A stretch of 64,000 bases of DNA, taken from the NCBI GenBank assembly GCA_017522795.1, contig JAFWXZ010000070.1:6202-70201 (forward strand). Direction: 5' to 3'. Below, piece by piece: positions 1-64,000 of the stretch. A program made the position numbers and the translations under genes. How positions within the stretch are numbered: position 1 is the first letter of the stretch; each line of letters starts with the position of its first letter. The notes below the pieces were generated by a model. That model was not told the origin of the DNA. It ran no database searches and saw nothing but the letters and a program-made list of their open reading frames with translations. Source of the stretch: Clostridia bacterium. Lineage in GTDB: Bacteria > Bacillota > Clostridia > Oscillospirales > CAG-272.

Positions 1-434
1 TAAAGCGACTTGAAAAGACGGTTATTCCACCCTCAAAGGAGAATAACGCGTTGCTTTCCTCTCTCGGCTCTACCGAGATCAGCACGGGAGTAAAGCTTGC
101 CGAGCTGCTTCGCCGTCCCGAGCTTTCATATAAGGCTCTCGCTCCTCTTGACACAGACAGACCAGAGCTTCCATCGGCGGTTATCAGAACGGCTGAGATC
201 AAGGTGAAGTATCAGGGATATATAAAGCGCGAGCTATCCGAGGTAGAAAGGCAGAAAAAGCTTGAGGATAAGCGTCTGCCCGCCGACATAGACTATAAGA
301 GTATAGTCGGATTGAGGCTTGAGTCGGCAGAGAAGCTTGATAAGATCCGTCCGATGAATATCGGACAGGCATCCCGTATCAGTGGAGTGAATCCCGCGGA
401 CATCAGCGTGCTTCTGATATATCTTGGCAAATAA
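1..434 (+). CDS. mnmG: tRNA uridine 5-carboxymethylaminomethyl modification enzyme MnmG (GidA), C-terminal part; 5' end lies outside the window
   Basis: The frame is open from nt 3. The C-terminal sequence ...LRLESAEKLDKIRPMNIGQASRISGVNPADISVLLIYLGK is the typical MnmG tail. TAA stop at 432-434. Confidence 0.9.
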   Translation, partial: KRLEKTVIPPSKENNALLSSLGSTEISTGVKLAELLRRPELSYKALAPLDTDRPELPSAVIRTAEIKVKYQGYIKRELSEVERQKKLEDKRLPADIDYKSIVGLRLESAEKLDKIRPMNIGQASRISGVNPADISVLLIYLGK

Positions 435-458
435 TATTCTAATATATAGGTAGAAAAA

Positions 459-1181
459 ATGAACGAACAGCATTCAAGAACAGAAATGCTCCTTGGCACC
501 GAGGGTGTAGAGAGGCTTATTTCCGCCAGAGTTGCAGTTTTTGGCGTTGGCGGTGTGGGCGGCTATGTTGTCGAGGCTCTTGCGAGAGCGGGAGTGGGCA
601 GCTTTGACCTTATCGACTCGGACAGGGTTGCCATATCCAATATCAACAGACAGATCATTGCAACGCACGAAACTATTGGAATGTATAAGACCGAGGCTAT
701 GCGCGATCGTATTCACTCGATAAATCCCGAGGCAGGTGTTGTGTGTCACAATATTTTCTTTGATGATTGTACGAAGGATGACTTTGATTTTTCGCAGTAT
801 GACTACGTGGTTGATGCCATTGATTCTCTGTCCGCGAAGATCGAGCTTATCGCTATGGCAAAAGCAGCTGGGGTAGAGATCATCTCTGCTATGGGTGCGG
901 GCAACAAGCTCGATCCCACAAGATTTGAGGTGGCGGATATTTCAAAGACCACCGTTTGCCCCCTGGCGCGTGCGGTGAGAGTAGCACTTCGTAAGAGAGG
1001 GATAAATCATCTGAAGGTGGTTTATTCAAGAGAGGATCCTGCGATCATACCGGAGGTAAGTGATGGCGACCGACGCCGTGTTCCGGGTAGCATTTCCTTT
1101 GTTCCATCGGCTATGGGATTGATAATTGCGGGCGAGGTAATCAAGGATCTGGCACTTAAAAAAGTGAAAATTAACCCGTAA
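459..1181 (+). CDS. tcdA: tRNA threonylcarbamoyladenosine dehydratase (ThiF/MoeB-type E1-like, TcdA/CsdL)
   Basis: Rossmann motif VAVFGVGGVGGYVVEALARAGVG, then DxDxV..SNINRQ, characteristic of the TcdA subgroup of the ThiF family. Confidence 0.85.
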   Translation: MNEQHSRTEMLLGTEGVERLISARVAVFGVGGVGGYVVEALARAGVGSFDLIDSDRVAISNINRQIIATHETIGMYKTEAMRDRIHSINPEAGVVCHNIFFDDCTKDDFDFSQYDYVVDAIDSLSAKIELIAMAKAAGVEIISAMGAGNKLDPTRFEVADISKTTVCPLARAVRVALRKRGINHLKVVYSREDPAIIPEVSDGDRRRVPGSISFVPSAMGLIIAGEVIKDLALKKVKINP

Positions 1182-1333
1182 AAACACCTTTAAAAAAGAT
1201 CCGAAAACAGACTAAAAAATCAACCCAAAAAAGCTCTCAAAAACACCTCGGAAAACAAGGTTGAAAATGACTTTAAAAAGCCCTTGAATAATGCCCGAAA
1301 TCAAAGCAAAAAAACAGTATAAAAAATATATAA

Positions 1334-1372
1334 AAAAGAGCCGACAAGCAAGGAAAAATACGGCTCTTTTTT
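1334..1372 (+). terminator. Possible rho-independent terminator downstream of tcdA
   Basis: Stem GAGCCG (1338-1343) pairs with CGGCTC (1361-1366), extended by A/T pairs and followed by a T6 run. The 17-nt loop is large, so the call is only moderate. Confidence 0.4.
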
Positions 1373-2000
1373 CTTTTTAAAATTAGCATAAAATTGATGG
1401 TAAAGCAAGCTTAAAATAAGGAAAAAACGGTGCGTAAAGTCGGTGGAAAATATCCGATTTCAACCTTGAAAAAAAGTCTTTTTCAGCCTGAAAACACCTT
1501 CAAAAGCAGGCTCCAAAACACAGAATTTTGCCTCAAACCCCGAAAAACGCACTAACCAAAGTTTACAAATACAAAAAATCAAGATTTTATGAAATTTTGA
1601 AGAAAAATTCAAAAAAATCACTTAAATTTCATAAAAATGAGCCAAAATTTCGAAAAAATCGAGAAAAATTCAATTATTTTCAAATTTATTTTCTTTTTTT
1701 AAAGAAAAATTCAATTCAAAAAGAACTTTTTTAAAGTTTTTTGGGCAAAATTCAAACACATCAAAAAGGGCAAAAAGCTTAAATTTGAGCGTTTTTTCCC
1801 TGCTTTTACTGACGGTGTAGCATTTTTCCTTTTGTCACGCGATCATGGGTTTTTTAATTTTGTCATTTTAGCTACTCTCAAGACCTTGGATTTTCTCTTT
1901 GCTTTGTATCAAAAAATCTATTTTTTACCTCCTTAAATTATAAGGATTTTAAGTAAAAAAATCAACTTCATTTTACTTGGATAAATCGGCAAATTTTAAT

Positions 2001-2028
2001 AAAAAAACACCCCTCTTTTCAAGGGATG
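2001..2028 (-). terminator. Possible rho-independent terminator of the 2088-2855 minus-strand gene
   Basis: On the minus strand, CATCCC pairs with GGGGTG (one G-U pair) around a 9-nt loop and is followed by T7. Confidence 0.4.
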
Positions 2029-2087
2029 TTTTTATGCATTTTTTGTGTTTTTTAAGGCTCCAAAATCGGTATAAAAACAGTCGGAAA

Positions 2088-2855
2088 TTACTTCTTTTCC
2101 TGCTCTCTTTTTTTCTCCATAAATTTGTTGAACTTGTTTGCTCCGAAGAACACCGCAACAATGCCCATAGCGCATAGAGCAATGAATGCTATCCAGTGCC
2201 AGATGGATGTAAATTTATCGAAGGGAACGATGGAAAGTCCAAAGACTATCGTCACAACACCGATACCTCTGCCGATGACGATTGAAGGTATAAACCACTT
2301 AAGCGACATCTTTAGCGTGCCCGCCACCATAACCAACGCATCGTCGGGAAACACAGGGAACATCATCATCATAGGGAAGTAAATGAGTCCCTTTGTGTTG
2401 AGAAGCTCCGACGCCTTCTTACAGTCCTCCTCGCCAATGATTATCTTGCCAAGGTTGTATCCTCCGAATCTGCCGATCAGATACATCATAAGGCTTGAGA
2501 GCATAACTCCCGAGAAAGCTACGATAAATGCTGTCACCGAGCTTTCGTACAGGCTTTGCAGCAGAATGATAAATGCCATAGATGCGCCAGGGACGAATGA
2601 AAGTAGTGAGGTGATGACCACCTGTGCCAGCACGATGATTATACAGCCGTACCAGCTGTTAGAGAAATAGCTGAACAGCTCTCTGTTTATCTGAATGCCC
2701 TCGTCGTAGTAGATAATGCCGAAGACGTACATCAGAACCGCTGAGATAAGTGATATCAATATAAATATCAGCAGCATCAGCAGAACTCTCGTTATTTTTT
2801 CATATTTTTTCGCGAAGGCTTTTATTTTCTCCCATCCGCTTTTATTCGATCTCAT
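2088..2855 (-). CDS. TVP38/TMEM64 (DedA-related, VTT domain) family membrane protein
   Basis: Multi-TM protein with the motif FPVFPDDALVMVAGTLKMSLKWF typical of VTT/SNARE-associated domain proteins. RBS AAGAGG lies upstream of the ATG. Confidence 0.75.
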   Translation of the reverse strand: MRSNKSGWEKIKAFAKKYEKITRVLLMLLIFILISLISAVLMYVFGIIYYDEGIQINRELFSYFSNSWYGCIIIVLAQVVITSLLSFVPGASMAFIILLQSLYESSVTAFIVAFSGVMLSSLMMYLIGRFGGYNLGKIIIGEEDCKKASELLNTKGLIYFPMMMMFPVFPDDALVMVAGTLKMSLKWFIPSIVIGRGIGVVTIVFGLSIVPFDKFTSIWHWIAFIALCAMGIVAVFFGANKFNKFMEKKREQEKK

Positions 2856-3040
2856 ATTTTACCTCTTAATTAATAAAAATCACTTTAAAAACAGTATACT
2901 AATAAATAATAGCATAAAGGAAGACAAATGTCAATGAATGAAAAGTTAATAATTAAACTTGACTTTAACGTCGATTTGTGCCATAATAATACAGGAAAGA
3001 AATAAACCCATATATAATATATAAAGGAAGAAAGAGAAAA

Positions 3041-3730
3041 ATGAGAGTGACTTGGCTTACCCAGGCAGGGCTTCTGCTTGAAAACAGTAGAATTAAAATT
3101 ATGGTCGATCCATATCTCACCGACTCGCTGGGCGAGATCAAGCCCGACAAGAAAAGACGCATCGCGGCTGATGAGAGCTTCCTTGAGGCTTCTCCCGACG
3201 TTGTTTTGATTACTCACGAGCATATAGATCATCTTGATATGAGAACGCTGGAGAAGGTCCTCGCAGGCTGTAAGGCTCCTGCGCTTGTGCTGGCATCAGC
3301 ATCCGCATACGAAAAAGTATGCGATATTGGCGGTGAGCATAACTATGTTCTTATGGCTCCCCACTCGGTGTGGAGCGAGAGGGGAATTACCTTCTACTCG
3401 GTGCACGCAGAGCATTCTGACAGAGATGCGGTAGGCTTTATTATCGACGACGGCAAGCAGACCTTCTACGTCAGCGGTGATACGGTTTACAACTACGACG
3501 TTATTGATGACGTGCTTGATCTTGCACCCGACGGAGTTGATTATGCCTTTCTTCCCATTAACGGCAAGGGAAATAATATGAACGCTCGCGATGCGGCAGA
3601 TTTTGCCTATGAGATCGGTGCAAAGTGCGCGATCCCTGTTCACTACGGCACTACTGACGATCTTACTCCCGATGAGTTTGACTTTGATGACAAGCTTATT
3701 CTCGAACCTTATAAGGAAACAAAATTATAA
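3041..3730 (+). CDS. MBL-fold metallo-hydrolase
   Basis: HxHxDH metal-binding motif (THEHIDHLD) plus downstream His/Asp ligands. Size is typical for the family (229 aa). Confidence 0.8.
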   Translation: MRVTWLTQAGLLLENSRIKIMVDPYLTDSLGEIKPDKKRRIAADESFLEASPDVVLITHEHIDHLDMRTLEKVLAGCKAPALVLASASAYEKVCDIGGEHNYVLMAPHSVWSERGITFYSVHAEHSDRDAVGFIIDDGKQTFYVSGDTVYNYDVIDDVLDLAPDGVDYAFLPINGKGNNMNARDAADFAYEIGAKCAIPVHYGTTDDLTPDEFDFDDKLILEPYKETKL

Positions 3731-3734
3731 AAAA

Positions 3735-3764
3735 ATATCCGTGGATTTTTCCACGGATATTTTT
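3735..3764. terminator. Bidirectional rho-independent terminator between convergent genes
   Basis: Perfect 11-bp stem ATATCCGTGGA / TCCACGGATAT with a TTTT loop. It is flanked by an A-run upstream and a T-run downstream. Confidence 0.8.
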
Positions 3765-4347
3765 ATATTAAGAAATCAACCATACGCTTGTACTCATCGT
3801 AGGTATAAAGGAGATTTAGTGCCTCGAGCAGAGCATTAGGAGTCATATCGTTTGGAAGATTGCACTCTTCGCAGAGCTTTCGCCTATTATCGCTCGCTCC
3901 CTCGCATCCGGTTAATCTATCAAAGAAAAAGTCAACTTTAGTTATCATTTTCCCGGATTTTGAGGCTTTTTCACCATCTATAAAGGGGGTGAGTAGTCTG
4001 ATAAGCACATCCTTTTCCATTCCCTCAACGCCGAGAGTGCCTGCGGCAGAGGGTTTTCTTTTTCTCGATTCCTTGCCTTCGATTTTAGGTATGTACAGGT
4101 TGTGTATTTTGTCGGGTGGAAGAATTCCCGCGAGGAATTTTCTTATCTGCTTTCCGCCTCCGTCCGAGTCGGTGAGGACTATGATACCGTCCTTTGCCAG
4201 TCTGCAAAGGAGAGCTTGCTTTTCCTTATTATTAAATATAGAAAAGCCGCCTGTTGTGATTATGGTGGCGTCGATAAAGCCCGAAAGGGTTGCCTTGTCA
4301 TATCTGCCCTCGACGATTATGGGCAGGGAAATTTTAATTTTTTCCAT
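3763..4347 (-). CDS. Toprim domain protein (RNase M5-like / DUF4093-type)
   Basis: N-terminal Toprim signature IIVEGRYD ... IIVLTDSDGGGKQIRKFL. Its start overlaps the nth stop by 14 nt, implying an operon. Confidence 0.7.
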   Translation of the reverse strand: MEKIKISLPIIVEGRYDKATLSGFIDATIITTGGFSIFNNKEKQALLCRLAKDGIIVLTDSDGGGKQIRKFLAGILPPDKIHNLYIPKIEGKESRKRKPSAAGTLGVEGMEKDVLIRLLTPFIDGEKASKSGKMITKVDFFFDRLTGCEGASDNRRKLCEECNLPNDMTPNALLEALNLLYTYDEYKRMVDFLI

Positions 4348-4996
4348 TTTCTTTTTCTCTTTTCAGACACAGATCTGCGAGAGGACAGCTCTCGCACATA
4401 GGCGATCTTGCGGTGCAGACCTCTCTGCCGAAGAATACGATTCTGTGACAGAAATCACTTCCCTCACGAAGATCAATAAGCTCGCGGAGTATGCGCTCGA
4501 TTTTTGTAGGATCCTTCTCCTTTTCGGGATACATACCGAGTCTGCCGCAGATGCGGATGCAATGAGTGTCGCAGACTATAGCCTCCTTGCCGAACACATC
4601 CCCAAGCAGCAGATTCGCGATCTTTCTGCCGACACCCGGGAGCTTCAGCAGATCTTCCATATTGTCGGGAAGAACTCCGCCAAAGTCGGTAAGCAACATA
4701 CGGCTTGCCTCTCGGATGTTATCAGCCTTCATTCTATACAGACCGCAGGGCTTGATTATCTCCTCAATTTCGTTTGTGTCACCGTATGCCATAGATTCGG
4801 CGGTAGGGAAGCGTTCAAAAAGCTCCTCGCACACGATATTTACCCTCGCATCGGTGCATTGCGCCGAAAGCCTTCCCATAACCAGCAGCTTCCAGGGGTC
4901 GCCACCATAGTGTAGGGCGCATTCTGCATCAGGATATATTTCCTTCAGCCTTTCGACTATTTGCGAAAGGCGTTTTTTCTTTTCCGATTTAGTCAT
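4334..4996 (-). CDS. nth: Endonuclease III (DNA-(apurinic or apyrimidinic site) lyase)
   Basis: HhH-GPD motif LPGVGRKIANLLLGDVFG and the C-terminal 4Fe-4S cluster motif C-x6-C-x2-C-x5-C (CTARSPMCESCPLADLC). Confidence 0.92.
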   Translation of the reverse strand: MTKSEKKKRLSQIVERLKEIYPDAECALHYGGDPWKLLVMGRLSAQCTDARVNIVCEELFERFPTAESMAYGDTNEIEEIIKPCGLYRMKADNIREASRMLLTDFGGVLPDNMEDLLKLPGVGRKIANLLLGDVFGKEAIVCDTHCIRICGRLGMYPEKEKDPTKIERILRELIDLREGSDFCHRIVFFGREVCTARSPMCESCPLADLCLKREKENGKN

Positions 4997-5553
4997 TTCA
5001 ATGCCTCATCAATAAGCTTTTTTGTAAGAGCGACCGAAAGACCGACAACAGTGTCGTAATCACCGTCGATTTTTTCGACGAATTTTCCACCGCCCGACTG
5101 AATTCCGTAGCTGCCCGCCTTATCCATTGGATCGCCGCTTGCAACGTATTCCTCGATCTCGTTTTCGGTCATTTTTCTGAAATAAACTGCTGTAGTAGCA
5201 ACTCCGCTGTAGCATCTGCCACCGAATTGAACGGCAACACCCGTGTGTACGTTGTGTGCCTTGCCCGACAGCATACGAAGCATAGCCTTTGCATCCTCTG
5301 TGTCCTTCGGCTTTCCGAGAGGCACGCCGCCAAGCTCTACGAGGGTGTCGGAGGAAATAACGACGCTGTCGGTTCCAACCTCGCATACAACCGCAGATCC
5401 TTTTCGTACGGCAAGCATCTCTACTCCGTATCGAGGGTGAACATCTTTTGGCAGACTTTCATCCACCTCTTTTGTGATTATATCAAAGCTATCTATTATT
5501 TCACCGAGCAGTTCTCGCCTTCTTGGAGATTTTGATGCAAGTATGTATCTCAT
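4993..5553 (-). CDS. maf: Maf-like nucleoside triphosphate pyrophosphatase
   Basis: N-terminus ILASKSPRRRELL is the Maf signature. I chose the ATG at 5553 (MRYIL) because AAAGGA lies 8 nt upstream; the track start at 5592 has no RBS. ATGA overlap with the nth start. Confidence 0.88.
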   Translation of the reverse strand: MRYILASKSPRRRELLGEIIDSFDIITKEVDESLPKDVHPRYGVEMLAVRKGSAVVCEVGTDSVVISSDTLVELGGVPLGKPKDTEDAKAMLRMLSGKAHNVHTGVAVQFGGRCYSGVATTAVYFRKMTENEIEEYVASGDPMDKAGSYGIQSGGGKFVEKIDGDYDTVVGLSVALTKKLIDEALK

Positions 5554-5616
5554 TTTGTGTTTTCCTTTCAAAAAAGCGACTGTTAAAAACAATCGCTTTT
5601 TGCTTTTTTGTAATCT

Positions 5617-6612
5617 TTAGTTTACAAAACCTATCTTTCTGCGCACTTTAGACATGGTTTTACGAGCGTAATATGCTGCCTCGTCAGCACCGGCCTTCAT
5701 AATCTCCTCAAGATGTGCCTTGTCTGCCATAAGGCGGGCAAATTCATCTCTTACTGGTGCCAGACCGTCAGCGCAAGCCTCGCCTACCGCAAGCTTGAAA
5801 TCGCCGTAGCCGCGTCCGTCAAACTCTCGCTCGATCTCCTCAAAGGTTTTGCCTGTAAATGCACGGTAGATGGTCATAAGGTTGGAAACGCCCGGTTTAT
5901 CCTCGGAGTATCTTACACAGGCATCAGAGTCTGTGACAGCCTTCTTGAACTTACGCATTACGTCATCCTTGGAGTCAAGGATGTATACTACAGCATTCTG
6001 ATTTGTGTCGGACTTTGACATCTTTGCGGTGGGCTCTGCCAGCGACATAATCTTCATCGTATCGGTGGACATATATCCCTCGGGAACGGTGAAGGTGGGG
6101 CCGTAGATCTGGTTGAATCTTTCCGCGACGTCGCGTGCAAGCTCAAGATGCTGCTTCTGGTCTACGCCAACGGGAACAACGTCGGTCTGATAAAGCAGAA
6201 TATCAGCTGCCATAAGAGTCGGGTAGGTAAACAGACCTGCGTTTATATTCTGAGAGTGCTTTTGGCTCTTGTCCTTGAACTGTGTCATTCTTGAAAGCTC
6301 GCCGAACATAGTATAGCAGTCGAGCATCCAACCAAGCTCTGCGTGAGCAGACACGTGGGACTGAACGAAGAGGGTATTTTTCTTGGGATCAAGGCCGCAC
6401 GCCATATATAGAGCGAGGGTTTCATAGGTTCTTCTGCGAAGCTCTGCGGGTACCTGTCTTACTGTGATGGCGTGGAGATCAACTACGCAATAAAAGGTCT
6501 TATAGTCCTCTGAAAAACGCGAGAAGTTTTTGATCGCTCCAAGATAATTTCCTATAGTAAGATTTCCCGAGGGCTGAACACCCGAGAAAACGATTTTGTT
6601 ATCGCCAATCAT
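5617..6612 (-). CDS. trpS: Tryptophan--tRNA ligase
   Basis: Class I aaRS motifs: HIGH-like (PSGNLTIGNYLGA) and KMSKS. 331 aa. Confidence 0.95.
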   Translation of the reverse strand: MIGDNKIVFSGVQPSGNLTIGNYLGAIKNFSRFSEDYKTFYCVVDLHAITVRQVPAELRRRTYETLALYMACGLDPKKNTLFVQSHVSAHAELGWMLDCYTMFGELSRMTQFKDKSQKHSQNINAGLFTYPTLMAADILLYQTDVVPVGVDQKQHLELARDVAERFNQIYGPTFTVPEGYMSTDTMKIMSLAEPTAKMSKSDTNQNAVVYILDSKDDVMRKFKKAVTDSDACVRYSEDKPGVSNLMTIYRAFTGKTFEEIEREFDGRGYGDFKLAVGEACADGLAPVRDEFARLMADKAHLEEIMKAGADEAAYYARKTMSKVRRKIGFVN

Positions 6613-6660
6613 TTGTTTATCCTTTCAAGATATAACATCTTCTTTTAATTTCTTACAAAA

Positions 6661-6689
6661 ATTATACATTGTATAGGAGATTTTGTCAA
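6661..6689 (-). promoter_or_regulatory. Sigma-A type promoter for the trpS-maf-nth-toprim operon
   Basis: On the minus strand: TTGACA, 17-nt spacer, TATAAT preceded by TG. It sits about 45 nt upstream of the trpS ATG. Confidence 0.7.
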
Positions 6690-6809
6690 GAACAAAATTG
6701 GTTTTTAGTGAAAGTTTGGAATTTTGGGTGTAAAAAGCGGCTTTTTATATACAAAAAACCTATTAAATATTAATAAAATTAAAAATTTTAAAAAAATTGC
6801 AAAAAACAT

Positions 6810-6838
6810 TTGCATTTTTCTATTTTGTATGCTATAAT
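6810..6838 (+). promoter_or_regulatory. Sigma-A type promoter for the 6944 lipoprotein gene
   Basis: TTGCAT (6810-6815), 17-nt spacer, extended -10 TGcTATAAT (6830-6838). Confidence 0.65.
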
Positions 6839-6943
6839 AGTTCAGCGGATTGTACGATAGGGTACTTTCCCATTATTTTTTGATCAATTTAATCGCGCTT
6901 TGTGGCGCGGAATTTGAAATATATTTATACAAGGATGAAAGAC

Positions 6944-7741
6944 ATGAAAAAGAGAATTGTTGCATTAATTCTTACTGTTGTGATGTCTCTTCTTGCGCTT
7001 ACAAGCTGTGGTGGCTTTGATTTTGCGGAAGAGGATCTCAGCGCATACGCCGAATTCAACTACGCAGATTTCAAGGCTGCTCTGCAGAAGCTTGAGATTG
7101 AGGACGGCGAATTCACTACCGATAGCAATGTAAGAGAACAGATCATTGCATCGACTATTTATAACACAATCGCTGATAAGATCGTTGCTGACACCGACGA
7201 GGATGAGTGGCTTAAGGAAGGCACTCTCGGCGCAGGTGCCGTGCTTTACTTCGTATACTACGCAGTTGACGCAGACGGCAACAGATTCTTTGGCTCTGAT
7301 ATGAATGAGTCCTCTATCACCACCTCCTCCACCAAGGTTAATCATACCCTTAAGCTTGATGATTATCTTAACGGTGATGCAGATGAGTTCCTTAAGCTTG
7401 TAAGAGATAACCTTAAGGACGTTGATATCAAGGATTACGTATACAATATGCTTACCTCTTCCGAGCTTCAGGCTGACGCGGAGGAGGCTCTCAAGGCTGA
7501 GAAGCCCGATGCTACCGCTGACGAGATCAAGGCTGCTAAGGAAGCAGCTATCAAGGTTAAGGCTGGCGATAAGATATACATCGAGTACACCCGTACCCAC
7601 AAGGAAGTAAACGCTGAGGGCGTTGAGACCACCGTTACCGAGAAGGCTTCTTATGAGCTTATTACCGTTGACGAAATGAACTTCCTTTATCCTCACCTTA
7701 CCGGCGAGCACTCTGTAGCTAACGTTGGCAGCACTCTCTAG
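6944..7741 (+). CDS. Trigger-factor-like lipoprotein, N-terminal fragment, ended by an in-frame TAG; same frame as 7742-9223
   Basis: Lipoprotein signal MKKRIVALILTVVMSLLALTSCGG with RBS AAGGA 8 nt upstream of the ATG at 6944. Ends at TAG 7739-7741. The reading frame stays open immediately after the stop. Confidence 0.7.
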   Translation: MKKRIVALILTVVMSLLALTSCGGFDFAEEDLSAYAEFNYADFKAALQKLEIEDGEFTTDSNVREQIIASTIYNTIADKIVADTDEDEWLKEGTLGAGAVLYFVYYAVDADGNRFFGSDMNESSITTSSTKVNHTLKLDDYLNGDADEFLKLVRDNLKDVDIKDYVYNMLTSSELQADAEEALKAEKPDATADEIKAAKEAAIKVKAGDKIYIEYTRTHKEVNAEGVETTVTEKASYELITVDEMNFLYPHLTGEHSVANVGSTL

Positions 7742-7972
7742 GTTCTTGATAAGACCGAGGGCGATAAGGTTATCACCAAGAAGTCCTTTGACGTTGAGAT
7801 CAACGGCCAGACCTACACCTACTCCAACCTTAAGATTCTCTGGAAGGTTGAGAACGAAGGTCAGGCTATCGCAGAGTTCAAGCACACTCCTTATGTTGAC
7901 AAGGCTGAGAAGCCCGCAAAGAAGGAGACCGCTCCCTCTTCTCTTTACAATTCCGCATCCAAGGTAGACCTT

Positions 7973-9223
7973 ATGAACAAGGAGCTTACCTACTACGTAT
8001 TCCCTGTATACGCTATTGATACTCCCGCTTACGAGGAGATCACTGTTGATCAGATCCTTTACTACGTATACGGCTCTAAGCTTACCGCTGATTCCTTCGA
8101 GATCTTCGATGATGAGACCTTCAAGAACGGCGCGGACACCGTAGCTGATCTTCTTGAGGATATCAAGAATCTCTTTGACACCAAGTCTGAGAACAACGAG
8201 TACTACAAGGAAGGCACCGACCTCAAGAAGCTTCTTGATGCATACAACAAGGCAGTTAAGGATGGAGGCAGCAAGCCTACCACTGCTCAGAAGGAAGCTA
8301 TCACCAAGGCACAGGAAGCTCTTACCGATGCACAGAACGACGTTCTCAAGACCATCATTGCTAAGCTCGTAGCTGCAACCAGCGGCGAGAAGAATCTTGG
8401 CAAGGAGATCTTCGACGAGTATGTTCACAATACCGAGCATTCTCTTAAGGAGAGCTATGACTCCGATATCGTTAAGAAGGTTCAGACTGCTGTTTGGGAG
8501 CTTATCGACAAGTCCGTAAAGGTTAAGGGCTATCCCGAGGAGCTTCTTAAGGAGTATTGCGACCACATCTATGAGTCCTACGAGTATGAGTTCTATAAGG
8601 GCGACTTCGACAAGAACACCACTAACTACGATAAGTATAAGACTCTTGACGCTTACCTTGAGGCAACCCTTAAGGCATCCGGCAAGGATAAGGTAAACGA
8701 GGCTATTGAGAAGGAAGCTAAGTCTTATCTTGATCCCATTATCAAGGTATTTGTTGTTGCAAAGGCTTGCAAGGCTGATGCTGTGACCGCTATGAGCGGT
8801 GCAAATGGCTATATCGAGCTTGACATTGCAGGCGGCGCATACAAGATCGACGAGGAAGCATACAAGGATACCTACGGCGACAAGGCTGACGAGAAGATCG
8901 CTGAGGCTAAGAAGAATGCCGACGAGAGCATCAAGTCTGCTCGCGAGGAGGCGGGTATGTTCATCGTTGACGATGCATATATGGATCGCTATAAAAAGGA
9001 AATCGGTAATGCTTACTACAATCAGCTTATCGAGGAGAATGGCGATATCAACCTTCGTACCGCATTCCAGTTCAACAGACTCTTCTACTACCTCACATGT
9101 ACCGATATCGAGTTCAACGAGGATGAGGGACATAGCGAGATCAAGTACACTGAGGATGGCAAGTTCATCTCCTTCAGAACTGTTAAGTACACCATCGCTG
9201 CCGAGGATTCCGACGCAGAATAA
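7973..9223 (+). CDS. Trigger-factor-like protein, C-terminal fragment of the interrupted gene; the frame is open from 7742 and 7973 is merely the first ATG
   Basis: Same frame as 6944-7741. The segment TAVWELIDKSVKVKGYPEELLKEY parallels AIWNHFSSAVKVKKYPAAKVEEV of the 9795 paralog. No RBS or signal peptide at 7973. Confidence 0.6.
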   Translation: MNKELTYYVFPVYAIDTPAYEEITVDQILYYVYGSKLTADSFEIFDDETFKNGADTVADLLEDIKNLFDTKSENNEYYKEGTDLKKLLDAYNKAVKDGGSKPTTAQKEAITKAQEALTDAQNDVLKTIIAKLVAATSGEKNLGKEIFDEYVHNTEHSLKESYDSDIVKKVQTAVWELIDKSVKVKGYPEELLKEYCDHIYESYEYEFYKGDFDKNTTNYDKYKTLDAYLEATLKASGKDKVNEAIEKEAKSYLDPIIKVFVVAKACKADAVTAMSGANGYIELDIAGGAYKIDEEAYKDTYGDKADEKIAEAKKNADESIKSAREEAGMFIVDDAYMDRYKKEIGNAYYNQLIEENGDINLRTAFQFNRLFYYLTCTDIEFNEDEGHSEIKYTEDGKFISFRTVKYTIAAEDSDAE

Positions 9224-9256
9224 TAGACATTTCCCGTCCAGAGTGGACTAAATGAG

Positions 9257-9287
9257 AACGGACGAATACCCTTCGTCCGTTTTCTTA
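9257..9287 (+). terminator. Rho-independent terminator
   Basis: 10-bp stem AACGGACGAA / TTCGTCCGTT with a 5-nt loop, followed by a T-rich tract. Confidence 0.75.
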
Positions 9288-9322
9288 TGAATTGTCTTAT
9301 AAAATGAAAGGACTCCGAACTT

Positions 9323-9757
9323 ATGAAAAAGGTTCAGCTATACACCGACGGCGCTTGCCGAGGCAATCCCGGCAGGGGCGGATGGGGCGCGATACTCGTA
9401 TACGGTGTTTATGAAAAGGAGCTTTCTGGCGGCGAGAGGGAGACTACCAACAACCGTATGGAGCTTACCGCAGCTATCGAGGGGCTTTCCGCATTGAAGG
9501 AGCCCTGTGAGGTGACTCTTTACTCCGATTCAAAATATCTTGTTGATGCCTACGTTAACGGATGGGTTGAGTCCTGGCGCGCTGCAGGTTGGCGGCGCGG
9601 ACGTGATCAGCTTAAAAATCCTGACCTGTGGGAGCGACTTTATTCTCTTACCGAGATACATAAGGTGGACTTCGTATGGGTGAAGGGACACAACGGTCAC
9701 GATTACAATGAGAGATGCGACAGGCTTGCTACAGCCTACGCCGACTCCTTCGATTAA
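9323..9757 (+). CDS. rnhA: Ribonuclease HI
   Basis: [20 protein letters not shown] ... [14 protein letters not shown] ... [17 protein letters not shown], carrying the DEDD catalytic motifs of RNase HI. Confidence 0.93.
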
Positions 9758-9794
9758 TTATATTATATTAATTAAATGAAAGGTTTTTACCAGA

Positions 9795-11480
9795 ATGAGT
9801 GAAAACATAAAAAATAAAACTATAGAAAAAGAAGAGGGCAAGAAGAAAATTTCCGAGAAAAATCTTGCCGTTATCATCACCGCGGGTATCCTTGCGATAC
9901 TACTTATCGTCACTGCGGTTATCAGCTTGGTTCAGGCTATTGCGCAGGATGTTTGGTTTGATTACTTCACCTCCGACCTTGACGATTATATTGAGATGCC
10001 CGATGACTATAAGAATTTCAAGGTTAATATCGATCTTGCAAAGGCGCACGATATTGATATTGATGTAACCATACTTAATATGCTCTATGAGGATAAGAGC
10101 GAGACTCCCCTCTACGGCGGATCTCCCGTCACCTCTCCTATCACTATTACCGCAGGCGATACCGTAAGCATCTGGTATCGCGGATATATTCTTGACGAGG
10201 ACGGCGAGAAGCTTTATCTCGACGGAATGTCTAACTTTACAGGTAACTCGCCCTACGCTCTCGGAATCGGCTCTAACGGCTTCGTTCCCGGCTTTGAGCT
10301 TAATCTTATCGGTAAGAATACCGGTGATTCTCCCAAGTTTGAGAAGATCACCGAGGGTGAGATCAACGATGGTATGGTTCTTTACGTAAGCTATTCCGTT
10401 CCTTCTGCTACCGACGCTTCAAAGGTCGAGAAAAAGAGCGACGTAAGGCTTGATCTCTCCGAGGACCTTGATGCTATCTACGGCGCAAGCTTCAAGGAGA
10501 AGCTTATGAAGCTTAAGATCGGTGCCAAGGCCGATATCACCTCTACCCTTAACGATAAGAGCATCACCTACAAGGATCTTACAGTTTCCTTTGCAACCGA
10601 GTGCGAGAAGAATCCTATCGTTATTGAGTGTTACTTCCCCTATGATTATTCTAATAATAAGGATCTTCGTAACGAGACCGCATACTTTGAGATCTATATT
10701 GATGGCGTTATCGTTTACGATTGCCCTGAGTTCACCGATGAATATCTCAAGAAGAAGATTGAGGATAAGGATATTAATCTCACTCTCGACGAGCTTAATG
10801 AGTACGAGGGCGCAACTCTTGTTGAAAAGTATTATGCATTCGCCAAGAAGACTATGGATGATATCTATGAAACCAGCTACGATTCTCTTGTAGAGACTGC
10901 CATATGGAATCACTTCTCCTCCGCTGTTAAGGTAAAGAAGTATCCCGCAGCAAAGGTCGAGGAGGTATTTAACACCTTTATTGACGATCTTAGCGACCAG
11001 TATCTGGCATACGGAGGACAGGCATACGACAGCACCACAGGTCAGTATAAGACTTATGATACACTTGAGGCGTTCATTCCCGCATATCTTGGTCTCCCCT
11101 CTACCACTAACTGGAAGACCTATCTCACCGAGATGGCGCAGAGCACCGTTAAGGAGAGAATGATAATGTACTATCTTCTCAGAGAAGAGAACCTTATTCC
11201 CTCTGAGGATAAGTACAAGGAGCTTCTTGACGAGATCCACCAGGAGTACCTTGACGAGTATATTGCTCAGTACTTAAGCTATGAGGGCAAGACTGAGGAT
11301 GATTACACCGAAGAGGAGTATGCCGAGCTTGTTGAGGATTGCCGTGAGGACATTCTCACATACTACACCGAGGAATTCTATGAAATGAAGGTTTACTACG
11401 GAATAGTTGCCGATGAATTTATTGATTGGCCTGAGGTAAGCACTCTCGACGATCGCAGAGCTTATCCCTTTGATAAGTAA
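9795..11480 (+). CDS. Membrane-anchored trigger-factor-like protein (FKBP-type PPIase-like domain plus TF C-terminal-like domain)
   Basis: N-terminal TM anchor (LAVIITAGILAILLIVTAVISLV). FKBP/TF-like core GDTVSIWYRGYILDEDGEKLYLDG...LGIGSNGFVPGFELNLIGKNTGD. Acidic helical C-terminal half. Confidence 0.7.
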   Translation: MSENIKNKTIEKEEGKKKISEKNLAVIITAGILAILLIVTAVISLVQAIAQDVWFDYFTSDLDDYIEMPDDYKNFKVNIDLAKAHDIDIDVTILNMLYEDKSETPLYGGSPVTSPITITAGDTVSIWYRGYILDEDGEKLYLDGMSNFTGNSPYALGIGSNGFVPGFELNLIGKNTGDSPKFEKITEGEINDGMVLYVSYSVPSATDASKVEKKSDVRLDLSEDLDAIYGASFKEKLMKLKIGAKADITSTLNDKSITYKDLTVSFATECEKNPIVIECYFPYDYSNNKDLRNETAYFEIYIDGVIVYDCPEFTDEYLKKKIEDKDINLTLDELNEYEGATLVEKYYAFAKKTMDDIYETSYDSLVETAIWNHFSSAVKVKKYPAAKVEEVFNTFIDDLSDQYLAYGGQAYDSTTGQYKTYDTLEAFIPAYLGLPSTTNWKTYLTEMAQSTVKERMIMYYLLREENLIPSEDKYKELLDEIHQEYLDEYIAQYLSYEGKTEDDYTEEEYAELVEDCREDILTYYTEEFYEMKVYYGIVADEFIDWPEVSTLDDRRAYPFDK

Positions 11481-11483
11481 ACA

Positions 11484-11516
11484 AAAAAGCAGGTAGAAAT
11501 ACCTGCTTTTTTTATT
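11484..11516. terminator. Bidirectional rho-independent terminator
   Basis: Stem AGCAGGTA / TACCTGCT with a GAAA loop, A-run on the left and T-run on the right, between convergent genes. Confidence 0.75.
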
Positions 11517-11533
11517 CGAAATTCGGAATTTAT

Positions 11534-13288
11534 TTAATTTTGCTTCCAGATCCTCAGCATACTTTGCTTGTGATACTGTCTTGGATCGGTGTAGCCCTGT
11601 TCGGCAGCCTTTTTGTAGTAGGATACCGCCTTCTTGCGATCGGGATCGGTGGTTATGCCAAATTCATGCAGGCAACCGATAGAGTAGGTTGCTTTTCCAA
11701 GACCAAGCTGCATGCATACCTCAAGCATACTGCGCGCCACGTCGTATTTTTTCTGATAATATAGCTCCATCGCGTTGGAATAGAGCGAACGGATCATATG
11801 CTTTTTCTTGTTTTCATAGATGCGATATAGCTCTCTGTCTGCCGAGCGAGAGCCCATTTCTCTCGCTACCGATAGCAGCTCGGATGCGCGCTCAAAGTTA
11901 AACGCAATGCCTATTCCTCTGGCATAGCATCTGCCGAGGCTCTCAATAGCTCGCTTATCACCGGCTTCATAGGCTATCTTATAGTGGTTGTAGGCGGCTT
12001 TTCTGTCCACCTTCGTACCGATTCCTCTTTCGTAGTACCAACCGATTCGCGCGTTGGCGGGGAGATATCCCGACTCCACCGATTTTTTGAACAGTTTGAA
12101 CGCCTCGTCGGGCTCGGATCGCTCAAGGCGTGTTGCCTCTATGTAATATCTTTCGCGTTCCTCGTGCATAAGCTCAAGCTTTCTCTTACAGCCAAAGCTG
12201 CCGCTCTCTGCACCTTTTTCAAACAGCGAGAGGGCAAGCGCGTAATCAGGCTCGCACACCTTGCCTTTCAGGAAAACATCGCCAAGGCTTTCGTATTCTC
12301 CCTCGCCCCCAAGCTCGGCTGCGTGTCTGTAATACTTTTCCGCGAGAGCAATATCCTGCTCCACCTGCTCACCGTCGTAGTAAAGGTCGCCAAGTAGCTT
12401 TGCACCAATAACCGAGCGGTTTTGTACCGCCTCCTCAAGTATGGATATACCCATCTCCACGTCCTGTCTGAACTCTATACCCTCTATGTGAAGCATAGCG
12501 AGGAAAACTCTCGCATCCTTTGTGCCGTTTTCTGCGTATAGCTGGCAGAGAGTAAGAAGAATTTTGGTAAAGCCAAACTTCTTCGCCGCCGAGATAAGCC
12601 TTTCGATAATTCGATTTCTGTCGGTAAAGCGGGGAAGCTCGGGACGGATGGATCTGCCCTCAACAGCCTGAATTCTTCTGTAAAGCTTCAGCGCGTGAAT
12701 GGGCGCGCGCTCAATGCGCTCAATATACCATTTCGCCATTCTCTCGTTCTGCTCAACGCCGTCTCCGTACAAATGACGTCTTGCCATCTCAATAAGAGCG
12801 TCGGTATCGTTTTCCTCGGCAATCAGAGAGCAATAATATGCCGCCGTACCTCTTTCTTTGTAGCGGGTATAGAGGGCAAAGGCATCGGGATAGGCCTCCT
12901 TACAACCCATAAGCGCGGCATAGGCAAGCCAGAAGTCACTTTTTGCATCGTTGCCCACCAGCATATGTGAGTGCTTGTATGCAGAAAAGGCATCGCCCTT
13001 TACCGCCGCAGATGCATAATACTGCACTGCCGCCTCATAGTCGCGGGGAACGAGAATTCCCTTTTCAAGAATCAGGGCAAGCTCGCGCTCACCGTCTCTG
13101 TTTCCGAGGGCGGCGAGAAGCTTATATATATTAACGGCGCGGATAAAATCGTTTCTGCTATACAGCAGCTTCGCCTCGCTGACAAGCTCCTCGCACTCAC
13201 TCTCGGTAAGCTCGTAGGGGGTCTGACATTCGGGGCACGCCCTTTCGTAGCGGGGGCTTTGATATCCGCAATTCTTGCATCTGATCAT
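11534..13288 (-). CDS. Sel1-like repeat (SLR/TPR) protein with N-terminal zinc ribbon
   Basis: N-terminal CxxC...CxxC (CKNCGYQSPRYERACPECQ). After it come more than 10 Sel1-type repeats (A..YY..AA..G...A...LG..Y). I chose the ATG at 13288 (RBS AGGAAAGGA) over the track start at 13324. Confidence 0.8.
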   Translation of the reverse strand: MIRCKNCGYQSPRYERACPECQTPYELTESECEELVSEAKLLYSRNDFIRAVNIYKLLAALGNRDGERELALILEKGILVPRDYEAAVQYYASAAVKGDAFSAYKHSHMLVGNDAKSDFWLAYAALMGCKEAYPDAFALYTRYKERGTAAYYCSLIAEENDTDALIEMARRHLYGDGVEQNERMAKWYIERIERAPIHALKLYRRIQAVEGRSIRPELPRFTDRNRIIERLISAAKKFGFTKILLTLCQLYAENGTKDARVFLAMLHIEGIEFRQDVEMGISILEEAVQNRSVIGAKLLGDLYYDGEQVEQDIALAEKYYRHAAELGGEGEYESLGDVFLKGKVCEPDYALALSLFEKGAESGSFGCKRKLELMHEERERYYIEATRLERSEPDEAFKLFKKSVESGYLPANARIGWYYERGIGTKVDRKAAYNHYKIAYEAGDKRAIESLGRCYARGIGIAFNFERASELLSVAREMGSRSADRELYRIYENKKKHMIRSLYSNAMELYYQKKYDVARSMLEVCMQLGLGKATYSIGCLHEFGITTDPDRKKAVSYYKKAAEQGYTDPRQYHKQSMLRIWKQN

Positions 13289-13455
13289 TGATCGGTCCTT
13301 TCCTTGACGCCTTGCCGGCTTCAATACTCATCTGCGACAAACATACGCATAATTTACGTATTTATTTTACAACAATATTAAAGTTTTGTCAATGATATAA
13401 ATAATTTTCTCCCGCGCGGTTAAACTATTATTAACTCATAAAAAGGAGAAAAAAG

Positions 13456-13626
13456 ATGTTTAATAACAAAAAGGCGGGTTTTATGCGACATCCTTACGCT
13501 ATGCTGACCGTTATTGGACTTGCAACGGCGGGTGTTCTTGCGGTTAGCAGCAAAATGAAAGGCTTTATTACCGACAAAACAAAGCAGATGAGTCATATGA
13601 TGCATAATATGAAAAATGAATTTTAG
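13456..13626 (+). CDS. Small (56 aa) single-TM protein, not in the supplied track
   Basis: Strong RBS AAAAGGAGA 6 nt upstream of the ATG. Sequence MFNNKKAGFMRHPYAMLTVIGLATAGVLAVSSKMKGFITDKTKQMSHMMHNMKNEF. TAG stop, followed by a terminator. Confidence 0.5.
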   Translation: MFNNKKAGFMRHPYAMLTVIGLATAGVLAVSSKMKGFITDKTKQMSHMMHNMKNEF

Positions 13627-13654
13627 TAATTAATAACTAACCCGGTTTCAATAC

Positions 13655-13680
13655 AAAAAGCTCCCCGTAGGGAGCTTTTT
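13655..13680. terminator. Bidirectional rho-independent terminator (small ORF / nrdD)
   Basis: AAAAAGCTCCC CGTA GGGAGCTTTTT is a perfect hairpin flanked by A5 and T5. Confidence 0.85.
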
Positions 13681-13706
13681 GCTAATAAAGGTTTGCAAAT
13701 CGAGCA

Positions 13707-15881
13707 TTAAAGATGCAAAACGCGGTCCTTTATCTCGCTCGTTCTGCCTTGATTCCAATACTGTGTACCGATGTATCCGCAGGTGCGTCTTGCCACGTTC
13801 ATCCTGCTTTGATCGCGGTTTTTGCAGGAGGGGCATTCCCACATAAGTTTGCCGTGATCCTCTACCACAAGTATCTCGCCGTCCCAGCCGCATACCTGAC
13901 AATAATCGCTCTTGGTATTCAGCTCGGCGTACATAATATTATCGTATATATAGCTCATAACGTCAAGAACAGCCTCAATATTGTTCTGCATATCTGGCAC
14001 CTCAACGTAGGATATTGCTCCACCCGGGGAGAGCGCCTGGAACTTTGCCTCAAGCGAGAGCTTTTCAAAGGCGTCTATCTCCTCGGTCACGTGGACGTGG
14101 TAGGAGTTTGTAATATAGCTTTTGTCGGTTATTCCCTTGACAATGCCAAAGCGGTTTTGCAGGCATTTTGCAAACTTATAAGTAGTGCTTTCAAGAGGCG
14201 TGCCGTAAAGTGAGTAGTCGATATTCTCCGCCGCCTTCCACCTTGCGGTGTAGGAGTTGAGCATTCTCATGATCTCAAGGCCGAGAGCCTCGCCTTCAGG
14301 CTCGGTCAACTTCTTGCCCGAAAGGGCAAGCACGCATTCCCAGAGTCCCGCATAGCCAAGAGAAAGGGTAGAGTAGCCGCCGTAGAGATAATCGTCGATT
14401 TTTTCACCCGACTTCAGTCTTGTCAGCGCGCCGTACTGCCAGAGAATAGGTGCGGCGTCGGAGGTTGTACCGAGAAGTCTTTCATGACGGCAGCGAAGCG
14501 CGCGGTGGCAAAGCTCCATTCGCTCGTCAAATATCTTTCTGAAGCGGTCCATATCGCCCTCGGCGGACAGACCGATGTCAACGAGGTTTACGGTGACAAC
14601 ACCTTGGTTGAAGCGACCGTAATACTTAGGCTTTCCGTCCTTATCAACGTATGGGGTAAGGAAGGAGCGACAGCCCATACAGGTATAGCACTGTCCGTCC
14701 CCGTTCTTATCCACCTTGTTCTGAAGCATAATCTTCTCGGAAATATAGTCGGGAACCATACGCTTTGCGGTGCATTTTGCCGCAAGGCGAGTCAGGTGGT
14801 AGAATCTCGAGCTCTCGTGAATATTATCCTCCTCAAGCACGTAGATAAGCTTGGGGAAGGCGGGTGTGATCCATACACCGGCTTCGTTCTTAATTCCCTG
14901 AATACGCTGATTCAGAACCTCCTCGATTATAAGAGCAAGGTCAGCCTTCGTACGCTCGTCCTTCGCCTCGCCAAGATACATAAACATAGTGATAAAGGGT
15001 GCCTGTCCATTGGTGGTCAGCAGGGTGACAACCTGATACTGTATGCACTGAACACCGCGGTTTATCTCCTCTGCAAGACGCTGCTCGGTGATCTTATCCA
15101 CCTGCTCGTCGGTGAAGTCAACCCTCGCAGTACTAAGCTCCTCCACGGTTCTTTTTCTCAGCTTCTGTCTGCTGACGTCAACGAAGGGGGCAAGGTGGGT
15201 AAGGCTGATGGACTGACCGCCGTACTGATTTGATGCGACCTGGGCGATGATCTGCGCCGCAATATTACAGGCAGTGGAAAAGCTCTTCGGCTTCTCAATA
15301 AGAGTGCCACTGATAACCGTTCCGTTCTGCAGCATATCCTCAAGATTTACCAGGTCGCAGTTGTGCATATGCTGTGCAAAGTAGTCGGCATCGTGAAAGT
15401 GGATAATACCCTCCTCGTGTGCCTTTACTATATCTGGTGGCAGGAGAATTCTGCGTGTCAGATCCTTTGAGACCTCGCCTGCCATATAGTCGCGCTGAAT
15501 GGAGTTGACGATGGGATTTTTGTTGGAGTTCTCCTGCTTTAAGTCCTCATTCGAGCATTCGATAAGCGACATAATGCGCTCGTCGGTGGTGTTGGACTTA
15601 CGCACAAGCTCGCGGGTGTAGCGATAGGTTATGTAGGTCTTTGCAAGCGTAAAGGCACCGAGGGACATTATCTCCCTCTCCACCATATCCTGTATCTCCT
15701 CCACCTCGCAGGCGCGGCAGAGCTTCTCGCATTTCTCGGTCACGCGATCGGTTATTCCGCTTATCTGCTCTAAGCTTATGCGGTGTATAGGCTCGACAGC
15801 ATCGTTTGCCTTACAGACAGCGGCGTATATCTTGCTTTTGTCAAAGAGCGCCTCAGCACCGTTTCTTTTGATTATTTTCAT
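13707..15881 (-). CDS. nrdD: Anaerobic ribonucleoside-triphosphate reductase (class III)
   Basis: N-terminal ATP-cone (MKIIKRNGAEALFDKSKI). C-terminal Zn site CQVC...CPSC. Glycyl-radical motif RRTCGYIG. Confidence 0.95.
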   Translation of the reverse strand: MKIIKRNGAEALFDKSKIYAAVCKANDAVEPIHRISLEQISGITDRVTEKCEKLCRACEVEEIQDMVEREIMSLGAFTLAKTYITYRYTRELVRKSNTTDERIMSLIECSNEDLKQENSNKNPIVNSIQRDYMAGEVSKDLTRRILLPPDIVKAHEEGIIHFHDADYFAQHMHNCDLVNLEDMLQNGTVISGTLIEKPKSFSTACNIAAQIIAQVASNQYGGQSISLTHLAPFVDVSRQKLRKRTVEELSTARVDFTDEQVDKITEQRLAEEINRGVQCIQYQVVTLLTTNGQAPFITMFMYLGEAKDERTKADLALIIEEVLNQRIQGIKNEAGVWITPAFPKLIYVLEEDNIHESSRFYHLTRLAAKCTAKRMVPDYISEKIMLQNKVDKNGDGQCYTCMGCRSFLTPYVDKDGKPKYYGRFNQGVVTVNLVDIGLSAEGDMDRFRKIFDERMELCHRALRCRHERLLGTTSDAAPILWQYGALTRLKSGEKIDDYLYGGYSTLSLGYAGLWECVLALSGKKLTEPEGEALGLEIMRMLNSYTARWKAAENIDYSLYGTPLESTTYKFAKCLQNRFGIVKGITDKSYITNSYHVHVTEEIDAFEKLSLEAKFQALSPGGAISYVEVPDMQNNIEAVLDVMSYIYDNIMYAELNTKSDYCQVCGWDGEILVVEDHGKLMWECPSCKNRDQSRMNVARRTCGYIGTQYWNQGRTSEIKDRVLHL

Positions 15882-15927
15882 ATTGTTATCCTTAAATTTT
15901 TATCATTATTTTTATCTTTGTAGGTAT

Positions 15928-15957
15928 ATTATATAACATATATAACTTTTTTGTCAA
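15928..15957 (-). promoter_or_regulatory. Sigma-A type promoter for nrdD
   Basis: On the minus strand: TTGACA, 18-nt spacer, TATAAT. It lies about 45 nt upstream of the nrdD ATG. Confidence 0.55.
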
Positions 15958-15984
15958 TATAGTTTTATAGGTGAAAAATAAAAA

Positions 15985-16911
15985 ATGATTAAAGAAAAAA
16001 CTGTTCTTTCGCTAGTTGGCAGAACGCCAATAGTGCGACTTTATGAAATTGAAAAGTATTTTGACCTGTCTGCCAGACTGTACGCAAGTCTTGAGAGCTA
16101 CAATCCGTCGGGCTCGGTGAAGGACAGAGCTGCTCTTTTTATGATTCGTGAAGCGCTTGAGAGCGGAAAGCTTCGGGAGGGTGGCGTAGTAATTGAGGCA
16201 ACCAGCGGAAATATGGGCATATCTCTGTCTATGCTGTCATTGGTGTATAATTATCGCGCGATAATACTGATGCCCAAGAATATGTCAGAGGAGCGGATAC
16301 GGCTTATCAAATCATACGGAGGCGAGGTCGTGCTGACAAATGCCGATAGAGGAATGTCGGGCGCGATAGATAGGGCAGAGGAGCTGGCGGGAGAGATGCG
16401 CGCATTTATTCCCTCGCAGTTTACAAACCGACAAAATCTGCTTGCTCATTACTCTACCACAGGACCGCAGATTTTTCGTGAGCTTTGCGGTGGGGTAGAC
16501 ATCTTTGTATGTGGAGTAGGGACGGGTGGAACAATAGGCGGTGTAGGGCGGTATTTAAAAGAGAAAAGTCCCTCGGTACGTATCTTTGCCGTCGAGCCCT
16601 ATGAGTCTGCCGTTGTTTCGGGCAGAGGGCGTGGAAGTCACGGAATACAGGGAATTGGCGCAGGTTTTGTTCCGCCGCTTCTCGACCTTGCACTGATAGA
16701 CGGAGTGATAGCCCCCACCACCGACGAGGCTGTGGAATACCAAAAAATATTGCTTAAAAAGGAAGGGGTTTTAGCAGGAATATCCTCAGGAGCGTCGCTT
16801 TTTGGCGCGGTAAAACTTGCCCAGAGGGAAGAAAATAAAGGCAAAAGCATTGTCACACTGTTTGCCGACGGCAGTGAGAGGTATCTCTCGGTCAACTTAG
16901 ATAAACCTTAA
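15985..16911 (+). CDS. cysK: Cysteine synthase A (O-acetylserine sulfhydrylase)
   Basis: PLP-lysine motif NPSGSVKDRAA, ATSGNMG, and the glycine loop GVGTGGTIGG. Confidence 0.92.
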   Translation: MIKEKTVLSLVGRTPIVRLYEIEKYFDLSARLYASLESYNPSGSVKDRAALFMIREALESGKLREGGVVIEATSGNMGISLSMLSLVYNYRAIILMPKNMSEERIRLIKSYGGEVVLTNADRGMSGAIDRAEELAGEMRAFIPSQFTNRQNLLAHYSTTGPQIFRELCGGVDIFVCGVGTGGTIGGVGRYLKEKSPSVRIFAVEPYESAVVSGRGRGSHGIQGIGAGFVPPLLDLALIDGVIAPTTDEAVEYQKILLKKEGVLAGISSGASLFGAVKLAQREENKGKSIVTLFADGSERYLSVNLDKP

Positions 16912-16926
16912 AGAAAAGCGCACAAC

Positions 16927-16955
16927 TTGACATAAAATGTAAATTATGTTATAAT
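16927..16955 (+). promoter_or_regulatory. Consensus sigma-A promoter for degV
   Basis: TTGACA (16927-16932), 17-nt spacer, TGtTATAAT (16947-16955). Confidence 0.7.
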
Positions 16956-16991
16956 TGGACAGATTAATTATGAAGAAAAGGAAGTATTACT

Positions 16992-17825
16992 ATGAACTAT
17001 AAAATAGTTTCCGACTCATCTTCTGACCTCAGGGAGCTTTCAGAAATTGACTTTGAAAGCGCGCCTCTAAAGATAATAACCGATAACAAGGAATATATTG
17101 ACGATGCATCACTTGACGTGGTAGGCATGCTTTCGGATCTGAAGACTTATAAGGGAAAATCCCGTTCGTCATGCCCTAATTCCGAGGAGTATTTAAGAGC
17201 ATTTGGAGATGTGGAAAATATATTCTGTATCACCATCACAAGCAACCTTTCGGGCAGCTTCAATTCGGCATCCATCGCCGCAAAGCAGTACAAAGAGGCT
17301 CACCCAGATTGTAATATTCACGTAATCGACAGTCTTACTACAGGTCCGGAGACCGCTCTCGTAATAGAGAAGCTTCGCTCGCTTATCCTTGAAGGCGAGG
17401 ATTTTGAGAGCATTAAGGAAGAAATTACTGATTATAACACAAATCACACAAGGCTTCTTTTCGCCCTCGAATCTATGCATAATCTTGCTAACAACGGCAG
17501 GGTAAATCCCATAGTTGCAAAGATGGCTGGACTTCTCGGTATAAGAGCCATCGGCAGAGCAAGCGACGTCGGAACTCTTGAGATGATCTGTAAGTCAAGA
17601 GGTCCCGTTGCTATGGTAAATGACATCTTTGCCAATATGGTAGGCGATGGCTATAAGGGCGGCAGAGTAAAGATACATCACGCGAATAATCTTTCCGCCA
17701 CAGAACTACTTATTTCAAAAATCAGAGAGAGCTATCCTGATGCGCAGATTGACGTGGGATTTGCGGGTGGACTTTGCTCCTTCTATGCAGAGCAGGGTGG
17801 CCTGCTTATCGGATTTGAAATCTAA
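16992..17825 (+). CDS. DegV family fatty-acid-binding protein
   Basis: N-terminus KIVSDSSSDL and overall DegV architecture, 277 aa. Confidence 0.88.
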   Translation: MNYKIVSDSSSDLRELSEIDFESAPLKIITDNKEYIDDASLDVVGMLSDLKTYKGKSRSSCPNSEEYLRAFGDVENIFCITITSNLSGSFNSASIAAKQYKEAHPDCNIHVIDSLTTGPETALVIEKLRSLILEGEDFESIKEEITDYNTNHTRLLFALESMHNLANNGRVNPIVAKMAGLLGIRAIGRASDVGTLEMICKSRGPVAMVNDIFANMVGDGYKGGRVKIHHANNLSATELLISKIRESYPDAQIDVGFAGGLCSFYAEQGGLLIGFEI

Positions 17826-17846
17826 GTTTTGACAACTTACATTTAC

Positions 17847-17886
17847 AAAAAAGCGCCTTTTTCATCTGAGTTGGCGCTTTTTTCTT
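17847..17886 (+). terminator. Rho-independent terminator after degV
   Basis: AAGCGCC ... GGCGCTT stem followed by T6. Confidence 0.6.
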
Positions 17887-17924
17887 TTGGTTGACTGAAG
17901 ATTTTTGAGATTGAATATTGGCTA

Positions 17925-17953
17925 TTGCATTTTTAAAGATTATATGCTACAAT
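17925..17953 (+). promoter_or_regulatory. Sigma-A type promoter for the MATE gene
   Basis: TTGCAT, 17-nt spacer, extended -10 TGcTACAAT. Confidence 0.55.
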
Positions 17954-17982
17954 TATTTGTAATTAAAAAATAGAGGAAAGTA

Positions 17983-19377
17983 ATGAAATTTAAAGGAATA
18001 ATTAAAAGCTATATAGGCGACAGAGCGTTCTATAGGCATACTCTTGCCATAGCAATACCGATGATAATACAGAATGCCGTCACCAATCTTGTCAATCTGC
18101 TTGACAACCTTATGGTCGGCTCGCTAGGTACGGAGCAGATGTCGGGTGTCGCTATTGTAAACCAATTTATTTTCGTGTTTAATCTTGCAATATTCGGCGC
18201 AATTTCCGGCGCGGGAATCTTCACCGCCCAGTTTAACGGGCGCGGAGATGTCGATGGGGTTCGTCATACCCTTCGAGTGAAGCTGATAATCTGCCTCACC
18301 GTCGGTCTTATAGGTGTTGGTATACTGACGGGCTTTGGTGATTTTCTGATAACCACCTTCTTGCATGAGGGCACGGAGGGTGATCTTGCTCTGACGCTTG
18401 CATCGGGCGAGGATTACCTTGCATTTATCGTTATCGGACTTATCCCATTTGCTCTGTCTCAGGTATATGCTTCTACTCTGCGTGAAACGGGCGAGACGGT
18501 AGTGCCCATGATTGCCAGCGTGGCGTCTATTGCAACCAATTTTATATTCAATCTGCTGCTGATCTTCGGCCTTCTGGGATTCCCCGCCCTTGGAGTTGTC
18601 GGCGCGGCTATAGCCACAGCTCTCTCGAGATTCGTAGAGCTTGGAGTTCTTCTCTGTTATACACATATCAATAAGACAAAGTGTCCCTTTGCTGTCGGTG
18701 TGTTTAAGAATTTCAGAGTACCCGCAGCCCTTGTAAAGCAGATAATCATTAAAGGCACGCCCATTCTGTTGAACGAGTTGTTCTGGTCGCTTTCTGTCAC
18801 CGTCAGCAATCAGTGCTATTCCACCCGCGGGCTTGACGTGGTGGCGGCTATGAATATTTCCTTTACTTTGCAGAATCTGCTAAGCGTAGCTTACTTTGCC
18901 CTTAGCTCGTCGATAGCCATAATTGTTGGTAATCTCCTTGGTGCAGGTAAGCTCGAGGAGGCGAAGGACACCGATAAAAAGCTGCTTGCCTTTGCGGTAT
19001 GCGTGGGTTTTGGTATGATGTGTGTTCAGTTTATCGCTTCCCCCTTCTTCCCCCTGCTTTACGAAACCACCGACCAGGTGCGCGCTCTATCTGGCTACGT
19101 TCTCAGATGCTTCGCACTTACTATGCCCGCCGCGGCACTTGCCACCTCTACCTACTACACTATCCGTTCGGGCGGCAGAGTGTTTGTCACGATGCTGTTT
19201 GACAGCGTTTATGCTTGGGTTGTCGTGATGCCCGTTGTATTCTGTATCGCTTATCTTACAAAGCTTCCTTTTGAGTATTTCCTGCCTATTGTTCTTGTTG
19301 TTGAAAACCTGAAGCTTATTCCCGGATTGATTTTGGTGCATAAGGGTATCTGGGTGCGTAAATTAAGCGTGGAATAA
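17983..19377 (+). CDS. MATE family efflux transporter
   Basis: 12-TM protein of 464 aa. N-terminal MATE pattern (LAIAIPMIIQNAVTNLVNLLDNLMVGSLG). Confidence 0.88.
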   Translation: MKFKGIIKSYIGDRAFYRHTLAIAIPMIIQNAVTNLVNLLDNLMVGSLGTEQMSGVAIVNQFIFVFNLAIFGAISGAGIFTAQFNGRGDVDGVRHTLRVKLIICLTVGLIGVGILTGFGDFLITTFLHEGTEGDLALTLASGEDYLAFIVIGLIPFALSQVYASTLRETGETVVPMIASVASIATNFIFNLLLIFGLLGFPALGVVGAAIATALSRFVELGVLLCYTHINKTKCPFAVGVFKNFRVPAALVKQIIIKGTPILLNELFWSLSVTVSNQCYSTRGLDVVAAMNISFTLQNLLSVAYFALSSSIAIIVGNLLGAGKLEEAKDTDKKLLAFAVCVGFGMMCVQFIASPFFPLLYETTDQVRALSGYVLRCFALTMPAAALATSTYYTIRSGGRVFVTMLFDSVYAWVVVMPVVFCIAYLTKLPFEYFLPIVLVVENLKLIPGLILVHKGIWVRKLSVE

Positions 19378-19469
19378 GCAAAATTTTGTATTTGTTTTAC
19401 AAATAAATGAAATTTGTTCATATTTTTCGCCTATAATTATTCTAACTGATCAAAAAAGGAAGAACTGAT

Positions 19470-22151
19470 ATGCTTGAATTACGCAATATTACGAAGGACT
19501 ACATAACCTCCTCGGAGACGGTAAACGCGCTTCGTGGGGTTGATATAGCCTTCCGTGACAGAGAATTCGTTTCGATCCTCGGCCCCTCGGGATGCGGAAA
19601 GACCACACTGCTGAATATCGTCGGCGGTCTTGACAGATACACCTCGGGTGACCTGGTTATCAACGGTAAGAGCACGAAGCTCTACCGTGACAGAGATTGG
19701 GACGTGTACAGAAACCATCGCGTAGGCTTCATTTTCCAGGCTTACAACCATATTCCTCATCAAACGGTGCTTGGCAACGTAGAGCTTGCGCTCACTATTG
19801 CGGGCATTGATAAAGAGGAGAGGGTAAGAAGGGCAAAGGCGGCTCTTGATAAGGTTGGTCTATCCGACCAGTATTACAAACGTCCAAATCAGCTCTCGGG
19901 CGGTCAGTGCCAGCGAGTTGCTATCGCACGTGCGCTTGTAAACGAGCCCGAGATACTTCTCGCCGACGAGCCTACGGGCGCGCTTGACACGGTCACCAGC
20001 GTGCAGATAATGGAGCTTATCCGTGAGATCGCGGGAGAGCGACTTGTTATTATGGTCACCCACAACCCCGAGCTTGCAGAGCAGTATTCTACGAGAATAG
20101 TTAGACTTCTTGACGGTGAGATCATAGAGGACACTAATCCCGTAAGCGAGGAGGAGTACGCCTCTCTCGTTTCTGCGGAAAAGGAAAGAAATGAAATAGC
20201 TACTGCCGAAAAGGGTGGCAAAAAGCAGAAGGAAAAGGCAAAGATGTCGGTATTCACTGCCTTCCGCCTCTCCGCGAGAAATCTCGTGTCAAAGAAGGGA
20301 AGAACGGCCATGGTCGGCTTCGCGGGCTCTATCGGCATTATCGGTATTGCTCTCGTTCTTGCTTTCTCTGCGGGTATCAAGGGATATATCGCATCAATGC
20401 AGGACGATATGCTTTCGGGCAACCCTATAACTATTTCCCAGAATGCCTTTGACCTTGGCGCTATCACAGATATGATGGACGTTGAGGATAAGTTGGATAT
20501 AATTAAAAATCCGAACAGCGTATATATTTCCTCGGTAATCGAGCATCTTATCAAGACCAGCGAGACCTTTGATACCATGATGGTAGAGAATGAGATTACC
20601 AGAGAATATATTGAGTATCTGAAGGCTATGCCAAGCGAGTATTACAACGCTCTTGTGCTCGGCTACGGTCTTGATCTAAACAGAACAATATTTACAGATT
20701 TTTATGAGAAGCCCGGTGCTGATGGCAGACATATGTCATTAAAACAGGTGATTGATATCTATAAATCGGTCCTCTCCGATACCGAGTATTCGGATCTTGC
20801 ATCTATGGTAAACAGCCTTGCTCCCAATCTTTCCCAAGCTCCCTCAAACAAAGATTATATTCTCGACCAGTATGAGATCGTTGCGGGTGAAATCGCAGAT
20901 GAGGCAGACGAGATCATGCTTGTTCTTGACTCCAACGATGAGCTCACCGATCTGCTTCTTGCAAAGCTTGGTTATTACTCCGAGGCAGAGCTGCTTGAGG
21001 TTATCCACAAGTCGTCTGATAAGGACGAAAACGGAGATCCCGTCTACAACGAAGCTCTTTACCGCGAGTATTTCACATACGACGAATTGCTTAATAAGAC
21101 GCTTACCTGGTATCCTACCGATAGCGTATTTGATACCACCGAGGTCACAATCAGCAATCCTATAACGGGTGATACCACTACTATAGCCCCCGTTTATAAG
21201 GGCGAGCTTGAGAGCGCATCCGCCGACGGAATGACGCTTCGCGTGGTTGGTATCCTTGCTCCCAACGACAATATCTCTTACGGTGCGCTTTCCTCCGGCA
21301 TTTACTACACCGAGGCGCTTACTCAGCACATTCTTGAAACTAACAAGGACTCGGAGTTTATAGACTTCCTCGTTGGCGATCCCGAAAAGGCTGACGAAAT
21401 GCTTATCAGCTTCACCTATAGCTATGATTATCTGCCCTATGACGCTATTGTTGACGGTGAGATAGTTGGCGAGAGATCCACCAAGGCATCCGAGAGTGTG
21501 TTCTCCTATGCAACCAGAGCCTCTATCGCGAGAAATCTCGGTGGCAACGATCTTGCTAACCGAGTAAGTATATATCCCATATCCTTTGATGATAAATCTC
21601 TTGTCACAGAGTACCTTGACGCTTGGAATAATGTGGATATTGCCATTACCGTAAACGGTGTGGAGATCCCGGGCGACCAGCGTCGTGAGATCACCTATAC
21701 CGATACCCTTGAGCTGATCATCAATATGGTTAATACTATGATTGATATCATCTCTTACGCGCTTATTGCCTTCACCTCGATATCCCTTGTGGTTTCTACC
21801 GTAATGATCGGTATTATCACCTACGTATCGGTTGTTGAGCGTATCAAGGAGATCGGTGTTATCCGTTCTCTCGGCGGACGTAAGCGTGACGTATCCAACC
21901 TCTTCATTGCAGAGACGGCGATTATCGGTATGCTTGCAGGCCTTATCGGCATCGGCGCAACCTATCTGATCTCGGCTATCGTGAACGTTATTCTCACGCC
22001 CCTTATCAGTTATCCGAATATCGCGGCGCTTCCCGCGTCTAACGCAGTGTTCCTCGTTTGCCTCAGCATCGTGCTGACTCTTATCTCGGGACTTGCTCCC
22101 GCCAAGAGCGCGGCGAATAAGGACCCTGTCGTAGCTTTGAGAACTGAATAA
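19470..22151 (+). CDS. Fused ABC transporter ATP-binding protein / FtsX-type permease (MacB-like)
   Basis: Walker A GPSGCGKTT, signature LSGGQCQRVAIARAL, Walker B LLADEPTGALD. These are followed by TM1, a roughly 450-aa extracytoplasmic domain and a C-terminal FtsX 3-TM bundle. Confidence 0.88.
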   Translation: MLELRNITKDYITSSETVNALRGVDIAFRDREFVSILGPSGCGKTTLLNIVGGLDRYTSGDLVINGKSTKLYRDRDWDVYRNHRVGFIFQAYNHIPHQTVLGNVELALTIAGIDKEERVRRAKAALDKVGLSDQYYKRPNQLSGGQCQRVAIARALVNEPEILLADEPTGALDTVTSVQIMELIREIAGERLVIMVTHNPELAEQYSTRIVRLLDGEIIEDTNPVSEEEYASLVSAEKERNEIATAEKGGKKQKEKAKMSVFTAFRLSARNLVSKKGRTAMVGFAGSIGIIGIALVLAFSAGIKGYIASMQDDMLSGNPITISQNAFDLGAITDMMDVEDKLDIIKNPNSVYISSVIEHLIKTSETFDTMMVENEITREYIEYLKAMPSEYYNALVLGYGLDLNRTIFTDFYEKPGADGRHMSLKQVIDIYKSVLSDTEYSDLASMVNSLAPNLSQAPSNKDYILDQYEIVAGEIADEADEIMLVLDSNDELTDLLLAKLGYYSEAELLEVIHKSSDKDENGDPVYNEALYREYFTYDELLNKTLTWYPTDSVFDTTEVTISNPITGDTTTIAPVYKGELESASADGMTLRVVGILAPNDNISYGALSSGIYYTEALTQHILETNKDSEFIDFLVGDPEKADEMLISFTYSYDYLPYDAIVDGEIVGERSTKASESVFSYATRASIARNLGGNDLANRVSIYPISFDDKSLVTEYLDAWNNVDIAITVNGVEIPGDQRREITYTDTLELIINMVNTMIDIISYALIAFTSISLVVSTVMIGIITYVSVVERIKEIGVIRSLGGRKRDVSNLFIAETAIIGMLAGLIGIGATYLISAIVNVILTPLISYPNIAALPASNAVFLVCLSIVLTLISGLAPAKSAANKDPVVALRTE

Positions 22152-22168
22152 AAAACAAACCATTATTT

Positions 22169-22201
22169 GAGCGGAGAACATTCACTCTCCGCTCTTTATT
22201 A
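22169..22201 (+). terminator. Rho-independent terminator after the ABC gene
   Basis: 9-bp stem GAGCGGAGA / TCTCCGCTC followed by TTTATT. Confidence 0.75.
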
Positions 22202-22257
22202 TGCATATTGAACAATCAACTCCTGTGTTTGATTATTCATTTTTATGTTCTCACCCC

Positions 22258-22286
22258 TTGACTTTAAAAATATACTGTGATATAAT
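22258..22286 (+). promoter_or_regulatory. Sigma-A promoter of the pyrimidine operon
   Basis: TTGACT, 17-nt spacer, TGaTATAAT. It lies only about 35 nt upstream of the pyrC start. Confidence 0.7.
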
Positions 22287-22323
22287 ATTTAAGATAATTT
22301 AAATAAATAAGGAGATGTGTATT

Positions 22324-23568
22324 ATGATGGCTTTGTTCCGCGGTGCTCTTGTTTATGATAACGGCTCTATGAAAAAGTCTGATATGCTTTTTGACGGCAC
22401 TTCTCTTTCTGTTTTTGCAGGGGATGTGTCCGCTTTTGACTCTTCCTCTGTTTTTGATAATGTTGTTATTTTGCCCGGTTTTTGTGATGTCCACGTACAT
22501 CTCAGAGAGCCGGGCTTTTCTTATAAGGAGACTATTGCCTCGGGTACGGCGGCGTCTGCGCGCGGAGGTTATACCGCGGTATGCTCGATGCCTAACCTGA
22601 ATCCTACACCCGACTGCCGTGAGAATCTTGAAACTCAGCTTGAGATAATAAGGCGGGATGCCTGTATAGCCGTCTACCCCTACGGAACGATTACGATGGG
22701 CGAGGCGGGCGAGAGTCTTGCCGACCTTTCGGCTATGGCGAATGACGTTATCGGCTTCTCGGATGACGGACGGGGTGTTCAGTCGGAGGAAATGATGCTT
22801 TCGGCTATGAGGGAGGCAAAGTCACTCGGCAAGATGATAGTCGCGCACTGTGAGGATAATTCCTTGCTTCGCGGGGGATATATCCACGACGGCGATTACG
22901 CCCGACAGCACGGTCATCGCGGAATCTGCTCGGAGAGTGAGTGGGGACCGATCGAGAGGGATATGGAGCTTGTCCGCAAGAGCGGATGCTCTTACCACAT
23001 CTGCCACGTGTCTACGAAGGAAAGCGTGGAAATAATCCGACGTGCAAAGGCGGAGGGCCTTGACGTCACCTGCGAGACGGGACCGCATTATCTGCTGCTT
23101 GACGACTCGCATCTGCAGGAGCACGGACGCTTCAAGATGAATCCACCCCTCAGATCACCCGAGGACAGAGAGGCAATGCTTCGCGGTCTGCTTGACGGAA
23201 CTGTAGATATGATAGCCACCGACCACGCACCACACTCGGCAGAGGAAAAGGGACGCGGACTTGAAAAGAGCGCTATGGGAGTTGTGGGAATTGAAACCGC
23301 CTTCCCCCTGCTTTACACGAATCTTGTCAAGACGGGAATACTTACTATGGAAAGGCTCTGCGAGCTTATGTCGGTTGTTCCTAGAAAGAGGTTTAATATT
23401 AATAGCGATGCAGGCTTTACGGTCTTTAAGCTGGATGAAAAATATAAGATAAACCCTGAGGACTTCTTGTCCCGGGGCAAGTCAACCCCCTTTGAGGGTG
23501 ACGAGGTATACGGCAAATGTCTGCTTACGGTATACGAGGGCAGAGCGGTATACTCTGATTTAGTATAA
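22324..23568 (+). CDS. pyrC: Dihydroorotase
   Basis: Metal-binding motif GFCDVHVHLREPG and a later DHAPH motif. The ATG at 22324 has better spacing to AAGGAG than the track start at 22315. Confidence 0.92.
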   Translation: MMALFRGALVYDNGSMKKSDMLFDGTSLSVFAGDVSAFDSSSVFDNVVILPGFCDVHVHLREPGFSYKETIASGTAASARGGYTAVCSMPNLNPTPDCRENLETQLEIIRRDACIAVYPYGTITMGEAGESLADLSAMANDVIGFSDDGRGVQSEEMMLSAMREAKSLGKMIVAHCEDNSLLRGGYIHDGDYARQHGHRGICSESEWGPIERDMELVRKSGCSYHICHVSTKESVEIIRRAKAEGLDVTCETGPHYLLLDDSHLQEHGRFKMNPPLRSPEDREAMLRGLLDGTVDMIATDHAPHSAEEKGRGLEKSAMGVVGIETAFPLLYTNLVKTGILTMERLCELMSVVPRKRFNINSDAGFTVFKLDEKYKINPEDFLSRGKSTPFEGDEVYGKCLLTVYEGRAVYSDLV

Positions 23569-23585
23569 TTTGGGAGGAAAATAAA

Positions 23586-26500
23586 ATGGCAAAGAGAACA
23601 GATATAAAGAGAATTATGATAATCGGCTCGGGACCTATCGTTATCGGTCAGGCAGCTGAATTTGACTACGCAGGCACACAGGCTTGTCTTGCGCTTAAGG
23701 AGGAGGGATACGAGGTCGTTCTCGTAAACTCAAACCCTGCTACCATTATGACCGATACCGCTATTGCGGACAAGGTGTATATGGAGCCTCTTACTCTTGA
23801 ATATATTGCTAAAATTTTGAGATACGAGCGTCCCGATGCTATTCTTCCGGGTATCGGCGGTCAGACCGGACTTAACCTTGCTATGCAGCTTGAGAAGAAG
23901 GGCATTCTAAAGGAGTGTCGCGTAGAGCTTCTCGGCACAAGCTCGGAGTCTATCGAGAGGGCAGAGGACAGAGAGCTGTTCAAGGAGCTTTGCCAATCTA
24001 TCGGCGAGCCTACCATTCCCTCCGAGATCACCTATAATCTTGAGGAGGCAAAGGCTGCTGCGGCAAGGATCGGCTACCCCGTAGTTCTTCGTCCTGCGTT
24101 TACCCTTGGCGGTACGGGCGGTGGCTTTGCCAATAACGAGGAGGAGCTTGTTGAGATTGGTATAAACGCGTTTAAGCTTTCTCCCGTGCATCAGGTTCTT
24201 ATTGAGAAGAGCGTTAAGGGATATAAGGAGATCGAGTTTGAGGTTATGCGTGACGGCAGCGATCATGCCATCACCATCTGTGGTATGGAGAATATCGACC
24301 CCGTTGGCGTTCACACGGGCGATCCTATAGTTGTTGCGCCTATTATGACTCTCTCCGAAAAGGACAAAAAGATGCTCAACGATTCGGCTATCAAGCTGAT
24401 CAAGGAGCTTAAAATCGAGGGTGGATGCAATGTTCAGTTTGCATTAAACCCCGAAACCAGCGAGTATTATCTTATAGAGGTCAACCCCCGAGTTTCCAGA
24501 TCCTCTGCTCTCGCGTCAAAGGCGTCGGGTTATCCCATTGCCCGCGTGACCGCGAAGATCGCAGTTGGTATGACTCTTGAGGAGATCAAGATCGCCAACA
24601 CAAACGCGGCTTTTGAGCCTCGCCTCGACTACGTTATCACAAAGCTTCCCAGATTCCCATTCGATAAGTTCACCGCAGCCTCCAACACCCTTGGCACGCA
24701 GATGAAGGCGACGGGTGAGATCATGGGCATTGGATCTACCCTTGAGGAGAGCTTGCTTAAGGGAATCCGCTCGCTTGAAACGGGTGTATATCACCTTTAC
24801 CACCATAAATTTGACCCTATGACCGACGGTGAGATCAAGGAATATCTCACTCAGTTCAGAGATGACAACATCTTTGCTATCGCAGAGCTGTTCCGCCGCG
24901 GTGTCGGTGTTGAGGAGATTCACGAGATCACTAAGATCACCTCCTTCTTCCTTGAGAAGATCAAAAATATCATTGATTACGAGGAGATCCTTAAGGAAAA
25001 TCGCGATGCGCACACCCTTCGTGAGGCAAAGCAGATGGGCTTCTCCGACAAGTATCTCGCGAAGCTCTGGGGATGGACAGAGAAGCAGGTTATGGATTAC
25101 CGCCGTAAGTGGAACGTGCTTCCTGCATTCCGTATGGTTGACACCTGCCACACAAACGCGTATATTCCTTACTTCTACTCCTCCTACAGCGGAGAGAATA
25201 CCTCTATCCTTACCGATAAGAAAAAGATCGTTGTGCTTGGCGCAGGACCTATCCGTATCGGTCAGGGCGTAGAGTTTGACTACTCCACCGTTCACGCGGT
25301 TTCTACTATCAAGAAGTCGGGCTACGAGGCTATTATCATCAACAATAATCCCGAGACCGTTTCTACAGATTATACCACGGCGGACAAGCTCTACTTCGAG
25401 CCTCTGACCACCGAGGACGTTATGAATATTATTGAGTTTGAGAAGCCTGAGGGCGTTATTGCATCTCTGGGTGGACAAACAGCTATCAATCTTGCAGCTC
25501 CCCTTGATGCTCTTGGAGTTAAGATTATCGGTACGGATTGCGCCGCTATTGATAAGGCGGAGAACAGAGATGCCTTTGAAAAGCTTCTTAAGGAGCTTGG
25601 CATTCCTCAGCCTGAGGGAAGCGCGGTCACCAACATTGAGGATGGCGTAGCCACTGCCGCGAGAATCGGTTATCCTGTGCTTGTTCGTCCCTCCTTCGTT
25701 CTTGGCGGTCGCGCTATGCAGATCGTTGCCAATGAGGAGCAGCTTCGCCACTATCTTAAGACCGCCGTTGAGATCGACGAGGACAAGCCCGTTCTCGTTG
25801 ATAAATACATCAGCGGTAAGGAGGTAGAGGTTGACGCTATCTGCGACGGTCGCAACGTGTTTGTTCCCGGTATTATGGAGCTCGTAGAGCGCACGGGTAT
25901 CCACTCGGGTGACTCTATAAGCGTTTATCCCGCCTTCTCTATCTCCAATAAGGTTAAGGGAACTATTCTTCAGTATGCGAAGAAGCTCGGTCTTGGTATA
26001 GGAATTGTTGGTCTTTACAATATTCAGTTCATCGTTGATAAAAATGACGAGGTTTATATTATCGAGGTTAACCCCCGTTCCTCAAGAACCGTTCCCTTCC
26101 TCTCGAAGGCAACCGGCTACAGCCTTGCTGATATCGCTACCGAGTGTATTCTCGGTAAGACCTTAAAGGAGCAGGGAATCTTCGACCTTTATCCCGAAGA
26201 GAAGAAGAGATGGTACGTTAAGGTACCCGTGTTCTCCTTCAACAAGCTTCGCGGTCTTGACGCATACCTCTCTCCTGAGATGAAGTCAACGGGTGAGGCT
26301 ATCGGCTACGACGATAAGTATTATCGCGCTCTTTATAAGGCGCTGCAGGCGTCCGGTATGCATCTTCAGAATTACGGCACCGTTCTTGCTACTATCGCCG
26401 ATTGCGATAAGAATGAGGCACTTCCTCTTATCCGCCGCTTCTACAATCTTGGATTTAACATCGAGGCTACTAAGGGAACTGCAATATTCCTTAAGGAAAA

Positions 26501-26756
26501 CGGTATCCGCACCCATGTGCTGAAGAAGCTGTCCGATGGCTCGGAGGAAATTGCGGACTCTATCCGTCAGGGACATATCGCCTACGTTATTAACACCTCC
26601 GACTCCTCCTCGTCCGGTGTCACTCGCGATGGCTTTGAGATCAGAAAGTACGCGACCGAGAACAATGTGACTGTGTTCACCTCTCTCGATACCGTTCGCG
26701 TGCTGCTTGACGTCCTTGAGGAGACCACGCTCACGATCTCAACGATTGACGCTTGA
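23586..26756 (+). CDS. carB: Carbamoyl-phosphate synthase large subunit
   Basis: 1056 aa with duplicated ATP-grasp halves (IMIIGSGPIVIGQAAEFDYAGTQA and VVLGAGPIRIGQGVEFDYSTVHA) and a C-terminal MGS-like domain. Confidence 0.97.
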   Translation: MAKRTDIKRIMIIGSGPIVIGQAAEFDYAGTQACLALKEEGYEVVLVNSNPATIMTDTAIADKVYMEPLTLEYIAKILRYERPDAILPGIGGQTGLNLAMQLEKKGILKECRVELLGTSSESIERAEDRELFKELCQSIGEPTIPSEITYNLEEAKAAAARIGYPVVLRPAFTLGGTGGGFANNEEELVEIGINAFKLSPVHQVLIEKSVKGYKEIEFEVMRDGSDHAITICGMENIDPVGVHTGDPIVVAPIMTLSEKDKKMLNDSAIKLIKELKIEGGCNVQFALNPETSEYYLIEVNPRVSRSSALASKASGYPIARVTAKIAVGMTLEEIKIANTNAAFEPRLDYVITKLPRFPFDKFTAASNTLGTQMKATGEIMGIGSTLEESLLKGIRSLETGVYHLYHHKFDPMTDGEIKEYLTQFRDDNIFAIAELFRRGVGVEEIHEITKITSFFLEKIKNIIDYEEILKENRDAHTLREAKQMGFSDKYLAKLWGWTEKQVMDYRRKWNVLPAFRMVDTCHTNAYIPYFYSSYSGENTSILTDKKKIVVLGAGPIRIGQGVEFDYSTVHAVSTIKKSGYEAIIINNNPETVSTDYTTADKLYFEPLTTEDVMNIIEFEKPEGVIASLGGQTAINLAAPLDALGVKIIGTDCAAIDKAENRDAFEKLLKELGIPQPEGSAVTNIEDGVATAARIGYPVLVRPSFVLGGRAMQIVANEEQLRHYLKTAVEIDEDKPVLVDKYISGKEVEVDAICDGRNVFVPGIMELVERTGIHSGDSISVYPAFSISNKVKGTILQYAKKLGLGIGIVGLYNIQFIVDKNDEVYIIEVNPRSSRTVPFLSKATGYSLADIATECILGKTLKEQGIFDLYPEEKKRWYVKVPVFSFNKLRGLDAYLSPEMKSTGEAIGYDDKYYRALYKALQASGMHLQNYGTVLATIADCDKNEALPLIRRFYNLGFNIEATKGTAIFLKENGIRTHVLKKLSDGSEEIADSIRQGHIAYVINTSDSSSSGVTRDGFEIRKYATENNVTVFTSLDTVRVLLDVLEETTLTISTIDA

Positions 26757-26778
26757 TAAATGCATAACGCAGAATTGA

Positions 26779-27519
26779 ATGGATGGTAAAATGAAAAATT
26801 CTGTTTTTACAATAACAAAAAACGATAAATTGACAAGCAATGTTTACATTATGACCTTGAAAGGTGATACAGAAGGTATCAGATGCGGTCAGTTTGTAAA
26901 TATAAGGCTTGACGGACTCTACCTGCGCAGACCTATTTCCGTCTGCGATTGTGAGGGTGACTTGCTGACTCTTATTTATAAGGTGGTTGGTAAGGGCACC
27001 GAGCAGATGAGCGAAATGGCGGCAGGAGAAAGCCTTGACCTGCTTACAGGTCTTGGCAACGGCTATGACCTTACAAAATCGGGTGATGCGCCTCTGCTTA
27101 TCGGCGGCGGCGTTGGCGTCCCCCCTATGTATATGCTCTGCCGAGAGCTTATTCGCGAGGGCAAAAAGCCTACCGTTATCCTCGGCTTCAACAAGGCGGA
27201 CGAGGTGTTCTATAAGAATGAGTTTGAGGCGCTTGGCGCGAGGGTTCTCGTTGCTACCGCCGACGGCTCTATGGGTATAAAGGGCTTTGTCACCAACGCT
27301 ATGGATGGGCTTGATTACAGCTACTTCTATACCTGCGGTCCCGAGCCTATGCTAAGGGCGGTTTATAAAGCATCTGCAACAAGCGGTCAGTTCTCCTTTG
27401 AGGAGAGAATGGGATGCGGCTTCGGCGCCTGTATGGGTTGCTCGTGTAAAACCATTACGGGATATAAGAGAATTTGCAAGGAAGGCCCCGTGTTGGAAAA
27501 GGAGGAGATACTGTTTTGA
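26779..27519 (+). CDS. pyrK: Dihydroorotate dehydrogenase electron-transfer subunit
   Basis: FAD/NAD-binding fold with the C-terminal 2Fe-2S motif CGFGACMGCSC...IC. The start could also be the ATG at 26791. Confidence 0.88.
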   Translation: MDGKMKNSVFTITKNDKLTSNVYIMTLKGDTEGIRCGQFVNIRLDGLYLRRPISVCDCEGDLLTLIYKVVGKGTEQMSEMAAGESLDLLTGLGNGYDLTKSGDAPLLIGGGVGVPPMYMLCRELIREGKKPTVILGFNKADEVFYKNEFEALGARVLVATADGSMGIKGFVTNAMDGLDYSYFYTCGPEPMLRAVYKASATSGQFSFEERMGCGFGACMGCSCKTITGYKRICKEGPVLEKEEILF

Positions 27520-28457
27520 GTTCAGAGTTCAGAGTTCAGAGTTCAGAGTTTAATACCAAGGTAGATCTTCTCGGTATCGAGCTTGATAATCCTATAATTC
27601 CCGCGTCGGGCACCTTCGGCTTCGGCTATGAGTTTGCGGAGATATATGATATAAATATTCTCGGTACATTCTCCTTTAAGGGTACGACAAGAGAGGCGAG
27701 ATTTGGCAACCCCACCCCCAGAATTGCAGAATGCTCCGTAGGTATGATCAATGCTGTCGGACTTCAGAATCCAGGCGTTGACAAGGTTATCTCAGAGGAG
27801 CTTCCCAAGCTGAAAAAATGCTTTAGTAAGCCTGTTATGGCAAACGTTTCGGGCTTCTCTATCGAGGAGTACATACACACCTGCGCGCTTATTGATAAAG
27901 AGGAGCAGGTGGGCTGGATCGAGGTAAACATCTCCTGCCCCAACGTTCACGGCGGAGGTATGGCGTTTGGCACAAGCCCCGAAGGCGCAGCCGAGGTCGT
28001 TCGCTCGGTAAAGGCGGTCACCACAAAGCCGATTATCGTTAAGCTCTCGCCCAACGTCACCGACATCGTGGCTATTGCAAAGGCTTGTGAGGCGGCGGGC
28101 GCTGACGGCATCAGTCTTATCAATACTATGCTCGGTATGAGAATTGACCTTCGCACCAGAAAGCCTGTAATTGCTAACAAGATGGGTGGCTTCTCGGGGC
28201 CCGCAATCTTCCCCGTGGCAGTCAGAATGGTATATCAGGTTGCCCACGCAGTAAATATTCCCGTTATCGGTATGGGTGGCGTTTCCTCTGCCGAGGACGT
28301 TATAGAAATGATGCTTGCGGGAGCTACTGCGGTTGAGGTCGGCGCGGCAAACCTTGTCGATCCTCTTGCCTGCAAAAGAATTATCGAGGATCTTCCTCGG
28401 GTAATGAAAAAATACGAAATTAATGATTTAAAAGATATAATAGGAGGAGTACAGTAA
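27516..28457 (+). CDS. pyrD: Dihydroorotate dehydrogenase B catalytic subunit
   Basis: [32 protein letters not shown] motifs. I chose the TTG at 27516: RBS AAGGAGG lies 10 nt upstream and TTGA overlaps the pyrK stop. The track start TTG 27474 lacks an RBS. Confidence 0.85.
27518..27550 (+). repeat. Heptanucleotide tandem repeat (GAGTTCA) x 4.7
   Basis: Read directly: four perfect GAGTTCA units at 27518-27545 plus the partial unit GAGTT. Confidence 0.95.
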
Positions 28458-29155
28458 TGGGAAAGGACGTAATTATTGCCTGCGATTTTGACAGTGCAGA
28501 GAAGACCTTTGCTTTTCTTGACAAATTCACCGACACAAAGCCCTTCGTGAAAATCGGCATGGAGCTTTACTATGCAGAGGGACCCTCTATCGTAAGAGAG
28601 ATTAAGAGAAGAGGACATAAGATCTTCCTCGATCTCAAGCTTCACGATATCCCCAACACAGTTAAAAAGGGTATGGCTGTTCTGTCAAGACTTGACGTGG
28701 ATATGACAAATCTCCACGCGGCAGGAACCAAGAGAATGATGCAGGCGGCTATTGAGGGCCTTACCCGTCCCGATGGCACAAGACCTATACTTATCGCGGT
28801 CACCCAGCTGACCTCCACCGATCAGGAATCTATGGAAAACGATCTTCTCATCAAGGAGCCTATTGACAAGGTTGTTATGCACTATGCCTCCTGCGCTAAG
28901 GAAGCGGGACTTGACGGCGTAGTTTGCTCTCCCCTCGAGGCGGGTAAGGTACACGACACCTGTGGCAAGGATTTCGTCACCGTCACCCCCGGTGTTCGTT
29001 TTGCTGACGGCGATATTGGCGACCAGAAGAGAGTTATGACTCCCGCCGAGGCAAATAGAATCGGCTCTGATTATATTGTTGTTGGTAGACCTATTACCGC
29101 GGCAGAGGATCCTGTTGCGGCATATAACAGATGTGTAAGAGAATTTGTTGATTAA
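28457..29155 (+). CDS. pyrF: Orotidine 5'-phosphate decarboxylase
   Basis: IIACDFD..., [13 protein letters not shown] and VVGRPI motifs. TAATG overlap with pyrD. Confidence 0.93.
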
Positions 29156-29171
29156 TTAAACTCGCGCAAGG

Positions 29172-29285
29172 CGCGAACTTCACTTGACTAATGTCAAACT
29201 TCACTTACCGAAGGTGAACTTCACTTTTGCGAAGCAAAAACTTCACCTTTTTGGGTGAGATATAGTTTGAAACGGTGAAGTTGCG
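29172..29285 (+). repeat. Array of five copies of AACTTCAC(T/C): four direct at 20-22 bp spacing, one inverted
   Basis: Direct copies start at 29176, 29197, 29217 and 29239. The inverted copy GGTGAAGTT is at 29274-29282. Small hairpins are interleaved. Confidence 0.9.
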
Positions 29286-29318
29286 TCGGCATAATTCAGA
29301 CACGAAGGAGTAATATTC

Positions 29319-29678
29319 ATGGACATTGTTAAATTTAAAACCATGCTTTCTGAAAAAGTTGTCGGATCAATGATGAGTTTTATGGAAGAATGCGGTGAAG
29401 ATGCGTATTTTACCGGAGAGGACGTGGCGAAGTGCGAAGCGATTCTCACTCACTATTTAGAATCTCTGGCAAAACTAACCAACCCTACGAATCAGGAGAT
29501 TATGGACTGTGTTCAAAAAACAGTTTTGGATCTGAATCAGTTAAATGAGGATACCGATTACTCCATGATAGAGACAGAAGAACGCGAAAATATCTGGGAG
29601 TTGATACAAACCAGCGCAGTGGAATGTGGTCTTCAGAATCCCGCAGATGACATCACAGAAGAGTGGCGTGAATGGTAA
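29319..29678 (+). CDS. Hypothetical small acidic protein (119 aa), codon-atypical
   Basis: Good RBS GAAGGAG 8 nt upstream of the ATG. No family recognised. AAA/GAA/TTA/CTA/TCA codons are used, unlike the neighbouring genes. Confidence 0.6.
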   Translation: MDIVKFKTMLSEKVVGSMMSFMEECGEDAYFTGEDVAKCEAILTHYLESLAKLTNPTNQEIMDCVQKTVLDLNQLNEDTDYSMIETEERENIWELIQTSAVECGLQNPADDITEEWREW

Positions 29679-29711
29679 TCTGACAAACACAGAATATTGG
29701 AGGATATATAA

Positions 29712-30365
29712 ATGGAACAATACAAGAGAGAATTTATACAGTTTTTAGAGGGAGCAGGCGTGCTCAAGTTCGGTGATTTCACTGCAAAGAGCGGCAGAAA
29801 GATCCCCTATTTCATCAACGCGGGCGAGATCAAGACAGGCGACCAGATCGCAAAGCTTGGCGAGTTCTATGCAAAGGCTTATCTCGAGAAGGTTGGCAAC
29901 AAGAAGTCGGTGCTTTACGGTCCCGCATACAAGGGTATTTCCATAGCCGTTTCCGCGGCTGTCGGTCTTTCCAAGCAGGGACTTGACCTCCCCTTCTTCT
30001 TCAACCGTAAGGAAGCCAAGGATCACGGCGAGGGCGGCGTTTTCGTAGGCTACAAGCCTCAGGCAGGCGAAGAGATCGTTATTGTTGAGGACGTTATCAC
30101 CGCAGGCACTGCAATCCGCGAGTCTATGGAGATCCTTTCCCCCCTTGATGCAAAGGTAATCGCTACCTTCGTTATGGTTGACCGTAAGGAAAAGGGCAAA
30201 GGCGAGAAGTCTGCTATGGCAGAGGTCGGTGAGGAGTTCGGCTTCCCGGTATACTCGGTAGTTGACGTATACGATATTATCGAGTATCTCTCGGAGGACG
30301 AGAAGAACGTTGAGAACGTAGAGAGAATTAAAAACTACCTTTCCGTTTGGGGTGCAACCAAATAA
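29712..30365 (+). CDS. pyrE: Orotate phosphoribosyltransferase
   Basis: PRPP-binding motif [17 protein letters not shown]. 217 aa, E. coli-type PyrE. Confidence 0.92.
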
Positions 30366-30390
30366 AATTTATTTAAAACAAGGAGTAGCT

Positions 30391-31449
30391 ATGAGAAACC
30401 TTGTAAACATACTTGATCTTTCGGTAGAGGAGATCGACGGACTTGTCCGTCTTGCCTCGGATATAATGAAAAATCCCCACGTCTATGCCGATAGCTGTAA
30501 GGGAAAGATCCTTGGTGCGCTATTTTTTGAGCCGTCGACGAGAACCCGCCTATCCTTTACCTCGGCTATGATGAGCCTTGGCGGTCAGGTGCTTGGCTTT
30601 GACCAGGCGGCATCCTCTTCGGTTGCAAAGGGAGAAACTGTGGCTGACACTATCAGAATGGTAAGCGCATATTCGGACATTATCGCTATGCGTCATCCTA
30701 AGGAGGGCGCGCCTATCGTGGCGTCAAGAGTTGCTACCGTTCCCATTATCAACGCGGGCGACGGCGGTCACTTCCACCCCACCCAGACGCTGACCGACCT
30801 GCTTACCATATATAAGAAAAAGGGCCGCTTTGATAACCTTGTTATCGGTGTCTGTGGCGACCTGAAGTATGGCAGAACGGTACATTCGCTTATCGCGGCT
30901 ATGTCGAGATATGATAACGTGCGATTTGTGCTTATCTCTCCCGAGGAGCTTGCGCTGCCCGATTACGTTAAGGACGATCACCTCTTTACAGGCGGCTGTG
31001 AGTATGTGGAGACCGAGAATCTTGAGAGCGCAATTCCTTCCCTTGATATTCTCTATATGACGAGAATTCAGGCAGAGCGCTTTGAAAACCGCGAGGATTA
31101 CGAGCGCCTGAAGGATGCCTACGAGCTTACCGCTGATAAGCTCATAATGGCAAAGGAGGATCTGTCTATTATGCATCCCCTCCCCCGTGTCACCGAGATA
31201 AACGTAAACGTGGACGACGATCCGAGAGCTCACTACTTTGATCAGGCGATGTACGGCAGATACATAAGAATGGCGCTTATCCTTATGCTCCTGGGTACCA
31301 AGGGTATTGACGATCGCCGACTTGAGGGCAAACCCCGCCGCGGTGCAGTATGCCAGAATCCCCATTGCATCACCCGCACCGAGCGCGGCATCAAAAAGCT
31401 CTTTGATGAGTACGGCAAGTGCGTATATTGTGATCAGTATCTCGAATAA
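30391..31449 (+). CDS. pyrB: Aspartate carbamoyltransferase catalytic chain with a C-terminal PyrI-type zinc-domain extension
   Basis: STRTR and HPTQ motifs and the LHPLPR-like motif MHPLPRV. About 45 extra C-terminal residues carry C-x4-C-x17-C-x2-C. I chose the ATG at 30391 (RBS AAGGAG) over the track start at 30352. Confidence 0.9.
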
Positions 31450-31466
31450 AATGCAGAATGCAGAAC

Positions 31467-31498
31467 AAAAAAGGAACGGCTTTGTCCGTTCCTTTTCT
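31467..31498. terminator. Bidirectional rho-independent terminator
   Basis: Stem GGAACGG / CCGTTCC flanked by an A-run and a T-run, between convergent pyrB and the SDR gene. Confidence 0.75.
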
Positions 31499-31518
31499 AC
31501 ATTTTAATATATTAAATA

Positions 31519-32364
31519 TTAAACTCCCGAATATGCAGCGAAGCCGCAGTCGATAGGAAGCACAACGCCTGTGATAGCGGATGCAGCCTTATCGTCGGTG
31601 AGGAAGAAGAGACCGCCGAGAAGCTCCTCGGAGTCTACGAAGCGTCCCATAGGAGTTCCGTTAAGGATCTTTGCGCTACGGGCTGTGGGAGTGCCGTCCT
31701 CGTTGAAGAGAAGAGCACGGTTCTGGTTGGAAACAAGGAAGCCGGGAGCAATTGCGTTGCAGCGGATGCCTGTTCCTGCAAAGTGGGTTGCAAGCCACTG
31801 GGTAAAGTTGGAGATACCTGCCTTTGCAGCAGAGTATGCGGGGATCTTAGTGAGAGGAATGTAAGCGTTCATAGAGGAAATGTTAAGAATATTTCCGCAC
31901 TTTCTCTCTACCATATCCTTTGCAAAGGTCTGGGTGGGAAGAAGAGTACCCTGGAAGTTGAGCTTGAATACGAAGTCAACACCGTTGGGATCGAGATCGA
32001 AGAAGGACTTGCCGCCCTCCTTAGCCTCGTGCTGATACTCGTTATCGGTGGTCGCTCTGGGGTTGTTGCCGCCTGCGCCGTTTACGAGAATGTCGCAAGG
32101 ACCGAGATCCTTGAGCACTGCCTGGTGTACCTCCTCAAGAGCCTGCGCGTCAAGCACATTTGCCTTGTAGCCAATGCAGGTAAAGCCTTCAGCGGTAAGC
32201 TCCTCAGCAAGCTTTTTTACAGCATCCTCGTTAAGGTCGAGAGCAGCCACCTTTGCGCCAGCCTGAGCGTAAGCACGAGCCATATCGCCGCAGAGAACGC
32301 CGCCTGCACCGGTGACAACTACTACCTTACCGGAAAAATCTACGTTAAGGGGAAGATTGATCAT
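31519..32364 (-). CDS. SDR family oxidoreductase, probable D-mannonate (fructuronate) oxidoreductase
   Basis: TGAGGVLCG cofactor motif and catalytic YSAAK. Lies immediately downstream of uxuA in the same operon. Confidence 0.75.
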   Translation of the reverse strand: MINLPLNVDFSGKVVVVTGAGGVLCGDMARAYAQAGAKVAALDLNEDAVKKLAEELTAEGFTCIGYKANVLDAQALEEVHQAVLKDLGPCDILVNGAGGNNPRATTDNEYQHEAKEGGKSFFDLDPNGVDFVFKLNFQGTLLPTQTFAKDMVERKCGNILNISSMNAYIPLTKIPAYSAAKAGISNFTQWLATHFAGTGIRCNAIAPGFLVSNQNRALLFNEDGTPTARSAKILNGTPMGRFVDSEELLGGLFFLTDDKAASAITGVVLPIDCGFAAYSGV

Positions 32365-32382
32365 TTTTATATGCCTCCAAAA

Positions 32383-33465
32383 TTATTTTTCATCAAGCTT
32401 TTCAAGCATATCCCATACGCCGAGCATATACATAATGCCGAGCGCGCGGTCGTACAGACCGTAGCCGGGACGCACGTTTCCGGGCTTCTCATCCCAGAGA
32501 TGTCTGCCGTGGTCGGGACGGATGTAGCCGTTATAGCCACAGTCGTGGTAAGCCTTGAGGATCTCAAGAATACCTGTGTCACCGTCGCAATCTCTGTGGC
32601 TCGCCTCGGAGAAGTCGCCATTGGGGAAGTGCTTTACGTTTCTGATATGAGCGAAAGCGATTCTGTCGCAGTGCTTTCTTACGATCTCCGCAACGTTGTT
32701 CTCAGGGTTAGCGTTAAGGCTACCAGAGCAGAGAGTAAGACAGTTGTAGGGATCGTCAACCATAGAGAGGAAGCGGTCGATGCTGGGACCGTCAACAAGA
32801 AGACGGGGCAGACCGAAGATATCCCATGGCGGATCGTCCATATGAATAGCCATCTTGATGTCGCACTCGCGGCAGGTGGGCATAATTGCCTCGAGGAAGT
32901 ACTTAAGGTTAGCCCAAAGCTTCTCGTGGTCAACGTCTGCGTAATCCTTGAAGAGCTGATCAAGCTTTGCCATTCTCTCGGGCTCCCAGCCGGGGAAGGA
33001 CATATTGTACTTCTCGGTGAAGTCGAGAATGTACTGAGCCATTGCGTTGTAGTCATCCTGGATCATACCCTTCTCGTAGAAGAGAGCGGTAGAGCCGTCG
33101 CCAACCTCGTGGAAGAGATCGGATCTCGTCCAGTCGAAGATGGGCATGAAGTTATAGCAGATTACCTTTACGCCGAACTTGGAAAGGTTGCGGATGCACT
33201 GCTTGTAGTTTTCAATATACTTATCTCTGGTGGGCAGACCGATCTTGATGTCGTCGTGAACGTTTACCGACTCAACAACGTCACCGTTAAAGCCGTGTGC
33301 GTGGAGCTGATCCATTACAGCGGCTATCTCCTCCTCGGTCCAGATCTCGCCGGGCATCTTGCCGTGAAGCGCCCAAACGATACCCTCAACACCGGGAATC
33401 TGCTTGATGTCAGACAGCTTGATACGGTCATTACCCTCGCCGTACCAACGGAATGTCATTTGCAT
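32383..33465 (-). CDS. uxuA: Mannonate dehydratase
   Basis: N-terminus MQMTFRWYGEGNDRIKLSDIKQIPGVEGIVWALH is typical UxuA. 360 aa. Confidence 0.93.
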   Translation of the reverse strand: MQMTFRWYGEGNDRIKLSDIKQIPGVEGIVWALHGKMPGEIWTEEEIAAVMDQLHAHGFNGDVVESVNVHDDIKIGLPTRDKYIENYKQCIRNLSKFGVKVICYNFMPIFDWTRSDLFHEVGDGSTALFYEKGMIQDDYNAMAQYILDFTEKYNMSFPGWEPERMAKLDQLFKDYADVDHEKLWANLKYFLEAIMPTCRECDIKMAIHMDDPPWDIFGLPRLLVDGPSIDRFLSMVDDPYNCLTLCSGSLNANPENNVAEIVRKHCDRIAFAHIRNVKHFPNGDFSEASHRDCDGDTGILEILKAYHDCGYNGYIRPDHGRHLWDEKPGNVRPGYGLYDRALGIMYMLGVWDMLEKLDEK

Positions 33466-33490
33466 AATTTTTTCTCCTTTTCGGATTTAA

Positions 33491-35755
33491 TTAGTTTTCC
33501 TTCTTGGGTTTAGGTGCCTTGATGCGATTAAGCTTCTTATTGAGATCGAGAAGCTCTTCTTTTGTGAACTCCTTGTTCATCATACCGCCCGCCATGGTGA
33601 GCAGACGAAGAACGGTAAAGCCGTTCATCATAGCCATCATATCGGGAGTCACCTCAAAGCCCATAGCCTTCGGCTTCTCACCCTTCTTCTTGTTGCCGCC
33701 GAGCATCTTGCCCATCAGCTTCATAAAGATCATCTTGCCGCGGAAGGTGGAGATAACCTGTCCCATTTTGGAGTTGAGCGAAAGGCGTCCCTCGATCTCG
33801 TTGATGTCGAACCAGTTAAGGATAGCGCCCTTCTCAACAAGGCGGTAAGCCTCGTTGAACTTCTCAACCTTATTGATAACGCTCTCGTCGGTGCATTCGC
33901 CCGCAACAGCCTTTAGGTTGGAGGTGCCAACGTTCTTAACGTTGAAGTAGAAGAAGTGATTGTCAGAGGTCTTCTTGCCAACAGACTCGCCGTTAACGAA
34001 GAGCTCAACCTCGGGAAGGTTGGAGTAAACGGTAACCTTGGTCACGTCCTCAACTCTGTCAACGTATCTCTTGGAGCAAAGGTGAACGAAGGGAGCCTCT
34101 GCAGGATCGCGGAGCCAAGCCTTGTAAGCGTAGAAGGAGTCCTTCTTGTACTTACGGTCCATGGTCATAAGACCCTTGTGGTTCTGTCCGTTCTCGCCGC
34201 CCTCTGCGCGTGCGTCAGCGCCAAAGTCGAACATATTCCATACGTGGGTAGCCCACATGTACTTTCTGGAGTAGAGCTGCTTGATAAGCTCCTCGTGGTA
34301 GTATGACTGATACTCCTCGGTGTAGTCGCCCTGACGGGGATCGGAGGTGTGCCAGTTAAGCGCCTCACAGCCGTACTCGGAGCAACCGATCGGAATAGAG
34401 GGATGCATAGCGTGGAACTTGTCGAACCAGGGGCCGTTCATAGATGTATCGCCACCGTACCAGCCGAAGTAGTGGTTGTAGGAAACCACGTCGGGAATCT
34501 GGAGGTAGGGATCGTCCATCTTGGTCATAGAAACTGCCGCCACGGTGGTGAGACGGGTTTTATCCATGCTGTGACAGATGTCGTTAAGTATGTTGTGGTT
34601 CTCGAGAAGATCAGGGGTAGAGCCGCTGATGGTGATCTCGTTAGAGAGGCCCCATACTACGATAGAGGGGTGGTTGTAGTTCTGAGAAACAAGCTCCTTC
34701 ATCTGAGTGATGGTGTTCTCGCGGCCTGTAGGCATATGCTTGGAGATATAGGGAATCTCCGCCCAGATAACCATACCGTACTCGTCGCAAAGATCGTAGA
34801 AGTACTGATCGTGCTGGTAGTGTGCAAGACGGATGGTGGTGCAGCCAACCTCAAAGATGTACTCCATATCCTCCTTGTGATGCTCGGGAAGAAGCGCATT
34901 ACCGAAGCCGAGTCTGTCCTGGTGACGGGATACACCGCGAAGGGGATATTCCTCGCCGTTAAGATAGAAGCCCTTTTCGGGATCAATCTTGAAGGTACGG
35001 CAGCCGAAGCGGGAGCATACGTTGTCCACGATCTCATCACCCTCAACGATCTCAGCCTCACAGCAGTAGAGGTAGGGGTCGCGGCGTCCGTGCCAGAGGT
35101 GAACGTCCTTGATCTCAAAGACTACGGTCTTGTCGGTGGTAACGATCTTCTGAAGCTCGTTTTCTTCTTTATCGTAAAGGGTGTAAGCAATCTGCTGTCC
35201 CTCTTTAAGCTCGTTTACGAAAACCTCAACCTCAACCTTGGCATCCTTGCCCTCAATATTGGGAGTGATCTTGATACCGGGCGCACCCCAGTAATCAAGG
35301 TCAAAGTGGTTGTCGGCAACAGTCACGATATAAACGTCACGGTACAGACCGCCGTAGAAGGTAAAGTCTGCCATCTGAGGATAAACGGTGTCGTTGGGCG
35401 CGTTGTCAACAACGATAGCCAGCGTGTTGTCACCCTCGTGAAGATGGGAGGTAAGATTTACTCTCCAGGTGGAATAACCGCCGTCGTGGTGAGCGAGATG
35501 CTCGCCGTTTAAGTACACGTCTGCGGAGGAGTTAGCGCCGCGGATCTCAAGGTAGTGATTGCCCTCGCCAAGCTCGTCCTTGTTGATATTCTTGGAATAA
35601 ACGCAGCTTCCGCGGAAGTAAAGACCGCCGTCATAACCATCCTCGTTATTCCAGGTATGGGGCAGGGTTACGGGAACCGCACCCTCGGTCACAGCGGGAT
35701 CAGTGCAGTCCTTAACGAACTGCCAACCCTCGTTGATCTTGAGTATTTTTCTCAT
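33491..35755 (-). CDS. Glycoside hydrolase family 2, probable beta-glucuronidase; no signal peptide
   Basis: Acid/base motif WGLSNE, nucleophile motif CSEYG, and N-x-K motif (GQNHKG) at the position of the GUS carboxylate-recognition motif. Genomic context with uxuA, SDR and a GPH symporter. Confidence 0.8.
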   Translation of the reverse strand: MRKILKINEGWQFVKDCTDPAVTEGAVPVTLPHTWNNEDGYDGGLYFRGSCVYSKNINKDELGEGNHYLEIRGANSSADVYLNGEHLAHHDGGYSTWRVNLTSHLHEGDNTLAIVVDNAPNDTVYPQMADFTFYGGLYRDVYIVTVADNHFDLDYWGAPGIKITPNIEGKDAKVEVEVFVNELKEGQQIAYTLYDKEENELQKIVTTDKTVVFEIKDVHLWHGRRDPYLYCCEAEIVEGDEIVDNVCSRFGCRTFKIDPEKGFYLNGEEYPLRGVSRHQDRLGFGNALLPEHHKEDMEYIFEVGCTTIRLAHYQHDQYFYDLCDEYGMVIWAEIPYISKHMPTGRENTITQMKELVSQNYNHPSIVVWGLSNEITISGSTPDLLENHNILNDICHSMDKTRLTTVAAVSMTKMDDPYLQIPDVVSYNHYFGWYGGDTSMNGPWFDKFHAMHPSIPIGCSEYGCEALNWHTSDPRQGDYTEEYQSYYHEELIKQLYSRKYMWATHVWNMFDFGADARAEGGENGQNHKGLMTMDRKYKKDSFYAYKAWLRDPAEAPFVHLCSKRYVDRVEDVTKVTVYSNLPEVELFVNGESVGKKTSDNHFFYFNVKNVGTSNLKAVAGECTDESVINKVEKFNEAYRLVEKGAILNWFDINEIEGRLSLNSKMGQVISTFRGKMIFMKLMGKMLGGNKKKGEKPKAMGFEVTPDMMAMMNGFTVLRLLTMAGGMMNKEFTKEELLDLNKKLNRIKAPKPKKEN

Positions 35756-35862
35756 AATATGCTCCTTTATGATTTTACTTTTATATATTCGCCATCTTTA
35801 ATTATAACAAACTTATATAAGTAAAATCAATAATATAAGATAAAAAATATGTTAATTAATTT

Positions 35863-35910
35863 AAAAAGCGCAGCGCCCGACGGTGTTTTTTGTCGGACGC
35901 CGCGAAAAAA
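35863..35910 (-). terminator. Rho-independent terminator after the symporter gene
   Basis: On the minus strand: GCGGCGTCCGAC ... GTCGGGCGCTGC stem (two non-Watson-Crick pairs) followed by a T-run. Confidence 0.55.
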
Positions 35911-35941
35911 TCACTCGTCTGAGATTAAATTTTATAGTTAA

Positions 35942-37558
35942 TTATGCTTCCTCAGCAACCTCTGCGGGAGCCTCTGCAGCGTGGCGTGCAGCAAGATCTT
36001 CCTTCATTGTAGCAAGAGTCTTCTTGTCAATGTTGTAGATAACAGCAACGCCTACGAACTGGCATACCGCACTGAGAGTATAGAGACCTGCAACGAGCCA
36101 GCAAAGATTTGCTGCTGTTTCTGCGGACTGACCGATAGTACCGAGAGCAGAGTCATAACCGATGAGGGAAGTACCCATAATAGCGATAACTGCTGCGGGG
36201 CCAACACCCTGAGCCAGCTTTCTGAAGAAGGAGTGAAGAGCGTAAACAACGCTTTCCTCTCTCTTACCGAACTTCCACTCCTGGTAGTCGATAGCATCAC
36301 CCATCATAGCCCAGGATACGCAGTTATAGAAGCCCATGCCGAGACCGAAGAAGATAAGGCCTACCATGTAAACTATAAGCTGGATGCCCTTGGGGCAGAG
36401 GGGGAAGATAAGAAGGATAGCACTGCCGATAAGGCCTGCGATAGAACCGATAGAAGCAACCTCTTTCTTACCGTACTTCTTTACGAGCTTTGTAGCAAAG
36501 GGCATAAAGATGAACATAGGAAGGAAGCCTATCATCATTACAAGACCGGAAAGGGAAGCCTGACCGAAGTGAGTTGCGAACATGATGGTGTTAGCGGTAG
36601 AAGCAGACTGCATACCAAGGAACATACCCATAGCAGCGATAGTACAACCAACCGCGGGACGGTTCTTCATAAAGGTACCAAGAGACTTGATAAGGTTAAC
36701 CTTTTCGCCACTCTCCTGGTTGAGCTGTGCATACTCATTGCCACGGATGGTGATGTTCTTGATCATAAGCATGAAGAATACGAAGCCGATAACGCCCATG
36801 ATGAGAGCTGCCCAGAATACCATGCCGCCCTCGAGAACTTCGATCTGACCGCCGGTAAGGGGGCTAAGTACTGCATCACCGGGCTTGTAAGCCTCGCCGG
36901 TAAGGGGATTCTTGAGGAAGTTTTCAATAGCAAACTTATCTTCTGCACCCTCGGGAATCTCGATTCTGTCAAGGAACCAACCGGGGTTCTTGGGATCGAA
37001 TGTAACCTTATTCCAGATAAGCATGGGAAGGATAACACCGGGAAGCATACCGCCAACTGCGCCGCCGATGGATCTGAATACGGAGAGAGAAGCTCTTTCC
37101 TGATCGTCCTCGGTAACGATGTTAAGCATGGTGCCGTAAGGAACGTTTGCCATTGTGTAAGCCGCATCCCATACAACGTATCCAAGGATGAAGAGAACAG
37201 CCTTGATTACCTCGGGAGCCTTGGGGAAGGGAAGGAATACTGCTGCGCCACCTACGAGGAGACCGATAGCACCGATAAAGATGTATGTCTTATACTTACC
37301 CATTTTATACTTTCTCTTGTCATTGTCGATAAGAGAACCGATGATGGGGTCATTAATTGCATCCCACGCCTGAACGATAAGAAGAAGGAGTGAGAAGAGG
37401 CCTGTTTCCATCATCATGTAAACGAGCCAGAAGGTCTGAACTGTTCCCTTGAGGGAGAAGCTCATGTTACAGCCAAGGTCGCCTGCAGCATACGCGAGCT
37501 TATCGCGGATACCGAACTTACGATGGCCGTTTGCGTCAAGTTGAACTTGCTTTGCCAT
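35942..37558 (-). CDS. Glycoside-pentoside-hexuronide (GPH) family cation symporter, probable glucuronide transporter
   Basis: 12-TM MFS-like protein of 538 aa. GPH-type N-terminus (KLAYAAGDLGCNMSF) with a long central loop. Confidence 0.82.
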   Translation of the reverse strand: MAKQVQLDANGHRKFGIRDKLAYAAGDLGCNMSFSLKGTVQTFWLVYMMMETGLFSLLLLIVQAWDAINDPIIGSLIDNDKRKYKMGKYKTYIFIGAIGLLVGGAAVFLPFPKAPEVIKAVLFILGYVVWDAAYTMANVPYGTMLNIVTEDDQERASLSVFRSIGGAVGGMLPGVILPMLIWNKVTFDPKNPGWFLDRIEIPEGAEDKFAIENFLKNPLTGEAYKPGDAVLSPLTGGQIEVLEGGMVFWAALIMGVIGFVFFMLMIKNITIRGNEYAQLNQESGEKVNLIKSLGTFMKNRPAVGCTIAAMGMFLGMQSASTANTIMFATHFGQASLSGLVMMIGFLPMFIFMPFATKLVKKYGKKEVASIGSIAGLIGSAILLIFPLCPKGIQLIVYMVGLIFFGLGMGFYNCVSWAMMGDAIDYQEWKFGKREESVVYALHSFFRKLAQGVGPAAVIAIMGTSLIGYDSALGTIGQSAETAANLCWLVAGLYTLSAVCQFVGVAVIYNIDKKTLATMKEDLAARHAAEAPAEVAEEA

Positions 37559-37612
37559 TTTTTGTTTCCTCCAAAAATATTTATTTATATTTGCGCAACA
37601 TTATTATAACAA

Positions 37613-37642
37613 ATCCTTTACATATTTAGCAAGCCCCAAAAG
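37613..37642 (-). promoter_or_regulatory. Sigma-A type promoter for the symporter-GUS-uxuA operon
   Basis: On the minus strand: TTGCTA, 18-nt spacer, TGtTATAAT. Confidence 0.5.
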
Positions 37643-37748
37643 TGCCACTTGTGTGACACCCCTACACAAAAAAAGCGAAGCGAATTTAGTCATAATATAT
37701 AGATTGTGAATGATATTCAGTCAAAAATGGTAAAAAATTGAAAAACAC

Positions 37749-37777
37749 TTGACTATTTTTTGTAAATAAATTATAAT
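37749..37777 (+). promoter_or_regulatory. Sigma-A promoter for the TetR gene
   Basis: TTGACT, 17-nt spacer, TATAAT. Confidence 0.65.
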
Positions 37778-37807
37778 AAAATAAAGTATGATTTAATCGG
37801 AGGAAGT

Positions 37808-38398
37808 ATGTACAAGCTTTGTAAGACCGAGGAATCAAGCAAAAGACAAAGAGATATCGAAAACGTTCTTCTTCAGCTGATGAGGGAAAAGCGGTATGAC
37901 GATATATCGGTCAGCGAGATATGCGAGAGGGCGAATATGCCGAGAAAGTCCTTTTACAGATACTTTGACGGCAAGGATGGAGCTATGCAGTCGCTTCTCT
38001 ATCATAACATTACCGATTTCCACGCTTTTTCTATGGGAAGCGACAAGAAGGAAAAGCGAACTCTCAGCGGAGAATTTGAGGAGTTTTTCCTCTTCTGGAA
38101 GGAAAAGCGTGATTTTCTCGAGGCGTTTGACAAGAGCAAGCTTATCGGACTTTTAGTTGAGCATTCCACAAGCTACGCTATGAGCGAGTTTATCAACATT
38201 AGGAAGTTCTTACCTGAGGGCGACGACAGAGAGAAGGTTCACGTCTTTCAGTTTACCATTTGCGGTCTTATGACGCTTACTGTTGATTGGTACCGATCGG
38301 GCTATGCCGAGAGTGTTCCCGAAATTGCAAGAACTGCCGCAAGACTTATCAGCAAGCCTCTGTTCCCGGACCTTGATAAAATGGGAATTCAGACCTAA
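37808..38398 (+). CDS. TetR/AcrR family transcriptional regulator
   Basis: N-terminal HTH ISVSEICERANMPRKSFYRYFDGKDG. Divergent from the glucuronide operon. Confidence 0.88.
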   Translation: MYKLCKTEESSKRQRDIENVLLQLMREKRYDDISVSEICERANMPRKSFYRYFDGKDGAMQSLLYHNITDFHAFSMGSDKKEKRTLSGEFEEFFLFWKEKRDFLEAFDKSKLIGLLVEHSTSYAMSEFINIRKFLPEGDDREKVHVFQFTICGLMTLTVDWYRSGYAESVPEIARTAARLISKPLFPDLDKMGIQT

Positions 38399-38407
38399 AA
38401 TGTAAAT

Positions 38408-38446
38408 AAAAGGTTGCAAAATCAACAATTTTGCAACCATTTTTAT
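38408..38446. terminator. Bidirectional rho-independent terminator
   Basis: 11-bp stem GGTTGCAAAAT / ATTTTGCAACC, followed by T5. Confidence 0.8.
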
Positions 38447-38458
38447 TATAAAAACGCG

Positions 38459-39577
38459 CTATTTATTTTTAAAAAACTGATACAGATAGCAGGGCAACAT
38501 GCCGTTGTAAAGCTTTCTCACCTTGTCTGCCTTTCTGCCGTAGAAGCGTTCGAATGAGGGGTGTGAGGTTATCACGTACACCTGCCAGGGTGAGAGTGAT
38601 CGGAAGTGAACTCCCATCTCGCGGTAGAGCTGCTCCACCTCTCTGAGAGTACCGAGCCTCTCGCCGTATGGGGGATTACAAACGATAGTTCCCCGTCTTC
38701 CTTCGGCGGATATGGTCATCGCATCCTGGCGGAACACCTTAACCACGTCGCTGACGCCTGCGAGCCTTGCATTTTTCTCTGCCAAAGCGACCGCGCTCGT
38801 GTCTATATCCGAGGCAAACGCCTGAAAATCGGTGGGATGCTCGCTGTCAAAGGCTTCCTCACGGGCGTTTTGCCATATCTTCTTATCAATAAAGGAAAAC
38901 TCCTCCGCGGCAAAGTATCTGCTTCGTCCGGGGGCGATACCCTTCATCATCATAGCCGCCTCAATGGCTATCGTACCGCTGCCGCACATAGGGTCCCATA
39001 GCAGCACGTTCTCGCGTGGGCGGGCGGTTGCGGCTATCGCCGCCGCCAAAGTTTCGCGTATGGGAGCGCCGAGGGCGTCCTTTCTGTAGCCCCTCTTATG
39101 CAGGGCAACTCCCGAGGTGTCTATCATCAGCGTTGCCAGGTCGTTGAGTATAAAGAACTCTATCTGGTATTTTACACCCGTCTCCTCAAAATGCTCTATG
39201 CCGTAAGCGCTGCCAATAGAACGGACGACCGCCTTCTTGACTATTGCCTGACAGTCGGGGATAGAGTGCAGCTTTGATTTTATGGCGTGTCCCTTGACGG
39301 GAAAGACGTCAAGTTTGCCGATATAGTCAGACCAATTAAGCGCGCGCGTACCCTCGAAAAGCTCCTCAAAGCTCTCTGCCCTGAATGAGCCTACCTTAAT
39401 AAACACCCTCTCGGCATAGCGGAGGAAAATATTTGAAAGCGCAACCGCCTCTCTATCACCTGCAAAGGTCACTCTGCCGTCTATTGTGGATATTCTCTCG
39501 TATCCGAGGGCGTCTATCTCCTCGCCCAGCAGATGCTCAAGACCGAAAAGACAGGTGGCAACAAGTTCAAATTTCAT
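38459..39577 (-). CDS. THUMP domain class I SAM-dependent RNA methyltransferase
   Basis: SAM motif DPMCGSGTIAIEAA and catalytic NPPYGERLG. ATG at 39577 with RBS GGAGAG. Ends in TAG. Confidence 0.85.
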   Translation of the reverse strand: MKFELVATCLFGLEHLLGEEIDALGYERISTIDGRVTFAGDREAVALSNIFLRYAERVFIKVGSFRAESFEELFEGTRALNWSDYIGKLDVFPVKGHAIKSKLHSIPDCQAIVKKAVVRSIGSAYGIEHFEETGVKYQIEFFILNDLATLMIDTSGVALHKRGYRKDALGAPIRETLAAAIAATARPRENVLLWDPMCGSGTIAIEAAMMMKGIAPGRSRYFAAEEFSFIDKKIWQNAREEAFDSEHPTDFQAFASDIDTSAVALAEKNARLAGVSDVVKVFRQDAMTISAEGRRGTIVCNPPYGERLGTLREVEQLYREMGVHFRSLSPWQVYVITSHPSFERFYGRKADKVRKLYNGMLPCYLYQFFKNK

Positions 39578-39717
39578 CACTACTCTCCAAAATACTTTTT
39601 CTTTGCCTTATTATATCATCAAAAACACTCTCCGTCAAGAGAGAAAAATATTGACAACCCCTTATATTTATGCTAAAATCAAAATAAGAATAAAATAGAA
39701 AATATGGAGGTAATAAT

Positions 39718-40023
39718 ATGAAGCCCATAGCAACCAACGCCCTCTCCGTTTTCGGATACATAGGTCTTATCATTCTGTTTAACCTGCCTTACGTAGGTTT
39801 GCCCGCGCTTCTGATCTGCGCCCTGTTTATTCAGAATCAGTCGGTGCGCAGCTTTGCCCGCGCTATAATTATTATCGAGGTGGTTTGCACTCTGCTTCTC
39901 GTGGTTGTCGCACTGCTTGGATTCATCAGCTTCAGCGACATCTTCGGTGATTTTTACTTCGATTTCTCGGGTGACGAGGGCACCGCATTTCTTAACAATA
40001 TAAGATACTATCTTGGCGCATAA
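39718..40023 (+). CDS. Small hydrophobic membrane protein (101 aa)
   Basis: RBS GGAGG upstream of the ATG. Three predicted TM helices. No family recognised. Confidence 0.55.
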   Translation: MKPIATNALSVFGYIGLIILFNLPYVGLPALLICALFIQNQSVRSFARAIIIIEVVCTLLLVVVALLGFISFSDIFGDFYFDFSGDEGTAFLNNIRYYLGA

Positions 40024-40029
40024 ACATTT

Positions 40030-40057
40030 CCGCAGGCTTAAACCGCCTGCGGTTTTC
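40030..40057 (+). terminator. Rho-independent terminator
   Basis: Stem CCGCAGGC / GCCTGCGG followed by TTTT. Confidence 0.75.
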
Positions 40058-40091
40058 TAAAATTTTCTAAACCTAACGAAAGGACAGAAAA

Positions 40092-42440
40092 ATGGGCAGG
40101 ATTTATTTAAACAACGATTGGCAATTTAGCTTTGATCATAGCAAGGGTGAGTTTGTTCCCGCCCGAATTCCTCATACGGTGAAAGAGACGCCCTTCCATT
40201 ATTTCAGCGAGGAGGAGTATCAGACGGTGTCGGAGTACAGACGTCTGCTCTTTGCCGAGCCCGAGTGGCAAGACAGCCGCGTGCTGCTTACATTTGACGG
40301 CGTGGCGCACTATGCAGAGGTGTTCCTCAATGGAAAAAAGGTTGGCGAGCATTACAGCGGATATACTGCTTTTACAATAGATATCTCCGAGCATCTGCGC
40401 TATGGCGAGAACAACGGTCTTTCGGTGATCGTGGACTCCCGCGAGAATCTGAACATTCCTCCCTTTGGCAACGTTATCGACTATATGACCTACGGCGGCA
40501 TCTACCGCGACGTTTATATTGATATAAAGAGCCAGACCTATATCTCAGACGTGTTCGTAAAGGCGCGCGCAAACGGCGAGATTGACTCGGAGATACAGAT
40601 CGTCGGCGACATATCCCGCAGAATGACCGTCAGACACAGCATTGTTGTTGACGGGGTGGAATATCTGCTCGGCGAGGCGTCTGCCGAAAGCGAGATGTCG
40701 GTGTCCTCATTCGTTGAGAACGTAAAGCCCTGGCAGGTGGACAGCCCCCACCTCTATACCGTAAGAACCGAGCTGTGGAATGGCAGAAATCTTATTGATA
40801 CAAAGGAGGTCAGAGTTGGCTTCCGCGATGCCGAGTTCCGTAAGGACGGATTTTATCTTAACGGCAAAAAGCTGAAGATCCGCGGACTTAACCGCCATCA
40901 GTCCTACGCGTACGTTGGCTACGCTATGCCACGCTCTATGCAGGAGATGGATGCAGACGTGCTGAAGCGTGAGCTTGGACTTAACACCGTCCGCACGTCT
41001 CACTATCCTCAATCGCACTACTTCCTTGACCGCTGTGACGAGATCGGTCTGCTTGTCATCACCGAGATTCCCGGCTGGCAGCATATAGGCGACGAAAAAT
41101 GGCAGGATCAGGCGGTGAAGAACGTGGAGGAAATGATACTTCAATACCGCAACCACCCCTCGATAATCCTCTGGGGTGTCCGCATCAACGAGTCCCAGGA
41201 TAATGAGGCGCTTTATACTCGCACCAACAACCTCGCTCATCAGCTCGATCCCACGAGAGATACCTGCGGCGTGCGTAATTTCAAGAGAAGTCAGCTTCTC
41301 GAGGACGTCTATACCTACAACGAGTTCGTTCACGATGGCAAAAAACCCGGCTGCGAGCCGAAGGCTGCCGTCACCTCGGATATGGAAAAGCCCTATATGA
41401 TCACCGAGTACAACGGACATATGTACCCCACCAAATCCTTTGATTGCGAGGATCATAGGGTAGAACACGCGCTTCGCCACGCGAGAGTGCTGAACTCGGT
41501 AGCATCCTACGGGGATATAGCGGGCAGCTGCGGCTGGTGTATGGCGGATTATAATACCCATAAGGACTTTGGCTCGGGCGACCGTATCTGCTATCATGGT
41601 GTCACCGATATGTTCCGTAATCCAAAGCTTGCGGCGGCGGTCTACGCTTCACAGGGCGAGGCTCCCGTGCTTGAGATCAGCTCGTCTATGGATATCGGCG
41701 AGCATCCCGCTTGCATAAAGGGTGATATATGGGCGTTCACCAATGCCGACAGCATAAAAATGTATAAGAACGGCGAGTTTGTCAAGGAGTATTTTCCGAG
41801 GGAAAACGGAAGCTTTAAGCACCTGCCTCACAGTCCTATCCTCATTGACGATTTTATAGGTGAAGCAATAGCGAAAAATGAGAATATGAAGCCAAGGCAG
41901 GCAAGGCTGATCACAAGGGCGCTCAATTATATCGCCCGCCACGGCTACGGCAACCTGCCCCCGAGGATCCTTTGGATCGCGGCGCAGTGCATCGTTCTCT
42001 ACGGAATGAAGATAAACGAAATAGTTGATCTCTACACCAAGTACGCAGGCGATTGGGGCGGTGTGTCCACCGTCTACCGCTTTGACGCGATAAGAAATGG
42101 CGAGGTGGTAAGATCGGTGACGAGAGCGCCGATGAATCAAGGCGGTCTTGAGGCAAAAGTTTACAAAACTCAGCTTCAGGAGAGGGAGAGCTACGACGTG
42201 ACGGCTATCCGCATTCGCGCCGTGGACGAGTATGGCAATACTCTTTATTTCTCTGGCGAGCCTATCACCGTCACCACCGACGGCCCCGTGGAGATTATCG
42301 GTCCTGCAACCATACCACTTCGCGGCGGTATGGGCGGAGTTTACCTTAAGACCGTCGGCAAATCGGGCAAGGCAACCGTGAGCCTTCACAGCGAGGCTCT
42401 TGGTGAGATAAGCATTGATCTTGACGTAAAAGAGCCTTGA
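40092..42440 (+). CDS. Glycoside hydrolase family 2 protein (beta-galactosidase/glucuronidase-like); no signal peptide
   Basis: GH2 sugar-binding N-terminus (LNNDWQF). TIM-barrel motifs RTSHYPQ, WGVRINES and ITEYNGH. Confidence 0.82.
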   Translation: MGRIYLNNDWQFSFDHSKGEFVPARIPHTVKETPFHYFSEEEYQTVSEYRRLLFAEPEWQDSRVLLTFDGVAHYAEVFLNGKKVGEHYSGYTAFTIDISEHLRYGENNGLSVIVDSRENLNIPPFGNVIDYMTYGGIYRDVYIDIKSQTYISDVFVKARANGEIDSEIQIVGDISRRMTVRHSIVVDGVEYLLGEASAESEMSVSSFVENVKPWQVDSPHLYTVRTELWNGRNLIDTKEVRVGFRDAEFRKDGFYLNGKKLKIRGLNRHQSYAYVGYAMPRSMQEMDADVLKRELGLNTVRTSHYPQSHYFLDRCDEIGLLVITEIPGWQHIGDEKWQDQAVKNVEEMILQYRNHPSIILWGVRINESQDNEALYTRTNNLAHQLDPTRDTCGVRNFKRSQLLEDVYTYNEFVHDGKKPGCEPKAAVTSDMEKPYMITEYNGHMYPTKSFDCEDHRVEHALRHARVLNSVASYGDIAGSCGWCMADYNTHKDFGSGDRICYHGVTDMFRNPKLAAAVYASQGEAPVLEISSSMDIGEHPACIKGDIWAFTNADSIKMYKNGEFVKEYFPRENGSFKHLPHSPILIDDFIGEAIAKNENMKPRQARLITRALNYIARHGYGNLPPRILWIAAQCIVLYGMKINEIVDLYTKYAGDWGGVSTVYRFDAIRNGEVVRSVTRAPMNQGGLEAKVYKTQLQERESYDVTAIRIRAVDEYGNTLYFSGEPITVTTDGPVEIIGPATIPLRGGMGGVYLKTVGKSGKATVSLHSEALGEISIDLDVKEP

Positions 42441-42457
42441 TTTTGCAAATTAAACTA

Positions 42458-42487
42458 TTGACATTATAATTGTATATGTGATATAAT
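42458..42487 (+). promoter_or_regulatory. Sigma-A promoter for alaS
   Basis: TTGACA, 18-nt spacer, TGaTATAAT. The leader is only about 35 nt. Confidence 0.6.
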
Positions 42488-42523
42488 TAAGTGTTTTAAT
42501 ATATTTTTTAGGAGAAAAATCCA

Positions 42524-45145
42524 ATGAAATGGACATCACTTAATGATTTAAGAGAAAAATATCTCGCTTTCTTCGAGAGCAAGGGACACGTAAGACTGCC
42601 CTCGTTCTCGCTTGTACCCAATAATGACAAATCCCTGCTTCTTATCAACTCGGGTATGGCGCCTATGAAGAAGTTCTTCACAGGCGAGGAGCAGCCCCCC
42701 AAGAACAGAGTTTGTACCTGTCAGAAGTGCATCCGTACTCCCGACCTTGAGAGAGTAGGACACACCGCACGTCACGGCACGTACTTTGAGATGCTTGGTA
42801 ACTTCTCCTTTGGAGATTACTTTAAGGAGGAGGCTATTCCGTGGGCGTGGGAGTTCCTTACCGAAACTCTTGAGATCCCTGCTGATCTTCTCTGGCCCTC
42901 TGTATACGAGCAGGACGATGAGGCGTACGCTATCTGGCGCGACAAGATCGGCGTGCCCGAGGAGCATATCGTAAAGCTCGGCAAGGCTGACAACTTCTGG
43001 GAGCACGGCTCAGGTCCCTGCGGCCCCTGCTCTGAGATATACTTTGACCGCGGTATCAAGTTTGGCTGCGGCAGCCCCGACTGTAAGCCCGGCTGTGACT
43101 GTGACAGATTTATGGAGATCTGGAACAACGTATTCTCTCAGTTCAATAACGACGGCAATGGCAATTATACCGAGCTTGCGCAGAAGAATATTGATACCGG
43201 TATGGGCCTTGAGCGTCTCGCTTGCGTAATGCAGGGCGTTGGCAATCTCTTTGAGGTCGATACCGTGCGCGCACTTCTTGACAGAGTTTGTGAGATCTCA
43301 GGCAAGACCTACGGTGCAGAGTGGTCTGACGACGTTTCTATCCGCGTTATCACCGACCACGTTCGCTCCGCTACCTTTATGATCTCCGACGGCGTTATTC
43401 CTTCCAACGAGGGACGCGGCTACGTTCTCCGTAGAATCATCCGCCGTGCTTGCCGCCACGGTAAGCTTCTCGGCATCAACGGTATGTTCCTTCGCGGACT
43501 TTGCGAGATCGTTATCGCGCAGAACGAGGGCGCATATCCCGAGCTTAAAACAAAGTACGACTACATTCTCAAGGTTATGACTCTTGAGGAGGAGCGTTTC
43601 AATGCTACCATTGACGCAGGTCTTGGCATTCTTAACGGCCTTGTTGCAGATGCAAAGGCAAAGGGCGAGACCACTCTCTCGGGCGCAGATACCTTCAAGC
43701 TTTACGATACCTTCGGTTTCCCTGTAGACCTCACCCGTGAGATCGCAGAGGAGGCGGGTCTTTCTATTGACGAGGATGCCTTTAAGGCTCTTATGGAGGA
43801 GCAGAAGCAGAGAGCAAGAGCGGCAAGAGGTAATATCTCCGGCTGGTCTGATTCCTCTAAGTCTCTTCTCGAAAATCTTCCTCAGACCGAGTTCCTCGGC
43901 TACACCGAGGTGACAAGCGAGGGCAAGGTGCTTTCCATCTTTGTGGATAACGAGTCTGTGGACTCTGTTTCCGAGGGCGAATGCACTATTGTAACCGATA
44001 AGACCGTATTCTACGGCGAGGGCGGCGGCCAGGTTGGTGACAGCGGTGTTATCACTCTTGGTGATACCACTCTTACCGTTCTTGATACAAAGAAGACAAA
44101 CGGCATCTACCTCCACGAGTGTCAGGTAGAAAACGGCTCTGTCAAGGTGGGTGATGTTGTCACACTCAGCATTGACACCATGCGCCGTGACGCTATAAAG
44201 AGAAATCACTCCTCCGCACATCTTCTTCAGGCGGCTCTTCGTTCGGTACTCGGTACTCACGTTGAGCAGGCAGGCTCTTACGTTGATGAGCACAGAGTTC
44301 GCTTTGACTTCACTCACCTTGCGGCTATGACCGCAGAGGAGATTGCAGAGGTTGAGGCTCTTGTAAATACCGCCATTCTCAAGTCCGAGGGCTGCGAGAC
44401 TATCGTCACCACACCCGATGAGGCGAAGAAGATGGGCGCTATGGCTCTCTTCGGTGAGAAGTACGGCTCTGAGGTAAGAGTTGTTAAGATCGGCTCTACT
44501 TCCACCGAGCTTTGCGGCGGTACTCACGTTTCAAGCACAGGCAATATCGGTCTGTTTAAGGTTATTTCCGAAAGCTCTGTTGCTGCCGGTGTAAGAAGAA
44601 TTGAGGGCACAACAGGCCTTGGTGTGCTTACTCTTCTCGGCGAGCGCGACGCGCTTATCCGCGATACCGCAAAGGAGCTTAAATCTCCTAACGTAAACGG
44701 CATTGCAAAGAAGGCTGAGTCTCTTCAGAGCGAGATCAAGGAGCTTCGTCGCGAGCTTGAAAGCGCAAACTCCCAGATCGCAAATGCAAAGGCAGAGGCT
44801 CTCCTCGCAGGCATCAAGACTGTGGGTAAGTTCAGACTTCTTGCTGCAAAGGTTGAGATGCGTCCCGATCAGGCACGCGGTCTTTGCGACACCGTTAAGG
44901 ATAAGTATTCGGATGCTGTCGCAGTATTCGCGGCAGTTTCGGATGGAAAGCTTAACTTCGCTGTTGCGGCAGGCGTTGACGCTGTTAAGGCTGGCGCGCA
45001 CGCGGGTAATATTCTCCGCGAGGTTGCTGCTATCTGCGGTGGTAAGGGCGGCGGACGTCCCGACAGCGCAATGGGCGGTGGCAAGGACGTGGACAAGATC
45101 CCCGATGCACTTGCAAAGGCAGAGAAAATTCTTGCTAATATCTAA
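42524..45145 (+). CDS. alaS: Alanine--tRNA ligase
   Basis: 873 aa. N-terminal FFESKGH...PSxSLVP, editing-domain HxxxH / CGGTH motifs, C-terminal DHHA1-like domain. Confidence 0.97.
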   Translation: MKWTSLNDLREKYLAFFESKGHVRLPSFSLVPNNDKSLLLINSGMAPMKKFFTGEEQPPKNRVCTCQKCIRTPDLERVGHTARHGTYFEMLGNFSFGDYFKEEAIPWAWEFLTETLEIPADLLWPSVYEQDDEAYAIWRDKIGVPEEHIVKLGKADNFWEHGSGPCGPCSEIYFDRGIKFGCGSPDCKPGCDCDRFMEIWNNVFSQFNNDGNGNYTELAQKNIDTGMGLERLACVMQGVGNLFEVDTVRALLDRVCEISGKTYGAEWSDDVSIRVITDHVRSATFMISDGVIPSNEGRGYVLRRIIRRACRHGKLLGINGMFLRGLCEIVIAQNEGAYPELKTKYDYILKVMTLEEERFNATIDAGLGILNGLVADAKAKGETTLSGADTFKLYDTFGFPVDLTREIAEEAGLSIDEDAFKALMEEQKQRARAARGNISGWSDSSKSLLENLPQTEFLGYTEVTSEGKVLSIFVDNESVDSVSEGECTIVTDKTVFYGEGGGQVGDSGVITLGDTTLTVLDTKKTNGIYLHECQVENGSVKVGDVVTLSIDTMRRDAIKRNHSSAHLLQAALRSVLGTHVEQAGSYVDEHRVRFDFTHLAAMTAEEIAEVEALVNTAILKSEGCETIVTTPDEAKKMGAMALFGEKYGSEVRVVKIGSTSTELCGGTHVSSTGNIGLFKVISESSVAAGVRRIEGTTGLGVLTLLGERDALIRDTAKELKSPNVNGIAKKAESLQSEIKELRRELESANSQIANAKAEALLAGIKTVGKFRLLAAKVEMRPDQARGLCDTVKDKYSDAVAVFAAVSDGKLNFAVAAGVDAVKAGAHAGNILREVAAICGGKGGGRPDSAMGGGKDVDKIPDALAKAEKILANI

Positions 45146-45224
45146 TAAATGTAAATAAACATTGTCATTTTAGCTGAAATTTTGGTAAAAACCGAGTTTC
45201 AGCTAATTTGATAGAGGAGAAAAT

Positions 45225-46427
45225 ATGACTGTATACGAGAGATTTTTAAAATACGTTTCTTACCCGACCACATCGGACGAGAACAATCCCGCGTGTCCCT
45301 CTACCGAGAGTCAGCGAGTGCTGGCAGAGGAGCTTTGCCGCGAGCTTTCAGAGCTTGGTCTTACCGACGCGCGTGTTGATGAGAACGGCTACGTTTACGC
45401 ATCTATCCCCGCAAACTGCGAGGGTATGCCTGCCATCGGCTTTATCGCCCATATGGACACCGCATCGGACGCTCCCGGCGAGAACATTAAGGCTAAGATG
45501 ATAAACTATGAGGGTGGCGATATTCTGCTTAACGAGGCAGAGGACATTGTTCTTTCGCTCTCCGACTACCCCTATGTTGCGGATCTTAAGGGACAGAGGC
45601 TTATCGTCACCGACGGCACGACCCTTCTCGGCGCAGACGACAAGGCCGGTGTTGCTGAGATTATGGCGGCTGCCGAGAAACTTGTTAATGCCGACTTCCC
45701 CCACGGTAAGATCTGCATCGGCTTCACTCCCGACGAGGAGATAGGCAGAGGAGCCGATCTCTTTGACGTAGAGGGCTTTGGCGCAGATTATGCCTATACA
45801 CTTGACGGTGGCGGACTCGGTGAGATAGAATATGAGAACTTCAATGCCGCGTCCGCGACGGTTAAGGTGCACGGCAGAGCTATCCACCCAGGCAGCGCAA
45901 AGGGCAAGATGATCAATGCCGCACGCGTTTGCTGTGAATTTGATTCTATGCTTTCCACCGACCAGATACCTGAGATGACCGAGGGCTATGAGGGCTTCCA
46001 CCACCTTATTGCCATTGAGGGCGAGACCGAAGAGGCTGTATCAAGATATATTATCCGCGATCACTCAAAGGAAAGGTTTGCCGCTATAAAGGCGGAGTTC
46101 GAGACCGTGACTGCAAAGCTAAATGAAAAGTACGGCGAGGGCAGAGTAGAGCTTACTCTCCGTGATTCTTATTATAATATGAAGGAAGTTTTGGAAAACA
46201 AGATGTTTGTTGTAGATCGCGCGACAGCGGCTATGGAGCGTCTTGGTATGACTGTCCACGCAGTTCCCATTCGCGGTGGCACAGACGGAGCAAGACTCTC
46301 CTTTATGGGACTTCCTTGTCCTAATCTTCCCACGGGCGGCGGCAATTATCATTCTCGCTTTGAGTACGTTTCCGTCGACGCTATGGAAAAGTGCGTGGAT
46401 ATGATCATTGAGATCGTAAAGGGCTAA
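45225..46427 (+). CDS. pepT: Peptidase T (M20B tripeptidase)
   Basis: N-terminus ERFLKYVSYPTTSDE, HMDT metal ligand, GADDKAG motif. Confidence 0.92.
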   Translation: MTVYERFLKYVSYPTTSDENNPACPSTESQRVLAEELCRELSELGLTDARVDENGYVYASIPANCEGMPAIGFIAHMDTASDAPGENIKAKMINYEGGDILLNEAEDIVLSLSDYPYVADLKGQRLIVTDGTTLLGADDKAGVAEIMAAAEKLVNADFPHGKICIGFTPDEEIGRGADLFDVEGFGADYAYTLDGGGLGEIEYENFNAASATVKVHGRAIHPGSAKGKMINAARVCCEFDSMLSTDQIPEMTEGYEGFHHLIAIEGETEEAVSRYIIRDHSKERFAAIKAEFETVTAKLNEKYGEGRVELTLRDSYYNMKEVLENKMFVVDRATAAMERLGMTVHAVPIRGGTDGARLSFMGLPCPNLPTGGGNYHSRFEYVSVDAMEKCVDMIIEIVKG

Positions 46428-46474
46428 AAACAGAAAAACCATCTTTTCTTATCATACTTAATAAGCAAAAGAGT

Positions 46475-46503
46475 AAAAAAACAGGCAAAATGCCTGTTTT
46501 TTT
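46475..46503 (+). terminator. Rho-independent terminator after pepT
   Basis: ACAGGCA AAA TGCCTGT hairpin followed by T7. Confidence 0.8.
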
Positions 46504-46702
46504 ATATATAAACTCCATACCCATAATTCCAATATTAATTATGTATAAGATGTCTGAAAACTAACACTTCGTGCAAAAAAAACATTTTTTTGTGCTAAAT
46601 AATAGAAAAATTATCAAAAATATGTTATTATTATTTTAGATAATTATACATTTTTTACAATTTGTGAAATTACGACAAATTTTTGAAAGGGATTTTGATA
46701 AA

Positions 46703-49105
46703 ATGGATATCAATTCAATCGTCTCGGGACTTACGCTTGAACAAAAGGCAGCTCTGCTTCAGGGCTGGACTACCTGGACCACCCTTGATCTTAGCGAAAA
46801 GGGAATACCCCCTATGTTTATGTCCGACGGTCCCGTTGGACTTCGTAAGCAGGCAGGCGCAGGCGACCACCTTGGTCTTAATGCATCTGTACCTGCAACC
46901 TGTTTCCCAACTGCCGCAACTATGGCAAACAGCTGGGACGTATCTCTCGGCGAGGAGCTTGGCAGAACGCTCGGTGCTGAGGCTGCTGCAAACGACGTTC
47001 ACGTCGTACTTGGCCCCAGTCTTAATATAAAGCGTAGCCCCCTTTGTGGCAGAAACTTTGAGTATTTCTCGGAGGACCCCTACCTTTCGGGAAAAATGGC
47101 CGCGTCCTATATAAAGGGTATACAGTCCTATGGCGTAGCCGCTTGCCCCAAGCACTTTGCTGTAAACTCGCAAGAGCTTCGCCGTATGTCTATGGATTCT
47201 GTGCTTGATGAGAGAACTATGCGTGAGATATACCTCACAGGCTTTGAGATGGCAGTAAAAGAGGGTGGGGCAAAGGCTCTTATGTCCTCTTACAATATGG
47301 TAAACGGTACCTATGCTAACGAGAATGCTCATCTTTTATCGGACATACTCCGCGGTGAGTGGGGCTTCGACGGCTACGTTGTAACCGACTGGGGTGGAGA
47401 TAACAATCACACCGAGGGTGTAAGAGCAGGAGGAAACCTTGTAATGCCAGCACCCGGTCCCGACTGCGCAATCGGTCTTATCGAGGACGTAAAGGCAGGA
47501 AAGATTGATGAGAGCGTTCTTGATCAGCGTGTTGAAGAGCTTTTAAGAATAGTATTTATGACCCAAGAGGACGTGGCAAAGCAGCCTAAGTCCTTTGACG
47601 TAGAGGCTCATCACGCTGTTGCAAGAAGATGTGCAGAGGGTAGCATCGTTCTCCTTGATAACGACGGTATTCTTCCTCTTAACGAGGGTGCGAGCGTTGC
47701 TATAATCGGTGATTTTGCCAAGACCCCCAGATACCAGGGTGCAGGCTCGTCACAGGTAAATGCCACAAAGATAGATAACCTTTACGACTCTCTTGAAAAG
47801 TATCTTAATATTACAGGCTATGCCCAGGGCTTTGACAGAAAGGATCCCAATCCTATTGACAAGCTCATCTCTGAGGCTGTTGAGGTTGCGAAGAAGGCAG
47901 AAACCGTCCTTCTCTGCGTAGGTCTTGACGAGATCCTTGAATCCGAGGGTATGGACAGACTTCATATGGAGCTGTCAAAGAGCCAGCAGAAGCTTATTAA
48001 CGAGGTATGTGCAGTAAACAAGAACATAATTCTCGTTCTCTCGGGTGGCGCGCCCTTCGTTATGCCCGACAGAAGTCTTTACAGAGCCGCAATTCACGGC
48101 TATCTCGGCGGTCAGGCAGGCGCAGGCGCTATGGCTGATGCTATTATCGGTAAGGTAAATCCCTCTGGCAAGCTTAACGAAAGCTGGCCTCACAGATTAG
48201 AGGATAACCCCTCTTACCCCTACTTCCCAAGCAAAGAGCGAACTGCAGAATATCGCGAGGGTCTTTTCGTCGGCTACCGTTATTATGATACGGCGGGTAA
48301 GAGTGTTCGCTATCCCTTCGGTCACGGTATCAGCTATACCGACTTTGATTACTCTGACATCAAGGCAGATAAAAACAGCGTAAGCTTTACCATTTCAAAC
48401 GTAGGTAAGGTAGACGGCGCAGAGGTTGCACAGGTTTATATCTCCTGCAAGAACGGCAACGTTTATAGACCCAAGAAGGAGCTGAAAGGCTTCGCAAAGG
48501 TGTTCCTGAAGGCAGGCGAGAGCAAGACAGTCACCGTAGAACTTGACGATAAGGCGTTCCGTTATTACAATGCAGAAAAGAATTGCTGGGAGATCGAGGA
48601 CGCAGATTATGAGATAATCGTCGGCTCAAGTGTTTGCGACGTAAGACTTTCCGCAACCATACATATCGACGGTATGAAATGCGAGAGATCTGCACCCGAG
48701 TGCTACTACAATGCAGACATAGAAAACGTGTCCGATAGCGACTTTGAAAAGCTGCTTTTAAGACCTATACCCGATGGCAGCTGGAGTGGACTTTTGACCG
48801 AAAATGACGCAATATGTCAACTTTACTATGCAAAATGTGGTCTTGCAAGGCTTGTTTACAAGATTTTGACTAACATAAAAAACAAATCTGAGGCAAAGGG
48901 CAAACCTGACCTTAACGTGCTGTTTATCTACAATATGCCCTTCAGAGCTATCGGTAAAATGGCAGGTGGAATGGTATCTCGCAAGATGGTTGACGATATA
49001 CTCTTTATTGTAAACGGTCACTTCTTCCGCGGACTTGGCAGAGTAATCGCCGATTTCTTCCGTAATTTAAGATCAAATTCAAAATTCGTCGCAAATATTA
49101 AGTGA
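46703..49105 (+). CDS. Glycoside hydrolase family 3 beta-glucosidase-like enzyme (canonical domain order, cytoplasmic) with a hydrophobic C-terminal tail
   Basis: GH3 motifs GLRK and the nucleophile region GYVVTDWGG. FnIII-like domain (FGHGISYTDFDYSD). The ATG at 46703 (MDINS) is preferred over the track start. No signal peptide. Confidence 0.88.
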   Translation: MDINSIVSGLTLEQKAALLQGWTTWTTLDLSEKGIPPMFMSDGPVGLRKQAGAGDHLGLNASVPATCFPTAATMANSWDVSLGEELGRTLGAEAAANDVHVVLGPSLNIKRSPLCGRNFEYFSEDPYLSGKMAASYIKGIQSYGVAACPKHFAVNSQELRRMSMDSVLDERTMREIYLTGFEMAVKEGGAKALMSSYNMVNGTYANENAHLLSDILRGEWGFDGYVVTDWGGDNNHTEGVRAGGNLVMPAPGPDCAIGLIEDVKAGKIDESVLDQRVEELLRIVFMTQEDVAKQPKSFDVEAHHAVARRCAEGSIVLLDNDGILPLNEGASVAIIGDFAKTPRYQGAGSSQVNATKIDNLYDSLEKYLNITGYAQGFDRKDPNPIDKLISEAVEVAKKAETVLLCVGLDEILESEGMDRLHMELSKSQQKLINEVCAVNKNIILVLSGGAPFVMPDRSLYRAAIHGYLGGQAGAGAMADAIIGKVNPSGKLNESWPHRLEDNPSYPYFPSKERTAEYREGLFVGYRYYDTAGKSVRYPFGHGISYTDFDYSDIKADKNSVSFTISNVGKVDGAEVAQVYISCKNGNVYRPKKELKGFAKVFLKAGESKTVTVELDDKAFRYYNAEKNCWEIEDADYEIIVGSSVCDVRLSATIHIDGMKCERSAPECYYNADIENVSDSDFEKLLLRPIPDGSWSGLLTENDAICQLYYAKCGLARLVYKILTNIKNKSEAKGKPDLNVLFIYNMPFRAIGKMAGGMVSRKMVDDILFIVNGHFFRGLGRVIADFFRNLRSNSKFVANIK

Positions 49106-49116
49106 GGTAGATTTAT

Positions 49117-49827
49117 ATGATTCATATTGCAGTTGTAGATGATGAGTCAAGCTACGTAACTCAAATTCAACAATATCTTAAGCAATACGAAGCAGAGAGC
49201 GGAGAGTTCATAAAAACCTCCGTCTTTTACGACGGTGATAGCATCGTTCATAAATATCGCTCTCAGTTTGACATTATTTTAATGGACGTAGAGATGAAAT
49301 TTATGGACGGTATGAGTGCCGCAGAGGAAATAAGAAAAATAGATTCTGAGGTAGTGATAATCTTTATTACCAACACTCCCCAATATGCTATTAGAGGCTA
49401 TGCGGTGGAGGCGCTTGATTATCTTTTGAAACCGCTGTCCTATTTTGCATTTTCTCAATGCCTTGGAAGAGCTATCAGCCGCATGAAAAACCGAATATCA
49501 AAGGCTGTTACCGTCAATATCAAGGGTGGCACGGCAAGGCTTGACGTGGCGGATATATATTACGTAGAGAGTCGCGGTCACAATATGATATATCACACCA
49601 CATCCGGAGAGTATGAGGCATCCTCTACTATGAAGGAAACCGAGGACACCCTTGGTGATATGGGTTTTTTCCGAGCGAGTAAATGGTATCTTATCAATCT
49701 TGCTCACGTTGACGGCTTCAAAGATGGCTATGCAAAGCTGCCGGGTGCCGAGCTCGCCGTTTCAAGAGCAAAGAAAAAGGAGTTTATGGAGGCGCTTACC
49801 GCTTATTGGGGAGGAGTGATCAAATAA
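49117..49827 (+). CDS. LytTR/AlgR family response regulator
   Basis: Receiver domain (IAVVDDE...ILMDVEM) plus a C-terminal LytTR DNA-binding domain (IYYVESRGHNMIYHT...FFRASKWYLINLAHV). Confidence 0.9.
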   Translation: MIHIAVVDDESSYVTQIQQYLKQYEAESGEFIKTSVFYDGDSIVHKYRSQFDIILMDVEMKFMDGMSAAEEIRKIDSEVVIIFITNTPQYAIRGYAVEALDYLLKPLSYFAFSQCLGRAISRMKNRISKAVTVNIKGGTARLDVADIYYVESRGHNMIYHTTSGEYEASSTMKETEDTLGDMGFFRASKWYLINLAHVDGFKDGYAKLPGAELAVSRAKKKEFMEALTAYWGGVIK

Positions 49828-51140
49828 TGATAGGGCACGCAGTACCGGATATTCCAAGATATTATACTGCTCTTGCAGAATGGCTTTCCTGCGGACTTTT
49901 CGTCATCCTGCTTGGACCGAAGCTCAGCAAGCCTAAGCTTGCGATCGTAGGGGTTATTTATCTCGCTGCCCTCACTATGTTTATGGAGCTTACCGCCACT
50001 ATAACTCTCTGGCTTTGGATACCCTGTATGGTAGCCGCGTTTCTTTCAATGGCTGTATTTATATGGTTCGCCAACAAAATATCATTTTATGAAAGCGTAT
50101 TCTATGCAGTAATGGCATTTTCCATAGCGGAATGTATAGCTTCGCTGGAATGGCAGATAGTAAACTCTATTTACACGGACATCAACCAAATGCCTTGGTA
50201 CATAGAGATATTTGCTCTGACAATAGTTTACGGCATCGTTCTGTTTTCTCTGTGGAAGCTGCTAAGCACAAGAATAAATAAGGAAAGACGTCTTAGTATA
50301 GAAAAAAGAGATTGGTTTATTTCTCTGTTTATTTGTGTTATAGTATTCGGCTTCAGCAACTTGAGCTTTATAACCGTATCATCCTCTGTATCGGGACAAT
50401 ATTTCAAGGAAATAGCATACACCAGAACGCTTGTGGATATAGCGGGAGTGGCTATGCTTTACGCCCACTTTCTTACCTGTAGAAACAATATGGTAAACCG
50501 TGAGCTTAATGCGGTGCAGAATGCTCTGAAAAATCAGTACGTTCAGTACAAGCAGTCCAGAGAAAGCATTGATATTATCAATATGAAATATCACGATCTA
50601 AAGCATCAGATCAATATGCTCAGAAGCCTTAACGACAACGAGCAACGCAGCGCCTTTCTTGACAGTATGGAGGCGGATATCCGCGCATACGAGCTGCAAA
50701 ACAAAACCGGCAACAGCGTTCTTGATACTTTAATTATAGGTAAAAGCATGTATTGCTCAAAGCACGGTATCACGATGACTGTGGTTGCAGACGGAAAGCT
50801 GCTTGATTTTATGGACTCTATGGACATCTGCAGTATATTTGGAAACGCATTGGATAACGCAATAGAATCGGTTATGAAAACCAATGAGAAGGAAAAGCGT
50901 CTTATACACCTCAGCGTGTCGCAGGTAAAGTCCTTCGTTATGATACGTATTGAAAATTATTATGAGGGAGATCTAAAAATTGACGACGGAAACTTCATTA
51001 CTACAAAAAATGATAAGCGTTTTCACGGCTATGGTATCAAGAGTATAAAATACACGGTTGACAGATATGACGGCGTTGTAAATATCAATGCGGAAAATCA
51101 TTGGTTTGAGCTTAAAATTCTTATTCCTTACAATAACTAA
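49827..51140 (+). CDS. Agr-type (HPK10) sensor histidine kinase, GHKL ATPase with a polytopic N-terminal sensor
   Basis: 6-7 TM helices. H-box KYHDLKHQINML, N-box FGNALDNAIES, G-box HGYGIKSIK. TAATG overlap with the regulator gene. Confidence 0.88.
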   Translation: MIGHAVPDIPRYYTALAEWLSCGLFVILLGPKLSKPKLAIVGVIYLAALTMFMELTATITLWLWIPCMVAAFLSMAVFIWFANKISFYESVFYAVMAFSIAECIASLEWQIVNSIYTDINQMPWYIEIFALTIVYGIVLFSLWKLLSTRINKERRLSIEKRDWFISLFICVIVFGFSNLSFITVSSSVSGQYFKEIAYTRTLVDIAGVAMLYAHFLTCRNNMVNRELNAVQNALKNQYVQYKQSRESIDIINMKYHDLKHQINMLRSLNDNEQRSAFLDSMEADIRAYELQNKTGNSVLDTLIIGKSMYCSKHGITMTVVADGKLLDFMDSMDICSIFGNALDNAIESVMKTNEKEKRLIHLSVSQVKSFVMIRIENYYEGDLKIDDGNFITTKNDKRFHGYGIKSIKYTVDRYDGVVNINAENHWFELKILIPYNN

Positions 51141-51167
51141 ACTTTATATTTTTTATTGATTTTTTGG

Positions 51168-51210
51168 GGCGATCTTGCTTTTTGCGGTAAGATCGCCTTT
51201 GTTTATTTTT
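51168..51210 (+). terminator. Rho-independent terminator after the kinase gene
   Basis: 9-bp stem GGCGATCTT / AAGATCGCC followed by a T-rich tract. Confidence 0.7.
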
Positions 51211-51244
51211 AACAAAATGACCGTCTTAAAAATTGGCTCTTTTG

Positions 51245-51292
51245 GACAAATTAATTACCGTTTATGCAAATAAGATGCGATTCGTGCAAATT
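51245..51292 (+). promoter_or_regulatory. Three direct repeats RCAAAT(T/A) with an exact 20-bp period; candidate response-regulator binding sites
   Basis: CAAAT at 51247, 51267 and 51287 (gACAAATT, tGCAAATA, tGCAAATT). They abut TTGACG at 51291 and lie about 110 bp upstream of the ATG at 51401. Confidence 0.4.
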
Positions 51293-51400
51293 GACGTTTT
51301 CCCTACCTTTTTTATGATATTATAAAATAAATCAATGACGAAATTGATATTTACAGGTTTTGAAGTAAACAAAAATATTACATATTTAGGGAGCTGTTCT

Positions 51401-51982
51401 ATGGAAAAAATCAAAGATTTATGGAATAAATTTGCGCAAAGCCATCCCAAGCTTTCGCAATGGGTAAGAGAAGGCGGGCTTTTCGTTATCGTAAGTAACG
51501 TAATCACCGTTTTTAAGTATTTGCTCCTCACATTTTTGCCCGCGGCGTTTGCCTTTATGGGCAGTCAGGATTTCGGATTTCCCGGTATTGACATTACTCT
51601 CTTCGGCATTGAGTTCAAGTGGTATATAATCGGATACGGTGCAGATCAGGGCGGCGCGGCATACTTCACCGCATATATGATAGCTATGGTTATCGGTGAG
51701 GTTATAAACTTCTTTATCCAGCGCAAGTATGTGTTCCGTTCCAACGGTAATATTGTCCGTCAGGGTGCCTGGTATTTCCTTGCCTTCTGCGTAGTCACCT
51801 GCGTGGTTAATTCCATTAACTGCATCTGGGCGGCCGTGGCAGGTCACTTCGTTGATCCTTGGCTTTATAACATCGGTACAACCGTTCTTAACGGCGGTGT
51901 TTCTATGGTAGTTTTCTTTGTTGTTAATAAAATAGTTTTTGAAAGCAAAAAGGAGGAGGAAAAAGAAAAGTGCGAGGAATAA
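51401..51982 (+). CDS. GtrA-like family membrane protein
   Basis: 4-TM protein with the FIQRKYVFRS motif typical of GtrA-like proteins. RBS AGGGAG upstream of the ATG at 51401. Confidence 0.7.
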   Translation: MEKIKDLWNKFAQSHPKLSQWVREGGLFVIVSNVITVFKYLLLTFLPAAFAFMGSQDFGFPGIDITLFGIEFKWYIIGYGADQGGAAYFTAYMIAMVIGEVINFFIQRKYVFRSNGNIVRQGAWYFLAFCVVTCVVNSINCIWAAVAGHFVDPWLYNIGTTVLNGGVSMVVFFVVNKIVFESKKEEEKEKCEE

Positions 51983-52926
51983 CAAAAATATCCTTTGTTA
52001 TAGTACTTTTTTGTCTGATGCTTTCCTGCACGTTGCTTACGGGATGTGAGACTATAAATACACTCAAAGAAAAGTTTGAGGAGATGAGTCAGAATAACGG
52101 TTCTTCGGTAGACGATGACAACCTGTCAGACGGAGATCAAAACGGTGATACGGATGGCGATGATATTCATATCAATGGCAGCTGTACACACAGTCTCAAA
52201 AAGCTTGATTGGGTAGCCCCCACCTGCATCGCTGAAGGTAAGCGCGGCGCCTTCCAATGCAAGCTCTGCGGCAAAATCTTTGAATATTTTGCCGAAAAGG
52301 ATGGGCTTGTAGAGGTTAAGGAGCAGAGCAGTATTCCGAAGAAGGATCATACCGTAAGCAATAAATACGGCATACGTCTTAAATCGGGAGTCAGTAAGGC
52401 AACGAGCTTTTCCGACTATGAAATCGTCACGGTGTGCAATACCTGCGGCACAGGATTTGCGGTCGGGGAGAGCGATCTTAGACCCTTTACTCCATCTACT
52501 AAGGTTCTGTATGACGACGTCACCCCTGTAAGCTTTACGCGTGACACGGTTGACGGTTTAGTTTCAACCACTTATATCTTTCCTTCATCTACCAAGGTCG
52601 GTATTCACAATTGGGTATATCACAACAATGATAGCGGAAAGCTTGACGCAAACACAAAGGTTCCGTTCTCGGCAAATACCGATAGGTATATTCTGATGAT
52701 GGTAAAAAATAACTCGGGCGAGAAAGTCACCTTTAAATACGGAGCGGAATACTATTCCACCTATTGCTGGTCTGAGCCCGTCACCGTTGAAGGCGGAGAG
52801 TATCAGGCGTTTGTTCTGAAGCTTAACTTTAGCGGCTCGGATTACGCCTGCTATCACACCATACAGCTTCTTGACTCCATATCCAATGACGTCAGTCTGA
52901 CGTTCAGCGGCTTTTACGTAAATTAA
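51970..52926 (+). CDS. Lipoprotein A: His-Cys3 module(s) plus shared beta-sandwich domain
   Basis: GTG start after AGGAGGAGG. Lipobox LLTGC. Module CTHSLKKLDWVAPTCIAEGKRGAFQCKLCGKIF. C-terminal domain with PFSANTDRY...VTFKYGAEYY...LTFSGFYV, paralogous to 55226 and 53930. Confidence 0.75.
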   Translation: MRGITKISFVIVLFCLMLSCTLLTGCETINTLKEKFEEMSQNNGSSVDDDNLSDGDQNGDTDGDDIHINGSCTHSLKKLDWVAPTCIAEGKRGAFQCKLCGKIFEYFAEKDGLVEVKEQSSIPKKDHTVSNKYGIRLKSGVSKATSFSDYEIVTVCNTCGTGFAVGESDLRPFTPSTKVLYDDVTPVSFTRDTVDGLVSTTYIFPSSTKVGIHNWVYHNNDSGKLDANTKVPFSANTDRYILMMVKNNSGEKVTFKYGAEYYSTYCWSEPVTVEGGEYQAFVLKLNFSGSDYACYHTIQLLDSISNDVSLTFSGFYVN

Positions 52927-52939
52927 GGAGGTAATAGCG

Positions 52940-53842
52940 GTGAAAAAAATACTCGTAAAAGCAATTGCCTTAATTACATTGCTTACCTGCCTTACCTCTC
53001 TTCTCGGAGCGACCGCCGTTTCTAATAAAACCAATGATGGAGATAACAGCGTAAAGCTCAATGCATCATATGAAATAATGAGCTTCAACATCCGTACCGA
53101 CGTGGACGGAGGACAAAGAGCCTGGTCCTATCGGGGAGAGTATCTGATGGATTACATAAGAGAGCATGGCGCGGACGTGGTTGCTCTCCAGGAGGTAAAG
53201 CGCTCTCAGTTTTCTTCTATAAAGGCATCTCTCTCCGATGTGTATCAAATGATATATTTTGAGAGAGATACAGCGGCGGATCCCGAGGGACTTGCTATCC
53301 TGTATTCATATGAATTCGAGCTTGTTAAAGGGGATGTCTTCTGGCTCAGCGAAACTCCCGATGTGATGTCTAAGGGCTGGGACGCCGATTATCACAGAAT
53401 ATGCGTTCACGCTCTGCTCCGCAGCTGCTACGGCAACTATCTTGACGTATACAATACCCATCTTGAATGGGCGGGCGAGAGGGCGAGAAACGAAGGACTC
53501 AGGCTTATCGTTGACAGGGCGTCTGAAAGCCAATATCCATCAATCATATGCGGAGACTTCAATGCAACCGAGGATGAGGATACCTACGATATTATCGGAA
53601 GCAGATTTAACGACACCGCAAAGCTTGCTCCGGTAAGCGACAGCGGATGGACTGCCCACGATTGGGGACTTTTTGATCCCGAATGGTCAAAGCCTATCGA
53701 TTTTATTTTTACAAGTAAGAATATTAAGGTCGATAAGTTTGATATTTTACAGGACGTTATCTCCGATGGCGTATATTACTCCGATCACTACGCCGTGACT
53801 GCTAAGCTGAATTATGATTACGTTCTTAAATATGTAGATTAA
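52940..53842 (+). CDS. Secreted endonuclease/exonuclease/phosphatase (EEP) family protein
   Basis: Signal peptide. EEP motifs VVALQEV, GDFNATEDE and SDHYAV. Confidence 0.85.
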   Translation: MKKILVKAIALITLLTCLTSLLGATAVSNKTNDGDNSVKLNASYEIMSFNIRTDVDGGQRAWSYRGEYLMDYIREHGADVVALQEVKRSQFSSIKASLSDVYQMIYFERDTAADPEGLAILYSYEFELVKGDVFWLSETPDVMSKGWDADYHRICVHALLRSCYGNYLDVYNTHLEWAGERARNEGLRLIVDRASESQYPSIICGDFNATEDEDTYDIIGSRFNDTAKLAPVSDSGWTAHDWGLFDPEWSKPIDFIFTSKNIKVDKFDILQDVISDGVYYSDHYAVTAKLNYDYVLKYVD

Positions 53843-53929
53843 TCTGTTTAACCTTACCCTCTTATGAGGGTGTTAAAATAAAAAAATCAATTTAATATAG
53901 CAGGAAAAACCTGCAAGAAGGAGGATGGA

Positions 53930-55213
53930 ATGAACAAAACGAAAAGAATTTTCGCTGTGACCGCTATGCTTATCGTGCTTATTGCATGCGCTATGCTGGC
54001 GGGATGCTCACCCGATTCCGGTGACACCGGGTTTTCTCACGTTCACACTCTGACCAGAGTCGCGCCCAAGGCAGCTACCTGTCTTGAGGACGGAAACAGA
54101 GAGTACTACATTTGCAGCGGATGCAACAAGACATTCGGCGATGCCGAGGGCAACGCTCCCATCACAAGTGAAAAATACGTTATTCCCGCAAAGGAGCATA
54201 ACGTAGCAATGCACAGTGAGAAAAAGGCGACTTGCTTTTCCAATGGAATCAAGGCATATTACGAATGCAGAAACTGTGGCACACTCTTCAGAGATGCTGA
54301 CGGTATGTTTGAGATAAGCGCTCCCGCTTCTATTCCCGCGACATCTCATTCGCTTACCAAGGTGGAGGGAAAGGCAGCTGTAGGATTTACGTCCGGTTGG
54401 CAGGAGCATTATGCCTGCGATAACTGTGACAAGCTCTATAAGGATGCCCTTGGAACTATAGAAACTACCTTTGATGAGATCAAGATCGTTCCCGTGCTTA
54501 CTGATTTTGAGTACAAGATAGCATTCACTCCCGCGGCAAATATTGATAGCGGCTCAAATTACATATCTGCATCCTACGTTGAGGTCAACGGACTTCCCGC
54601 TACGGAATTCACCCTCAAGGCAGGCACTCCCGCAGATACCGAGGCTTACGCGTGGATCCACCAGACTGTATCTCAGACTATGCCCCAGGGAATAAATCTC
54701 AGAATTCCCACCTTCAGCGGTAAGGAAAAGAAGCTGTCTCTCACAGTTACCAATAGCGGTTCCGAGGATATATCCTTCCGCTTCTACGCTGAAAACTACG
54801 GAGATAAGGGCGGCGTTAACGTTACTGTTGGCGCAGGAGAAACCAAGACCGTAGAGTTCACCATCAATCCCGGATCATCCACCGGATGTAATCTTCCTAT
54901 CAAGATTCTGAGCAGTGTAAATCAGGAGACCAAGCTTACAATGCAGGGCTTCTTCTACTGCGAGGGAGAGGTTGACGGCATTTCTCTGTACAAGGATGCG
55001 GAAAAGAAGACCTTTAAGGTTGGCGACAAATTTAGCACCGACGGACTTGTAGTTAAGGCTAAGGGCTCAAGCTATGACGAGGTCGTTATTGCAAATTATA
55101 TGACGGATATCGAGGAGGGCTACGTATTCACCGCAGAGGACGTCGGTACAAAGACCGTCACCGTTGCGTACGGCGAATACACTACCACCTACGAAATCAC
55201 TATTGAATCCTAA
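53930..55213 (+). CDS. Lipoprotein B: three His-Cys3 modules plus shared beta-sandwich plus Ig-like domain
   Basis: Lipobox LAGC. Modules HVHTLTRVAPKAATCLEDGNREYYICSGCNKTF and EHNVAMHSEKKATCFSNGIKAYYECRNCGTLF, plus a degenerate third. ISFRFYAENYGDKGGVNVTVGAGE core. Terminal Ig-like domain (KTVTVAYGEYTTTYEITI). Confidence 0.8.
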   Translation: MNKTKRIFAVTAMLIVLIACAMLAGCSPDSGDTGFSHVHTLTRVAPKAATCLEDGNREYYICSGCNKTFGDAEGNAPITSEKYVIPAKEHNVAMHSEKKATCFSNGIKAYYECRNCGTLFRDADGMFEISAPASIPATSHSLTKVEGKAAVGFTSGWQEHYACDNCDKLYKDALGTIETTFDEIKIVPVLTDFEYKIAFTPAANIDSGSNYISASYVEVNGLPATEFTLKAGTPADTEAYAWIHQTVSQTMPQGINLRIPTFSGKEKKLSLTVTNSGSEDISFRFYAENYGDKGGVNVTVGAGETKTVEFTINPGSSTGCNLPIKILSSVNQETKLTMQGFFYCEGEVDGISLYKDAEKKTFKVGDKFSTDGLVVKAKGSSYDEVVIANYMTDIEEGYVFTAEDVGTKTVTVAYGEYTTTYEITIES

Positions 55214-55225
55214 GGAGTGAAGATT

Positions 55226-57028
55226 ATGAGTAAAATTATTAAGAAAATTATAGCATCTTCGCTTTTAGCCGCAACCCTACTGATAGGAATCGGCGCGCTC
55301 AGTAGCTGTAACGTTGATTGGGATTACTGCCAGCATAAGCTGGAGGAGATACCAAAAAGTGAAGCAAGCTGTATGAAGGTCGGCAAGAAGACCGCCTATC
55401 AGTGCGTAAAATGCGGAAAGCTCTTTGCCTACGGCTATCTCAACGGCAAAGACGGTACAAAGGGCATTTATGAGATCAGCAGTCAGGAAATGCTTGACTA
55501 TTCTAACCACAAGATCGGAGATCTTTACGGTGATCTCAAGGCAGATATGACAACCTTTGATGCATCCAGCCTTGAGGACTTCTCTGTTTGGTCGCACTGC
55601 TCCGAGGAGGGCTGCGGCGAGGCGTTTGAGGTAGAATTACAGAATCTTATTCCATTTGCTCCCTGTGACAACACCAGCGGAAACGCAGATTACGTTGTAG
55701 TAGGCGAGGAAACGGATGCTACGAGATTTGAGATTCCCGCAAATACCCAGTCGGGCAAGTGTATCACAATATATACCGGTGGTAGCAAAATGAATACCGC
55801 CACAAACAAGATCCCCTTCTCCGCAAATACCGACCGTCACGTTATCCTCTTCTTCCACAATGACGGAAATCAGGACGTTAACGTCAGATACGGTACCGAA
55901 TTCTACGGCGAGAGAGTAGGCGTTGACGTGACAGTTCCCGCAAACGGCTACGCTACTGCTTATCTTAATATTAATATGACTCAGTCCAACAGCGACTGCT
56001 ATCACGAGCTGTATATAAATAGCGACATTAAGGAGAGCTTCGGACTTACAATTTCCGGCTTCTATTACAACGAGGCGAAGCTTCAGAGCGTTAAGATCGG
56101 AGAGTATCCCAAGGTCGAGTATGCTATCGGTGAGGTATTCAGCACCGAGGGACTTGAGGTGGTTGCAAAGTTCGGAGATATTGAGCGCAAGCTTGATGCG
56201 GATGATTACACCCTCGTTCTTAACAACAATAAGCCCATTACCGAGCCTCTCACAGAAGAGGATGACACGGTTTACGTAATCTACAAGAACAAGCAGACCA
56301 GCTTTACCATCAAGGTTCAGAGATATGAGCAGACAGTAAATCTCGTTGCCGCTACCTTTGCAGACGGCACCGCATCTGCGGTTCTTGATAGAAATTCTAT
56401 CATTCCTGCGGATATCGTTGCTACCAACGGTAAGACCATCGAGTACTTCATTGACCAGTACGGCGCGAAGTATGTTCCCGGCGAGGGCAGAGTTCCCGCG
56501 TATAACGCAACTCTTTCTCCCGTATATAGCGGAGTAAGCTTCAGCGATAACTACGCTCTCGGTGCAGACGTAAGTGTAAGCAGCACCTCGCACGGTGGAT
56601 CTAAGGGATCTCTCGTTGACGGTGTTAATTCTGTCAATTCCGATGCGGACGGAAGATGGTCCTCTAAGTCGAACTATGAAACTGCTACTCCCGACGAGGA
56701 AAACAGAGAGTGGGTAATGGTAGACCTTGGCGAATCGAAGTCTATCTGCCAGGTAGTTCTTTATCCCAGAGTATACGGCGGTTACTTCCCCGAGACCTAC
56801 GAGATTCTTGTTTCTGAGGACGGCGAAAAATGGAAGAGTGTAGTATCTGTTGAGTACGACGAGCTGGCATCTAAGGGTTCAGCTCTCGGAAGATGGAATG
56901 GCTTTGAAAGCGTGAACGCGCGCTACGTAAAGGTTGTTGCCATCAAGATGACCGATGACGGCGGCGGAGCAGGCTATATCTTCCAGCTTTCCGAAATAGA
57001 AATTTATGGCGAAACTTCGGGAAATTAA
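55226..57028 (+). CDS. Lipoprotein C: His-Cys3 module(s) plus shared beta-sandwich plus Ig-like domain plus F5/8 type C (discoidin) domain
   Basis: ATG 8 nt after AAGGAG. Lipobox LSSC. Module CQHKLEEIPKSEASCMKVGKKTAYQCVKCGKLF. PFSANTDRHVILFF...VNVRYGTEFYG...LTISGFYY. C-terminal discoidin-like REWVMVDLGESKSICQVVLYPR. Confidence 0.8.
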   Translation: MSKIIKKIIASSLLAATLLIGIGALSSCNVDWDYCQHKLEEIPKSEASCMKVGKKTAYQCVKCGKLFAYGYLNGKDGTKGIYEISSQEMLDYSNHKIGDLYGDLKADMTTFDASSLEDFSVWSHCSEEGCGEAFEVELQNLIPFAPCDNTSGNADYVVVGEETDATRFEIPANTQSGKCITIYTGGSKMNTATNKIPFSANTDRHVILFFHNDGNQDVNVRYGTEFYGERVGVDVTVPANGYATAYLNINMTQSNSDCYHELYINSDIKESFGLTISGFYYNEAKLQSVKIGEYPKVEYAIGEVFSTEGLEVVAKFGDIERKLDADDYTLVLNNNKPITEPLTEEDDTVYVIYKNKQTSFTIKVQRYEQTVNLVAATFADGTASAVLDRNSIIPADIVATNGKTIEYFIDQYGAKYVPGEGRVPAYNATLSPVYSGVSFSDNYALGADVSVSSTSHGGSKGSLVDGVNSVNSDADGRWSSKSNYETATPDEENREWVMVDLGESKSICQVVLYPRVYGGYFPETYEILVSEDGEKWKSVVSVEYDELASKGSALGRWNGFESVNARYVKVVAIKMTDDGGGAGYIFQLSEIEIYGETSGN

Positions 57029-57041
57029 CAGGAGGTAAGAT

Positions 57042-57443
57042 ATGTTCAGATTAAGCTATAAAACATTTATTCTTGTCCCTGCATCCATACTTTGTATGAT
57101 CGTACCCTTCGTGTACAAGGCAGGCTTTGACAACACACAGTATTTCACTCAGGAGGCATATACGCTTCCCTTTATCCTGTGTTCAATCGCTTTGGTTATC
57201 TCTATATTCAACGGAAGATACGGCTCACTTGCAATGTTCCTTTCGGCATTTGCGTGCCTGCTTTCCTTTGTAAACGCATCCTATCTCTATCTTTCCAGCG
57301 TATTTTTCAGCGGTATTCCGGACACATTAGGCGCTATGCTTGAGCAGATTGGATTTAACTGGTCGTTCTGTGCACTTTCTCTTCTCGGCGCAATGCTCGT
57401 CGGCATAGTTTCTATGTTTCTTCCCGACGGTAGCAGTATTTAA
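57042..57443 (+). CDS. Small 4-TM membrane protein
   Basis: RBS AGGAGG. Four hydrophobic helices. Separated by 13 nt from lipoprotein C and by 12 nt from the GH3 gene. Confidence 0.6.
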   Translation: MFRLSYKTFILVPASILCMIVPFVYKAGFDNTQYFTQEAYTLPFILCSIALVISIFNGRYGSLAMFLSAFACLLSFVNASYLYLSSVFFSGIPDTLGAMLEQIGFNWSFCALSLLGAMLVGIVSMFLPDGSSI

Positions 57444-57455
57444 GGAGGCGACATA

Positions 57456-60400
57456 ATGAAAGTTGTATTATCATTTATTTCTAAATTACTACTCGTTATT
57501 TTCGTAATACTTTACGGTGTAGTAAACGTTGGCGGTCAGATCGCTGCTGCCAATGCAAGCGTAATTTCCAAGTTCCTCGGCCAGGACGGATTTAACATGG
57601 TCAAGGACGAGACCCTTGGTGCAGATGAGGAGCTTGACACCGAGTACTTCAAGTCCGAATACTCAAGCGTAAGCGACCTGAAGGCTAACGGTGAGAGGCT
57701 TACTCAGCTCGTTATGGAGGAAGGCGCGGTTCTTCTCAAGAACGACAACAGTGCGCTTCCCCTTTCCTCAACCGATAAGATCAGTCTCTTCTCCGCCTCC
57801 TCGGTAAGCCCCATTTTCTCAGGCTACCGCGAGCACAACGATAAAAGCAGCGGTACAACCAACCTTCTTGACGGCTTTACCGCAGCAGGTCTTGATGTAA
57901 ACCGTGAGCTTTACAACTGGTACAAGTCCAGCAACTACGGACGTCAGTACATCAACGGCCCTGGCCTATATGCTATCGTTAACATCAACGACGCTCCTTG
58001 GAGCGCAATTCCCGACAGCGCAAAGTTTGCTGAAGGCTACAATACCGCTGTGTTTGTTCTCTCCCGTATAGGCGGTGAGGGTACCGATAACCAGATGTTT
58101 GATAACGGCGAAAGCAACAATAGCAGAGGCTATGAGTGGGATGGCTACAATGGCAACTATCTCGCTCTCAGTGAGGATGAAAGATCCGTTCTTCAGGGGC
58201 TTAAGGCTGCCAAGGACGCAGGTCAGTACGACAAGATCATCGTTCTCTGCAACTTCACCAACCAGGTAATGCTCGATTTTGTTGACGATCCCGCATACGG
58301 CGTTGACGCAGTTCTTTACAGCGGTGGCTTGGGCTCCAAGGGCTCGGTAGCTATTGCCAACATCCTTAAGGGTACTGTTAACCCCTCGGGTAAGCTTTCC
58401 GACACCTTCTGGAAGAATCATTATCTCAACCCCGTACACGCAAACTACGGTCAGTATAAGCTTGATACCTCTAAGATCGGTGACTACTACGCATACTCCT
58501 CCTACATTTATTTTGATACCAACGGCAAGGAGGTTTCCACCAGTGCAGGCAACCAGAACGGATACGTGGTATATCAGGAGGGTATTTACGTAGGCTACAG
58601 ATACACCGAAACCAGATACGAGGATAAGGTTATGGGCACGGGTAATGCAGGTAACTTCAATTACTCTGCCGCTGTTTCCTATCCCTTCGGCTACGGTCTT
58701 TCCTACACCAGCTTTGAGTATTCGGATTACAGCGTAATCTACAATGCAGAGACCGATTCTTACGATATCAGCGTTAAGGTTAAAAACATTGGCAGCGTTG
58801 CAGGTAAGGAGTCTGTTCAGATCTTCCTGCAGAAGCCCTATACCGAGTATGACAAGCAGATGGGAGTTGAGGCTGCGGCAGTTGAGCTTGTAGCTTACGA
58901 CAAGACCGATCTTCTTGAGCCCGGCGCAGAGCAGACGCTCAATATGTCGGTTGAAAGACGCGATTTCGCAAAGTACGATTCCTACGGTCACAAGACCTAT
59001 ATTCTCGAGGAAGGCGAATACTACCTGGCGGCAGGTAAGAACGCGCACGATGCCGTAAACAACATTCTTGCGGCAAAGGGCTTCTCTACCGCTGACGGTA
59101 TGGACGAAGCAGGTAATGCAAATCTTACCGCTCTCGTTGGATTTGCCGATTCCGAAAACGACAAGAGAATCACATCCGACGATCTTCTTCTCTATTCCAC
59201 CGCTAAGGTTAACGTTTACTCCGATAAGGATGCGGACGGAAACCTTGTTGGCAAGCTTATCACCAATCAGTTTGACAACGCAGATCCCAAGATCTTTGAC
59301 GGTGGTGTAAACTACGGTGAGAATGCTCTTGGCGGCGCCTGGACCTACGTTACCAGAAACAACTGGGCAGGCACCGTAAAATATGCTGTAGCTGTTGACG
59401 AGGCAACAGGCTACGTAAGCAGCTATGACAGACTTAACAACTTCGTAAGACTTGTAAAGACGGATGCTATCAAGGCAGGACTTGACTTTGATATTCTTGA
59501 TGAGGCTGCAAGCGACGTTGCATACCCCACCTTTGGATCTACCCAAACCGCATGGCAGCTTATCGACCTCAGGGTTGATGAGAACGGCAATCCCATCGCT
59601 TACAACGATCCCCGTTGGGATGAGCTTCTTGACCAGCTCTCCTGGGACGATTACGTAGCTATTCTCGCGGGCGGTCTTTACAACACTCCCGGTCTTTCCT
59701 CTATTTCCGCGCCCACTTCTAACACCTACGACTCAGACCTCGGTGTTATTTCCAAGTACAATATGTACCCCTCGGGCCTTGCTACAAAGCTTAACGATCC
59801 TGACAAAAACACATCTCCCGCGACCTATGTTGACAACGGCATCGTTGCTGCAACCCGCAATCTTGACCTCATTTACGAATACGGTATTCAGTGGGGCGAG
59901 GACTGTCTGTGGGCAGGCTTTAACGGTCTCTATGGTGCAGGCGCCAACATTCACAGAAGCCCCTATCTCGGCAGAAGCTACGGATATATTTCCGAGGACG
60001 GCTTCCTCTCCGGTATGACTCTCGCAAAGATGAATCTCGGTATGGAGACCAAGGGCGCGTATATGCTTGCAAAGCACTGCGTTCTTAATGAACAGGAGAC
60101 CAACCGCTGTGGCGCAGCGTCCTGGGCAAACGAGCAGTCCATCCGTGAGATATACGTAAAGGTATTTGAGGTAGCTATCGAGGAGGGCTCTCTTCAGGGT
60201 GTTATGACCTCTCTTAACCGTATCGGAACAACTCCTGCTCCTCACCACACCTTCCTTAACGAGGTTCTTCGTTATGAGTTTGGTATGACGGGCTACAACG
60301 TAACCGACTCCGGTATGCCTTATATGAACACCGCAAACTGCGTATGGGCAGGTAACGATCTTCCTATCAACGGCGTATCTCACACAGTTCCCGATATTCC

Positions 60401-60644
60401 CGAGACAGGCTACGGTCATCTTGCTCAGGCGGCAAGAGATTGCGTACACAACGTTCTCTACACCGTTGTAAACTCTAGCGCTATGAACGGCTTCTCATCC
60501 GATATGAGAGTAGTTCGATTCCAGCCCGAGTGGGAATACTTCCTCGGAGTAGCAACCGACATTATCAACGTTGCTATAATTCCCGTAGTAGTATTCTATA
60601 TCGCAATTGAAATATGGGTAGGCATTAGAAGAAGATTCTTCTGA
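57456..60644 (+). CDS. Glycoside hydrolase family 3 protein, domain-permuted, with N- and C-terminal TM anchors
   Basis: N-terminal TM. GH3 alpha/beta-sandwich domain first (EEGAVLLKNDNSALPL ... FGYGLSYTSFEYSD). Next an FnIII-like domain. Then the barrel domain with the nucleophile region GMTGYNVTDSG. C-terminal TM (IIPVVVFYIAIEIWVGI). Confidence 0.82.
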   Translation: MKVVLSFISKLLLVIFVILYGVVNVGGQIAAANASVISKFLGQDGFNMVKDETLGADEELDTEYFKSEYSSVSDLKANGERLTQLVMEEGAVLLKNDNSALPLSSTDKISLFSASSVSPIFSGYREHNDKSSGTTNLLDGFTAAGLDVNRELYNWYKSSNYGRQYINGPGLYAIVNINDAPWSAIPDSAKFAEGYNTAVFVLSRIGGEGTDNQMFDNGESNNSRGYEWDGYNGNYLALSEDERSVLQGLKAAKDAGQYDKIIVLCNFTNQVMLDFVDDPAYGVDAVLYSGGLGSKGSVAIANILKGTVNPSGKLSDTFWKNHYLNPVHANYGQYKLDTSKIGDYYAYSSYIYFDTNGKEVSTSAGNQNGYVVYQEGIYVGYRYTETRYEDKVMGTGNAGNFNYSAAVSYPFGYGLSYTSFEYSDYSVIYNAETDSYDISVKVKNIGSVAGKESVQIFLQKPYTEYDKQMGVEAAAVELVAYDKTDLLEPGAEQTLNMSVERRDFAKYDSYGHKTYILEEGEYYLAAGKNAHDAVNNILAAKGFSTADGMDEAGNANLTALVGFADSENDKRITSDDLLLYSTAKVNVYSDKDADGNLVGKLITNQFDNADPKIFDGGVNYGENALGGAWTYVTRNNWAGTVKYAVAVDEATGYVSSYDRLNNFVRLVKTDAIKAGLDFDILDEAASDVAYPTFGSTQTAWQLIDLRVDENGNPIAYNDPRWDELLDQLSWDDYVAILAGGLYNTPGLSSISAPTSNTYDSDLGVISKYNMYPSGLATKLNDPDKNTSPATYVDNGIVAATRNLDLIYEYGIQWGEDCLWAGFNGLYGAGANIHRSPYLGRSYGYISEDGFLSGMTLAKMNLGMETKGAYMLAKHCVLNEQETNRCGAASWANEQSIREIYVKVFEVAIEEGSLQGVMTSLNRIGTTPAPHHTFLNEVLRYEFGMTGYNVTDSGMPYMNTANCVWAGNDLPINGVSHTVPDIPETGYGHLAQAARDCVHNVLYTVVNSSAMNGFSSDMRVVRFQPEWEYFLGVATDIINVAIIPVVVFYIAIEIWVGIRRRFF

Positions 60645-60806
60645 TAAATAAAAAATGCCGATAAGCTCGGCTCAAATAATACGACAAGCAACTCCGCGCG
60701 GTATATTCCCCCTCGCCGAGGGGGAACGACCGCAACACCTTTTAAAACCTAACGGCACGTGCCGCAAAAATAAAACAAAAAAACAAAAGGATAAAAGGAG
60801 AAAAAT

Positions 60807-63800
60807 ATGGAAAAGTTCAAGAAAATCTTGAGAACTGTCCTCATTCTGTCTGTTATCGTCGGCGTAGTATGTATTGCTACGTCCTGCGACGTAATAGGCG
60901 GAATCTTCGGTGGTCATACTCATAATCTGACCATCGTTGAAAAGATCGACGCAACCTGTACCGAGGCAGGTCAGGAAGCATACTTCAAATGTGACGGATG
61001 CGATCAGCTCTTCGCAGATATCGAAGGCAAGAACGCTATTGAAGCTCCTGTGGCTATCGCTCCTCTCGGTCATAAGATCGTAGGCGTAGCGGGCACAGAG
61101 CCCACCTGCACCGAACCCGGTATCGCAGACTGCTTCAAGTGCTCCAGATGTGAAGCTGTTTTTGCGGATGCAAAGGGCGAGAATAAGATCGAGGCTCCCG
61201 TAACCAGCGCCCCCCTCGGCCACTCTCTCGTTAAGACCTCCGCAAAGGCTGCTACCTGTACTGCTGACGGCAACAACGAATACTACACCTGCTCCGTATG
61301 TAAAAAGGTTTACAAGGATGCAGATGCAAAGACCGAAACCACTGCTGCGGCTGAGATCATCAAGGCAAGCGGTCACGCAGAGGTAAAGCACGATGCAAAG
61401 GCTCCCACCTGTACCGAAAAGGGTTGGGACGCATACGTGACCTGTAAAAACTGCGATTACACCACCTATGCAGAAAAGGCAGCTCTCGGTCACGACGAGA
61501 TCAGCCACGATGCAAAGGCTCCCACCTGTACCGAAAAGGGTTGGGACGCATACGTGACCTGTAAAAATTGCGATTACACCACCTATGCAGAAAAGGCAGC
61601 TCTCGGTCACGACGAGATCAGCCACGATGCAAAGGCTCCCACTTGTACCGAAATCGGTTGGGATGCATACGTGACCTGTAAAAACTGCGATTACACCACC
61701 TATGCCGAAAAGGCAGCTCTCGGCCACAAGCTTACTAAGACCGAGGCAAAGGACGCTACCTGCCTTGAGGACGGTAACGTAGCATACTGGACCTGTTCCT
61801 CCGTCTGCAAGCAGATCTTCTCCGATGCAGAGGGCAATAACGTTATCACCAACACCATAATCCCCGCAAAGGGACACACCCTTTCCGAAACCCTTATCGT
61901 AGAGGGCGCAGTTAAGAATTACGAGCCCGGCTCAAGCTTCGATGCATCCAATCTTGTAGTAAAGCTTGATTGCAAGGATTGCGATTATACCAAGGAGGTT
62001 ACCGGCTATACTCTCAGCAAGACAGAGAACCTTCAGCCCTCTGATAACGCGGTAGTTGTTACATATGTAGAGGACGGTAAGACCTATACCGCTTCTATAG
62101 CTATTGTAGTAGTTCACGTACACGTTACCGGCGATCTTGTTCCCGCCGTTGCTCCCAACTGTACCGAAACAGGTACTCTTGCATACTATGAGTGCGAAAT
62201 TTGTAAGCATAAGTTTGCAGATAAGGACGCAACCGAGCTTTACGAGTCGGTTGTTGTTCCTGCTCTCGGTCACGACGAGATCAGCCACGAGGCAAAGGCT
62301 CCCAACTGTACCGACATTGGTTGGGACGCATATGTGACCTGCAAAAATTGCGATTACACTACCTACGTAGAAAAGGCAGCTCTCGGTCACTCCACCTCTA
62401 AGGTTGATGCAAAGGCTCCCACCTGTACAGAGGAAGGCTACGAGGCATATTACACCTGTAGCGGCTGTGATAAGCTCTTCTCTGACGCAGATGCTAAGAA
62501 TATTATCCCTGCTCCTATCGTTGTAGGCGCTCTCGGCCACGACGAGATCAGCCACGATGCAAAGGCTCCCACCTGTACAGACATTGGTTGGGACGCATAC
62601 GTGACCTGTAAAAACTGCGATTACACTACCTATGCCGAAAAGGCAGCTCTCGGTCACAATGCTACCAAGACCGAGGCTAAGGAATCCAGCTGTACCGAAG
62701 CAGGTAATAACGCATACTGGACCTGCTCTGTTTGCGGTAAGGTTTACTCCGACGAGGCTTGTACCGTTGAGACCTCGGTTGAGGCTGAGACTCTTCCCCT
62801 TGCAAAGCATGAAACCAATCTTCTCTCAGATGCAAACGGTCACTGGTACGATTGCGCTAACTGTGACTATGTAACCGATAAGGAAAACCACAGCGGCGTC
62901 GCTTATCCCGATGCAGCTCCCAAGTGTACAGTTTGTGACACCGAGTTCGGTAAGGCAAGCTGGGACGGCTGGGTTCTCTTCAGACCCGGTATCGTAGAGG
63001 TTGCAGGCGGCTCTGTTACCTCCGCATCTCATGTAACTGTTAACGGCATTATGGCAAGCCAGTACGTATTCGGCGCAGGCTCTGCAGGCTCCGACAGCAC
63101 TATCTGGACTATGTCCGATGCTTCTGATTACAACAACGGAATGTATCAGGTAAGAATTCCTACCGTTGGCGATAACGAGAGATATATTTACCTCTACGTT
63201 TCCAATGATGGCGACACCGACATCAGCTTCAGAATCTACTCTGAAAACTATGGCGACAAGGGCGGCGTTGACGTAACTCTTGCTGCTGGCGAGAGCGGCT
63301 GGTTCAAGTATTCGGTACACACCGGTACAACCATTGGTTCTAACGTAAACCTTAAGCTTCTCTCCGATCTTGCTTCTGAGACCACCGTTACTATCTATGG
63401 CTACTGGCATCTTGAGACAGAGGAGATAGCGAACCTTGATATTGCTAACAGAAGCGAAATCAAGCTTTCCTACCGTGCAGGCGAAAAGTTCAGCCTTCCC
63501 GAGCTTATTCTCGTCTCCAATATTTTCTCTAATAACGAGAACGACCTTCTTAACAATGGCGGTGCTGTAGAAAAGTATTATATTGCAAGCAACTTTACAG
63601 TTTCCGGCCTTGAGATCGGACAGACCCTTGAGGCAGGCAATTACACAGTAACCGTATCCTTTGGCGGTAAGAGCGTTGAGCTTCAGATTGTCGTAAGCTC
63701 CCATACTCACGCTCCCGAGCTTGTTGCAAAGAAGCCCGCAACCTGTACTGAGGACGGTTATGAGGCATATTACATCTGTAATGTAGACGGCTGCGGTCAG

Positions 63801-64000
63801 CTCTTCGCAGATGCAGAGGGTAATACTCCCATCTCTTCTATCACTACTCTTCCCGCAGGACATGTTGAAAGCGCTGCTATCCCGGGTCATAAGGCAATCT
63901 GCCCTAGATGCGGAGCAGAGAGCGGCGAGGTTCTTGATCCCGACGGATGGGTACATTTCGCACCCGGCGTTGTTTGGTCCGACTACTATGAGGGTATCTA
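60807..64000 (+). CDS. Giant lipoprotein D (over 1064 aa, 3' end outside the window): at least 15 His-Cys3 modules, two Ig-like domains, at least one shared beta-sandwich domain
   Basis: Not in the supplied track because it has no stop in the window. RBS AAAAGGAG 6 nt upstream of the ATG at 60807. Signal plus lipobox (ILSVIVGVVCIATSC). The frame is open for 1064 codons with host-typical codon usage. ISFRIYSENYGDKGGVDVTLAAGE is paralogous to lipoprotein B. Confidence 0.88.
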   Translation, partial: MEKFKKILRTVLILSVIVGVVCIATSCDVIGGIFGGHTHNLTIVEKIDATCTEAGQEAYFKCDGCDQLFADIEGKNAIEAPVAIAPLGHKIVGVAGTEPTCTEPGIADCFKCSRCEAVFADAKGENKIEAPVTSAPLGHSLVKTSAKAATCTADGNNEYYTCSVCKKVYKDADAKTETTAAAEIIKASGHAEVKHDAKAPTCTEKGWDAYVTCKNCDYTTYAEKAALGHDEISHDAKAPTCTEKGWDAYVTCKNCDYTTYAEKAALGHDEISHDAKAPTCTEIGWDAYVTCKNCDYTTYAEKAALGHKLTKTEAKDATCLEDGNVAYWTCSSVCKQIFSDAEGNNVITNTIIPAKGHTLSETLIVEGAVKNYEPGSSFDASNLVVKLDCKDCDYTKEVTGYTLSKTENLQPSDNAVVVTYVEDGKTYTASIAIVVVHVHVTGDLVPAVAPNCTETGTLAYYECEICKHKFADKDATELYESVVVPALGHDEISHEAKAPNCTDIGWDAYVTCKNCDYTTYVEKAALGHSTSKVDAKAPTCTEEGYEAYYTCSGCDKLFSDADAKNIIPAPIVVGALGHDEISHDAKAPTCTDIGWDAYVTCKNCDYTTYAEKAALGHNATKTEAKESSCTEAGNNAYWTCSVCGKVYSDEACTVETSVEAETLPLAKHETNLLSDANGHWYDCANCDYVTDKENHSGVAYPDAAPKCTVCDTEFGKASWDGWVLFRPGIVEVAGGSVTSASHVTVNGIMASQYVFGAGSAGSDSTIWTMSDASDYNNGMYQVRIPTVGDNERYIYLYVSNDGDTDISFRIYSENYGDKGGVDVTLAAGESGWFKYSVHTGTTIGSNVNLKLLSDLASETTVTIYGYWHLETEEIANLDIANRSEIKLSYRAGEKFSLPELILVSNIFSNNENDLLNNGGAVEKYYIASNFTVSGLEIGQTLEAGNYTVTVSFGGKSVELQIVVSSHTHAPELVAKKPATCTEDGYEAYYICNVDGCGQLFADAEGNTPISSITTLPAGHVESAAIPGHKAICPRCGAESGEVLDPDGWVHFAPGVVWSDYYEGI
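61389..61727 (+). repeat. Near-perfect 117-bp tandem repeat x 2.9 inside the lipoprotein D gene; dispersed copies at about 62271-62390 and 62538-62657
   Basis: Units start at 61389, 61506 and 61623. Each encodes HDAKAPTCTE(K/I)GWDAYVTCKNCDYTTYAEKAALGHDEIS. Only a few substitutions between units. Confidence 0.92.

Follow-up and report, generated by a model that had tools for sequence, protein, structure and literature searches.

A Clostridia gene cluster of modular lipoproteins, a four-TM protein and a doubly anchored permuted GH3: a candidate LytTR-regulated surface glycan system

Analysis of a 64,000-nucleotide stretch of DNA (the window) from a Clostridia bacterium (GCA_017522795.1 JAFWXZ010000070.1:6202-70201) found a cluster with a conserved core, consisting in order of a regulator, a lipoprotein bearing a shared domain of about 150 residues, a second lipoprotein designated C, a protein with four transmembrane (TM) segments, and a circularly permuted GH3 glycoside hydrolase anchored at both ends. 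Most of the cluster's parts belong to unnamed protein families. We consider it moderately probable that the cluster encodes a LytTR-regulated surface apparatus for capturing a glycan outside the cell and trimming it at the membrane. The host is an uncultured gut or rumen Clostridia bacterium of Gram-positive type, and all genomes compared were uncultured MAGs. The features are as follows.

49117-49827, + strand: LytTR-type response regulator, 236 aa (Pfam Response_reg 1.1e-16, LytTR 2.7e-16)
49806-51140, + strand: membrane histidine kinase, 444 aa, C-terminal GHKL/HATPase_c_5 domain (Pfam HATPase_c_5 3.6e-32)
51166-51199, + strand: intrinsic-terminator-like hairpin, 14-bp stem with 6 GC pairs, then T-rich tail
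51257-51318, + strand: putative LytTR box and operon promoter (sequence reading and promoter scan)
51401 (or 51335)-51982, + strand: GtrA-family 4-TM protein, 193 aa from 51401 (Pfam GtrA_DPMS_TM)
51970-52926, + strand: lipoprotein A, 318 aa (gene call, lipobox LTGC)
52940-53842, + strand: EEP-family phosphoesterase, 300 aa (Pfam PF03372 1.5e-21, full profile length)
53930-55213, + strand: lipoprotein B, 427 aa (gene call, lipobox LAGC)
55226 (or 55217)-57028, + strand: lipoprotein C, 600 aa (gene call, lipobox LSSC)
57042-57443, + strand: conserved 4-TM protein, 133 aa (hydropathy, 4 TM segments)
57456-60644, + strand: circularly permuted GH3, 1062 aa (Pfam)
60807 to past 64000, + strand: lipoprotein D, residues 1-1064 of a 1614-aa protein (gene call, lipobox ATSC)

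Eight genes run in one direction from 51401 to past 64000, behind a single promoter-like site. Their co-directionality and tight junctions, described in an earlier sequence-only reading, were confirmed: the GtrA-family gene overlaps gene A by 13 nt, four gaps measure 13, 12, 13, and 12 nt, the remaining two are 87 and 162 nt, and a Shine-Dalgarno-like sequence precedes each gene. These junctions and ribosome-binding sites, with the terminator at 51166-51199 and the promoter-like site at 51291-51318, show the eight genes as one predicted operon. D, read at its full length of 1614 aa in an identical strain (L016), is its last gene; the genes 3' of it switch strand.

The LytTR two-component system at 49117-51140, which lies outside the range considered by that reading, is part of the system. 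Seven loci (L004, L005, L006, L015, L024, L025, and L008-L010) have genes for both a LytTR regulator and a kinase of this type next to the cluster. Response regulator orthologues with 35-37% identity adjoin it in L004, L005, L006, and L024, and in L015 and L025 the neighboring LytTR regulators were identified by Pfam; orthologues of the kinase likewise adjoin the cluster in other loci. The N-terminal half of the kinase is multi-TM, with four segments above the hydropathy threshold. The kinase resembles AgrC-type peptide-sensing kinases, an observation that counts against a role in glycan capture. The hairpin closes the upstream GH3up-response regulator-kinase unit. Beyond it, two imperfect direct repeats, TTTATGCAAA (51261-51270) and TTCGTGCAAA (51281-51290), abut the site TTGACG-16-TATGAT (51291-51318) found by promoter scan, and in L004, L005, L006, and L015 the orthologous operons are preceded by related direct repeats of 10-11 bp with 21-bp spacing. 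In L012 the gene just before the orthologous operon encodes an XRE-HTH single-TM regulator with the shared domain as its extracellular part.

The order C, 4-TM protein, GH3 is kept in L004, L005, L006, L012, L015, L025, and L018-L022, and even in distant genomes the genes for the lipoproteins, the 4-TM protein, and the permuted GH3 are conserved together. The clustering claimed earlier needs correction in that the EEP, A, and GtrA genes lie outside the conserved core, being confined to the window's lineage and some of its close relatives. Most orthologous clusters (L004-L006, L015, L025) lack both GtrA and EEP, and GtrA was not found in L004-L006, L012, and L015. In relatives, the cluster's neighbors are further glycoside hydrolases (GH16 and extra GH3s) and sugar-catabolism genes.

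All four lipoproteins have, by inspection, the lipobox claimed for them, and all four share the domain, whose quoted landmarks were found. Pairwise E-values are 1e-17 (A-C), 3e-31 (B-D), 2e-9 (A-B), and 4e-5 (A-D); elsewhere in the window the domain does not occur. In A, an HCCC (His-Cys3) module (52189-52269) and a truncated CxxC knuckle precede the shared domain (52477-52923). B has modules at 54044-54124 and 54197-54277 with a further degenerate copy, the shared domain at 54497-54964, and a Big_3-like Ig domain at 54998-55201 that falls below the Pfam Big_3 threshold (19.3 vs 21.2 bits). C, named 'discoidin domain-containing protein' by NCBI, has a YCQH...C-x10-C-x2-C module (55334-55414), a CxxC knuckle, the shared domain (55637-56074), and, after an Ig-like linker, the discoidin (F5/8 type C) domain that had been recognized at 56573-56956 (Pfam 7e-18); Cys and His are conserved in its family alignment. 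D has module arrays at 60915-61808 and 62121-62735 with an Ig-like domain between them, CxxC knuckles, the shared domain at 62961-63416, another Ig-like domain, a further module at 63702-63806, and a second shared-domain copy from 63945; the full-length protein has three module-knuckle-domain-Ig units.

The shared domain is very rare: 1.84 billion proteins yielded 73 cluster representatives. Neither Pfam (CBM models included) nor NCBIfam has a model that matches it, and a profile search of PDB sequences gave weak Ig-like matches and nothing else. An AlphaFold model (B residues 190-345, pLDDT 91.6) is a beta-jelly-roll, for which the best Foldseek matches are CBM4, CBM11, CBM22, CBM6, and CBM16 (E 8e-6 to 3e-4, probability 1.0, TM 0.43-0.60), the first three being closest; the model agrees with the beta-sandwich anticipated for it. 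Proteins of other genomes join the domain to permuted GH3 (P0169, P0190) or to an EEP domain (P0144), or carry it as the outer portion of XRE-HTH single-TM regulators (P0130, P0167), and a permuted-type GH3 gene is adjacent or fused in ten of ten informative loci that carry it. Like these CBMs, it is appended to glycoside hydrolases in some proteins, but identity to them is 10-17% and its family is tiny. From fold and context we predict a glycan binder; TM scores of 0.55-0.60 at such identity establish no site.

The His-Cys3 module is real and widespread in Clostridia. A strict search for H-x(11-13)-C-x10-C-x2-C found one copy in A, two in B, one in C, and eleven in the window's part of D, and widening the last spacing to C-x2-3-C added one more (D residues 307-334). 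Among 231 distinct instances the consensus is H at -12 (89%), C at 0, G at +4 (94%), Y at +8 (71%), and C at +11 and +14. The typical interval from His to the first Cys is thus x11; a count of at least 15 copies is reached only if truncated CxxC knuckles are included. No Pfam or NCBIfam family describes the module, but it is not unassignable, as had been thought: its profile matches the putative zinc-binding domain ZBD1 of the Thomasclavelia ramosa IgA protease (IgAse; UniProt Q9AES2; PDB 9QA6 sequence), which also has a ZBD2, with E 4.7e-13 across an entire module, HTHNLTLVAAKAATCTTAGNSAYYTCDGCDKWF, and on this sequence evidence it is judged homologous to the IgAse ZBD subdomains. The same module occurs in LRR_5-domain proteins, including the BspA type, and in dockerin-domain proteins; it counts as a generic stalk element and is not what makes the lipoproteins specific.

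A 2025 paper models ZBD1 as an elongated rod of about 110 angstroms with putative structural zinc at the subdomain interfaces; the IgAse ZBDs are known as a model and are experimentally unresolved there (PMC12237041). Modules in both systems are about 35-55 residues long, with predicted tetrahedral sites of 3 Cys and 1 His or 2 Cys and 2 His, and lie between functional domains and the cell anchor; those of IgAse are modeled as three-stranded antiparallel sheets. Our AlphaFold model of three modules (D residues 176-308; pLDDT 93 overall, about 98 per module) repeats its strand pattern module by module, and zinc binding and rigidity are putative. IgAse has 3 + 2 subdomains, mostly with 2 His and 2 Cys, at the C terminus of a protease, where sortase anchors it, whereas the window's modules are mainly 3 Cys and 1 His, are N-terminal, directly behind the lipobox, and form arrays of up to 12 or more copies.

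The GH3 product has the GH3_C domain at residues 92-381 (57729-58598), an Fn3-like domain at 452-529 (58809-59042), and the GH3_N barrel at 797-953 (59844-60314). Its claimed double anchoring agrees with hydropathy, which places TM segments at 57462-57518 and 60570-60626, both kept in orthologues. Permuted GH3s have been described previously (PMC5104943). The order alpha/beta-sandwich, FnIII-like domain, TIM barrel is that of GlyA1 (PDB 5K6L, PMC5104943), BrGH3A (PMC11233000), and 5WUG, and sequence matches to 5k6l and 5wug put the barrel in the C-terminal half there too. Predicted TM helices at both termini and the constant 4-TM neighbor may set the window's GH3 apart from these enzymes; some relatives (P0169) have an extra TM hairpin and two shared domains. 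Aligned to TnBgl3B (2x40), E208 faces E458 and D951 faces D242, which we take to be the acid/base and nucleophile of that enzyme; both residues are conserved, making E208 the candidate acid/base and D951 the candidate nucleophile. The 4-TM protein, for which Pfam and NCBIfam give no match, sits between C and GH3 in every locus found and has 22 invariant columns in an alignment of six members.

The hydrophobic N-terminus of the EEP protein predicts secretion or anchoring, and every orthologue of A has the EEP gene behind it. Among PDB entries its sequence comes closest to 3g6s, 3l1w, and 3mpr/4c1r, of which 3mpr/4c1r is the mannose-6-phosphatase BT3783 (E 2e-21). The closest characterized relative, BT3783, belongs to the yeast-mannan PUL of Bacteroides thetaiotaomicron, in which it works as a glycan phosphatase on phosphorylated mannan/N-glycan (Cuskin et al. 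2015, PMC4978465), and is likewise an exported EEP enzyme within a glycan-degradation cluster. The window's enzyme, however, has the closer relatives 3g6s and 3l1w, both uncharacterized, and its gene is limited to the window's lineage and frameshifted in L012/L013. The GtrA protein ('GtrA family protein' at NCBI) scores 32 bits, above the cut-off of 26.1, and has four TM segments by hydropathy. A copy 92% identical to it (L023) lies upstream of another shared-domain/GH3 cluster, with a cytoplasmic-type GH3 gene between. A GtrA gene would be more at home in the synthesis of an envelope glycopolymer than in the harvesting of nutrients, and in this respect counts against glycan capture.

Remodeling or recycling of the cell's own surface glycopolymer (glycosylated teichoic-acid-like or a lipid-linked glycan) is an alternative that we regard as unlikely. 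GtrA would supply undecaprenyl-phosphate-linked sugar at the outer leaflet, EEP would cut phosphodiester links, the membrane-stapled GH3 and 4-TM protein would act on a membrane-proximal glycolipid, and the lipoproteins would bind the polymer. An operon headed by a GtrA-family gene overlapping A, the arrangement in L023, anchors that hold GH3 at the membrane surface, and a cluster without a transporter are all consistent with such a role; some EEP enzymes are phosphodiesterases, and the window's may be one. Yet GtrA and EEP are missing from most orthologous clusters, no glycosyltransferase, polymerase, or teichoic-acid gene was found near the cluster (Pfam, window), the neighbors in relatives are GH16, extra GH3, and sugar-catabolism genes, and the multi-copy CBM-like, discoidin, and long-stalk build suits outward reach over action at the membrane.

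It is similarly improbable, in our judgment, that the apparatus is a sensor first, in which GH3 and the 4-TM protein join the AgrC-like kinase in a complex within the membrane and feeding is secondary. The kinase, taken to have no obvious extracellular sensing domain, would receive GH3 substrate occupancy or turnover as its signal, and the lipoproteins would only concentrate ligand. Strict co-conservation of the response regulator and kinase with the 4-TM and GH3 genes, the multi-TM half of the kinase, the lack of a transporter, and the exchange in L012 of the two-component system for a one-component regulator with the shared domain outside, an exchange that ties ligand sensing closely to the operon, would accord with this. 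Contact among GH3, 4-TM protein, and kinase is, however, hypothetical; L012 retains the 4-TM and GH3 genes with no kinase, which makes the role of the pair independent of it, and heavy investment in binding proteins (D has 1614 aa), with conserved catalytic residues, suggests real substrate processing. We give still less credence to a reading in which the lipoproteins are surface adhesins that attach the cell to mucin, to glycoproteins of the host, or to other microbes, and the enzyme genes are only loosely related neighbors. Adhesins commonly carry discoidin and Ig-like domains, and the module is found in the T. ramosa IgAse and in LRR_5 and dockerin proteins, but the module is generic, while the shared domain, the specific part, is confined to GH3-linked loci and fused to GH3 and EEP, and the GH3/4-TM gene order is kept across distant genomes.

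A surface apparatus for glycans, as first proposed by analogy with Sus-like systems, is thus supported in part: the CBM-like fold, the GH3 and EEP fusions, and co-conservation speak for it, while the lack of any transporter in the cluster makes the Sus analogy functional at best. The nearest known systems are the Gram-positive polysaccharide utilization loci, or gpPULs (Sheridan et al. 2016, PMC5320581). They similarly place a glycoside hydrolase and proteins that bind glycans at the surface under joint control by a regulator of their own, and the regulators listed for them include LytTR response regulators (PMC5320581). The likeness to Bacteroidota Sus-like systems is looser, and the window's cluster has no SusC/SusD pair. 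In contrast to gpPULs, the conserved cluster has no ABC, GPH, MFS, or PTS transporter, which leaves uptake without explanation; its binders are free-standing lipoproteins on long putative zinc-module stalks rather than the solute-binding proteins of transporters or CBMs attached to secreted enzymes; and its hydrolase is membrane-integral and paired with a 4-TM protein. No endo-acting enzyme is encoded in the window's operon.

For the capture-and-trim apparatus that we favor, the LytTR regulator would turn the operon on by binding the direct repeats that adjoin the -35 element. Once the proteins are lipidated, their tandem HCCC modules may form stiff, elongated stalks, as suggested by the modeled IgAse ZBD, in which each module spans about 35 angstroms and a structural zinc clasps each junction. 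Stalks graded in length (one module in A and C, three in B, twelve or more in D) would place the CBM-like, Ig, and single discoidin domains at graded distances through and past the wall, where these domains may bind the target glycan. In the window's lineage, EEP and its partner A would strip phosphate or phosphodiester decoration. GH3, lying flat on the membrane through its two TM helices and probably complexed with the 4-TM protein, would free monosaccharides from non-reducing ends beside the membrane, its substrate being by default guess for this GH3 branch a beta-linked gluco- or xylo-oligosaccharide, and the monosaccharides would enter the cell through transporters encoded elsewhere.

Reading from sequence alone had placed eight co-directional genes between 51401 and a point beyond 64000, with a 13-nt overlap and gaps of 13, 12, 13, and 12 nt. 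The ORF map, with translation of the open-ended last gene, confirms the eight genes, and the overlap and gaps agree to the nucleotide.

Genes and transcription signals of the operon (window coordinates, eight genes co-directional)
51166-51199, strong terminator-like hairpin that closes the upstream unit
51291-51318, promoter-like site TTGACG-16-TATGAT, 5' of the first gene
51401 (or 51335)-51982, GtrA-like gene (ORF map)
51970-52926, lipoprotein A (ORF map)
52940-53842, EEP phosphoesterase (ORF map and Pfam)
53930-55213, lipoprotein B (ORF map)
55226 (or 55217)-57028, lipoprotein C (ORF map)
57042-57443, 4-TM protein, 133 aa (ORF map and hydropathy)
57456-60644, GH3, 1062 aa (ORF map and Pfam)
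60807 to beyond 64000, lipoprotein D (ORF map and translation)

A Shine-Dalgarno-like sequence precedes each of the eight starts and favors 51401 and 55226 where two were possible; these starts are also used for the GtrA-like and C proteins in the NCBI annotation (MBR3876379-85, from a ruminant-gut MAG annotated as "Clostridia bacterium"). In an identical strain (L016), D is complete at 1614 aa and the genes after it lie on the opposite strand. This strand switch, together with the hairpin and the promoter-like site, delimits the operon to these eight genes. No Rfam family reached its gathering score anywhere in the window (1-64000).

The domain of about 150 residues shared by lipoproteins A to D is homologous among all four, with pairwise BLAST E-values from 4e-5 to 3e-31, and an HMM built from the four copies found no others in the window. 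Word-indexed searches with domain profiles returned only 4 and 1 matches, so that an exhaustive HMM search was needed; over 1.84 billion cluster representatives it found just 73 proteins, of which 48 reached E <=1e-10. These are mostly lipoproteins with N-terminal copies of the His-Cys3 module, and many carry two or three copies of the domain. A separate genome-collection scan used the alignment of the C family. AlphaFold, given a 40-sequence alignment, predicts the shared domain confidently as an all-beta structure (pLDDT 91.6, pTM 0.87) with a beta-jelly-roll fold, and all eleven top Foldseek matches in the PDB are carbohydrate-binding modules (CBMs; E 8e-6 to 7e-5). The best PDB matches belong to CBM4, CBM11, CBM22, CBM6, and CBM16, with E-values to 3e-4, TM-scores of 0.43-0.60, and 10-17% identity. 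By sequence the domain matches no existing CBM family: it has no Pfam or NCBIfam match, and a profile search of PDB sequences gave no CBM family, only weak Ig-like matches. The shared domain is a new sequence family whose predicted fold is of the known CBM type, and it is a candidate glycan binder.

Each lipoprotein has a lipobox after its hydrophobic N-terminus (LTGC in A, LAGC in B, LSSC in C, ATSC in D), and most homologues show a lipobox-like pattern under a loose regular expression. Pfam finds a discoidin domain in C and a weak Big_3 match in B. Strict module copies, counted by regular expression, number one in A, two plus one degenerate in B, one in C, and eleven in the window part of D; relaxing the pattern to C-x2-3-C adds a copy at D 307-334, and full-length D carries more. 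Among 231 distinct copies gathered from the window proteins and their homologues, H(-12) occurs in 89%, G+4 in 94%, and Y+8 in 71%; C0, C+11, and C+14 are fixed by the search pattern itself. Searching with a three-module stretch retrieved 287 homologues, every named one "hypothetical," from Clostridia, Oscillospiraceae, and Faecalibacterium, some of them with dockerin or BspA-type LRR domains. All Pfam and NCBIfam models stayed below threshold for the module. Pfam's zf-POGZ, zf-C2H2, and RYYR-CCHC were rejected as its family, since their matches fall short of the gathering score and extend over the CxxC knuckle only, as were C2H2 fingers and rubredoxins, whose PDB profile matches are confined to the Y-x-C-x2-C knuckle.

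The sequence-only reading could assign the module to no known family. A profile of 39 single modules now gives one good match among PDB sequences, to residues 852-889 of 9QA6 (9qa6_A; E 4.7e-13), which is subdomain I of the putative zinc-binding domain ZBD1 in the IgA protease (IgAse) of Thomasclavelia ramosa; two further IgAse subdomains match more weakly. The module is therefore homologous to the IgAse ZBD subdomains. A 2025 paper treats ZBD1 and ZBD2 through AlphaFold3 models only, with each subdomain modeled as a three-stranded sheet, three subdomains spanning about 110 angstroms, and putative structural zinc sites (2 His + 2 Cys, or 3 Cys + 1 His) at the subdomain interfaces; catalysis does not need either domain (PMC12237041). 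Our AlphaFold model of D 176-308, three modules long, has pLDDT 93 overall and about 98 within modules, with the same DSSP strand pattern in each. Foldseek found nothing for this model in the PDB (best E 0.28), perhaps because the paper treats the IgAse ZBDs as models only. The odd number of Cys residues and the conserved His would make a metal site likelier than disulfides, and conservation points to a putative tetrahedral zinc site. The module is real, widespread, and recently noticed, and has so far no family name.

In D, three near-identical 117-bp tandem repeats (61389-61727, 96% matches) encode consecutive 39-aa modules, and the protein differs in length between strains, at 1504 aa in L003, which has fewer modules, and 1614 aa in L016. 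Together these observations suggest that stalk length is varied by recombination. Members of the C family have an extra invariant Cys at the module start (YCQH; window 55334-55345), 0-9 residues past the lipobox Cys, so that the first, putative zinc module would sit directly on the membrane anchor.

Pfam domain order in the large enzyme (GH3_C 92-381, Fn3-like 452-529, GH3_N 797-953) shows that it is circularly permuted, with the GlyA1-like succession of (alpha/beta) sandwich, FnIII-like domain, and (beta/alpha)8 barrel, and in 5k6l and 5wug, too, it is the C-terminal half that the barrel matches. Aligned to Thermotoga neapolitana Bgl3B (TnBgl3B, 2x40), D951 falls opposite D242 and E208 opposite E458, which we take to be the nucleophile and the acid/base, respectively, of that enzyme; given this alignment, GH3 is likely an active retaining exo-glycosidase. 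NCBIfam equivalog scores all fall far under their cut-offs (best 185 bits against 1300). Hydropathy places one TM segment at each end, and this double anchor is kept in all orthologues examined. Permuted GH3 enzymes have precedents in GlyA1 (5K6L, PMC5104943) and likewise BrGH3A.

The 4-TM protein has four TM segments by hydropathy, and its family shows 22 invariant positions among six members, none of which has a Pfam match. LytTR systems regulate LrgA/CidA-type holins, and for that reason a holin of this kind was considered; it was rejected, with no Pfam support at E <=0.1 in any of the six. The EEP protein matches PF03372 at 77.6 bits, against a gathering score of 24.5, over the whole 225-position profile. 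The PDB entries nearest to it are uncharacterized structural-genomics proteins, followed by BT3783, a phosphatase on phosphorylated sugars and glycans from the yeast-mannan PUL of B. thetaiotaomicron (PMC4978465). Gene calling splits EEP into parts of 101 and 197 aa in one relative, and does so on each of two independent contigs (L012 12981-13880, L013 3548-4447); this suggests a frameshift or pseudogene there and a dispensable EEP. The GtrA-like protein matches PF04138 at 32 bits (gathering score 26.1) and has four hydrophobic segments.

Gene order is conserved well beyond the window. The relative represented by L001, L002, L012, and L013, at 54-72% identity, keeps the order A-EEP-B-C-4TM-GH3-D. 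Much more distant genomes (L004, L005, and, with differences in detail, L006), in which C is 30-38% and GH3 51-56% identical, share a shorter core that consists of response regulator, kinase, two-domain lipoprotein, C, 4-TM, and GH3; the same core occurs in L015 and L025, as judged by the Pfam families of the called genes. A metagenome scan with the 4-TM alignment as bait recovered C-4TM-GH3 in all five short contigs. Divergent shared-domain members also lie beside permuted-type GH3 genes (L008-L010, L011, L023, L024), and such a GH3 accompanies the domain at 10 of 10 informative loci, L014 being left out because its contig held the domain gene alone. A lack of co-conservation, which the sequence-only reading had named as refuting it, is not what is seen for the lipoprotein, 4-TM, and GH3 genes, which stay together in distant genomes. 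EEP and A are found only in the window lineage and its close relatives. GtrA is missing from most orthologous clusters and is thereby excluded as a core component; a 92%-identical GtrA lies upstream of a different shared-domain/GH3 cluster in L023.

Fusions join the same parts in single proteins. P0169 (L008 1852-6765) begins as a permuted GH3 and adds a TM hairpin and then two shared domains; with an N-terminal TM, an ectodomain, and closely spaced TM segments at 955-973 and 1010-1028, the chain would pass through the membrane three times and end outside again. P0190 joins a GH3 fragment to the shared domain, and P0144 has three shared domains with an EEP domain set among them. One-component membrane regulators are represented by P0130 and P0167, each with an XRE-type HTH in the cytoplasm, a single TM helix, and two shared domains outside the cell.

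Neighboring genes add two observations. Upstream of the orthologous cluster in L012 (1876-9189) are a GH16, a 1033-aa Big_2 protein, and a doubly TM-anchored permuted GH3 of 975 aa, a set that hints at a beta-glucan-type substrate. Beside the shared-domain/GH3 cluster of a close relative (L023 308-5821) are genes with Pfam domains Amidohydro_1, ROK, Aldose_epim, ABC_tran/OB_MalK, and Glucosamine_iso, which look like sugar or amino-sugar catabolism.

Directly upstream of the operon lie a LytTR response regulator (49117-49827) and a multi-TM GHKL kinase (49806-51140), and this pair accompanies the cluster in seven loci; the finding should extend upstream to take in the two-component system. An Agr-type peptide system was considered and set aside, as no AgrB/AgrD candidate was seen beside the kinase. 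The LytTR system is missing in L012, where P0130 (10001-12049) instead lies 22 nt upstream of the A-EEP-B-C-4TM-GH3-D operon. LytTR binding sites are usually pairs of repeats spaced about 21 bp apart. In L004, L005, L006, and L015 the operon is preceded by a pair of direct repeats, each 10-11 bp long and with a spacing of 21 bp (for example GCCATTTACGG-N10-ACCACTTATGG), and a conserved TTTTGTGGAAAT-like element comes after them. One L006 repeat recurs unchanged in the window as ACCGTTTATG, and a weaker second repeat 20 bp downstream of it abuts the -35 element. We reasonably infer from these motifs that the operon would be under direct control of the LytTR response regulator. A second GH3 gene (46664-49105) stops 11 nt short of the response-regulator gene and appears to be transcribed together with the two-component system. 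Its product has the normal domain order and neither signal peptide nor TM segment, and could complete the breakdown of imported oligosaccharides. An 80%-identical, frameshift-split copy of this gene adjoins the GtrA gene of L023.

Gene content, homology, fold predictions, fusions, and synteny are the observations, and they best support a regulated surface system that would catch a glycan and trim it at the membrane. Lipid-anchored stalks graded in length (1, 1, 3, and 12 or more modules, each about 35 angstroms by analogy with the IgAse model) would present CBM-like, Ig, and discoidin domains; EEP, in the window lineage, would take off phosphate decorations; and GH3, paired with the 4-TM protein, would free monosaccharides at the membrane surface. 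Glycan binding, zinc, rigidity of the stalks, complex formation, and regulation enter this scheme as predictions.

The cluster departs from described glycan-utilization systems in several ways. Pfam scans of the eight operon genes and eight upstream genes found neither a SusC-like TonB-dependent transporter nor a SusD-like lipoprotein; B has a weak, sub-threshold SusE match (E 0.009), and no lipoprotein matches SusD. The adjacent SusC/SusD pair of a Bacteroidota Sus-like PUL thus has no counterpart among these sixteen genes. GH3 enzymes are typically exo-acting, and the window's operon encodes no endo-acting enzyme. Of the features of a gpPUL (PMC5320581), the cluster has a regulator, directly upstream (LytTR regulator and kinase, with an XRE-type protein in their place in L012). 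Its candidate polysaccharide-degrading enzyme is GH3, with conserved candidate catalytic residues, and a GH16 lies near the cluster in L012. The published definition also requires a transport system in the locus, and the cluster falls outside it because a transporter is missing: no ABC, GPH, MFS, or PTS gene occurs in 46664-64000 or in the conserved core of L004-L006, L012, L015, and L025, and the nearest MFS_2 gene, at 35942-37558 on the minus strand, has unrelated genes between it and the cluster. This is the main gap in the capture-and-trim reading. Both Sus and the ABC-transporter-centered Gram-positive loci differ from the architecture here, with its predicted membrane-integral GH3 and 4-TM partner. 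The cluster is not categorically new, in that it groups glycoside-hydrolase genes with those of surface binding proteins and a regulator, and two of its "unknown" parts have published relatives in the permuted GH3s and the IgAse ZBD. The rare CBM-like domain, the 4-TM family, the doubly anchored GH3 paired with a 4-TM protein, and the architecture as a whole appear undescribed.

Rival readings use the same genes differently. The cluster might remodel the cell's own glycopolymer, as the GtrA gene suggests; the set of GH3, 4-TM protein, and kinase might be primarily sensory; or the system might serve adhesion. Capture and trimming remains the best-supported account. A far more elaborate proposal, which we consider improbable, is a new type of Gram-positive glycan machine made of three undescribed families (CBM-like domain, 4-TM protein, and doubly stapled GH3), in which an intramembrane GH3/4-TM complex would both hydrolyze the glycan and signal its turnover to the AgrC-like kinase. 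Zinc-clasped rods of 1 to 12 or more modules would, in this proposal, serve as rulers and hand the glycan down from outside the wall to the membrane.

The finding is real, and more coherent than could be seen from sequence alone. If true, it would add a very narrowly distributed candidate carbohydrate-binding family, place a widespread, putatively zinc-binding module of Clostridia, so far only modeled in one IgA protease, in a genomic and functional context, and define a membrane-integral GH3 with a 4-TM partner. The stalk modules could be rigid spacers for surface display, and a defined ligand of the system would reveal the diet of uncultured rumen and gut Clostridia.

Follow-up and report, generated by a model that had tools for sequence, protein, structure and literature searches.

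The plus strand at positions 60807-64000 of the 64,000-nucleotide stretch of Clostridia DNA analysed here (the window) is, judging from its sequence, virtually certain to be the first 1064 codons of a single gene, about 1600 codons long, that codes for a protein; the three long ORFs that lie over it on the minus strand can with equal assurance be regarded as non-coding antisense shadows. The product is probably a surface lipoprotein with a rod-like stalk, encoded by an uncultured gut Clostridia ('Eubacteriales') species. As an overall explanation, the combination of a plus-strand gene, its antisense shadows and a lipoprotein with a stalk and heads is one that we consider very likely. The annotation point is an ordinary one, and the novelty of the protein family is slight.

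A plus-strand gene cut by the window edge

The frame that opens with the ATG at 60807 continues for 1064 codons to the window edge without a stop, as the earlier note had observed. The other two plus frames over 60807-64000 contain 37 and 76 stops and the minus frames 58, 64 and only 2; the chance of 1064 open codons in random sequence is about (61/64)^1064, or roughly 1e-22. The codon score was 0.62 for the plus frame versus 0.27 for the antisense frame, and an RBS (AAAAGGAG), also pointed out previously, can be read from the sequence 6 nt ahead of the ATG, at 60793-60800. The gap of 162 nt preceding the gene yielded no sigma-70-like promoter.

The gene is absent from the ORF list because it runs off the window edge, and the ORF lister by design leaves out ORFs running off either end; the only plus-strand ORF listed over the region is an out-of-frame one of 80 aa at 62632-62874. 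The earlier note had warned that annotation based on this list would go wrong. Wrong-strand mis-calls do exist, but the significance of the omission was overstated, it being a documented property of the lister. The claim that this is the largest gene in the window holds only because of its full length of about 1614 aa, the visible 1064 codons barely exceeding the GH3 gene (1062 aa) and carB (1056 aa).

Near-identical public contigs extend the frame to a plus-strand stop at 1614 aa. This full-length orthologue (P0001) is 98% identical to the window protein at 100% coverage, and the window holds the 5' two-thirds of the gene, 1064 of about 1614 codons. Contigs from the same species, with 98.3% upstream DNA identity, carry a complete plus-strand gene of 1614, 1582, 1504 or 1315 aa within identical synteny, and the plus-strand gene is the only one called over the locus in L001, L003 and L004. 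Comparisons with three orthologous loci placed 31 of 45, 125 of 208 and 18 of 25 substitutions at the third position of the plus-strand codons. Most of the substitutions were synonymous when read on the plus strand, whereas in the antisense frame nearly all of them were non-synonymous, with dN/dS values (NG86) of 0.16 for the plus frame versus 2.0-2.3 for the antisense frame. Database searches with both translations yielded at least 7902 relatives of the plus-strand protein, a count that is a lower bound, versus two for the longest minus-strand ORF.

Predicted lipid anchor and gene neighbourhood

Residues 1-27 (60807-60887) form a predicted lipoprotein signal peptide with the lipobox I-A-T-S-C27, which is conserved in the orthologues. 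The criteria applied (PROSITE PS51257-type) are a basic n-region, a hydrophobic h-region and the lipobox [LIVMFWSTAG](2)-[LIVMFYSTAGCQ]-[AGS]-C with its Cys within residues 15-35. The window protein (MEKFKKILRTVLILSVIVGVVCIATSC) has all of these by pattern prediction: K/R residues are found among its first 9 residues, and the lipobox pattern, taken as a pattern match alone, matches at residue 23 and makes residue 27 the Cys. The signal peptide had likewise been recognized in the earlier note.

Immediately upstream, and syntenic in all orthologous loci, lies a plus-strand gene for a GH3-family glycoside hydrolase of 1062 aa (57456-60644), with the Pfam domain order GH3_C, Fn3-like, GH3_N. It belongs to a conserved cluster of genes on the same strand, the members of which further upstream (51970-57028) are a lipobox paralogue at 51970-52926, an Exo_endo_phos protein at 52940-53842 (Pfam), a second lipobox paralogue at 53930-55213 and a third, with an F5/8 type C domain, at 55226-57028. 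The jelly-roll module described below matched the three paralogues in phmmer searches with E values of 2.3e-6, 1.4e-34 and 7e-11, respectively. The paralogy of the latter two, which had already been proposed, was also evident from BLASTP (E 5e-47 and 5e-11), and the first had been overlooked.

Predicted jelly-roll heads

The stalk is followed by a linker with two CxxC knuckles (CANCDY and CTVCD; Cys 683/686 and 707/710) at aa 661-716 (62787-62954), a first beta-jelly-roll of the CBM4/6/22-like fold at aa 717-871 (62955-63419; AF2 and Foldseek, no Pfam match) and an Ig-like domain at aa 872-965 (63420-63701) that is Big_3-like by sequence and makes up the second half of the AF2 model. The last segment, 63702-64000, contains module 13, a CxxC knuckle and the start of a second jelly roll (DPDGWVHFAPG...), is colinear with residues 966-1064 of P0001 and is cut by the edge. 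The full-length orthologue has three such cassettes after the stalk, one of which is complete in the window, each consisting of a Cys3His module (absent before the first), a CxxC knuckle, a CBM4/6/22-like jelly roll and an Ig-like domain. The Big_3 matches of these Ig-like domains are weak: the equivalent C-terminal domain of the paralogue at 53930 matched at aa 357-424 with E 0.0014 and 19.3 bits, and the C-terminus of P0001 at aa 1538-1613 with 20.2 bits, both below the cut-off of 21.2. Several homologues carry precomputed PF07523 (Big_3) matches, for which the position is not given.

The AF2 model of the jelly roll and Ig-like domain had a pLDDT of 95.2 and a pTM of 0.89. A Foldseek search of the PDB returned carbohydrate-binding modules of the families CBM4 (3k4z, 3p6b, 1gui), CBM22 (2w5f), CBM6 (1uxz, 1w9s), CBM16 and CBM35, with E values of 1.5e-5 to 1e-3 and a probability of 1.0; the best structural matches were 3k4z, 3p6b, 2w5f, 1uxz, 1gui and 2zex. 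These assign the jelly roll to the CBM4/6/22-like fold, although the top matches reach TM-scores of only 0.45-0.57 against single-domain targets, with an identity of about 10%. P0001 does not belong to a curated CBM sequence family, as no CBM family was matched in Pfam at E <= 1. The protein resembles CBM4, 6, 16, 22 and 35 in fold and in its glycoside-hydrolase neighbourhood, but differs from them in its lack of a sequence-family match, in its low identity and in that the jelly roll is attached to no catalytic domain. The jelly-roll fold as such is generic; we lean slightly towards heads that bind glycan.

Alternatively, the gene could be real and its heads those of a protein- or cell-binding adhesin, directed at host mucosa or other bacteria or serving as a phage decoy, with the GH3 gene a mere neighbour. 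The ephrin-receptor, MAM/meprin and Cry-toxin jelly rolls in the same Foldseek list would fit such a role, as would the missing CBM sequence family and the fact that the Cys3His repeat is joined elsewhere to BspA-type LRR, cohesin, dockerin and IgA protease domains, which are contexts of protein interaction or cleavage. However, CBM4, CBM6, CBM16 and CBM22 dominate the best structural matches, GH3 and F5/8 type C (CBM32-like) domains are encoded in the conserved cluster, and glycoside hydrolases abound in the window, where two genes are GH2 and two GH3, which makes an adhesin unlikely, if still a serious contender.

A probable stalk of Cys3His modules

Between the predicted lipid anchor and the putative glycan-binding heads, the window protein contains 12 consecutive Cys3His modules interrupted by one inserted beta domain; P0001 has 14 modules, all of which fit H-x(5-14)-C-x(2-4)-G-x(4-9)-C-x(2-5)-C. 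Modules 1-7 (aa 37-345; 60915-61841), located by a regex map on the orthologue and supported by AF2 and phmmer, follow the pattern H-x11-C-x3-G-x6-C-x2-C and are arranged as three long units of about 50 aa, three short units of 39 aa and one long unit. The inserted domain (aa ~346-436; 61842-62114) aligns locally with the Ig-like end of the paralogue at 53930; because it resembles the corresponding parts of the C-terminal cassettes, we read it as Ig-like. Modules 8-12 (aa 437-660; 62115-62786; regex map) include copies, at 62253 and 62520, of the direct-repeat family D1. An AF2 model of the repeat region (aa 188-310) had a pLDDT of 95.8 and was all-beta, with short strands only, and no solved structure like it was found with Foldseek (best E 0.42).

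The searched copies of Pfam and NCBIfam hold no dedicated model for these modules. No Pfam family was matched by the window protein at E <= 0.01, and no NCBIfam family scored above its cut-off for either the window protein or P0001. Weak Pfam similarities of the module are spread over 84 unrelated families; zf-POGZ, Zn_ribbon_13, Antiterm and DnaJ_CXXCXGXG gave no full-length match and align at the CxxC knuckle only, zf-POGZ for example over profile positions 21-42 of 43. A profile of the module recovered 31604 cluster representatives, the proteins concerned reaching lengths of 7169 aa.

In a phmmer search, residues 37-169 of the stalk matched residues 852-969 of the Thomasclavelia ramosa IgA protease (9qa6_A) with E 7.2e-8, which indicates homology to a domain of the ZBD1/CTD2 type. 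A profile search against the protease gave E 0.0094 with the motif aligned, and the module motif is shared with the ZBD of the protease (compare HNLTLVAAKAATCTTAGNSAYYTCDGCDKWFADATG with HNLTIVEKIDATCTEAGQEAYFKCDGCDQLFADIEG). Residues H3, C15, G19, C26 and C29 were invariant in every unit of 36 triple-repeat sequences (36x3), the His/Cys tetrad being a Cys3His set. Residues 852-969 of the protease correspond to ZBD1/CTD2, for which zinc binding via His/Cys sets is predicted, and SAXS has shown CTD2 to be an extended rod, for which the authors report no structural homologue (PMC12237041, PMC12415215). The zinc sites of the protease are only predicted and its solved structures end at residue 876; site 8 is Cys3His and the other sites are His2Cys2, and its 24 Cys form no disulfide (PMC12237041).

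Like ZBD1/ZBD2 (= CTD2/CTD4; PDB 9qa6) of this M64 protease, the stalk consists of small beta-sheets with predicted His/Cys metal joints in an extracellular Gram-positive surface protein. The domains of the protease are dispensable appendages of an enzyme, with 3 and 2 sub-domains that are mostly His2Cys2, and the protein has a C-terminal sortase anchor, whereas the product studied here has 12 consecutive modules (14 in full), all Cys3His, some of them near-identical tandem copies, together with CBM-like heads, a predicted N-terminal lipid anchor and no catalytic domain.

It is fairly probable that zinc staples the modules. The modules could instead be a regulated or sacrificial metal array for capture, buffering or sensing, or be held together by thioether or disulfide bonds instead of zinc; the full protein has at least 14 potential sites, the family is very large and zinc regulation has been raised as a possibility for the protease (PMC12415215). 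Yet structural zinc knuckles are typified by just such a tight hairpin, with an invariant Gly and a Cys3His set that coordinates fully, and knuckles of zinc ribbons or zinc fingers are the only ones to which Pfam shows a similarity. Three Cys per module, an odd number, argue against intramodule disulfides, and the protease has none among its 24 Cys. We consider the metal-array or disulfide reading quite improbable and retain structural zinc.

Length variation of the stalk

The three 39-aa units are encoded by a tandem repeat of 117 nt in 2.9 copies with 96% identity (61389-61727; Tandem Repeats Finder). Module number differs between strains, as read from short-read metagenome assemblies. The GTDB species-representative MAG (L005) has one of the 39-aa units rather than three, which explains the difference between the alleles of 1582 and 1504 aa (2x39), and in the allele of 1315 aa a chimeric unit-4/unit-9 junction goes with a deletion of 299 aa. 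The gene differs in length even though the 10 kb upstream of it align between strains without gaps and at 98.2-98.3% identity. Public assemblies collapse or break at the stalk repeats, with N gaps in L047 and L048, and some apparent length alleles could therefore be artefacts.

Short reads do make it hard to assemble 117-nt repeats that are 96% identical, and the two scaffolds have their N gaps exactly at the repeats, which would suit a plus-strand ORF that arose as a chimera of the assembly or as a decaying pseudogene, through mis-joined repeats. Such an origin is very hard to reconcile with 1064 codons that align colinearly and without gaps to L001, an independent assembly, a frame that is intact in five further contigs, the purifying selection indicated by the dN/dS of 0.16, and the retention of the signal peptide, RBS and domain order in homologues of down to 45-53% identity.

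For the intact gene, we infer a function as a variable-length stalk that would present glycan-binding heads and is encoded beside a GH3 enzyme. One structural zinc per His/Cys set would staple each hairpin to the next and so produce a stiff rod, which would carry the jelly-roll heads from the membrane out past the cell wall, and the heads may bind a glycan that is processed by the membrane-anchored GH3 and the F5/8C-bearing paralogue of the cluster. Recombination between the near-identical repeat units would alter the rod length between strains. More tentatively, and with rather more doubt than belief, we suggest that zinc-stapled extracellular rods form a very large family in gut Clostridia and that their building block is the 39-50-residue Cys3His hairpin, used here as a variable-length stalk whose length is set by repeat recombination and which holds CBM-like heads off a lipid anchor. 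If true, this would be a Gram-positive, lipid-anchored 'periscope' for glycan capture, in which stalk length sets the distance from head to anchor.

Periscope Proteins have been described from the SasG/Aap, Rib and Sgo_0707 SHIRT arrays (Whelan et al. 2021, PMC8201768). Like these, the protein is predicted to be surface-anchored and has tandem, similar small domains encoded by near-identical DNA (61389-61727), a putative binding region far from the anchor, and a repeat number that varies between strains of one species (1614/1582/1504/1315 aa, from short-read metagenome assemblies). It differs in that its fold is one of His/Cys hairpins rather than G5-E, Rib or SHIRT domains, in that an N-terminal lipid anchor reverses the polarity, and in that near-identity is confined to 3 of the 12 stalk modules, the others having diverged. 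Its rod shape is suggested by homology (SAXS on the homologous CTD2) and by domain order.

Antisense ORFs

The minus-strand ORFs listed over the gene are exactly those at 60672-61877 (401 aa), 61932-62810 (292 aa) and 62826-63956 (376 aa) that the earlier note had named and taken for codon-aligned antisense shadows, an interpretation with which the frame arithmetic, dN/dS values and homologues agree, as do the outcomes of all the checks that the note had put forward. All three are codon-aligned with the plus frame (for example, 61875-60807 = 1068 = 3x356). Their antisense frame is broken by only two codons, the plus-strand TCA codons at 61932-61934 and 62826-62828, whose complements are the stops of the second and third ORFs; the first extends into the intergenic region. 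A codon-aligned antisense frame stays open where the sense gene avoids TTA, CTA and TCA, as no other codons turn into stops in that frame. These codons occur at 1.9 per 1000 in the gene versus 8.0 in 14 other genes of the window, and their near-absence from the sense gene explains the length of the minus-strand ORFs. It is solely the position of the true ORF at the window edge that unmasks the shadows. Their products, previously described as Cys/Gly/Val-rich, are more correctly rich in Gly/Leu/Val/Ser/Cys.

That these ORFs are real and the plus frame accidental has a negligible probability: they are long and have start codons, and the longest has two database matches (P0121, E 4e-91; P0122, E 2e-33), but both matches are antisense mis-calls, each facing a Cys-repeat frame that is open, on scaffolds in which the true gene is broken by a run of N, and the ORFs have no Pfam match, a lower codon score and a dN/dS of 2.0-2.3 with only 22 of 218 changed codons synonymous, at a locus where L001, L003 and L004 have only the plus-strand gene called.

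Shadow ORFs are common across the window and also overlie Pfam-supported genes, at 57966-59546 (-), 24516-25904 (-) and 31783-33513 (+), the last of these over two Pfam-supported minus-strand genes. They follow the same principle as those over the gene at 60807, which is the more extreme case in its codon usage.

Coding strand at 60807-64000

Four independent lines of evidence agree that the plus strand codes at 60807-64000. Translation of this segment on the plus strand gives 1064 codons with 0 stops, and the frame is open from the ATG at 60807 to the window edge, as the earlier note had claimed. The remaining plus frames contain 37 and 76 stops, two of the minus frames 58 and 64, and the third minus frame 2. 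A ribosome-binding site and a lipoprotein signal had also been claimed for the gene: AAAAGGAG is located at 60793-60800, 6 nt 5' of the ATG, and the N-terminus MEKFKKILRTVLILSVIVGVVCIATSC matches a PROSITE-type lipobox rule (Cys27).

The comparison of codon usage between the strands that had been asked for was made with log-odds scoring, for which 14 other genes in the window served as the training set. The score was 0.62 for the plus frame versus 0.27 for the aligned antisense frame, and below -0.8 for the remaining frames. We also searched for the stop codon beyond the window edge. Public contigs encode a full-length orthologue (P0001), complete at 1614 aa, with a 98% identical protein at 100% query coverage. 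Its gene was called on the plus strand in contigs of up to 185 kb, with the same gene order as in the window at 49.8-64 kb, and in L001, one of these contigs, it is followed by an oppositely oriented rubredoxin gene. Two more alleles, of 1582 and 1315 aa, are present in matching synteny.

To the three orthologous loci used for comparison, the changes at plus-strand codon positions 1/2/3 were 6/8/31 (L001), 43/40/125 (L003) and 3/4/18 (L004). Synonymous to non-synonymous changes numbered 26:16, 84:68 and 16:8 in the plus frame, and 6:36, 14:138 and 2:22 in the antisense frame. The Nei-Gojobori dN/dS ratio was 0.16 for the plus frame and 2.0-2.3 for the antisense frame, while the adjoining GH3 gene yielded 0.066. 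When both translations were searched for homologues, the plus-strand protein retrieved at least 7902 at E <= 1e-5 and the longest minus ORF 2. These results show a real plus-strand gene under purifying selection, so that the earlier observation is confirmed and its interpretation supported. That the long plus ORF is an assembly artefact is effectively excluded; a pseudogene or an assembly chimera was ruled out by the dN/dS ratio and by the colinearity with independent assemblies.

Shadow ORFs and wrong-strand annotation

We reproduced the ORF track, which lists minus ORFs at 60672-61877, 61932-62810 and 62826-63956 without the plus-strand gene. The gene is missing because of a property of the tool, since the ORF lister by its description leaves out ORFs that run off either end. 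The three minus ORFs are codon-aligned with the plus codons, as proposed, their offsets from 60807 being multiples of 3, and the third minus frame is broken only where the plus strand has TCA codons in that register, at 61932 and 62826. Stops on a codon-aligned antisense frame come only from the sense codons TTA, CTA and TCA. The counts of these are 0, 0 and 2 in the 1064 codons of the gene (1.9 per 1000) and 8.0 per 1000 in fourteen other window genes, and it is because they are so rare in the sense gene that its shadow ORFs are so long.

The minus ORFs being real genes is likewise effectively excluded, although they are long and the longest of them has two database matches, P0121 and P0122. 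In the scaffold with P0121 (L047, 5836-6831), a run of Ns inside the tandem Cys repeats splits the true gene into a 287-aa N-terminal fragment (MEKFKKILRTVLL...) and a 1364-aa remainder that starts from an internal GTG, and P0121 is the antisense ORF that the gene caller placed across the gap. Opposite P0122 (L048, 1527-3379), in a scaffold with a 100-N gap, is an open frame that contains nine Cys-repeat motifs. Both matches are thus antisense mis-calls, so that nothing but wrong-strand mis-annotation supports the minus frame. The predicted annotation error does occur, in two public metagenome scaffolds in which the gene is broken by Ns, and it is a real risk where gaps in repeats break a true gene.

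Long shadow ORFs are common in the window; others lie over the GH3 gene (57966-59546, minus) and over carB (24516-25904, minus). The annotation side is routine, a combination of an edge-blind ORF lister and well-understood shadow ORFs. ORFs at contig or window edges need to be included in ORF tracks, and a long ORF should count as a shadow when it runs codon-aligned and antisense to a second open frame. A further shadow ORF of 576 aa (31783-33513, plus) extends over a pair of minus-strand genes that match Pfam strongly, one for a short-chain dehydrogenase (SDR; 31519-32364) and one for a UxuA mannonate dehydratase (32383-33465); Pfam gave no match for any of these three shadows. At 6902-9251, a 722-aa minus ORF (6965-9133) overlaps plus ORFs at 6902-7741 and 7973-9223 (416 aa), with no Pfam match on either strand.

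Genomic surroundings

The window reads as an ordinary anaerobic Firmicute chromosome, with nrdD, the pyrimidine (pyr) operon, alaS and trpS. It contains two GH2 and two GH3 genes. The genes upstream of the target, with starts from 49117 to 57456, all lie on the plus strand, and they are present in every orthologous locus as a conserved set. They encode a LytTR response regulator (49117), a GHKL kinase (49806), a GtrA-like protein (51335), a lipobox paralogue (51970), an Exo_endo_phos protein (52940), a second lipobox paralogue (53930), a third with an F5/8 type C domain (55226), a small hydrophobic protein of 133 aa with no Pfam family (57042) and a GH3 protein of 1062 aa (57456-60644). The paralogy noted earlier to the proteins at 53930 and 55226 was recovered by BLASTP (E = 5e-47 and 5e-11, respectively).

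The Pfam order in the GH3 protein is GH3_C (92-381), Fn3-like (452-529) and GH3_N (797-953), and in the window's other GH3 protein (46664-49105) this order is reversed, with GH3_N ahead of GH3_C. Both ends of the L047 orthologue are hydrophobic in a translation read by eye, and the sequence suggests that the GH3 protein may be membrane-anchored. A promoter scan of 60400-61000 found no promoter-like site, leaving the 162-nt gap between the GH3 and target genes (60645-60806) without a sigma-70-like promoter, and two terminator-like sites on the minus strand only. The gap contains a GC-rich inverted repeat, ccccctcgccgaggggg, at about 60709-60726, with no T-run. Rfam searches of the 5' intergenic region gave only sub-threshold noise (GP20-a, 21 bits versus 47, and snR8).

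Cys3His modules of the stalk

The full-length orthologue contains 59 Cys and 40 His residues. The module pattern H-x(5-14)-C-x(2-4)-G-x(4-9)-C-x(2-5)-C occurs in it 14 times, with 12 modules within residues 1-650 and a single module ahead of each of the last two cassettes. Long modules are about 50 aa and end in F-x-D-x2-G-x3-I-x-A-P, and short modules are 39 aa (CKNCDYTTYAEKAALGH). Three short modules are found in tandem with 96% identical DNA (117 nt x 2.9, 61389-61727). When 36 triple repeats taken from many proteins were aligned, every unit had the first His, all three Cys and one Gly as invariant positions. An AlphaFold2 model of residues 188-310 based on this alignment (pLDDT 95.8) contains only short beta-strands, and the modules are predicted to be beta-hairpins.

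Foldseek with the three-repeat model found no similar solved structure in the PDB (best E = 0.42, TM 0.19, antibody/Ig noise). Neither the plus-strand protein nor P0001 matched any Pfam or NCBIfam family above cut-off; sub-threshold fragments were of Big_3, eukaryotic zinc fingers and proS, and no dedicated module model was found in the copies of these databases searched. Membership of the isolated repeats in a zinc-finger or zinc-ribbon family was rejected, since their Pfam matches scatter over 84 unrelated families and share only the CxxC knuckle. A literature text search for the motif strings APTCTE and CSRCDYTTY gave zero matches.

Profile and single-sequence searches of the PDB yielded a single relative, the Thomasclavelia ramosa IgA protease (9qa6_A; profile E = 0.0094; phmmer E = 7.2e-8, query residues 37-169 versus chain residues 852-969). 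At the sequence level, this shows homology of the stalk modules to the region of the protease called ZBD1 (PMC12237041) or CTD2 (PMC12415215). In both papers that domain is an AlphaFold model only, and the experimental structure stops at residue 876; tetrahedral His/Cys zinc sites are predicted between its small beta-sheets, both papers report no structural homologue, and SAXS data on isolated CTD2 agree with a fully extended rod (PMC12237041, PMC12415215). In the IgA protease the domain is an unexplained appendage, noticed only in 2025, whereas in the target it forms the main body, in 12-14 copies, and its copy number differs between strains.

Jelly-roll cassettes

After the stalk, modelling predicts a CBM-like jelly roll and then an Ig-like domain, and the full protein has three such cassettes. 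The AlphaFold2 model of residues 717-965, from 31 homologous modules, had a pLDDT of 95.2 and a pTM of 0.89. Its best Foldseek matches in the PDB were carbohydrate-binding modules and the CBM parts of glycanases (E = 1.5e-5 to 1e-3, probability 1.0), from CBM4 (3k4z, 3p6b, 1gui), CBM22 (2w5f), CBM6 (1uxz, 1w9s) and CBM16 (2zex).

The last two cassettes, in the C-terminal third past the window edge, are of two clearly different sequence types within the species. One type ('DPDGWVHFAPGVVWSDYYE...') occurs in P0001 and P0003 (L001, L004) and is the type carried by the window gene; the other ('HWVIFRPEIAV...' and 'NWVFYNITTN...') occurs in P0002 and the L005 allele (loci L003 and L005). The sequences suggest that cassettes may be swapped within the species, in addition to the changes in stalk length.

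Length variation between strains

Over the 10 kb upstream of the gene, the window aligns without gaps to four public contigs at 98.2-98.3% identity. Allele lengths are 1614, 1582, 1504 and 1315 aa, all taken from short-read metagenome assemblies, which fail in repeats. In the 1504-aa allele (L005), a single 39-aa unit stands in place of the three in the window, and this accounts for the difference of 78 aa (2 x 39) from the 1582-aa allele. The 1315-aa allele is without window residues 201-500, and its junction is a chimeric unit with the first half from unit 4 and the second half from unit 9, the pattern expected from homologous recombination between repeats. Homologues at a greater distance (45-53% identity) carry 8-9 modules and lack the 39-aa units, from which it follows that the stalk grew longer in this lineage. 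Length variation by repeat number is the defining behaviour of Periscope Proteins (PMC8201768), and the length alleles of the target match it.

Proposed function

The target combines features of periscope proteins and of CBM-bearing surface proteins. We infer that each module binds one structural zinc and that the array would form a stiff rod that extends from the membrane through the wall and bears the heads, with a reach tuned by repeat recombination. The heads would bind the glycan handled by the neighbouring GH3 protein and the F5/8C-bearing paralogue. A less likely rival to this last step is that the heads bind protein. For the stalk, an unlikely rival is that the modules handle metal, or rest on chemistry other than zinc. 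The combination of features makes the target moderately interesting and testable; it would not surprise a specialist, and current understanding is not overturned by these findings.

Family size and spread

The target adds a new member to a domain family that was noticed only recently and is still uncharacterised. A triple-repeat profile searched against 1.84 billion cluster representatives matched 31604 proteins at E <= 1e-3, 17101 at E <= 1e-10 and 4941 at E <= 1e-30, and the matched proteins are up to 7169 aa in size and contain as many as 38 matched stretches. Clostridia of the gut and rumen are very rich in the module family, which is also attached to enzyme domains; BspA-type LRR, Big_2, cohesin and dockerin domains were partners among the matches inspected. 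Tens of thousands of surface proteins would gain an annotation from a curated model of the module together with a single crystal structure and its metal analysis.

Cys-repeat relatives were also seen on contigs binned to MAGs of a Candidatus Methanomethylophilaceae archaeon (L037), Bacteroidaceae (L009 and L029) and Coriobacteriaceae (L045), and these occurrences could be any of true spread, horizontal transfer or binning error. Repeat relatives from gut and rumen were found in Faecalibacterium (including F. prausnitzii ATCC 27768), Oscillospiraceae, Acutalibacteraceae and Christensenellaceae, and the closest GTDB genome is an uncultured 'Eubacteriales bacterium' MAG (JAZNZI01).

Follow-up and report, generated by a model that had tools for sequence, protein, structure and literature searches.

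The window (the whole 64,000-nucleotide stretch of DNA analyzed here) ends inside a gene for a predicted 1614-residue surface lipoprotein in which a small Cys/His module is repeated between the lipid anchor and the downstream domains. We give a probability of about 0.6 to the reading that this array is a zinc-stabilized stalk of variable length that holds glycan-binding domains clear of the membrane. Each module would be a 39- to 52-residue all-β mini-domain with almost no hydrophobic core, tied together by one tetrahedral zinc ion and with its C-x2-C knuckle where the second long strand ends; the long flavor would be the same core with a 10- to 13-residue tail that includes a short helix. Joined head to tail, the modules would make an extended, fairly stiff rod, and 14 units of ∼37 Å (the figure for an IgA protease homolog) would reach ∼50 nm, enough for glycan-binding domains to pass through and beyond the Gram-positive wall. 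Recombination between the near-identical module-coding repeats would make rod length differ by strain, as in "periscope" proteins. Zinc binding by a specific ligand set is what the sequence pattern suggests; the rod is probably stiff and the lipoprotein probably surface exposed.

Anatomy of the array, its cargo, and the locus

The open reading frame that starts at 60807 on the plus strand is absent from the program-made list because it runs past the window end; the full length of 1614 residues was read from a 100% identical metagenome contig (L005, 12697–17541). Antisense frames on the minus strand (60672–61877, 61932–62810, and 62826–63956) are unsupported and were taken as by-products of the repetitive coding strand. 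The protein carries 12 canonical H-x11-C-x3-G-x6-C-x2-C modules, one Ig-like hybrid unit, and two variant units, followed by three cassettes of a CBM-like domain plus a Big_3-like domain with further module pairs between them. Fourteen units sit between the lipid-anchored Cys27 and the first CBM-like/Ig cassette.

Table 1. Coordinates in the window of the array, its cargo, and the modules of neighboring lipoproteins
Feature	Position	Strand	Evidence
Gene for the 1614-aa surface lipoprotein, 5′ 1064 codons	60807..64000	+	Frame translation; extends past window end
Lipoprotein signal peptide MEKFKKILRTVLILSVIVGVVCIATSC, lipobox ATS-C, Cys27	60807..60887	+	Direct sequence reading
Modules M1–M7	60915–61874	+	
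Modules M1–M3, long flavor, 52/50/51 aa	60915..61373	+	Module alignment; HMM 69–80 bits each
Modules M4–M6, short 39-aa flavor, 117-bp tandem DNA repeat	61374..61724	+	TRF
Module M7, long flavor, C-x3-C knuckle	61725..61874	+	Module alignment, HMM
Hybrid unit, 80 aa: initial His357, Big_3-like Ig segment, embedded C389-x2-C392-DY	61875..62114	+	Sequence
Modules M8–M12, order L S L S L	62115..62807	+	Module alignment, HMM
Variant units M13 and M14	62808..62963	+	Sequence
Domain X copy 1, β-sandwich, CBM-like predicted fold	62964..63416	+	Paralog alignment, AF2, Foldseek
Big_3-like Ig domain after domain X	63429..63701	+	Aligns with C-terminal segments of ORF 53930–55213 and P0269
M15 (canonical, long, C-x4-C) and variant M16, opening second cassette	63702..63941	+	Module alignment, HMM, full-length sequence
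Three modules in 427-aa lipoprotein (ORF 53930–55213)	54044..54499	+	HMM matches, sequence
One module in 318-aa lipoprotein (ORF 51970–52926)	52189..52350	+	HMM match, E 1.3e-6
One module in 603-aa lipoprotein (ORF 55217–57028)	55334..55441	+	HMM match, E 2.6e-4

The regular expression H-x11-12-C-x3-G-x6-7-C-x2-4-C matched 13 times in the 1064 residues encoded in the window, compared with a mean of 0.0035 in 2000 residue shuffles. Two flavors, a short one of 39 residues and a long one of 50–52, share the constant spacing H-x11-C-x10-C-x2-C; the short flavor has a second conserved His (H-x4-H), and every His-initial unit of the window protein has one C-x2-4-C. Short modules are pairwise 86–94% identical in DNA, and the tandem repeat of M4–M6 comprises 2.9 copies at 96% identity (TRF); the long modules are more diverged.

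The sequence-only reading had described thirteen consecutive modules with one Ig interruption. The repeats and the Ig-like unit are real, but the modules are 12 canonical units plus 2 variants rather than 13 uniform ones. Of the two further modules that it placed at about 63700–63950, M15 is canonical and M16 is a variant (H1019, H1027, C1030-x2-C1033; H-x7-H-x3-C-x2-C). Its alternation of flavors holds in the second half of the order L L L S S S L (Ig) L S L S L and fails in the first. Nor does every module start with G-H (M1, M8, and M15 begin H-x-H) or contain C-x2-C, the exceptions being M7 and M15. Of the variant units, M13 has H668, H678-W, and C682-x2-C685 (2His+2Cys type; H..GHW..C-x2-C..H), and M14 has H694 and C706-x2-C709; this unit type is also found in diverse homologs and in the IgA protease. 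No boundary His follows the last unit before domain X (M14, M16, and the third module of the 427-residue protein). The Big_3-like pattern of the hybrid unit is weakly supported (E 0.26 in a BLASTP comparison with the Big_3-like end of ORF 53930–55213).

Domain X has no Pfam match. With a model in which one loop has pLDDT <50, Foldseek returned 22 PDB matches (E 8e-5 to 1e-3, TM by target ≤0.59), mostly CBM4/6/11/16/22/29-type modules or other glycan-binding or glycan-degrading proteins; judged from this modeled fold, domain X may bind glycans. Its alignment is shallow (11 informative rows) because database searches for relatives gave only four proteins each. For the segments aligned with the Big_3-like domain, Pfam Big_3 scored 19.3 bits in ORF 53930–55213 (below the 21.2 cut-off) and 23.1 bits in P0269 (above it).

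The locus also encodes a membrane-anchored GH3, more GH3 and GH2 enzymes, and three shorter lipoproteins made from the same parts, and it is adjoined by a rubredoxin and a flavodiiron gene. Lipoboxes are present in all four module proteins of the window (LLTGC, MLAGC, and ALSSC in the three neighbors), and the 603-residue lipoprotein also has an F5/8 type C domain (Pfam F5_F8_type_C, E 7e-18). With only one to three modules, the neighbors have too few to span the wall, and a spacer role may not be the whole function.

Conservation, predicted fold, and the zinc question

We examined conservation in 148 representative proteins that are mutually <50% identical. C13 is conserved in 98%, G17 in 100%, C24 in 100%, and C27 in 98%. 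Conservation of the His in homologs, on which the zinc proposal had been staked in advance, was found: a His lies 9–16 residues upstream of the first Cys in 97.2% of 3926 cores (mode −12) and is retained in 93.6% of run-opening modules. The original description of a real, extracytoplasmic His+Cys3 mini-domain is supported. The exceptions are enriched in exchanges between the two ligand types: 34 "PTH" modules, canonical in every other respect, have His in place of Cys13 (24% of all residues other than Cys at this position are His), and His1 is replaced by Cys in 42 of the 109 modules that have lost the His. These ligand-type swaps, together with the conservation, favor zinc over disulfides.

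A module that had lost its first Cys had earlier been cited as a reason to doubt metal binding. The loss is real (third module of the 427-residue lipoprotein, DNA 54347–54499) but is not decay, as a His has been gained three residues before C-x2-C (EHYAC). This arrangement is conserved in P0269–P0272 and equals that of the 2His+2Cys subdomain III of the IgA protease (KHKEC), and we therefore read it as a ligand swap. A His at −3 of the knuckle is found in modules without C13 from the 427-residue lipoprotein, P0269–P0272, and the IgA protease; the overall association between Cys13 loss and a His just before the knuckle is weak (32% vs. 23%, p 0.047), and errors in the register of the regular expression confound it.

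From the motif, we propose as ligands the His that opens the unit, the (A/P)-T-C Cys, and both Cys of the C-x2-C knuckle. Since nearly all modules have a His behind them as well as in front, the statistics leave some room for a ligand from the next unit's His, and a comparison of first, internal, and last modules was uninformative on own versus next His, own-His variant units following nearly every run. ZBD1 of the IgA protease was described with 2His+2Cys sites at subdomain interfaces (PMC12237041), which does not obviously agree with a His1+Cys13+Cys24+Cys27 assignment; the first ZBD1 subdomain is a canonical 3-Cys module.

AF2 predicted an all-β structure both for residues 186–310 (three short modules, pLDDT 91.9) and for the long module M12 (pLDDT 96–98), with DSSP strands at relative positions 3–6 and 21–24 plus bridges (pLDDT 92–98). 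M13 has three strands at pLDDT ∼90, and M14 reaches pLDDT 56–79. The predicted unit is small and consists of two or three short strands that form no sandwich, as in the ZBD/CTD2-type module of the IgA protease. The long-flavor tail has a short predicted helix, as described for IgA protease subdomain I, and the short flavor has none. The pTM was only 0.51, a low value of the kind that a rod would give; this value and the published SAXS of the homolog are consistent with an end-to-end arrangement of modules. Foldseek with the three-module model found no fold match in the PDB (best E 0.38, TM <0.2), the elongated three-unit query being a poor probe for a 40-residue fold.

Cys-thiolate zinc sites are unusual outside the cell and would be sensitive to oxidation. 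The modules might instead be metal free and held by disulfides or packing alone, with the conserved His in a structural or hydrogen-bonding role. An extracytoplasmic location, where disulfides are the usual solution, speaks for this, as do the reactive thiols indicated by the reducing agent that recombinant IgA protease needed for monodispersity (PMC12237041). We nevertheless consider it quite unlikely: three Cys per module is an odd number, the His is 97% conserved, the putative ligand positions show exchanges of Cys for His and of His for Cys, the hosts are strict anaerobes of the gut and rumen (with which the adjoining rubredoxin and flavodiiron genes agree) whose reducing surroundings disfavor disulfides, and no disulfides were reported in the published models (PMC12237041). 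At the other extreme, zinc could be more than a structural tie, with the occupancy of 14–69 sites per protein setting rigidity or length or buffering zinc at the surface. The very high density of putative sites per protein is what suggests such an array, which we hold to be very improbable given that zinc sites of the Cys3His and Cys2His2 types usually have a structural role, bind tightly, and exchange slowly, and that the locus has no zinc-uptake or zinc-regulator genes.

Length alleles, distribution, and role of the modules

Syntenic orthologs of 98.7–98.9% identity encode products of 1614, 1575, and 1315 residues. The gaps cover residues 195–233 (one short module) and 195–493 (M4 to M9, with a chimeric junction module), and ortholog L089 lacks exactly M5. 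The copy-number differences between strains fall in the short-module region M4–M6, and the genes around the length-variable orthologs all have unchanged lengths. The alleles were taken from short-read metagenome assemblies of a repeat region, from samples such as SAMN15830031, ERZ27317308, and ERZ28594235, in which the longest exact repeat (74 bp) is shorter than the k of 141 suggested by the k141_ contig names of three assemblies.

The module profile matched 40,904 representative proteins, in which the copy number reaches 69. The majority come from gut and rumen Clostridia; a few contigs assigned to Bacteroidaceae, Sphaerochaetaceae, and Mollicutes would, if real, extend the range. Signal-like N termini were present in 124 of the 148 representatives, and partner domains include cohesin, dockerin, SLH, choline-binding, LRR/LRR_5, Big_2, and fn3; some proteins, such as P0001, consist of nearly nothing but modules. 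In Pfam and NCBIfam scans of the protein, its fragments, and at least 50 homologs, no family covered the module, all matches being sub-threshold or summed partial ones; assignments to RYYR-CCHC, Tad3, zf-C2H2, zf_UBZ, Antiterm, BCNT, and others were rejected on these grounds. PF23447 (DUF7128), considered as a model of the HW-type variant, did not match proteins rich in that unit. Full-text literature searches found the module family described solely in two papers on the IgA protease (PMC12237041, PMC12415215) and found no paper on the RYYR-CCHC family. The claim of novelty is weakened, since the unit was described in 2025 as ZBD1/ZBD2, equivalent to CTD2/CTD4, of the IgA protease.

The modules could also be binding elements in their own right, a multivalent adhesin or lectin-like array acting, for example, through the conserved W/Y residues of the short flavor and not mainly as a spacer. 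Over three modules, the short flavor is 70–84% identical between MAGs of distant Clostridia, which is tighter than a passive spacer needs; neither the exposed-looking W18, Y21, Y29, and Y32 nor the second conserved His would be required by a Cys3His site. Proteins with one to three modules, such as the neighboring lipoproteins, or with almost nothing else, such as P0001, also sit more easily with binding. Yet the modules occur beside functional domains of many different origins (protease, cohesin, dockerin, LRR, CBM-like), a pattern typical of stalk domains, their copy number varies freely between near-identical strains, and the corresponding IgA protease region is dispensable for catalysis (PMC12237041); the aromatic residues may simply form the mini-core of a 39-residue domain. 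We regard a binding array as unlikely and prefer the zinc-stabilized stalk.

If both the zinc site and the rod hold, a very abundant, uncurated element from which Faecalibacterium, Ruminococcus, Oscillospiraceae, and relatives build surface proteins would gain a name and a function, and tens of thousands of giant "hypothetical" proteins from gut and rumen metagenomes could be better annotated. The stalk would offer lipid-anchored proteins of Gram-positive anaerobes a route through the wall, would add a metal-dependent class to the periscope proteins, and would provide a testable link from gut zinc and redox conditions to how glycan-binding, cellulosomal, and immune-evasion proteins are displayed. 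A curated HMM of the module would end spurious sub-threshold matches to eukaryotic zinc-finger families. In its broadest form, the proposal is that the H-x11-C-x3-G-x6-C-x2-C unit and its His/Cys-swapped variants are among the largest undescribed extracellular domain superfamilies (>40,000 clusters when grouped at 50% identity, and as many as 69 copies in one protein), the main stalk element of gut and rumen Clostridia surface proteins, and the first periscope-type rod with an intramolecular Cys/His zinc site in each link, confined to anaerobes and tying surface architecture to zinc supply and redox state. To this joint claim we give slightly less than even odds.

Comparison with known systems

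In the PDB, only the IgA protease of Thomasclavelia ramosa (M64; Q9AES2; chain sequence of PDB 9QA6) is related in sequence. Its ZBD1/ZBD2 are true sequence homologs of the modules; the solved structures do not include the ZBD/CTD2 region itself. The long flavor is represented there by subdomain I (HTHNLTLVAAKAATCTTAGNSAYYTCDGCDKWFADA...GH; 58.2 bits, E 5e-15, profile positions 1–45; phmmer E 7.2e-8), and the M13-type unit and the "EHYAC" unit of the window are the counterparts of subdomains II and III, respectively. In 2025 the region ("ZBD1/CTD2") was described, solely on the basis of AlphaFold models and SAXS, as a zinc-binding rod that might be novel, with two groups independently predicting Cys/His zinc sites in it (PMC12237041, PMC12415215): the three ZBD1 subdomains, predicted to bind zinc, span ∼110 Å, or ∼37 Å per unit (PMC12237041), and the SAXS data for the domain on its own agree with full extension of the rod (PMC12415215). 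Both systems are extracellular and all β, both are probably rod-like, and for both Cys/His zinc sites are predicted and a role as a stalk has been proposed. They differ in that the IgA protease has 3+2 nonidentical units near a C-terminal sortase anchor, whereas here 14 units follow an N-terminal lipid anchor; in the short 39-residue flavor, tandem near-identical repeats, and length variation, which are present here and lacking or not reported there; and in cargo, a protease there and CBM-like domains here.

Zinc ribbons (TFIIS C-terminal domain) and C2H2 fingers share with the modules a C-x2-C knuckle at a β-hairpin, and a distant resemblance of subdomain I to the TFIIS ribbon has been noted (PMC12237041). 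A classical ribbon has two knuckles, whereas the module has one knuckle plus a single His and a single Cys separated by 11 residues, and Zn_ribbon Pfam families score below their cut-offs. The Y-x-C-x2-C-G-K-x-F-S of the long flavor locally resembles the C2H2 consensus hairpin, and alignment to PDB C2H2 fingers covers the hairpin part alone (profile positions 20–37); the short flavor has no helix, and no paired His follows the knuckle. Unlike either class, the modules are extracellular and form long arrays.

PF23674 (RYYR-CCHC), whose name implies a three-Cys-one-His site, is the highest-scoring Pfam match for the 427-residue lipoprotein and the M8–M14 fragment, although not for M1–M7, and its positions ∼26–60 of 79 align with the C-x3-G-x6-C-x2-C core. 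Membership was rejected: the fragments score 12.1 and 20.4 bits and the 427-residue lipoprotein 21.2 bits against a cut-off of 27, with only positions 30–60 matched, and the target lipoprotein searched as a whole has no match at E ≤1. In multimodule proteins, several stretches add up to the score, and each of them individually stays below the cut-off.

Two further systems are alike in design. Bacteroides thetaiotaomicron SGBP-B (7KWC, 7KWB), a surface glycan-binding protein from a polysaccharide utilization locus and among the Foldseek matches of domain X, is likewise lipid anchored and holds CBM-like β-sandwiches off the membrane beside glycoside hydrolases; it belongs to a Gram-negative outer membrane, uses Ig-like spacers, and has neither a sequence relationship nor Cys/His modules. 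Periscope proteins (Sgo_0707 SHIRT, SasG/Aap G5-E, and Rib; PMC8201768) are surface-anchored tandem-repeat rods with a functional domain at the far end, as is proposed here. Their repeats are of unrelated fold, larger, metal free (or with intermolecular zinc, in Aap), and sortase-anchored to the wall, whereas those described here are of 39–52 residues, rich in Cys and His, and lipid anchored. The order of anchor, array, and CBM-like domain, together with the SAXS of the homolog, suggests that this array too would be a rigid rod projecting a functional domain, and the lipoprotein shares two other hallmarks of the periscope class: its repeats are highly similar in DNA, and strains differ by whole repeats.

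A lipoprotein carrying an array of His-Cys3 modules

The modules lie in a single plus-strand frame that starts at 60807 and is still open at 64000 (frame translation); the gene is absent from the mechanical ORF list solely because it runs off the window. Its product begins with a lipoprotein-type signal, MEKFKKILRTVLILSVIVGVVCIATSC. We took the full 1614-aa product from metagenome contig L005 (12697-17541), which is identical across the 1064 shared residues, and found no C-terminal anchor in it. The repeat described in the sequence-only reading held up with small corrections: the part in the window contains 13 matches of H-x11-12-C-x3-G-x6-7-C-x2-4-C, against 0.0035 in shuffles. His-x11-Cys-x10-Cys spacing is constant, followed by a tail of 12-25 residues beyond the knuckle. 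Short modules (S) have 39 aa (HDEISHDAKAPTCTE.GWDAYVTCKNCDYTTYAEKAALG), and long modules (L) have 50-52 aa, with a longer tail. They are arranged L L L S S S L (Ig) L S L S L; the flavours, said earlier to alternate, do so in the second run but not in the first. In the DNA, M4-M6 are tandem copies of a 117-bp unit with 96% identity.

Several further features were observed in the array. Run-opening modules (M1, M8, M15, and M17, the last beyond the window) all start with H-x-H, as does the first module-like subdomain of the Thomasclavelia ramosa M64 IgA protease, and internal modules show just one His there. In the short flavour, a second His is conserved (H-x4-H; ≥90% in module alignment A1), as are the aromatics W18, Y21, Y29, and Y32; a Cys3His site needs none of these. 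Long-module tails carry an extra Cys in M12 (SDEACT; aa 651, ~62757) and M17 (SDAACQ; L005 aa ~1330) and none in M15 (ADAEGN); the D-x-x-C tail recurs in database homologs P0124, P0252, and P0153. The unit after M17 lacks the second His of M16, and the M17 tail Cys might serve that unit's putative site. Minus-strand ORFs of 292-401 aa cross the repeats (60672-61877, 61932-62810, and 62826-63956); these were without support and are probably artefacts of a repetitive, compositionally biased coding strand.

An HMM trained on the window's modules also matched three upstream lipoproteins, one of which has an F5/8 type C domain as well. All four module-bearing proteins share a domain downstream of the modules, here called domain X. 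Rubredoxin and flavodiiron genes adjoin the module gene. The GH3 enzyme preceding it, whose domains run GH3_C, Fn3-like, GH3 N-terminal, is probably an extracellular glycosidase anchored in the membrane. In one sample (contigs L001/L006), a single called product of 675 aa without a Pfam match stands where the window has the LytTR response regulator and histidine kinase of the locus, which may reflect divergence between strains or differing gene calls.

Features of the module locus (nt, window positions; aa, positions in the module lipoprotein unless stated)
Feature	Position	Strand	Basis or remark
GH2	40092-42440		
Second GH3	46664-49105		
LytTR two-component system	49117-51140		
Lipoprotein ORF, 1 module	51970-52926	+	HMM
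EEP-family enzyme, secreted	52940-53842		
Lipoprotein ORF, 3 modules	53930-55213	+	HMM
H-x-H start (HVH)	ORF 53930-55213, aa 37-39	+	sequence
Lipoprotein ORF, 1 module	55217-57028	+	HMM
133-aa protein, 4 TM	57042-57443		directly 5' of GH3
GH3, transmembrane segment at each end, permuted domain order	57456-60644	+	precedes module gene
Lipobox Cys	Cys27	+	sequence
Modules M1-M7	aa 37-356	+	sequence/module alignment
Ig-like unit, 80 aa, His at start, C-x2-C inside	aa 357-436	+	sequence
Modules M8-M12	aa 437-667	+	sequence/module alignment
Variant units M13 and M14	aa 668-719	+	sequence
H-x-H starts (HTH, HVH, HTH)	aa 37-39, 437-439, 966-968 (60915-60923, 62115-62123, 63702-63710)	+	sequence
Short modules M4-M6, M9, M11	61374-61724, 62271-62387, 62538-62654		
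Three cassettes, each domain X (~150 aa, beta-rich) and Big_3-like domain (~85 aa)	after M14	+	L005 product
Long module plus variant unit pairs, between cassettes	aa 966-1045, 1291-1370	+	L005 product
Domain X copy	62964-63416	+	~150 aa
Domain X, elsewhere	within ORFs 51970-52926, 53930-55213, 55217-57028	+	paralog copies
Domain X, two copies beyond window	L005 aa 1046-1200, 1371-1525		

Size and distribution of the module family

The module had no above-threshold match in Pfam-A or NCBIfam. Scanning window fragments and ~50 homologs against both gave no more than partial matches, summed over stretches, to various zinc-finger models; of these, PF23674 (RYYR-CCHC) recurred most consistently and was rejected, scoring 12-21 bits (cut-off, 27) and covering only profile positions ~26-60 of 79. 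Among all PDB sequences, the sole real match was the IgA protease chain (9QA6; E 7e-8 with the protein query; 58 bits and E 5e-15 with the module profile), in the region termed "ZBD1" (PMC12237041) or "CTD2" (PMC12415215). The module is already known, but from one protein, by prediction and without a family description, and this 2025 account reduces the novelty first claimed for it. New here are how large the family is, its short flavour, a set of four or more Cys/His-swapped unit types, a putative N-terminally lipid-anchored architecture with CBM-like cargo, and length alleles that differ by whole modules.

We searched 1.84 billion representative proteins with a 49-position profile built from 24 modules. 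It matched 40,904 proteins at E ≤ 1e-3, 20,433 at E ≤ 1e-10, and 5,343 at E ≤ 1e-30, with up to 69 matched stretches per protein and a longest protein of 6,716 aa; a word-indexed search yielded at least 8,000 candidates. The short flavour occurs at no fewer than 514 loci in species-representative genomes, nearly all from gut Clostridia of ruminants and humans (Oscillospiraceae, Acutalibacteraceae, Ruminococcus, Lachnospiraceae, and Faecalibacterium, the last with cultured F. tardum and F. intestinale among its members). The window belongs to a MAG lineage labeled "Clostridia bacterium," which is uncultured. A few module contigs sit in MAGs assigned to Bacteroidaceae, Paludibacteraceae, Sphaerochaetaceae, or "Mollicutes" (L010, L056, L070, L071, L079, L083, and L084), which could be binning error or spread beyond Clostridia.

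A signal-like N-terminus was present in 124 of the 148 best representatives, and a sample of 38 proteins carried cohesin (6), dockerin (3), SLH (3), BspA-type LRR (3), Big_2 (3), and choline-binding repeats (2), as well as fn3, Flg_new, and transglutaminase domains. Together, these place the module outside the cytoplasm, in free combination with cargo and anchor domains of unrelated kinds. Dozens of metagenomic proteins (P0001, P0003-P0034, and others) share a near-identical signal peptide, MKKWLIRCLTVLAMVCLIPG, and vary in their downstream Cys-rich units and module number (7-14); they look like a fast-diversifying secreted family of one gut lineage.

A putative zinc site in each module

Across 3,888 aligned modules from these 148 diverse representatives, Cys13, Gly17, Cys24, and Cys27 of the module were conserved at 98, 100, 100, and 98%. 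The His on whose conservation the earlier zinc proposal had been staked is retained in homologs: it lies 9-16 residues ahead of Cys13 in 97.2% of 3,926 cores (mode, -12) and persists in 93.6% of run-opening modules. Among the exceptions are modules in which Cys and His replace each other. P-T-H stands for P-T-C in 34 otherwise canonical modules (about one-quarter of non-Cys residues at position 13), and Cys takes the place of the absent His in 42 of 109 modules. Two units that lack Cys13, EHYAC (third module of ORF 53930-55213; conserved in P0269-P0272) and KHKEC (IgA protease subdomain III), carry a His at -3 relative to the knuckle. Judged by sequence, at least four unit types are related by such swaps: the canonical module, the HW type (M13), the His-at-minus-3 type (EHYAC/KHKEC), and H-x-GG-x-ATC-x5-C-x2-C in homologs.

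A metal site tolerates Cys-His interchange at fixed positions, and a disulfide does not. Because of this interchange, the odd number of Cys per module (three), and the strictly anaerobic hosts, we infer that each module binds a single structural zinc (probability about 0.7); sequence statistics and independent predictions on the homolog both favor it. A metal-free or disulfide-stabilized module is decidedly unlikely, since it has the odd Cys count, the conserved His, and the ligand swaps against it. That modules are themselves binding elements is an unlikely alternative, compatible with a stalk role, to which the short flavour lends some weight, being 70-84% identical across different Clostridia and bearing conserved aromatics and a second His; moreover, the neighboring lipoproteins have too few modules for long spacers. 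A zinc-sensing or zinc-buffering device is speculative and very improbable.

With structural zinc as the preferred reading, the ligands can be tentatively assigned. Every His-starting unit in the window protein has exactly one C-x2-4-C, and no boundary His follows the last unit before each domain X (M14, M16, and the third unit of the 427-aa lipoprotein, ORF 53930-55213). AF2 placed four-residue strands at relative positions 3-6 and 21-24; antiparallel pairing of these would bring His1 beside the 24-27 knuckle. From these observations and the constant spacing, we propose His1, Cys13, Cys24, and Cys27 as putative ligands, all within one unit, with His taking Cys13's place in variant units. Since His1 comes directly after the sheet of the preceding unit, a site of this kind would double as a link between sheets, in line with the published models. 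PMC12237041 counts two His and two Cys for all three ZBD1 sites, yet subdomain I has three Cys.

Predicted architecture and length alleles

AF2 modeled three short modules (aa 186-310; 32-row alignment) as all beta (mean pLDDT 91.9; pTM 0.51), and Foldseek found nothing similar to this model in the PDB (best E 0.38; TM < 0.2). In a second model (aa 617-872), the long module (pLDDT 96-98) showed the same two strands and a tail with a short helix, in agreement with the published description of IgA protease subdomain I; M13 formed three strands (pLDDT about 90), M14 reached pLDDT 56-79, and domain X was a beta-sandwich. This model had 22 PDB matches at E ≤ 1e-3 (TM up to 0.59 on the target), mostly carbohydrate-binding modules (CBM4, 6, 11, 16, 22, 29, and a porphyran-binding CBM) or other glycan-binding or -degrading proteins, such as Bacteroides SGBP-B. 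Domain X carries the motifs IP(F/T)S.N.DR, N.G...(I/V).F.Y..E.YG, and (L/V)T..G(F/Y)(F/Y/W). It had no Pfam match and is nearly without sequence relatives (four matches in each of two database searches, ~8 in total), so the CBM-like reading is a lead, not a result.

Orthologs of the membrane GH3 beside the module gene are >90% identical in other samples, and all neighboring genes of those contigs have constant product lengths (318, 300, 427, 600, 133, and 1062 aa). The module gene product has 1614 aa (window, L005, L087, and L092), 1575 aa (L089 and L091), or 1315 aa (L088). These variants are 98.7-98.9% identical, with one gap each and no other difference in layout. The gap at aa 195-233 is exactly one 39-aa module; that at aa 195-493 runs from within M4 to the equivalent position within M9, leaving in L088 a clean chimeric module (5' side M4, 3' side M9) whose crossover falls within roughly 10-20 bp of shared sequence. 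These alleles were read from short-read assemblies of a repeat region; assembly collapse is unlikely because the longest exact repeat in the array (74 bp) is shorter than the k-mers of 141 to which the k141_ names of three contigs, L088 and L091 among them, point. This is direct evidence of module-precise length variation.

We propose that the protein is exported and lipid-anchored at lipobox Cys27 and that each module would take the form of a flat beta unit built about a zinc ion. According to the AF2 models and SAXS of the IgA protease homolog, units may stack end to end into a rod. At ~37 Å per unit, 14 units would span roughly 50 nm; the shortest allele has lost five modules' worth of sequence plus the Ig-like unit and would reach roughly 20 nm less far. 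The rod would bear three CBM-like/Ig cassettes outward, and recombination between short-module repeats could adjust its reach.

The locus as a whole looks like a Gram-positive version of a system that captures glycans at the cell surface. Module-precise length variation, which is not reported for the IgA protease, sets the window gene apart from it. Whole-repeat length alleles and near-identical DNA repeats are the defining behavior of periscope proteins (PMC8201768), and the window module gene shares both traits.
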